Translations under genes and position numbers: made by a program
Assembly (NCBI GenBank): GCA_030526225.1
Contig: JAUNDF010000040.1
Location: 1 to 19,153 of the forward strand
Length of the DNA stretch: 19,153 nucleotides
From: Clostridia bacterium
Lineage (GTDB): Bacteria; Bacillota; Clostridia; Christensenellales; Aristaeellaceae
Direction: 5' to 3'
Notes under the pieces: model-generated
The model's database searches: none
Told to the model about the DNA's origin: nothing
The model's input: the letters and a program-made list of their open reading frames with translations, nothing else
Shown: positions 1 through 19,153 of the stretch, one piece after another
Layout: every line of letters begins with the position of its first letter
How positions within the stretch are numbered: position 1 is the first letter of the stretch

Positions 1-449
1 GGGGCAAGTTCGTTTCCGGCGGCACCGGCGTGATGGGCCCCATCGTGTTCGGCCGTCTGGCTGCCCGCGCTGCCATGAACGGCGAGCCCGCCACCGGCTA
101 CACCCTGACCGCCAGCTGCAATGTCATCACCCCCGAGGTGTTTGAAAAGGTTCAGGCCAAGACCGGCTTTGATGCCTCCGCTGCCCTGAAGGACGGCACC
201 TACACCGCTACCGTGGATGGTCAGGAAGGCCCCATGACCGTGGAAGTGACCGTAGCTGACGGCGCCATCACCGCTGTGGTGGTTGCGGAAAACCACGAGA
301 CCCAGACCATCGCCGCCGCTGCCCTGGAGAAGATTCCCCAGGCTATCGTGGAAGCCGGCAGCCCCGATGTGGATGCCGTTTCCGGCGCAACCCTGACCTC
401 CAACCGCATCATGCAGGCAGTTGCCGATGCACTGGCCGAGGCCAAGTAA
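1..449 (+). CDS. 3' end of a flavoprotein oxidoreductase: the tail of a fumarate-reductase/flavocytochrome-c-like FAD domain plus a C-terminal FMN_bind domain. The 5' end lies outside the window.
   Basis: The frame is open from base 3 to TAA at 447-449. The tail ...GPIVFGRLAARAAMNGE is typical of the end of FAD_binding_2 reductases. It is followed by an FMN_bind-like module (TVDGQEGPMTVEVTVADGAITAV...DAVSGATLTSN) with the SGAT flavinylation-type motif at 381-392. Confidence 0.7.
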   Translation, partial: GKFVSGGTGVMGPIVFGRLAARAAMNGEPATGYTLTASCNVITPEVFEKVQAKTGFDASAALKDGTYTATVDGQEGPMTVEVTVADGAITAVVVAENHETQTIAAAALEKIPQAIVEAGSPDVDAVSGATLTSNRIMQAVADALAEAK

Positions 450-468
450 TCACCCGTTGAGCATTTGT

Positions 469-508
469 GCCCCCAATCCCGAACTCATGGGATTGGGGGC
501 ATTTTTTG
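469..508 (+). terminator. Rho-independent terminator of the upstream oxidoreductase gene
   Basis: Perfect 12-bp stem GCCCCCAATCCC (469-480) / GGGATTGGGGGC (489-500), an 8-nt loop, then ATTTTTTG. Confidence 0.75.
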
Positions 509-531
509 TTTGAAAACTGATTGAAAAACAT

Positions 532-560
532 TTGACAAGTGACCTGAAGTTCACTATAAT
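532..560 (+). promoter_or_regulatory. Consensus SigA-type promoter of the TetR operon
   Basis: TTGACA at 532-537, an exact 17-nt spacer, and TATAAT at 555-560. An A/T-rich stretch lies upstream at 501-531. Confidence 0.65.
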
Positions 561-582
561 CAGAAGTGAACATAAGGTCACT
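538..582. promoter_or_regulatory. Two 18-bp imperfect palindromes, candidate TetR operators
   Basis: Site A is AGTGACCTGAAGTTCACT (538-555), filling the -35/-10 spacer. Site B is AGTGAACATAAGGTCACT (565-582), just downstream of the -10. B matches the reverse complement of A at 16 of 18 positions, and the site centres are 27 bp apart. Confidence 0.5.
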
Positions 583-624
583 ATTTGCCGGTTGATGTGC
601 CGGAGCAAGAGGGGAGAAAGCGCC

Positions 625-1230
625 GTGGCGAAGGACACCAAACAGAGGATTCTGGAGGCTTCCCTGGAGATATTTGCCCGGGACGGCTATGGCGGCACCA
701 ACCTGAAGGACATTGCCGATTCGGTGGGGCTGGTGAAGTCGGGCATTTACAAGCATTTTTCCGGCAAGGAAGAAATCTGGAACGAAGCCATCGACATGAT
801 GGAGCGTTACTATCAGGCGAACATGAAGGCCCGCAGCACGTCCATGAAAATCCCCCAAAGCACCGACGAACTGCGGCAGATGACCATGGGCATGATTAAT
901 TTCACCCTCCATGACGAGAAGGTCATCCTGACAAGAAGAATCCTGACGCAGGAGCAGTTCCGGAGCGAAAAAATCCGGGAACTGGCCAACCGGCACTTTG
1001 TGTATGATCTGGCGGGACTCTTTGCCGGTGTCTTTTCCGCCATGATGGAGCAGGGGACCATCAAGCGGTGCGATGCCCACACGCTGGCTCTTGCGTACAC
1101 GGCACCGGTCTCCGTGCTCATCCGCCTGTGCGACCGCTCCCCGGAAAAGGAAAAAGAAGCCGCGGAGACCATCCGGCGGTTTGTGGAAATGTTTATTGAC
1201 CAATACGGCGTAAAGGAGAATCGGCCATGA
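625..1230 (+). CDS. TetR/AcrR family transcriptional regulator
   Basis: The N-terminal HTH signature KQRILEASLEIFARDGYGGTNLKDIADSVGLVKSGIYKHFSGKEEI is typical of TetR_N. I chose the GTG start at 625 because AGAGGGGAG (609-616) lies upstream. ATG at 595 is an alternative, and the ORF-track TTG at 532 coincides with the -35 box. The stop is TGA at 1228-1230. Confidence 0.85.
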   Translation: MAKDTKQRILEASLEIFARDGYGGTNLKDIADSVGLVKSGIYKHFSGKEEIWNEAIDMMERYYQANMKARSTSMKIPQSTDELRQMTMGMINFTLHDEKVILTRRILTQEQFRSEKIRELANRHFVYDLAGLFAGVFSAMMEQGTIKRCDAHTLALAYTAPVSVLIRLCDRSPEKEKEAAETIRRFVEMFIDQYGVKENRP

Positions 1231-1742
1231 ATGTACAGTATGAAAAGAAGCCGGCCATGACCTTTATCGGCTACCATACGGAAATCAGGCCGGATGAGGG
1301 CTATCAGAAGTGTCCCGAATTCTGGGACAAGGAATACAGCGCCAAATATGCCAGACTGTGGCAGACCATGCAGCCGGAAACGGGCGTGGAAAAGGCGATT
1401 CTGGAAAACGGCATCGGCATGTATGCCATCTGTGCAGAGGCCGAAAACGGTTTCAGCTACTGGATTGCCGGGCTGTATCAGGGCGGTGATGTGCCGGAAG
1501 GGCTGGAGCTGTTTTCCTTCCCGGAAAGCCAGTGGGCCGTGTTTACCGCCAAAGGTCCCATACCCGGCTCCCTGCAGACATTGAATACCGCCGTGTGGCA
1601 GGAATGGTTCCCCGGTGAGGGACAAAAGTACTGCGCCAACGGCAGCGCCACGCTGGAGGTTTATTCCGCCGGCAATCCCCAGTCCCCGGAATATGAATGC
1701 GGCATTTGGGTGCCTGTGCGGGGGCTGGACTGTACCGACTAA
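1227..1742 (+). CDS. GyrI-like / AraC-effector-binding (Cass2-type) small-molecule-binding protein
   Basis: The 171-aa product has a GyrI-like layout (KKPAMTFIGYHTEI..., ...WAVFTAKGPIPGSLQTLNTAVWQEWFP...LEVY). The RBS AAAGGAGA is at 1213-1220. The ATG overlaps the TetR stop (ATGA), indicating translational coupling. The stop is TAA. Confidence 0.75.
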   Translation: MNVQYEKKPAMTFIGYHTEIRPDEGYQKCPEFWDKEYSAKYARLWQTMQPETGVEKAILENGIGMYAICAEAENGFSYWIAGLYQGGDVPEGLELFSFPESQWAVFTAKGPIPGSLQTLNTAVWQEWFPGEGQKYCANGSATLEVYSAGNPQSPEYECGIWVPVRGLDCTD

Positions 1743-1758
1743 CAGGAGATGGAGAACA

Positions 1759-1983
1759 ATGAAAACACTGCGCAGCCTTTCCAATAAGTCCTTTGTCATT
1801 GCTGCTGCGGCGCTGGTGACCGGTGCCGGGACCCATGGCTATCGGCTGCATCCGGAGAACACGGCCCATTATCAGCTGGGTGTCACCGTGGGCGTTGCGG
1901 CGGTCGTGGTGTTCGCCGTGTTTCTGTACGCCGGAATCGTGTGCAGGATTCTGGGCAGCAAGAACTGGAAAAAGGGAATGTGA
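1759..1983 (+). CDS. Small hypothetical membrane protein (74 aa), third gene of the TetR operon
   Basis: ATG at 1759 sits 16 nt after the previous stop, with GGAGATGGAG upstream. There are two hydrophobic segments (FVIAAAALVTGAG and GVTVGVAAVVVFAVFLYAGIV). I recognise no family. Confidence 0.45.
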   Translation: MKTLRSLSNKSFVIAAAALVTGAGTHGYRLHPENTAHYQLGVTVGVAAVVVFAVFLYAGIVCRILGSKNWKKGM

Positions 1984-2069
1984 ACGGAGCGGGGATTCGC
2001 TTAAGCAATCTGCCGCGCTTATCTGAAGAACAGTATATATCCGATGATGCGCAAATCATCAGACAAACC

Positions 2070-2125
2070 AAAACCCCCGCCATCCAATCCGGAATTCAAT
2101 CCGGTGGACGGCGGGGGCGATTTTT
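2070..2125. terminator. Bidirectional intrinsic terminator shared by the convergent small ORF (+) and the glycosyltransferase (-)
   Basis: A long imperfect stem CCCCCGCCATCC...GGACGGCGGGGG (2074-2117) contains an inner CCGGA/TCCGG pairing. It is flanked by an A-run (2070-2073) and a T-run (2121-2125). Confidence 0.6.
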
Positions 2126-3407
2126 ATTCTGCCTGATTGACTGAATCGGCGGAAATCACATGCTCGGTTTTGTCCCAGTTCTGCTGCTGGCGGTACTTGG
2201 CCAGACCGACGAACTGGCAGGCGATGGAGATGGCCATGTTGATGACAAGGCTGTAGAGCATCAGGGGCAGCTTCTTCAGGCTGAGGCTGTGGTCATCCAT
2301 CTTTTCGGCCACATAGAACAGCACCAGATAGCTGTAGATGAACAGCAGGATGCCCGGCAGGATGTCAAACACGCCGGTGGGTCTTGCCTGAAAGCCAAAG
2401 GCGGGGACGAACATCAGCAGCGCCTGGAAGATGGCCTGCAGCACCACAAAGATGTAGGTGAACATGCCCCACATGTAGGAGAAGGTGCCGAGGAATTCCT
2501 TCACGCTCAGCCTGCCGGAGAACAGCGCCTTGAACACCTTGCCGGTGTTGCGGAAGCAAACGAAGGTGTAGCCCTGACTCCAGCGGGTCTTCTGCCGGTA
2601 GGAGGCCATGGCCTTGGTGGGCTTTTCGTCATACACCCGGGTGAAGTGGTTCCACAGGATGCGCTTGCCGGCCAGCGTGGCTTCCACCTGAATCTCAAAG
2701 TCCTCCGTCAGGGACATGGTGGTCCAGCCGCCGCGGTTGTACAGGTATTGGGTGGAGATGGCAAAGCCGGTGCCGCCGATGCAGTTGTTGATGCCCAGAC
2801 GGTAGCGGGCCAGCTGGGTGAAGCGGTTGACAACCACATAGCTGGTGTAGTAGAACCACGCGATGGGGCCCTTCTTGTTCTTGCAGCCCAGATAGCACTG
2901 AATCAGCTCGGGGTGGTTCTTGTCCTGATACTGGCTGTTGACCTCCCGCAGCATGTTGCTGTCCATCACGTTGTCGGCGTCGAAAATCATCATCAGGTCA
3001 TACTTGTTCTGATAATCGCCGATGGCATCCAGCGCCTTTTTCAGGGCGATGGGCTTGCCGGTGGGGCTGTCGGGGGTTTCCTTCCGGGTTTCAATCACGC
3101 CGGCGCCAAGGCTTCTGGCAATCTCGGCGGTGTTGTCGGTGCAGTTATCGGCGATGATGAAGAAATCGTACAGCTCCTTGGGGTAATCCATGGCCTTCAG
3201 GCTGTGGATAATGTCCTTGATGACGGCGGCCTCGTTGTGGGCGGGCACAAGAATCAGGAACTTTGCCTCGGGATCATGCTCGGCGTAGTCACGCTTGGCG
3301 CGTTTGAAGCCGAACAGATTCAGGAACAGCTGATATAACATGGCAAACATCATCCAGACGGAAATGATGCCGGACAGCACCTGGATGATGATTTTCACTA
3401 TCTCCAT
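2124..3407 (-). CDS. Family 2 glycosyltransferase, processive beta-glycan-synthase type (PgaC/IcaA/cellulose-synthase-like), integral membrane
   Basis: The 427-aa product has an N-terminal TM helix, a GT-A core (LVPAHNEAAVI, IIADNCTDNT, MIFDADN, LTEDFE), a Q-x-x-R-W motif (YRQKTRWSQG) and C-terminal TM helices. ATG at 3407 is preceded by GAGGAGGATT (3411-3420). The ORF-track start at 3467 has no RBS. The stop is TAA. Confidence 0.85.
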   Translation of the reverse strand: MEIVKIIIQVLSGIISVWMMFAMLYQLFLNLFGFKRAKRDYAEHDPEAKFLILVPAHNEAAVIKDIIHSLKAMDYPKELYDFFIIADNCTDNTAEIARSLGAGVIETRKETPDSPTGKPIALKKALDAIGDYQNKYDLMMIFDADNVMDSNMLREVNSQYQDKNHPELIQCYLGCKNKKGPIAWFYYTSYVVVNRFTQLARYRLGINNCIGGTGFAISTQYLYNRGGWTTMSLTEDFEIQVEATLAGKRILWNHFTRVYDEKPTKAMASYRQKTRWSQGYTFVCFRNTGKVFKALFSGRLSVKEFLGTFSYMWGMFTYIFVVLQAIFQALLMFVPAFGFQARPTGVFDILPGILLFIYSYLVLFYVAEKMDDHSLSLKKLPLMLYSLVINMAISIACQFVGLAKYRQQQNWDKTEHVISADSVNQAE

Positions 3408-3469
3408 TAAAATCCTCCTCTTGGCATAACAACAGCCGGGCATAAACAGCCCGACTGGCATACACATCC

Positions 3470-3498
3470 ATTTAACAACATAAAGAATGGATTGTCAA
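3470..3498 (-). promoter_or_regulatory. Candidate promoter for the glycosyltransferase gene
   Basis: On the minus strand: TTGACA (3498-3493), a 17-nt spacer, then TTAAAT (3475-3470). Confidence 0.35.
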
Positions 3499-3598
3499 GC
3501 ATTTAATAGGAAAAGACAGGGGAGAGCAGCGCTGCCGGAGACAAAACAGGGTATTTTGCGCCGCTTGAAAAAATGTGAAAAAAACTTCAAAAAGGGGG

Positions 3599-3626
3599 TT
3601 GACAATCTTTGAGAATAGAGTACAAT
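3599..3626 (+). promoter_or_regulatory. Candidate promoter for the C69 dipeptidase gene
   Basis: TTGACA at 3599-3604, a 16-nt spacer, and TACAAT at 3621-3626, about 60 nt upstream of the start codon. Confidence 0.5.
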
Positions 3627-3688
3627 ATGAATCGTACTTCAACACACTAAAGCAATAAACCACTAAATTGTTAAAGGAGATTATGAAC

Positions 3689-5275
3689 ATGAACGTATGG
3701 AAGAAACTGGCCGCTGCCGCATTATCCTGCTCCCTGCTGTTTGGCTCTGTGGGTGCTTCCGCCTGTACCACCATTTACGTGGGCGGCAACCTGACCGAAG
3801 AAGGTACGCCCTTTGTGGCCCGCACATAGGACTATGGCTCTGATATGAACAAGCTGTGGTTCATTTCCGAATCCGGTGCCTTCAAGCAGGGCGACAGCTG
3901 GCGCGGCTGCCCTGCCTACGGTGAATTCGAGTGGACCTTCCGCAAGGACAGCTACCGCTTCACCTACTTCACCAACGACATTTTCAACGGTGCCTGCCCC
4001 GAGTGCGGCGAGGAAAACCCCACCCACTTCTCTTATACCGAGTTCGGCACCAATGAAAAGGGCGTTTCCGTATCCGCCACGGAATCCATCTCCGGCAACG
4101 AGGCGGTCAAGGCCATTGACCCCAACGTGATGACCAAGGTGGACGGCAAGGTGGGCATCGAGGAGACGGACATCCCCACCATCATTCTGGCGGAGGCCGG
4201 TAGCGCTCGTGAGGGCGTGGAGCTGCTGGGCGAAATTTACACTGACTACGGCGCATTCTTCGATTCCGGCCTGTTCATCTGTGACCAGAACGAGACCTGG
4301 TACATCGAAAACTGCTCCGGCACCCAGTACATCGCCCTGAAGCTGAACAACGACCTGCTCTTCATGGAGCCCAACATTTCCGTCATTGGCCTGATTGACC
4401 TGAACGACACCGAAAACGTCATCGCCTCCCCGAAGCTGATTGAGGTTGCACAGCAGGCCGGCACCTTCGTGGGTGATGCGGACAAGAACCTGATTGACTA
4501 CCGCGCCTCCTATGCCAACCTTGGCACCGAGGATGCTCCCCGCGTGGGCGCACCCCGTATGGTGGATGGTCTGGCTTACCTGAATCCCGCCGCTGCCGCC
4601 ACGGAAAGCGAGCTGGCTGCCGACAACACCCTGTTCACCATCAGCAACGTGAAGGACGGCGCCATCGTGCCCCTGTACACCAACATCACCGCTGACCGCA
4701 CCCTCACCAAGAACGATGTGTTCGACTTCTACAAGCTGGACAGCGTGGGCAAGCCCAGCAATCAGGAGATTGAAATCTTCCAGCTCTTTGCCGATCGTCC
4801 TGTGGAAACCGGCACCGTTGGCTGGGTTGGCGTGGGCAACATGGCCTACAACGTGTTCGTTCCCTATTATCCGCTGCTGATGAACGACATCTATGAGGGT
4901 TATCAGGTTTCCACCCCTGTGGTCACCAAAACGCCCATCGCCGATGGCAAGCCCGACGGCTTTGTTACCTATGCCAAGAACCGCAGAACCGGCGATGAAT
5001 ACTATGTGGCTTATCCCGAAAACTGGCGCGATTCCTACTACTTCACCTTTGAGGGACTGGGCGGCTCCATCTTGTATGCAGAGCAGCTGACCGGCGCTCC
5101 CTTCGCCGAGGAAGACAAGCAAACCGTGAAGGAAACCATCGCGGCCCTGCAGAATGAAATCAACGCCGGCTTTGAGACCATCGATCCCAAGGACACCGAT
5201 GCCTTCGGCAAGGAAATGGCCGCCAAGGCACAGCAGACCGCACTGGAGCTGATTGACCGGCTGATTATCAAGTAA
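3689..5275 (+). CDS. Secreted C69-family (PepD-like, Ntn-hydrolase) dipeptidase interrupted by one in-frame TAG at 3827-3829. It is a pseudogene under code 11 unless TAG is read through.
   Basis: RBS AAAGGAGA is at 3673-3680 and ATG at 3689 (ATG at 3683 is also possible). The signal peptide MNVWKKLAAAALSCSLLFGSVGASA is followed by CTTIYVGG (the N-terminal nucleophile Cys of C69), then ...TPFVART-TAG-DYGSD. The same frame then runs into the 476-aa ORF-track entry 3845-5275 (GTNEKGVSVSATES, ILAEAGSAREGVELLGE, ICDQNETWYIENCSG). The stop is TAA. Confidence 0.85.
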
Positions 5276-5295
5276 AACAGAAAGCCAAAAAGAAA

Positions 5296-5332
5296 CCCCG
5301 CGGTACCGGGCTACGGTATCGCGGGGCTTTTG
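5296..5332. terminator. Bidirectional intrinsic terminator between the convergent dipeptidase (+) and mgtC-like (-) genes
   Basis: Stem CCCCGCGGTACCG (5296-5308) / CGGTATCGCGGGG (5314-5326) with one G:U pair. It is preceded by AAAAAGAAA and followed by CTTTTG. Confidence 0.7.
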
Positions 5333-5363
5333 CGTGAATGATAGATGATTGTTGTCAGGTGCC

Positions 5364-6056
5364 TTATGTGTTTCTCGTCCGCACGCCCTGAATGTTGGGG
5401 TGCTCGGAAAGGGCGTTGACGATGTCGGTGTAGGCAAGGTTGCCGGGGAGGGTCAGGGTGTAGATGTTGGTGTACAGGTTCAGCTTGCCCTTGTTTTCCA
5501 CATGGAAGTCGATGTCCAGCACCTTGATGCCCTTTTCCTGAAAAAAGGTGTTGATGAAGGACAGCGTTTCCACCCGGTGGATAAACTTGACCTCCACGCT
5601 TTTGATGGAGTTCACATGCACCACCCGCTGCAGGGCCATCAGGGTGATGAGCACCACACAGCAGCCGGCCAAAGCAATCATATAAAACCCAAGGCCCACG
5701 GCGATGCCCAGACAGCCCACGCACCACAGGGATGCGGCGGTGGTCAGGCCGCCGATTTTCTTTTGGCTGACGAAAATGGTGCCTGCACCCAAAAAGCCGA
5801 TGCCGCTGATGACCTGGGCAATCATGCGGCCCATGCTGACGCCGATGCCGCTGTCGGGGTTGGTCATGTTGGCCTTGGTCACGGCCTATACGATGCAGCA
5901 CTCCACAATGGCAATCATGGCTGCACCCACGCAAACAAGCACATGGGTGCGCATGCCGGCAGGGCGGTTTTTGTATTCGCGCTCAATGCCGATGGCACAG
6001 CCCAGCACCACCGCAAGCACCAGACGAAGAAGAATTTCCCACCATGTCATGGTCAT
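5364..6056 (-). CDS. mgtC: MgtC/SapB family membrane protein interrupted by one in-frame TAG (complement of 5886-5888). It is a pseudogene under code 11 unless TAG is read through.
   Basis: Minus-strand translation from 6056 gives MTMTWWEILLRLVLAVVLGCAIGIEREYKNRPAGMRTHVLVCVGAAMIAIVECCIV-TAG-AVTKANMTNPDSGIGVSMGRMIAQVISGIGFLGAGTIF..., in the same frame as ORF-track entry 5364-5882. The GIERE...AGMRTH and AQVISGIGFLGAG motifs are MgtC hallmarks, and a C-terminal ACT-like soluble domain follows. The start could instead be ATG at 6050, since GGTGGG lies upstream. The stop is TAA. Confidence 0.85.
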
Positions 6057-6094
6057 CCCACCAATCGAAATAAGATTTCCGCATCAGAGGGGGA

Positions 6095-6778
6095 TCAGTC
6101 ATCGGTTTCCACCACGGAGAAGCCCTTGCTGCGGAGCAAATCCACAATGTCTGCATCCAGATGCATGCAGTAGAAGTCCCTGCGCTTTTCAGCCGGAATC
6201 ACGGCCTCCAGCGTTTCATAGTGGCAATGGGAGGGGGAGTGATGGCTGGCTGTATCGTGATAGATGTTCTGAATCTGGCCGGTCAGGAAGGCATCGCGGA
6301 TATCCGCAGGCAATTCGGCGGAGTCGCCGCTGAAATAGAAGCAATCGTCCCCCGCAGAAATCACATAGCCGAAGGTCTTCATGTCATCTGCATGGCGCAC
6401 CGGCACGGGGCGGGCGGTGACGGGGCAATCAGCAGGCAGGGCGGGCAGATAATCGTAGAAGGATTTTGAAATGCCCATGATGCTCAGCAGCTGCACCACC
6501 GTATCCACCGGATGCACCACCTTCACATGCAGGCCCAGCACGATGCTGGTGTAGGACATAAACGAGGCCAGGGAGCCTGCGTGGTCGGCATGCAGATGGG
6601 TCAGGAGGACGTAGATTTGACGGTACTTCTTCAGGTCGATGGTGCGGACCACCTTCTCAAAGGAGCTTTCGCCGAAATCAAGGAAATACAGATCGTTGTC
6701 GTATTCAAACCATGCGTTTGTATTGCCGAAGGCCGGATAGAAGGCCGCGCCTTTGCCGAGGAAATGCAGCTTCATCAC
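6095..6778 (-). CDS. MBL-fold metallo-hydrolase (beta-lactamase-like superfamily)
   Basis: The 227-aa product carries the HxHxDH motif (LLTHLHADHAGS) and downstream His/Asp ligands. The start is GTG at 6778 or ATG at 6775, after AAAGGAG. The stop is TGA, 38 nt upstream of the mgtC-like start, so it is in the same operon. Confidence 0.8.
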   Translation of the reverse strand: MMKLHFLGKGAAFYPAFGNTNAWFEYDNDLYFLDFGESSFEKVVRTIDLKKYRQIYVLLTHLHADHAGSLASFMSYTSIVLGLHVKVVHPVDTVVQLLSIMGISKSFYDYLPALPADCPVTARPVPVRHADDMKTFGYVISAGDDCFYFSGDSAELPADIRDAFLTGQIQNIYHDTASHHSPSHCHYETLEAVIPAEKRRDFYCMHLDADIVDLLRSKGFSVVETDD

Positions 6779-6864
6779 AGTATCACTCCTTTACACCGGC
6801 AGACACGAAGCTGTTCATAAACTGCTTTTGCATCACAAGGAATGCAAGCCATTACCTTTTTCAT
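6775..6864 (-). CDS. Unannotated 29-aa Cys-rich small ORF (MKKVMACIPCDAKAVYEQLRVCRCKGVIL), first cistron of the MBL/MgtC operon
   Basis: It has the best SD in the region: AAGGAGG (complement of 6873-6879), 8 nt before ATG at 6864. Its TGA stop (6777-6775) overlaps the ATG/GTG start of the MBL gene. It lies about 26 nt downstream of a consensus promoter. At under 60 aa it is too short for the ORF track. Confidence 0.4.
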   Translation of the reverse strand: MKKVMACIPCDAKAVYEQLRVCRCKGVIL

Positions 6865-6896
6865 AGAGGTAACCTCCTTGCTTATTTTGTACCTTG

Positions 6897-6925
6897 ATTG
6901 TATCATGCGAAATGAATCGTGTCAA
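6897..6925 (-). promoter_or_regulatory. Near-consensus promoter for the small-ORF/MBL/mgtC operon
   Basis: On the minus strand: TTGACA (6925-6920), a 17-nt spacer, then TACAAT (6902-6897). Confidence 0.6.
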
Positions 6926-7080
6926 TAAAGTTTGCGTAAATTATTTGTGTAAAATGACCGTAAAGTGCGTAAATAATGATAAAACAGGTTGGCAAATTGC
7001 CAGATAATGGATGTTTGCCTGATTTGGAGCCGGACTTCGGATAAAACGAGCCGCCGCATATGGCATTTTTCCAGCTTTTG

Positions 7081-7089
7081 TGGTACAAT
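7081..7089 (+). promoter_or_regulatory. Candidate extended -10 element (TGGTACAAT) for the LacI-fusion gene
   Basis: A TGnTACAAT element lies 57 nt upstream of ATG at 7146. No good -35 is present. Confidence 0.3.
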
Positions 7090-7145
7090 CAAGTATATAG
7101 ATTATCTTTCAGGCATATATACAGCCATCATACAGAGGTGAAAAC

Positions 7146-9338
7146 ATGGTCACCATTAAAGATATCGCAAAAGCGGCAGGGGTTGCACAGGGAACGGTTT
7201 CCAATGTGCTCAACGGCCGCGGCAATGTGAGCAGTGAAAAAATCAAGCACGTGCTGTAGGTCAGCGAGCGGCTTGGCTATATTCCCAACGAGCGCGCCAA
7301 AATGCTCCGCAAGGGCCGCAGCCGCCTTTTGGGCGTGATTCTGCCCAATCTGCAGTCCAAGCGGTATGCGGTTTTTCTATCCAGCTTCAAAAGCTGTGCG
7401 GAGGAAAATAATTATAATGTGCGCATTTACTGGCCCCGCCGCAACAGCCGGGAGGAAGAGGACGCATTGATTCAGCAGGCCCGCAGCGATATGGTGGAGG
7501 GTCTTGCTCTGTTTTCCGGCTTTGCAAAGGAGCGGGAGCAGGGCGAAGCGGGGCCGATGAAAATCGTGTATGTGGAGCGCAAGCCGTCCTTTGCGGCGGA
7601 TTACATCGGCTTTGATTTTGCCCGCGCCGGGGAAGAAATGGCCCGGCAGATTCTGCAGGATGGTCACCGGCGGGTGTATGTCATTACCGAGTCCCTGAAC
7701 TGCTCCCACACGGAAGCGTTTTACGGCAGCCTGACGGGGGTGCTTTCCGCCGGGGGCTGCAAGGTATCCGCCATCCAGACAGACCAGCGCCGGCAGTCGC
7801 AGAACATCCTGCGTGGGCTGGACCATATCAGGCCCGATGCCGTGGTCTGCTCCTGCCTTGATTTTGCCCAGGATGCGCAGAACATTCTGGCAACCTTTTT
7901 CCAGCGGGAAATGCCGGCTGTCTATACCCTGTCCCACATCTTCACCCTGCCGGAGGGACATTTCCGCAAATATGAACTGAACTACGGCCAGCTGGGCAAC
8001 AAGACCGCCCGGCAATTAATCCGGCAGATTGAGCATCAGGAGGAAGAGCTGCCTCCCGCAGAGCAGCTGGTGGAAAACACAGGCTTCCGCTGCTGGGCGC
8101 CCATGCCTGTCAGTCACCCATCCACCCGCCCCTTGAACGTACTGACGCTGGATAACCCCGCTGCCCTTGCCACCCGGCAGATGGCGCATTTGTATACCAG
8201 CTACACCGGCGTGCCGGTGAATGTCACGATTTCCTCCTATGATGAAATCTACGAAATTTTCAGCAATCTGGACAACGATTCCACCTTCGATGTGCTGCGG
8301 CTGGATACCACATGGCTCAACTGGTTTGCGGAAAAGCTGCTGCTGCCGCTGGACGAAATTGACCCGACCATCCGCACGGTGCTGGATGATTTTCTGCCCG
8401 GCACACCGGAGCATTATTCCTACGTCAACGGAAAGCTGTATGCGCTGCCCTACAGCCCATCCACCCAGCTGATGTTTTACAGGACCGACCTGTTTTCATC
8501 CCCCATCTGCAAGCGGACCTTCCAATAGAAATACCATACAGAGCTGACTGTGCCCCAGACCTTTGATGAGTTCAACCGAATTGCGGCCTTCTTCACCCGG
8601 GCCAACAATCCGGATTCTCCGGTGGAATACGGGGCAACGCTGACACTGGGCTCCACGGGCGTGGCGGGCAGTGAATTCCTCAGCCGCATTTTCTCTGTGC
8701 AGGAGGATTTGTTTGATGACCATGGCCTGATTCATCTGGACAGCCCTGTGGCCATCCGCGCCCTTGAGCAGATGATCAGCCTGCTGCCCTGCACCGAGCC
8801 GGACCGCTGCAAGTGGTGGACCGACACAGCGGAGGCCTTCGCCGGCGGCAATGTGGCCATGACCATCCTGTACAACAACTTCACCGCGCCGCTGCTCAGC
8901 TCCCATTCCCGTGTGCCGGATAAAATCGGCTACGCCATGGTCCCCGGCAACCGCCCGATTCTGGGCGGCGGCTCTCTGGGCGTGTCGAAGTATTCCAAGC
9001 AGCCGGAGCAGGCCATGAATCTGGTGCGCTGGTTCTGCAGTGAGCCGGTGTCCTCTGCGGCGGCCATGCTGGGCGGCACCTCCTCGTGCAGCAAATCCTA
9101 CAACAATTACGAAATCATCAACAACTATCCGTGGCTGAGGCTGGCCAAGAAGTGCTTCCATTCCGCCACGGGCCGCCGGCTGCCGGAAACCGTGGCAGCG
9201 CCCTTCAACGAGCGGCGGTTCCTGGGCATCATCGGACGCGCCGTGAAGAGTGCCTGCAGCGGCGCCCTGTCCCCGGAGGAGGCGCTGCTCCACGCCCAAA
9301 AGCAGTATGAGGACCAGTTCGGCGAGTTCATCAAATGA
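7146..9338 (+). CDS. LacI-family HTH + PBP1 sugar-binding core + family-1 extracellular-solute-binding-protein-like domain, in one ~730-codon frame interrupted by two in-frame TAGs (7257-7259 and 8526-8528)
   Basis: RBS AGAGGTGA is followed by ATG at 7146. The sequence reads [71 protein letters not shown]... (LacI HTH and hinge). It continues through ORF 7302-8528 to ...[44 protein letters not shown]..., joining ORF 8550-9338. All three pieces are in frame 3. No signal peptide or TM helix is present. The stop is TGA followed by TAA. Confidence 0.75.
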
Positions 9339-9353
9339 TAAAATAACGATAAC

Positions 9354-9403
9354 AAAAAGCAGCCCGTGCCTGACCGGTTTTGGTCACAGCACGGGCTGTT
9401 TTG
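9354..9403. terminator. Bidirectional intrinsic terminator between the convergent LacI-fusion (+) and 901-aa membrane protein (-) genes
   Basis: AAAAA, then GCAGCCCGTGC (9359-9369), an inner TGACC/GGTCA hairpin, GCACGGGCTG (9389-9398), then TTTT. Confidence 0.7.
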
Positions 9404-9419
9404 ATGCGTTGAGGTGGGA

Positions 9420-12125
9420 TTACTTCTTACCGGAATCCCCGCGGAGGAAGGAAACCAGCATGACCACATAGCCTGCCACATACAGTGCGCCGCCCAGCAT
9501 CAGGCTGACCTTCAGCGCCAGATGACCCAGCGCGTACAGAATCAGCGCGATGATAACGGGCAGGTTGATGGCCCTGCGGGAAATGCGGCTGCAGCGGAAG
9601 GCCAGCTGCAGGGCAGGGGTCAGGGCGAGGCCCTTGACAATCAGCACCGCCGGGGTCTTTGTCTTGGGGAAGGAGAACCAGATGGGCAGTGCGAACAGCA
9701 CGAAGAAGAAGGCCGTCAGCAGGGTGGTGCGGATGAAGGTCACCGCGGCATTGGTGCGGGAAACATCGCGGCGCTCATCGCTGCGGATGACCATCACGGC
9801 AAACAGTGCAGTCAGGGGAGAGATGAACCGCAGATCGTCAATGGTGCCGGGGAGGCCCAGCATCATGCCCACAAAGATGGACAGGCTGCACTGGAACAGC
9901 ATCAGCCAGGACATGCGCTGCACTTTGCCGCGGTACTCGCTGTGTTGAACGCCCAGTAGACATTCAATGGCCAGCAGTGCGTGGAGCAGCATGCCGCACA
10001 CCAGATAAAGCACCGTGCCGAGGCTGAGATTATCCGGCGCCTTTGCCAGCAGCCTTGCGATGTAGGGCAGCACATTGTGCACAAGGCCCATGCGGCTGAT
10101 GAGCGCAGTGAGGAAGGTGAGGGAGAAATACGCGGACAGGCCCGCGGCAATCCACATGCTGATGCGGCCTGCGCGGCTGGGCTCCACCGGTGCGGAGCGG
10201 TGCTTCTTTTTCGTGAGCAGGGAAGAGATGACGATGTAGATGATGATAATCTGGCTGGAAATGATGTAGGGCCAGAAGATGGTCAGGCTGGAGATGATAG
10301 CCTTCAGCTCCTCGCTGTCTGCCTGACCGGAGGCTTCGTGCAGCACCATGTCGGACAGGGTGCCGGGCTTATCCTGAAAGTGCAGCTGGCGGCCGGTGAT
10401 GTCCGTCATGGAGACGGTGGCTATGCTGTCCGTCTTGCCCTGACGAAGCTGCAGGGTGATTTCTTCCCCTTCGGCAAGGGTGACAGGGTCGGAAATGTAC
10501 ATGTGCCGCACATTGGTTTCCAGCGGAACAACGCCCACAGCGGCCTGTGTGTCGGTGGCCTTGTTGGCCTTCAGCTTCAGGATATACCGTCTGCCGGCTT
10601 GTGCGGGCAGGCGCAGATACTGTGCCTGCCGAAGGGCAAAGGCGGCCATGCTGTCATCCAGCGGAACGGCTTCTTCGCCATCCTGCATGCGGGAGACGGA
10701 AACGGTCACATCGCCCATAACAACAATCTGCACATATTCGCGGTGAGCGTACAGCTCCTCCGGCGGGATGTCGGACAGCAGCCAGCTGAGGTACACCTTG
10801 GGCAGATGCTCGCCCACCACATCCAGACCGCCGGAGAGCACATTGACCCACACGTTGCTGCTCTGGGGCACATCGGGCAGGGCTTCCTCCTTGACCAGAC
10901 CCAGCTCGCTCATCTTTTTCAGATCCAGCAGCACAACGGCTTTCAGGGGCGTCCAGACAGACTGGTTGCTCTCGATGATGTCCACCAGCAGCGCCTTGGA
11001 CAGGATGCCCAGATCGTGGAGGGTTTCCTCCCATGTTTCGGTGTGGGTGGCTTCGTGGGCATCGGCTACGAACAGGAAGGTCATCAGCTTGTTGGCAAAG
11101 CTCTTTTCGATGCCCATGGCGGAAACAGCCGCATCCTGCACGCGCTGGACGAAGGTTTGTGCATCGGGGGCATAGCCGGCGGATATGGCCAGCACACGGC
11201 CCAGCAGCCAGTTGCGCTCCACCAGAGAGCGGAAGGGCTCGCCCACGCCTGCCATCCTGTCATACACGGCCTCGGCTTTGGAAACCAGCTCCTCGTAGTT
11301 GTCGTTGGTTTCACGGGCGGGGAGGAACAAAGTGGTGCCGTGGCGGGTGTAGCCCCAGTCCTGCAGGGGGACATGGGGGACGGCATCAAAGCTGTTGCAG
11401 ATGCAGTACAGCTGGGGATAGGCAACGGGCGTGGTGGTGGTATTGGGGGTGGCGAAGGAATAGCCGAACACATCCGTGTCGATAAACCGGCCGGACTGCA
11501 GCAGCAGATGACCCAGCAGGTTGCTCACCGCGCCGGAGCGGCTGAAGCCGCTGGTCCAGACCTTGATGCGCTTGCCGGGGTAGTGGTCTTCGATGTAATG
11601 AATCAGCCGGGTATAGACCTGCTGGGCGGAGCTGAGGAAGCCGTCGTGGTTGATGTATTCGCCCACGGACACATTGCTGGCCCATTCCGTTTTGTAGCCC
11701 TGACCGCATACGGGCACGGCCACAAGGATGTACTCGTCGCCGTTTTCATCCCGCATGGGGCGGGCGGCGATGACGTTGGAAATGGTATCAGGGCCGGGGT
11801 TTTCGTGGTAGCCGTAGGCCTGATAGTTTTCAAAGCCAAGGTCGGTGAAGAACTTCTGAATGATGCGGTCGGATTCCTTCAGCGGCACCAGCGTATCCCG
11901 GAAAGCCGCACAGGTCATCATCAGCGACAATCTGGCGATGGTGTGGTTGTAGGACTGGGACGGCGCGTGGAACTCCGACAGGGACAAATCCACCGGATAA
12001 TCGAAATCGATATAGGTCTTCGGGGAGAGGAAGGTGATGTGCACATCGGTGGTCTCTGCCAGCGCCGGCAGCTGACACAGCAGCATCACGCAGCAGAGCA
12101 GCAGGGCACAGATTCGTTTGAGCAT
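9420..12125 (-). CDS. 901-aa exported alpha/beta-hydrolase (class-3-lipase-like) domain fused to a C-terminal polytopic membrane domain
   Basis: RBS AGGAGAG lies 6 nt before ATG at 12125. The signal peptide is MLKRICALLLCCVMLLCQLPALA|ETT. A nucleophile-elbow-like KVWTSGFSRSGAVSNLLGH lies at about residues 188-206, with a lipase_3-like context. An unassigned region of about 350 aa follows, then about 290 aa with about 9 hydrophobic helices. The stop is TAA. The fold assignment is from motif memory only. Confidence 0.6.
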   Translation of the reverse strand: MLKRICALLLCCVMLLCQLPALAETTDVHITFLSPKTYIDFDYPVDLSLSEFHAPSQSYNHTIARLSLMMTCAAFRDTLVPLKESDRIIQKFFTDLGFENYQAYGYHENPGPDTISNVIAARPMRDENGDEYILVAVPVCGQGYKTEWASNVSVGEYINHDGFLSSAQQVYTRLIHYIEDHYPGKRIKVWTSGFSRSGAVSNLLGHLLLQSGRFIDTDVFGYSFATPNTTTTPVAYPQLYCICNSFDAVPHVPLQDWGYTRHGTTLFLPARETNDNYEELVSKAEAVYDRMAGVGEPFRSLVERNWLLGRVLAISAGYAPDAQTFVQRVQDAAVSAMGIEKSFANKLMTFLFVADAHEATHTETWEETLHDLGILSKALLVDIIESNQSVWTPLKAVVLLDLKKMSELGLVKEEALPDVPQSSNVWVNVLSGGLDVVGEHLPKVYLSWLLSDIPPEELYAHREYVQIVVMGDVTVSVSRMQDGEEAVPLDDSMAAFALRQAQYLRLPAQAGRRYILKLKANKATDTQAAVGVVPLETNVRHMYISDPVTLAEGEEITLQLRQGKTDSIATVSMTDITGRQLHFQDKPGTLSDMVLHEASGQADSEELKAIISSLTIFWPYIISSQIIIIYIVISSLLTKKKHRSAPVEPSRAGRISMWIAAGLSAYFSLTFLTALISRMGLVHNVLPYIARLLAKAPDNLSLGTVLYLVCGMLLHALLAIECLLGVQHSEYRGKVQRMSWLMLFQCSLSIFVGMMLGLPGTIDDLRFISPLTALFAVMVIRSDERRDVSRTNAAVTFIRTTLLTAFFFVLFALPIWFSFPKTKTPAVLIVKGLALTPALQLAFRCSRISRRAINLPVIIALILYALGHLALKVSLMLGGALYVAGYVVMLVSFLRGDSGKK

Positions 12126-12167
12126 AGGTGTCTCTCCTGTGATGATTGGGATGGGCTGATGTTCAGC

Positions 12168-12710
12168 TTACAGCCGGTACTCCATGTACGCTTTGCCGTC
12201 CATGTCCTTCCAGGTGAACAGGCCGTTTTCCAGCACCATGTAGCTGTGAGCGGAGCCTTCCTTGGGGATGGAGACAGAGCCGGGGTTGAGGTAGCGCACG
12301 CCGTTTTCCTCGGTGTTGGCGGGGATGTGGGTGTGGCCGTGGAGCAGAATGTCACCCTTGTGCAGGGGCGGCAGCTGCTTGAGGTTGTAATTGTGGCCGT
12401 GGGTGGCAAAAATCATCTTTTCACCCTCGCAGATGATGGCGTACTCGGTCAGCACGGGGAAGTCCAGCACCATCTGGTCAACCTCGGTGTCGCAGTTGCC
12501 GCGCACGCACAGGATATCATCCTTCAGGGGATTGAGCATGGCAATCACCTGCTTGGGGGCGTATTCCTCGGGCAGGTCGTTGCGGGGGCCGTGGTAGAGC
12601 ACATCGCCCAGCAGCAGCAGGCGGTCGGCACCCTCGCGGGCATAGGCATCCAGCATGGCGCGGCACCATTTGGCGGAGCCGTGAATATCGGAAGCAATCA
12701 GCCATTTCAT
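12168..12710 (-). CDS. yfcE: YfcE-type (MJ0936 family) metallophosphoesterase / phosphodiesterase
   Basis: The 180-aa product is collinear with E. coli YfcE as I recall it: ASDIHGS, LLLGDVLYHGPRN.LPE.YAP, VRGNCD.EVDQM, THGH, GHTH and NPGSVSIPK. The stop is TAA. Confidence 0.85.
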   Translation of the reverse strand: MKWLIASDIHGSAKWCRAMLDAYAREGADRLLLLGDVLYHGPRNDLPEEYAPKQVIAMLNPLKDDILCVRGNCDTEVDQMVLDFPVLTEYAIICEGEKMIFATHGHNYNLKQLPPLHKGDILLHGHTHIPANTEENGVRYLNPGSVSIPKEGSAHSYMVLENGLFTWKDMDGKAYMEYRL

Positions 12711-12934
12711 TTCTGCTCATTCTCCTTTTCAGCCTTGGCAGCAGCGCGCTCCTGCAGGTAATTAATCAGAATCGAGGTCAAGCCGAAGAGCAGGAACAGG
12801 CTCATGGGGGTGATGACCCATGCCAGATTCTCCGCCAGCGTGCGCTGAACCATCAGCACAATCACAGCCACCACAAAAACCACCATGCAGGCCAGCGCCA
12901 GCAGGGCCAGAAGCTTTTTTACCTTGTTCGTCAT
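12707..12934 (-). CDS. Small hypothetical membrane protein (about 75 aa, 2 TM)
   Basis: AAAGGAGA lies 6 nt before ATG at 12934 (ATG at 12940 abuts the SD). There are two hydrophobic helices and a charged tail, AAAKAEKENEQK. The TGA stop overlaps the yfcE ATG (ATGA). Confidence 0.5.
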   Translation of the reverse strand: MTNKVKKLLALLALACMVVFVVAVIVLMVQRTLAENLAWVITPMSLFLLFGLTSILINYLQERAAAKAEKENEQK

Positions 12935-12974
12935 ATGCATTCTCCTTTTATATCCTGTTGATTGGTATGCGTGA

Positions 12975-13706
12975 TTATATCACCAGTCCGCCGTTGACGC
13001 CCAGCACCTGCCCGGTGATGAAGGCGGCTTTTTCGTCTGCCAGATACAGCACCGCATCAGCCACTTCGCTTGGCTGACCGGCCCGCTCCAGGGGCGTTTC
13101 CTCATTGATGGCAGCAATATCCTATGGGGACAGATGGGCGTTCATCTCGGTCATAATCAGCCCGGGGGATACGCAGTTGACACGGATGCCGCTGGGGCCC
13201 AGCTCCTTGGCCAGCGCCTTGGTCAGGCCGATGACCGCCGCCTTGGCCGCGGAATAGGCCGCCTCGCAGGAGGCACCCGTTTCGCCCCACATGGAGGCAA
13301 TGTTGATGATGCTGCCGCTCTTTTGAGAAACCATGGCGGGGATGGCGGCCCGGCAGGTGAGGAACACGCCCTTCACATCGGTGTCAAACAGCCGGTCCCA
13401 TTCCTGCACGGTCATGTCCTGCAATAGCCCTATGTGGGCGATGCCGGCATTGTTCACCACCGCATCGATGCGGCGGCATGTGCGGAGGATTTCCGCCATG
13501 GCCGCGTTCACCTGCTGCTCATCGGTGATATCCACCTGCATGCCCCGGGCGGTATAGCCCTGCGCTGCCATGGCGCGGGTGATTTCCTCTGCGGCGGCAG
13601 CGGCACTGCGGTACCAGAACACGGTGGTGTATCCGGCGCGGCAGAAGGCTTCCGTACAGGCACGGCCGATGCCGCGGGTGCCGCCGGTAATCAATGCCAC
13701 CTTCAT
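12975..13706 (-). CDS. Short-chain dehydrogenase/reductase (FabG-like) interrupted by one in-frame TAG (complement of 13122-13124). It is a pseudogene under code 11 unless TAG is read through.
   Basis: The product has TGGTRGIGRA (Rossmann), NNAG and a YSAAK catalytic motif. It reads ...GLIMTEMNAHLSP-TAG-DIAAINEETPLERAGQPSEVADAVLYLADEKAAFITGQVLGVNGGLVI, then TAA (12975-12977). I translated the 49 codons after the TAG by hand. They are the canonical SDR C-terminus, in the same frame. Confidence 0.85.
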
Positions 13707-14356
13707 GCGTTTTCCTCCAGCAGGGCAAACAACTCATGGGGATGATGGATGATAAACTCTGCGCCGCTCTCCCGCAGCTCCTGCTCCTCCCGGAAGCCCC
13801 AGGTCACGCCCACGGGATGCATGCCGGCGGCTGCTGCACAGCGCATGTCGGTGGAGGTATCGCCTAAATAAAGGAAGTTTTCCGGCGCGATGCCCATTTC
13901 CCGGGCGGCAATCAGCGTACCGTCGGGGGCGGGCTTCACGGGGACGCCGTCCACCTGACCACGGATGACATCAAAGGAAACCTGAGGGAAATAGTGATGG
14001 ATGACATTCACCGTGTCGTTGTGGGGCTTGTTGGAGAACACGCACAGCTTCAGGCCGGTGGTCATCAGCTGCTGCAGCATTTCAGGAATGCCCTCATAAG
14101 GTCTGGTGGTCACCTGCGTATGGTCCTGATACCATGACTGATACTCCCTGCGCACCGCATCGGCCAGCTCCTGATGCTCGCCCACAGCGCGCTTTGCAAG
14201 GGTGTATACGCCGTCACCTACCATGTAGCGGTATGCATCTACCTCGTATTCGGGCAGTCCGTGCAGGCGAAGGGCGCGGTTCATGGCATTGGCAATATCC
14301 AGCAGGGTGTTGTTGAGTGTGCCGTCCAGATCAAACAGAATGGCTTTGATATCCAC
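13703..14356 (-). CDS. HAD-IA hydrolase, phosphoglycolate-phosphatase-like
   Basis: The product begins VDIKAILFDLDGTL (motif I) and also has SNKP and GDTSTDM motifs. I chose GTG at 14356 because GAGGTGA lies 5 nt upstream. The ORF-track TTG at 14377 has no SD. The TGA stop overlaps the SDR ATG (ATGA). Confidence 0.8.
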   Translation of the reverse strand: MDIKAILFDLDGTLNNTLLDIANAMNRALRLHGLPEYEVDAYRYMVGDGVYTLAKRAVGEHQELADAVRREYQSWYQDHTQVTTRPYEGIPEMLQQLMTTGLKLCVFSNKPHNDTVNVIHHYFPQVSFDVIRGQVDGVPVKPAPDGTLIAAREMGIAPENFLYLGDTSTDMRCAAAAGMHPVGVTWGFREEQELRESGAEFIIHHPHELFALLEENA

Positions 14357-14436
14357 AAAAATCACCTCGAAAATCAATCCGATAAATATCCAACTTTAGC
14401 AATTCGCTGTGCAATTGCGTTTTTCCTGCCCGATGA

Positions 14437-14464
14437 TTGACAATTGATGGCAGTGTGCTATCAT
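14437..14464 (+). promoter_or_regulatory. Candidate promoter for the YjjG-like HAD / nitroreductase pair
   Basis: TTGACA at 14437-14442, a 16-nt spacer, and TATCAT at 14459-14464. Confidence 0.45.
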
Positions 14465-14511
14465 GAATGATGAAAAGAATCCCTGCTGAAAGAGAAACGG
14501 AGCATACAATT

Positions 14512-15195
14512 ATGTACAAATATTTGCTGGCGGATAACGACAACACCCTGATGGACTTTACTCTGGCAGAAGCCCGGGCCCTGCGGGAGGCCATGACGAT
14601 TTATCACGTGCAGGATGATGACGAAACCGTAGCCGCCTATCACCGCATCAACGATGCCCAGTGGAAGGCGCTGGAGCGCGGCGAGACCACGCAGGATAAG
14701 CTGAAGGTGGACCGGTTCGTGCTGTTCCTGGAGGCCATCGGCCGCAAGGATGTGGACGGTGCCGCCATGAGCGAATGCTATGAGGAGTGCCTGAGCCATC
14801 ATGCAGAAATGATGGAGGGCGCACAGGCTTTTCTGGAGCAGGTGCATGACCGGGGCGTGAAAATCGCGCTGGTGTCCAACGGCATCAGCCGGATTCAGCG
14901 GGGGCGTTTGAGCTGCTGCAGCTTTGCCCATCTGCTGGACGCGGTGATTATCTCTTCCGAAATCGGCGTCAACAAGCCCGATCCCCGGGTGGTGGAAGCG
15001 GCACTGGCGCAGCTGAAGTGCGAGGACAAACAGCAGGCGGTGCTGCTGGGCGACAGCCTGACCGCGGATGTGGGCGCCGCCCGAAACGCCGGTGTGGACA
15101 GCATCTGGCTGAGCCTGAAGGGCGGCACCAGCGACCTGCCCACCTACACCGTAACCGATTTGAAGCAAGCCGCCGGTATCATCATCGGCGAGTAA
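14512..15195 (+). CDS. HAD-IA hydrolase, YjjG/YfnB-like (nucleotidase-type)
   Basis: GGAG lies 9 nt before ATG at 14512. The product begins MYKYLLADNDNTLMDF (a DxDxT motif) and also has VSNG, NKPDP and GDSLTADVGAARNAGVDSIW motifs. The stop is TAA. Confidence 0.75.
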   Translation: MYKYLLADNDNTLMDFTLAEARALREAMTIYHVQDDDETVAAYHRINDAQWKALERGETTQDKLKVDRFVLFLEAIGRKDVDGAAMSECYEECLSHHAEMMEGAQAFLEQVHDRGVKIALVSNGISRIQRGRLSCCSFAHLLDAVIISSEIGVNKPDPRVVEAALAQLKCEDKQQAVLLGDSLTADVGAARNAGVDSIWLSLKGGTSDLPTYTVTDLKQAAGIIIGE

Positions 15196-15208
15196 GGAGG
15201 ATGCAATC

Positions 15209-15736
15209 ATGAATGAAGTACTCGACGCCATCAAAACACGCCGCAGTGTGAAGGCCTACAAGCCCGACATGGTGCCGCAGGAGCTGATTGATCAGGTCAT
15301 CGAGGCCGGCACCTGGGCCCCCACGGGCATGAACCGTCAGGCACCGGTGATTCTGGCCGTGACCGACAAGGTAATCCGGGACCGGCTCAGCGACATGAAC
15401 CGCCGCGTGATGGGCGCCCCCGAGGGCATGGACCCCTTCTACGGCGCACCGGTGGTGCTGGTGGTGCTGGCCGACAGGGATGCGGCGCTGACATGGCAGT
15501 ATGACGGCAGTCTGGTGCTGGGCAACATGCTGCTGGCTGCTCATGCGCTGGGTCTTGGCGGCTGCTGGATTCACCGCGCCAAGGAGGAGTTTGAGACAGA
15601 GGAGGGCAAGGCCATTCTGGAAAAGGCGGGCCTTACCGGCAATCTGGTGGGCATCGGTCACTGCGTGATTGGCTACCCCAAGGACGGCCTGCCCACACCC
15701 AAGCCCCGCAAGGACGGCTGGGTGGCAAAGCTGTAA
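15209..15736 (+). CDS. Nitroreductase family protein (FMN-dependent)
   Basis: AAGGAGGA lies 7 nt before the ATG. The signatures are AIKTRRSVKAYK, APTGMNRQ and LAAHALGLGGCW. The start is 13 nt after the previous stop. The stop is TAA. Confidence 0.85.
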   Translation: MNEVLDAIKTRRSVKAYKPDMVPQELIDQVIEAGTWAPTGMNRQAPVILAVTDKVIRDRLSDMNRRVMGAPEGMDPFYGAPVVLVVLADRDAALTWQYDGSLVLGNMLLAAHALGLGGCWIHRAKEEFETEEGKAILEKAGLTGNLVGIGHCVIGYPKDGLPTPKPRKDGWVAKL

Positions 15737-15799
15737 GCGCAAAGGGCGTTTCATCCTGTGCTTGTGAAGAATAAATCAGAAAATCTTCCCTGCAGGCAG

Positions 15800-15828
15800 T
15801 AGACAAACGCCTGCAAACATGGTATAAT
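15800..15828 (+). promoter_or_regulatory. Candidate rpsO promoter
   Basis: TAGACA at 15800-15805, a 17-nt spacer, and TATAAT at 15823-15828 preceded by TGG (extended -10-like). Confidence 0.5.
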
Positions 15829-15929
15829 TTTACGCGGTTTCAGAACCGTTTACGCAGGTGACCGATCACTCCGACGGCATGCTTCGTACACGGCGATTGG
15901 CCTAAATGTTTTAATGGAGGGAATTCCCA

Positions 15930-16184
15930 ATGACCAAGGCAGAAATCATCAAGAACTTTGCTACCCATGAAGGCGACACCGGTTCTCCCGAGGTGCAGGT
16001 CGCTCTGCTGACCGAGCGCATCAACCACCTGAACGAGCACCTGAAGTCCAACCGCAACGACCATCACTCCAACCGTGGTCTGCTGCTGATGGTTGGCCGT
16101 CGCCGCGGTCTGCTGGAGTACCTGAAGAAGACCGACATCGAGCGCTATCGTGCCCTGATTGCCAAGCTGAACCTGCGTAAGTAA
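15930..16184 (+). CDS. rpsO: 30S ribosomal protein S15
   Basis: The 84-aa product has [37 protein letters not shown]-type S15 sequence. GGAGGG lies upstream. The stop is TAA. Confidence 0.95.
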
Positions 16185-16189
16185 TTTTA

Positions 16190-16264
16190 GCAGGCGGCTA
16201 AGGTCTTCCGGTGCCCGCCCGGCACATGGACAAGCTGTATAAGGCCGCCAGACGCCTGCTTTTT
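16190..16264 (+). terminator. rpsO terminator/attenuator: a long compound hairpin plus a T-tract
   Basis: GCAGGCG (16190-16196) pairs with CGCCTGC (16253-16259). An inner GTGCC/GGCAC hairpin is enclosed, and TTTTT follows at 16260-16264. Confidence 0.5.
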
Positions 16265-16447
16265 GTGCGCGTTCGGCGGCTTTTATACGGATGCCGCACA
16301 GACAATGCGGAAGGGAAGCTGCCCTTTCGCGGCATGGTCGCTTTTCGGATGTTATCCCTTGAAAATCCCGTCTTTCGGGGGTTTTCATATGATAGCATCC
16401 GGGAGCGAGTGACATTCATCCTTTGGCGGATGAAAAAGGAGATAAAC
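16265..16447 (+). promoter_or_regulatory. Structured pnp 5' leader
   Basis: Several hairpins are visible by eye: ATGCCGC (16291-16297) / GCGGCAT (16329-16335); CCCG-TCTTT-CGGGGGTTTT (16367-16385); and TTCATCC (16415-16421) / GGATGAA (16428-16434), directly abutting the SD AAGGAG (16436-16441). Confidence 0.35.
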
Positions 16448-18604
16448 ATGGATTACAAGTCTTTTACAATGGACCTGGCAGGCCGCAACCTGACCCTGGA
16501 GTTCGGTAAGTATTGCGAGCAGGCCAACGGCAGCGTTTGGGTTCACCTGGGCGATACCGTGGTGATGGTCAACGCCACCATGGCCCCCGCTCCCCGCACC
16601 GGTGTTGACTTCTTCCCTCTTGCAGTAGACGTGGAAGAAAAGCAGTATTCTGTGGGCAAGATCCCCGGCGGCTTCATCAAGCGTGAAGGCCGTCCCAGCG
16701 ACAAGGCTACCCTGACCTGCCGCCTGATCGACCGCCCCCTGCGCCCCCTGTTCAACAAGGGCATGCGCAATGACGTGCAGGTGGTTGTAACCATCCTGTC
16801 CGTTGAGCAGGATGTTCCCCCGGAAATCCCCGCCATGATCGGTTCTTCCATCGCGCTGGCTGTTTCCGATATTCCGTGGAACGGCCCCACCGGCGCTGTG
16901 CTGGTTGGCCGCGTGAACGGCGAGTTCGTCATCAACCCCGATGAGGAGCAGCGCAAGGAATCCGACCTGAGCCTGTATGTTGCCGGTACCGAGGAAGCCA
17001 TCATGATGGTTGAGGCCGGTGCAAACGAGCTGAGCGAGGATACCATGCTGGATGCCATCCTCTTCGGCCATGAATACATCAAGAAGCTGGTTGCCTTCCA
17101 GAAGCAGATTGTTGCTGAAATCGGCAAGGCCAAGGTGGAAGTTCCCCTGAACGTGACCGGCGACGATGTGAAGGCTGCCGTTCGCGAGTTTGCCTATGAC
17201 AAGTGCGTATGGGTATTCGAGACCTTCGACCGCTCCGAGCGTCAGGCCCGTGAGGCTCAGGTGAAGGAAGAGACCATGACCGCTCTGGCTGAACAGTTCC
17301 CCGAGCGCGAGGCCGAAATCGCCGATGCACTGTACTACCTCAACAAGGAAGTCATGCGCAAGAAGATTCTGGACGAGGGCATCCGCCCCGACGGCCGCAA
17401 GGTCACCGAGGTTCGCCCCATCTGGTGCGAGGTTGGCGTGCTGCCCCGCGTACACGGCTCCGCCATTTTCACCCGCGGCCAGACCCAGGCCCTGACCGTA
17501 ACCACCCTGGGCGCCACTGCCGAGGGTCAGGTGCTGGACGGCCTGAGCAGCGAAACCTTCAAGCGTTATATTCACCAGTACAACATGCCGCCCTATGCCA
17601 CCGGTGAAGCCGGCCGCATGAAGAGCCCCGGCCGCCGTGAAATCGGCCACGGCGCTCTGGCTGAGCGTGCTCTGCTGCCCGTGATCCCCACCGAGGAAGA
17701 GTTCCCCTATGCATACCGTCTGGTCAGCGAAATCCTGTCCTCCAACGGTTCTTCCTCCATGGCCTCCGTTTGCGGCTCCACCCTGTCCCTGATGGATGCC
17801 GGTGTTCCGATTCATGCCCCCGTTGCCGGTGTGGCCATGGGTCTGATTACCAACACCGAAACCAATCAGCTGGCTGTGCTGACCGACATTCAGGGTCTGG
17901 AAGACTTCCTGGGCGACATGGACTTCAAGGTAGCCGGCACCATGAACGGCATCACTGCCCTGCAGATGGACATCAAGATTGCCGGCATCAACCGTGAAAT
18001 CCTGTCCAAGGCTCTGTCTCAGGCACTGGAAGGCCGCCTGCACATCCTGGGCATCATGCTGGAGACTCTGGGTCAGCCCCGTGAGGAGCTGTCTCCCTAC
18101 GCTCCCAAGATTGTCCGCTTCACCATCAACCCCGAAAAGATTCGTGAGGTGATTGGACCCGGCGGCAAGATGATCAACAAGATTATCGCCGAGACCGGCG
18201 TGAAGATTGACATCGAGGATGATGGCCGCGTGTTCATCTCCACCCCCGATGCCGATGCTGCCGCCAAGGCCCGCCGCATCATCGAGGGCATTGCCAAGGA
18301 TATCGAAGTGGGCGATGTGTTCACCGGCAAGGTTGTCCGCATCATGAACTTCGGTGCCTTCGTTGAGCTGGCCCCCGGCAAGGATGGCATGATTCACATC
18401 TCCAAGCTGGACAACAAGCGCGTGGAGAAGGTGGAAGATGTGGTGAACATCGGTGATGAGATTGAAGTCAAGGTCAACGAGATTGACGCTCAGGGCCGCA
18501 TCAACCTCATCCGCAACGACATTGTTTATGACAATCTCGCTGCACGCCGTCCCGAAGGACAGCAGATTCGCACCCGTCCTCCCCGCCGTGACGGCCGTCA
18601 GTAA
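16448..18604 (+). CDS. pnp: Polyribonucleotide nucleotidyltransferase (PNPase)
   Basis: The 718-aa product has two RNase PH domains, then KH ([15 protein letters not shown]) and S1 ([20 protein letters not shown]) domains. AAAAAGGAG lies before ATG at 16448. The ORF-track start at 16211 is an upstream open-frame artefact. The stop is TAA. Confidence 0.95.
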
Positions 18605-18631
18605 TCCCTGACGCAAACCCTATGACCAAAT

Positions 18632-18668
18632 ACAGCCCGACGAACTCGCCGGGCTGTTCTTTCTATAT
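18632..18668 (+). terminator. pnp intrinsic terminator (possibly leaky)
   Basis: ACAGCCCG (18632-18639) / CGGGCTGT (18650-18657), followed by TCTTTCTATATTTT. Confidence 0.5.
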
Positions 18669-18682
18669 TTTGGGAGAATTGT

Positions 18683-19153
18683 ATGACGCAAAAAAAGAAT
18701 GTGGAACGGCTGCGCGATACGTGGACGCTGCCCAACGGCCTGCGTGTGATTGGTGAACGGCTGCCCTATTTGCGGTCGGTTTCCATCGGCGTGTGGCTGC
18801 GGGTGGGTTCCATGCAGGAGCTGCCCCATGAAAACGGCCTGAGCCATTATCTGGAGCACATGGTGTTCAAGGGAACCACCCACCGCAATGCCCGGCAGAT
18901 TGCCGAGGCCATGGATGCTGTGGGCGGTCAGCTGAACGCTTTTACGGGCAAGGACTGCACCTGCATTTACGCCAAGGTGATTGACGAGGACATCCGCCTT
19001 GCCATGGATGTGCTCAGCGACCTGTCCATCCATGCCACGCTGGACGAAGCTGAGTTCAACAAGGAACGCGGTGTGATTCTGGAAGAAATCGCCATGGACG
19101 AGGATTCCCCCGAGGATCTGGTGCACGAGCTGCTCAGCCGGGCCCAGTTCGGG
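18683..19153 (+). CDS. M16 family zinc peptidase (pitrilysin-like). Only the 5' part is present; the gene runs off the window.
   Basis: GGGAGA lies 5 nt before ATG at 18683. The sequence reads ...GVWLRVGSMQELPHENGLSHYLEHMVFKGT, containing the inverted zinc motif HxxEH, and later NKERGVILEEI. The frame is open to the window end. It is not in the ORF track because it has no stop. Confidence 0.85.
   Translation, partial: MTQKKNVERLRDTWTLPNGLRVIGERLPYLRSVSIGVWLRVGSMQELPHENGLSHYLEHMVFKGTTHRNARQIAEAMDAVGGQLNAFTGKDCTCIYAKVIDEDIRLAMDVLSDLSIHATLDEAEFNKERGVILEEIAMDEDSPEDLVHELLSRAQFG

Follow-up and report, generated by a model that had tools for sequence, protein, structure and literature searches.

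In the stretch of DNA analysed here (the window, which is a complete contig of 19,153 bp from an NCBI MAG labelled 'Clostridia bacterium', with proteins MDO4484141–155), TAG occurs in frame five times within four genes, which encode a C69 dipeptidase, an MgtC protein, a LacI-HTH/SBP fusion and a short-chain dehydrogenase (SDR). The most likely reading, to which a probability of roughly two in three can be assigned, is that UAG is translated as glutamate in this organism, either by reassignment or by an efficient suppressor of the tRNA-Glu(CUA) type. Judged from the DNA and its homologs, TAG read as Glu is a strong candidate and not a demonstration. A first-pass annotation had proposed that these codons are translated and do not reflect gene decay or artefact; all the tests run favour this view and sharpen it to Glu, while one of its pillars, the lack of TAG terminators, proved to be weak. 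The genes and their TAG codons are as follows.

3689..5275, + strand: C69 family dipeptidase, 528 aa when read through; Pfam PF03577 (Peptidase_C69) at residues 25-410, E 3.6e-48
3827..3829, + strand: in-frame TAG (ACA TAG GAC); the aligned residue is Glu in 120/120 C69 homologs
5364..6056, - strand: MgtC family membrane protein, 230 aa when read through; Pfam PF02308 at residues 12-145, E 1.2e-38
5886..5888, - strand: in-frame TAG (GTA TAG GCC), in a variable loop where Glu is the commonest residue (18/132 aligned residues)
7146..9338, + strand: LacI-HTH / periplasmic-binding / SBP_bac_8 fusion, 730 aa when read through; Pfam LacI at residues 3-48 and SBP_bac_8 at 346-656
7257..7259, + strand: in-frame TAG (CTG TAG GTC), within the LacI HTH domain; Glu in the nearest homologs
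8526..8528, + strand: in-frame TAG (CAA TAG AAA); the aligned residue is Glu in 119/119 SBP homologs
12975..13706, - strand: FabG-like short-chain dehydrogenase (SDR), 243 aa when read through; Pfam adh_short_C2 at residues 11-241, E 6e-66
13122..13124, - strand: in-frame TAG (CCA TAG GAT); Glu in 13/17 homologs that are at least 45% identical

All five codons lie at the positions and in the frames that had been reported for them, and at each of them one Pfam domain match runs across the TAG. The earlier statement that the window holds no frameshift and no in-frame TAA or TGA also stands, since none was found in 16 gene models covering about 5,400 codons. The C69 gene is interrupted only at codon 47 and is otherwise intact, its signal peptide and the conserved cysteine of the 'SACTT' motif both lying upstream of the TAG, and its product is 85% identical to the full-length homolog P0001. 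The TAG is followed by 481 codons and not by 476 as previously given, the latter number being the length of the ATG-started open reading frame at 3845-5275. In the NCBI annotation, the N-terminal piece of this gene forms a separate protein record, a 46-aa hypothetical protein. The MgtC gene carries its single TAG at codon 57, and the LacI-SBP fusion, whose homologs have a uniform length of about 730 aa, carries two, at codons 38 and 461. In the SDR gene the only TAG is codon 195, beyond which the same frame continues into the canonical C-terminal ...ITGQVLGVNGGLVI, as had been noted before; alignments to FabG proteins in the PDB extend through this site and show Glu there in all three printed alignments, which represent two distinct proteins.

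The identity of the amino acid is indicated by the homologs of these genes. It had been suggested that two of the sites coincide with conserved Glu. In the C69 and SBP alignments every homolog (120 and 119, respectively) has Glu at the position of the TAG. Of the five sites, these two are invariant for Glu, two others (LacI and SDR) have it in their nearest homologs, and the fifth, in MgtC, varies; this last site is compatible with Glu as far as the alignment goes, and carries no diagnostic value for the amino acid. The LacI column has Asp in 63 and Glu in 42 of 120 homologs. None of the five sites corresponds to a conserved Gln, Lys, Tyr or Trp in the homolog alignments. In the two nearest relatives at the C69 site (L001 and L002) the stretch reads ACG GAG GAT.

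The surrounding protein sequence is otherwise conserved. A total of 325 columns are invariant among homologs (C69 137, LacI-SBP 74, PNPase 112, MgtC 2), and the window deviates from them solely at two TAGs, namely the one in C69, where the 137 columns are invariant in 120 homologs, and codon 461 of the LacI-SBP fusion. If five nonsense changes had built up through neutral decay, between 3.4 and 14.5 missense changes would be expected at these 325 columns, and the probability of observing none ranges from 0.03 to <1e-6. That the invariant columns deviate nowhere beyond the TAGs therefore speaks against gene decay, a mutator or noise in the sequence. The usual signature of gene decay, with mixed nonsense types, indels and relaxed conservation, was likewise not seen in the window, where the interruptions are TAG only and indels are absent.

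The alternative that survives best, although we consider it unlikely, is that the TAGs are nonsense alleles of recent origin, the four accessory genes being young pseudogenes that arose through independent GAG-to-TAG (G:C>T:A) changes, for example in a lineage subject to oxidative damage or with a mutY-type mutator. In its favour, all five changes would belong to one transversion class, all four genes are plausibly dispensable, and NCBI treats the short C69 piece as a protein of its own. Moreover, 8-oxoG mutagenesis favours the context A[G>T]A, and A precedes the TAG at four of the five sites. On the other hand, the spectrum of changes is narrower than either kind of mutation would give. Of the single-base nonsense paths open to these genes, 12.7% are GAG>TAG, so that an unbiased spectrum yields five out of five with P = 3e-5, and even when only G:C>T:A paths are allowed the share of GAG>TAG is 33.8% (P = 4e-3), both values assuming that all five sites derive from GAG, which the alignment backs for four, the MgtC site being variable. 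A pure G:C>T:A process should also have left GAA>TAA, TAC>TAA and TGC>TGA changes, none of which is present. Among A-preceded codons, 0/13 GAA turned into TAA compared with 4/16 of the GAG type that turned into stops (Fisher P = 0.11). Five nonsense hits would further imply some 50 to 120 missense changes in the window, against 0/325 invariant columns changed with the TAGs set aside, and five knock-outs in 17 genes, extrapolated genome-wide, would leave about one third of all genes disabled.

Readthrough of UAG that does not involve a dedicated Glu, whether by near-cognate or suppressor tRNAs for Gln, Lys or Tyr, by pyrrolysine (Pyl), or programmed by context through a downstream RNA element, appears more improbable still. 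It has precedents, as Gln, Tyr and Lys are inserted by near-cognate readthrough in RF1-deleted Escherichia coli, no natural bacterial decoding of UAG other than Pyl is known, and TAG-recoded gut phages (Lak megaphages, crAss-like phages and others) reportedly read TAG as Gln and carry suppressor tRNAs; several residues are also tolerated at the MgtC and LacI sites. Against it stand the two sites of invariant Glu, each in about 120 homologs. None of the five falls on a conserved Gln, Lys or Tyr, even though CAG (167) and AAG (203) codons match GAG (190) in abundance and are likewise one step from TAG. No gene with a TAG encodes a methylamine methyltransferase, and in the 120-nt segments that follow the five TAGs there is no common motif and folding is no stronger than in shuffled sequences (z from -0.07 to -1.12).

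Several known recoding systems were set aside on similar grounds. A pyrrolysine system does not match the TAG-bearing genes (C69, MgtC, LacI-SBP and SDR, all Glu-aligned), and the window holds no pyl genes. SECIS- or PYLIS-like programmed recoding was rejected, the downstream 120-nt segments being without conserved motif or structure. A TAG-recoded phage genome does not fit a contig with rpsO-pnp and metabolic genes in which no TAG site is a conserved Gln. A code in which both UAA and UAG (UAR) specify Glu is matched only in its TAG = Glu half, given that 12 of the 17 gene ends are TAA and that this codon is never found in frame.

An artefact of sequencing, library or assembly that turned G into T in these GAG codons, which the first-pass annotation had itself raised in the form of an oxidative G>T error, is the least probable of the alternatives. 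Logan contigs of run SRR24915835 match the window at 100% identity over 1296-4323 (L085), 4991-5967 (L086), 5940-10246 (L004) and 14493-16046 (L003), and they repeat four of the five TAGs base for base, 3827 in L085, 5886 in L086 and both 7257 and 8526 in L004; for the SDR codon at 13122 no independent Logan contig was recovered. Because the same bases appear in separately assembled contigs, a polishing error is excluded for these four. The MAG and Logan assemblies probably share the same reads, so that their agreement leaves room for systematic error at the read level, and the Logan contigs of this organism measure 1 to 4 kb, a shortness that points to modest coverage. Nevertheless, the sequences from two different assemblers are identical over 9.8 kb, the four TAGs included; there is no frameshift anywhere, and the invariant columns of PNPase, C69 and LacI-SBP are free of deviation apart from the TAG sites. 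NGAGG motifs also remain abundant, with 144 GAGG counted over the two strands, so no motif is deterministically miscalled, and random G>T errors would not fall solely on the first base of Glu codons.

The use of stop codons is less informative than had been thought. Seventeen gene ends can be read in the window (TAA 12, TGA 5, TAG 0), which upholds the earlier count of 12 TAA and no TAG while correcting its total of 19 with 7 TGA. The absence of TAG from gene ends had been offered as a signature of recoding, and in this respect it does not discriminate: in relatives with a PNPase at least 74% identical, genes end in TAA 58 times, in TGA 22 times and in TAG once (1/81), and neither in-frame TAGs nor coding frames joined by TAG were found in the loci of these relatives. 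As TAG is thus nearly missing from gene ends where no in-frame TAG occurs, TAG-free ends are a background of the clade and are not specific to this genome. Such a TAG-poor background is, at the same time, a precondition for codon capture. As regards the translation machinery, ARAGORN detected no tRNA gene in the 19-kb window, no CUA anticodon is present among the 11 tRNAs of related loci, and no release-factor gene lies in the window or in the related loci retrieved.

Under translation of UAG as Glu, readthrough would allow the four genes to yield full-length, functional proteins. The likeliest mechanism would be a tRNA-Glu whose anticodon changed to CUA, one base away from CUC, and RF1 would presumably be lost, weakened or out-competed. 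As the lineage would have started from a clade with TAG nearly unused as a terminator, the codon may have been freed at little cost, as in codon capture, after which new TAGs could arise by GAG-to-TAG changes that would be effectively synonymous. A genome-wide reach of UAG decoding would be extrapolated from 19 kb. That UAG has been fully reassigned from stop to Glu across the chromosome, via tRNA-Glu(CUA) and without functional RF1, is more tentative than the general reading and is held at somewhat under even odds. TAG accounts for 5/360 Glu-type codons in the window, which in the case of full reassignment would place the organism at an early stage of codon capture, with only about 1.4% of Glu codons written as TAG. 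The contig otherwise carries rpsO, pnp and an M16 peptidase gene in a row together with ordinary metabolic genes; pnp and rpsO, the two housekeeping genes with many Glu codons, have no in-frame TAG, a point against the reading.

One likeness is found among eukaryotes, in the nuclear codes of peritrich ciliates and of Blastocrithidia (NCBI tables 30 and 31), where UAR stands for Glu. There, too, stop codons that start with UA are decoded as Glu, and their in-frame copies fall at Glu positions of conserved proteins, but these are eukaryotic nuclear codes in which UAA and UAG change together, whereas here TAG alone would be affected, and in a bacterium. TAG-recoded gut phages share the in-frame TAGs within intact genes and the gut-type metagenomes, but they read Gln on a phage genome and not Glu on a chromosomal contig. 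Laboratory amber suppression and RF1-free E. coli (sup strains, C321.deltaA) are comparable in that a tRNA with a CUA anticodon reads UAG, that the next base matters and that RF1 is dispensable once TAG terminators are gone; those strains are engineered or selected, however, while here an uncultured organism would have reached such a state naturally and would carry it as a fixed trait, with Glu inserted. Among bacterial stop-to-sense codes, UGA is Trp in table 4 and Gly in table 25. Such reassignments resemble the proposed one in being genome-wide, in placing the freed codon at the positions of one amino acid and in usually losing the matching release factor, the difference being that they concern UGA and RF2 instead of UAG and RF1. 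For Blastocrithidia, UAR as Glu is described in PMC12153298, and TAG-recoded gut phages are the subject of 10.1101/2021.08.26.457843. Genome-wide decoding of UAG as Pyl is attributed to some archaea (Kivenson et al. 2025, as cited in the gTranslate preprint); it is likewise a prokaryotic reading of UAG as an amino acid, easily missed in archaea with little loss of coding density, but it requires pylTSBCD and affects methylamine methyltransferases or non-conserved sites, and not invariant Glu in unrelated enzyme families. The bacterial stop-codon changes known to Shulgina and Eddy (2021) all concerned UGA and RF2, none UAG and RF1 (PMC8629427), and a UGA reassignment has been described in Eggerthellaceae (PMC13462651). 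A literature search to mid-2026 found no natural bacterial UAG-to-Glu code, only further UGA cases (PMC13462651, gTranslate), and for lack of such a precedent the prior for UAG as Glu is low.

Full reassignment, if true, would give bacteria their first natural code with a canonical amino acid assigned to the amber codon. A natural bacterium with UAG as Glu would indicate that capture in bacteria can extend to the stop codon that depends on RF1, TAG-poor relatives beside a lineage with a few percent of new TAGs offering a live example of codon capture. Standard annotation pipelines would miscall such genes, as illustrated by the hypothetical protein made of the C69 piece. According to the gTranslate authors, coding density hardly falls when UAG is Pyl, and for this reason density-based code detectors would miss the change. 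For biotechnology, a natural tRNA/synthetase route to read UAG would become available, possibly in a naturally RF1-free chassis. In the conflict between phages and their hosts, such a host would translate past the TAG at the end of phage genes, and some gut phages are themselves TAG-recoded.

The immediate context of the five codons has some regularities that speak for translation. The codon before the TAG is a rare A-ending one at four of the five sites (P ~1e-4 relative to codon usage), an excess that falls to P = 0.13 when all TAG trinucleotides of the window serve as the null. The TAG is followed by G at four sites, as had been correctly observed, and by a purine at all five, a context that, according to the suppressor studies of 1983 by Bossi and by Miller and Albertini, is said to favour suppression of UAG.

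The five TAG codons that the first-pass annotation had reported within conserved genes lie at the positions it gave and are all in frame: one each in the genes for the C69 dipeptidase (3827, + strand), MgtC (5886, - strand) and the SDR (13122, - strand), and two in that for a LacI-HTH/SBP fusion (7257 and 8526, + strand). The read-through proteins are of family-typical length and in each case one Pfam domain match crosses the TAG, while no in-frame TAA or TGA occurs and no frameshift is needed in any gene of the window, so that both the restriction of interruptions to TAG and the observation as a whole, namely real in-frame TAGs in intact genes, were confirmed. Two counts needed slight correction: the 476 codons said to follow the C69 TAG are a little off, the substance being right, and the 19 gene ends are 17, with TAA in 12, TGA in five and, as claimed, TAG in none. 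By exact-sequence look-up the window, with a G+C content of ~57%, is the entire 19,153-bp contig of an NCBI metagenome-assembled genome (proteins MDO4484141.1-MDO4484155.1, locus tag prefix Q4C54), in which C69 codons 1-46 carry a separate record (MDO4484144.1, 'hypothetical protein Q4C54_06855'). No tRNA gene was found in the window by ARAGORN.

Genes of the window with a readable 3' end
3-449, C-terminus of FMN-binding type
TetR
GyrI-like protein
GT2 glycosyltransferase
C69 dipeptidase, one TAG
MgtC, one TAG
MBL-fold hydrolase
7146-9338, + strand, LacI-HTH/PBP/SBP fusion, two TAGs
9420-12125, - strand, 901-aa lipase-domain membrane protein
YfcE-like phosphoesterase
Small membrane protein
SDR, one TAG
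HAD hydrolases, two genes
Nitroreductase
rpsO
pnp, followed by the start of an M16 peptidase gene

Alignment of the read-through proteins with their homologs points to Glu as the residue at the TAG positions. The C69 TAG falls inside the motif FVARTEDYGS, in a column that is Glu in 120/120 homologs (61-85% identity), and GAG is the codon at this site in both of the closest C69 relatives with fetched DNA. Likewise, the fusion TAG at 8526 corresponds to Glu in 119/119 homologs, and that at 7257, in the HTH domain, to Glu in the nearest homologs, the whole set of 120 being divided between Asp (63) and Glu (42). In the SDR the position is Glu in 13/17 homologs at least 45% identical, which were obtained with a concatenated SDR, MgtC, M16 and 5'-gene query that otherwise returned long fusion proteins only, and also in the printed PDB FabG alignments. 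The MgtC TAG lies in a variable loop where Glu is the commonest residue, yet with just 18/132 aligned residues; no MgtC structure is available in the PDB, and C69 structures there align with the window protein only from residue 116 on. A conserved Gln, Lys, Tyr or Trp is found at none of the five sites, while CAG, AAG and TAY codons, likewise one step from TAG, are as common as GAG in the TAG-bearing genes. In the C69 gene the conserved cysteine (...SACTTIYVG motif, start of the mature enzyme), which we take to be the N-terminal nucleophile, is encoded upstream of the TAG and the remaining domain downstream; at least this gene thus needs readthrough to function. Taken together, UAG is probably translated as Glu in this bacterium, by reassignment or by suppression of tRNA-Glu(CUA) type, a reading to which we assign a probability of about 0.65. 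The amber interpretation of the first-pass annotation is thereby sharpened to one amino acid and is the best available, standing as an unproven candidate.

An unlikely alternative is that the four genes carry young nonsense alleles. Under random nonsense mutation GAG>TAG would constitute 12.7% of events in these genes (five out of five, P = 3e-5), and under a pure G:C>T:A process 33.8% (P = 4e-3); both values assume a GAG origin at all five sites, of which the alignments back four. Collateral damage is a stronger test than the nonsense spectrum, given that any neutral process yielding five nonsense changes is expected to bring missense changes 10 to 24 times as numerous. For 325 alignment columns without variation in the homologs (137 in C69, 74 in LacI-SBP, 112 in PNPase and two in MgtC), 3.4 to 14.5 further changes would be expected, and the window deviates only at the two TAGs located there (P of zero further changes from 0.03 to <1e-6, depending on the model). 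The window behaves as does a genome that is well assembled and subject to purifying selection, with GAG-to-TAG as the one change tolerated, which is the expectation if TAG is synonymous with GAG.

Readthrough with insertion of another residue, or by another mechanism, appears improbable. At none of the five sites do the 120 nt after the TAG fold better than their shuffled controls (z -0.07 to -1.12), and no motif is common to the five segments; a device of the SECIS or PYLIS kind thus finds no support.

The TAGs do have a short-range context. A purine follows the TAG at 5/5 sites, and suppression in E. coli is reportedly favoured by a purine after UAG (work of Bossi, also of Miller and Albertini, 1983). 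The preceding codon ends in A in 4/5 cases (ACA 3824-3826, GTA 5889-5891, CAA 8523-8525 and CCA 13125-13127); A-ending codons make up 7.4% of codons in these genes, A precedes only 12/191 GAG codons, and the C69 site reads ACA TAG in the window vs ACG GAG in the nearest relatives. The significance of this excess depends on the null model, with P = 1.4e-4 against codon usage, 1.6e-3 with C and T disallowed before TAG and 0.13 against every TAG trinucleotide of the window, and selection for decoding context may be its cause. Oxidative damage with a hotspot at A[G>T]A should convert A-GAA to A-TAA just as readily, but this was seen at 0/13 such sites, compared with 4/16 A-preceded GAG-type sites that are now TAG (Fisher P = 0.11).

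Four of the TAGs also occur in contigs of the Logan project, which were independently assembled from run SRR24915835 and reached via exact-protein matches to the nitroreductase, P0126, the 46-aa C69 piece and the 167-aa MgtC piece. Over the 9.8 kb compared they are 100% identical to the window and carry the TAGs at 3827, 5886, 7257 and 8526 (4/5 sites, 13122 lying outside these contigs), and hence these codons are neither planted nor a binning or polishing error; in the public read set they represent, at these four sites, the majority k-mers at the least.

Logan contigs of run SRR24915835, each 100% identical to the window
1296-4323, L085
4991-5967, L086
5940-10246, L004
14493-16046, L003

That the TAGs are an artefact is highly improbable, and the persistence of 144 GAGG tetramers, with NGAGG motifs still abundant, excludes deterministic miscalling tied to a motif. 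Among the collections searched, the organism was seen in just this one run, for which a literature search gave no match; the exact-protein look-up returned no record for the 901-aa protein, YfcE, the SDR N-fragment, the C69 C-fragment, GT2 or PNPase.

The species was not found in GTDB representative genomes, where neither the 901-aa protein nor an exact 30-mer spanning the 8526 TAG gave a match. The closest C69 homolog has 85% identity and lacks synteny, which was also absent when the loci of the nearest C69 relatives (L001 and L002) were compared. A PNPase-based scan of metagenome contigs yielded 80 loci, of which a close set (L005-L014, L023 and L030, ~150 kb) has PNPase at least 74% identical. 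Its gene ends are TAA in 58 cases, TGA in 22 and TAG in one, TAA being dominant even at 52-62% G+C and TAG as a trinucleotide under-represented 3 to 6 times, while more distant loci show normal TAG stop use (15/120 and 23/122). The lack of TAG gene ends, proposed as a signature of this genome, is thus clade background (TAG 1/81 in close relatives) and, being shared, no evidence about this genome; a clade nearly without TAG terminators is a setting where freeing the codon costs almost nothing. The close set contains no TAG-joined pairs of coding ORFs and no in-frame stops in its PNPase or M16 homologs. The tetramer CTAG, with 0 occurrences in the window vs 71 expected from base composition, was rejected as a special feature, since all related loci nearly lack it as well and its avoidance is clade-wide and ordinary. 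No suppressor tRNA or release-factor gene was seen in 1.15 Mb of fetched loci, which is uninformative.

TAG-recoded phages read TAG as Gln; they share the codon with the present case, which is not a member of that group. Sense use of UAG is known for pyrrolysine, genome-wide in some archaea according to gTranslate, citing Kivenson et al. 2025, where again the codon is shared without membership. Eukaryotic nuclear codes with UAR = Glu, such as that of Blastocrithidia (PMC12153298), share the amino acid, and our case is not one of them. For bacteria, the stop-codon changes known to Shulgina and Eddy in 2021 all concern UGA and RF2 (PMC8629427). PMC13462651 and gTranslate add further bacterial reassignments of UGA only, and 10.64898/2026.04.02.715157 adds sense-codon candidates. 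In the literature searched no report of a bacterial UAG-to-Glu code was found, so that bacterial precedent is lacking there; the present case has the workings of a stop codon reassigned to sense.

Real TAG codons, their Glu positions, the intact genes and the TAG-poor background are directly supported. For translation of UAG as Glu, the simplest route would be a duplicated tRNA-Glu(CUC) in which a C36A change creates the anticodon CUA. In this scheme RF1 would have become ineffective or been lost, with RF2, whose established specificity is UAA and UGA, serving these two stops, and GAG codons would mutate neutrally to TAG. What we infer is the tRNA, the state of RF1, how complete the reassignment is and that it extends over the genome. 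TAG currently accounts for 5/360 Glu-type codons (1.4%). If UAG is translated, peptides spanning the sites, such as ...PFVARTEDYGSDMNK..., are expected in the metaproteome of the sample.

Some further features of the window deserve mention. Very long antisense ORFs, the largest of 926 codons, run opposite real genes (9981-12761, + strand; 16385-18616, - strand; 3722-5437, - strand), as is typical of GC3-rich genomes; their codon-model scores are negative and they are not genes. Such ORFs would mislead gene calling by ORF length as well as all-against-all tblastn, and the latter, tried as a scan for stops inside alignments, could not be used, as in these GC-rich genomes antisense and off-frame ORFs align to one another; it was dropped for a score of codon usage with the window's own genes as training set, which cleanly splits real frames from the many long antisense ORFs. 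The 901-aa protein combines an N-terminal class-3 lipase domain (weak Pfam match, E 3.7e-6) with a long multi-pass membrane C-terminus, and a pattern scan found no relative in GTDB representative genomes. The fusion of LacI-HTH, periplasmic-binding and SBP_bac_8 domains (~730 aa), an unusual regulator architecture, belongs to a large, length-conserved family, with 718-787 aa in all of the best 120 matches except the window's own fragment, whose labelled members come from Clostridia and Lachnospiraceae-type genomes and MAGs.
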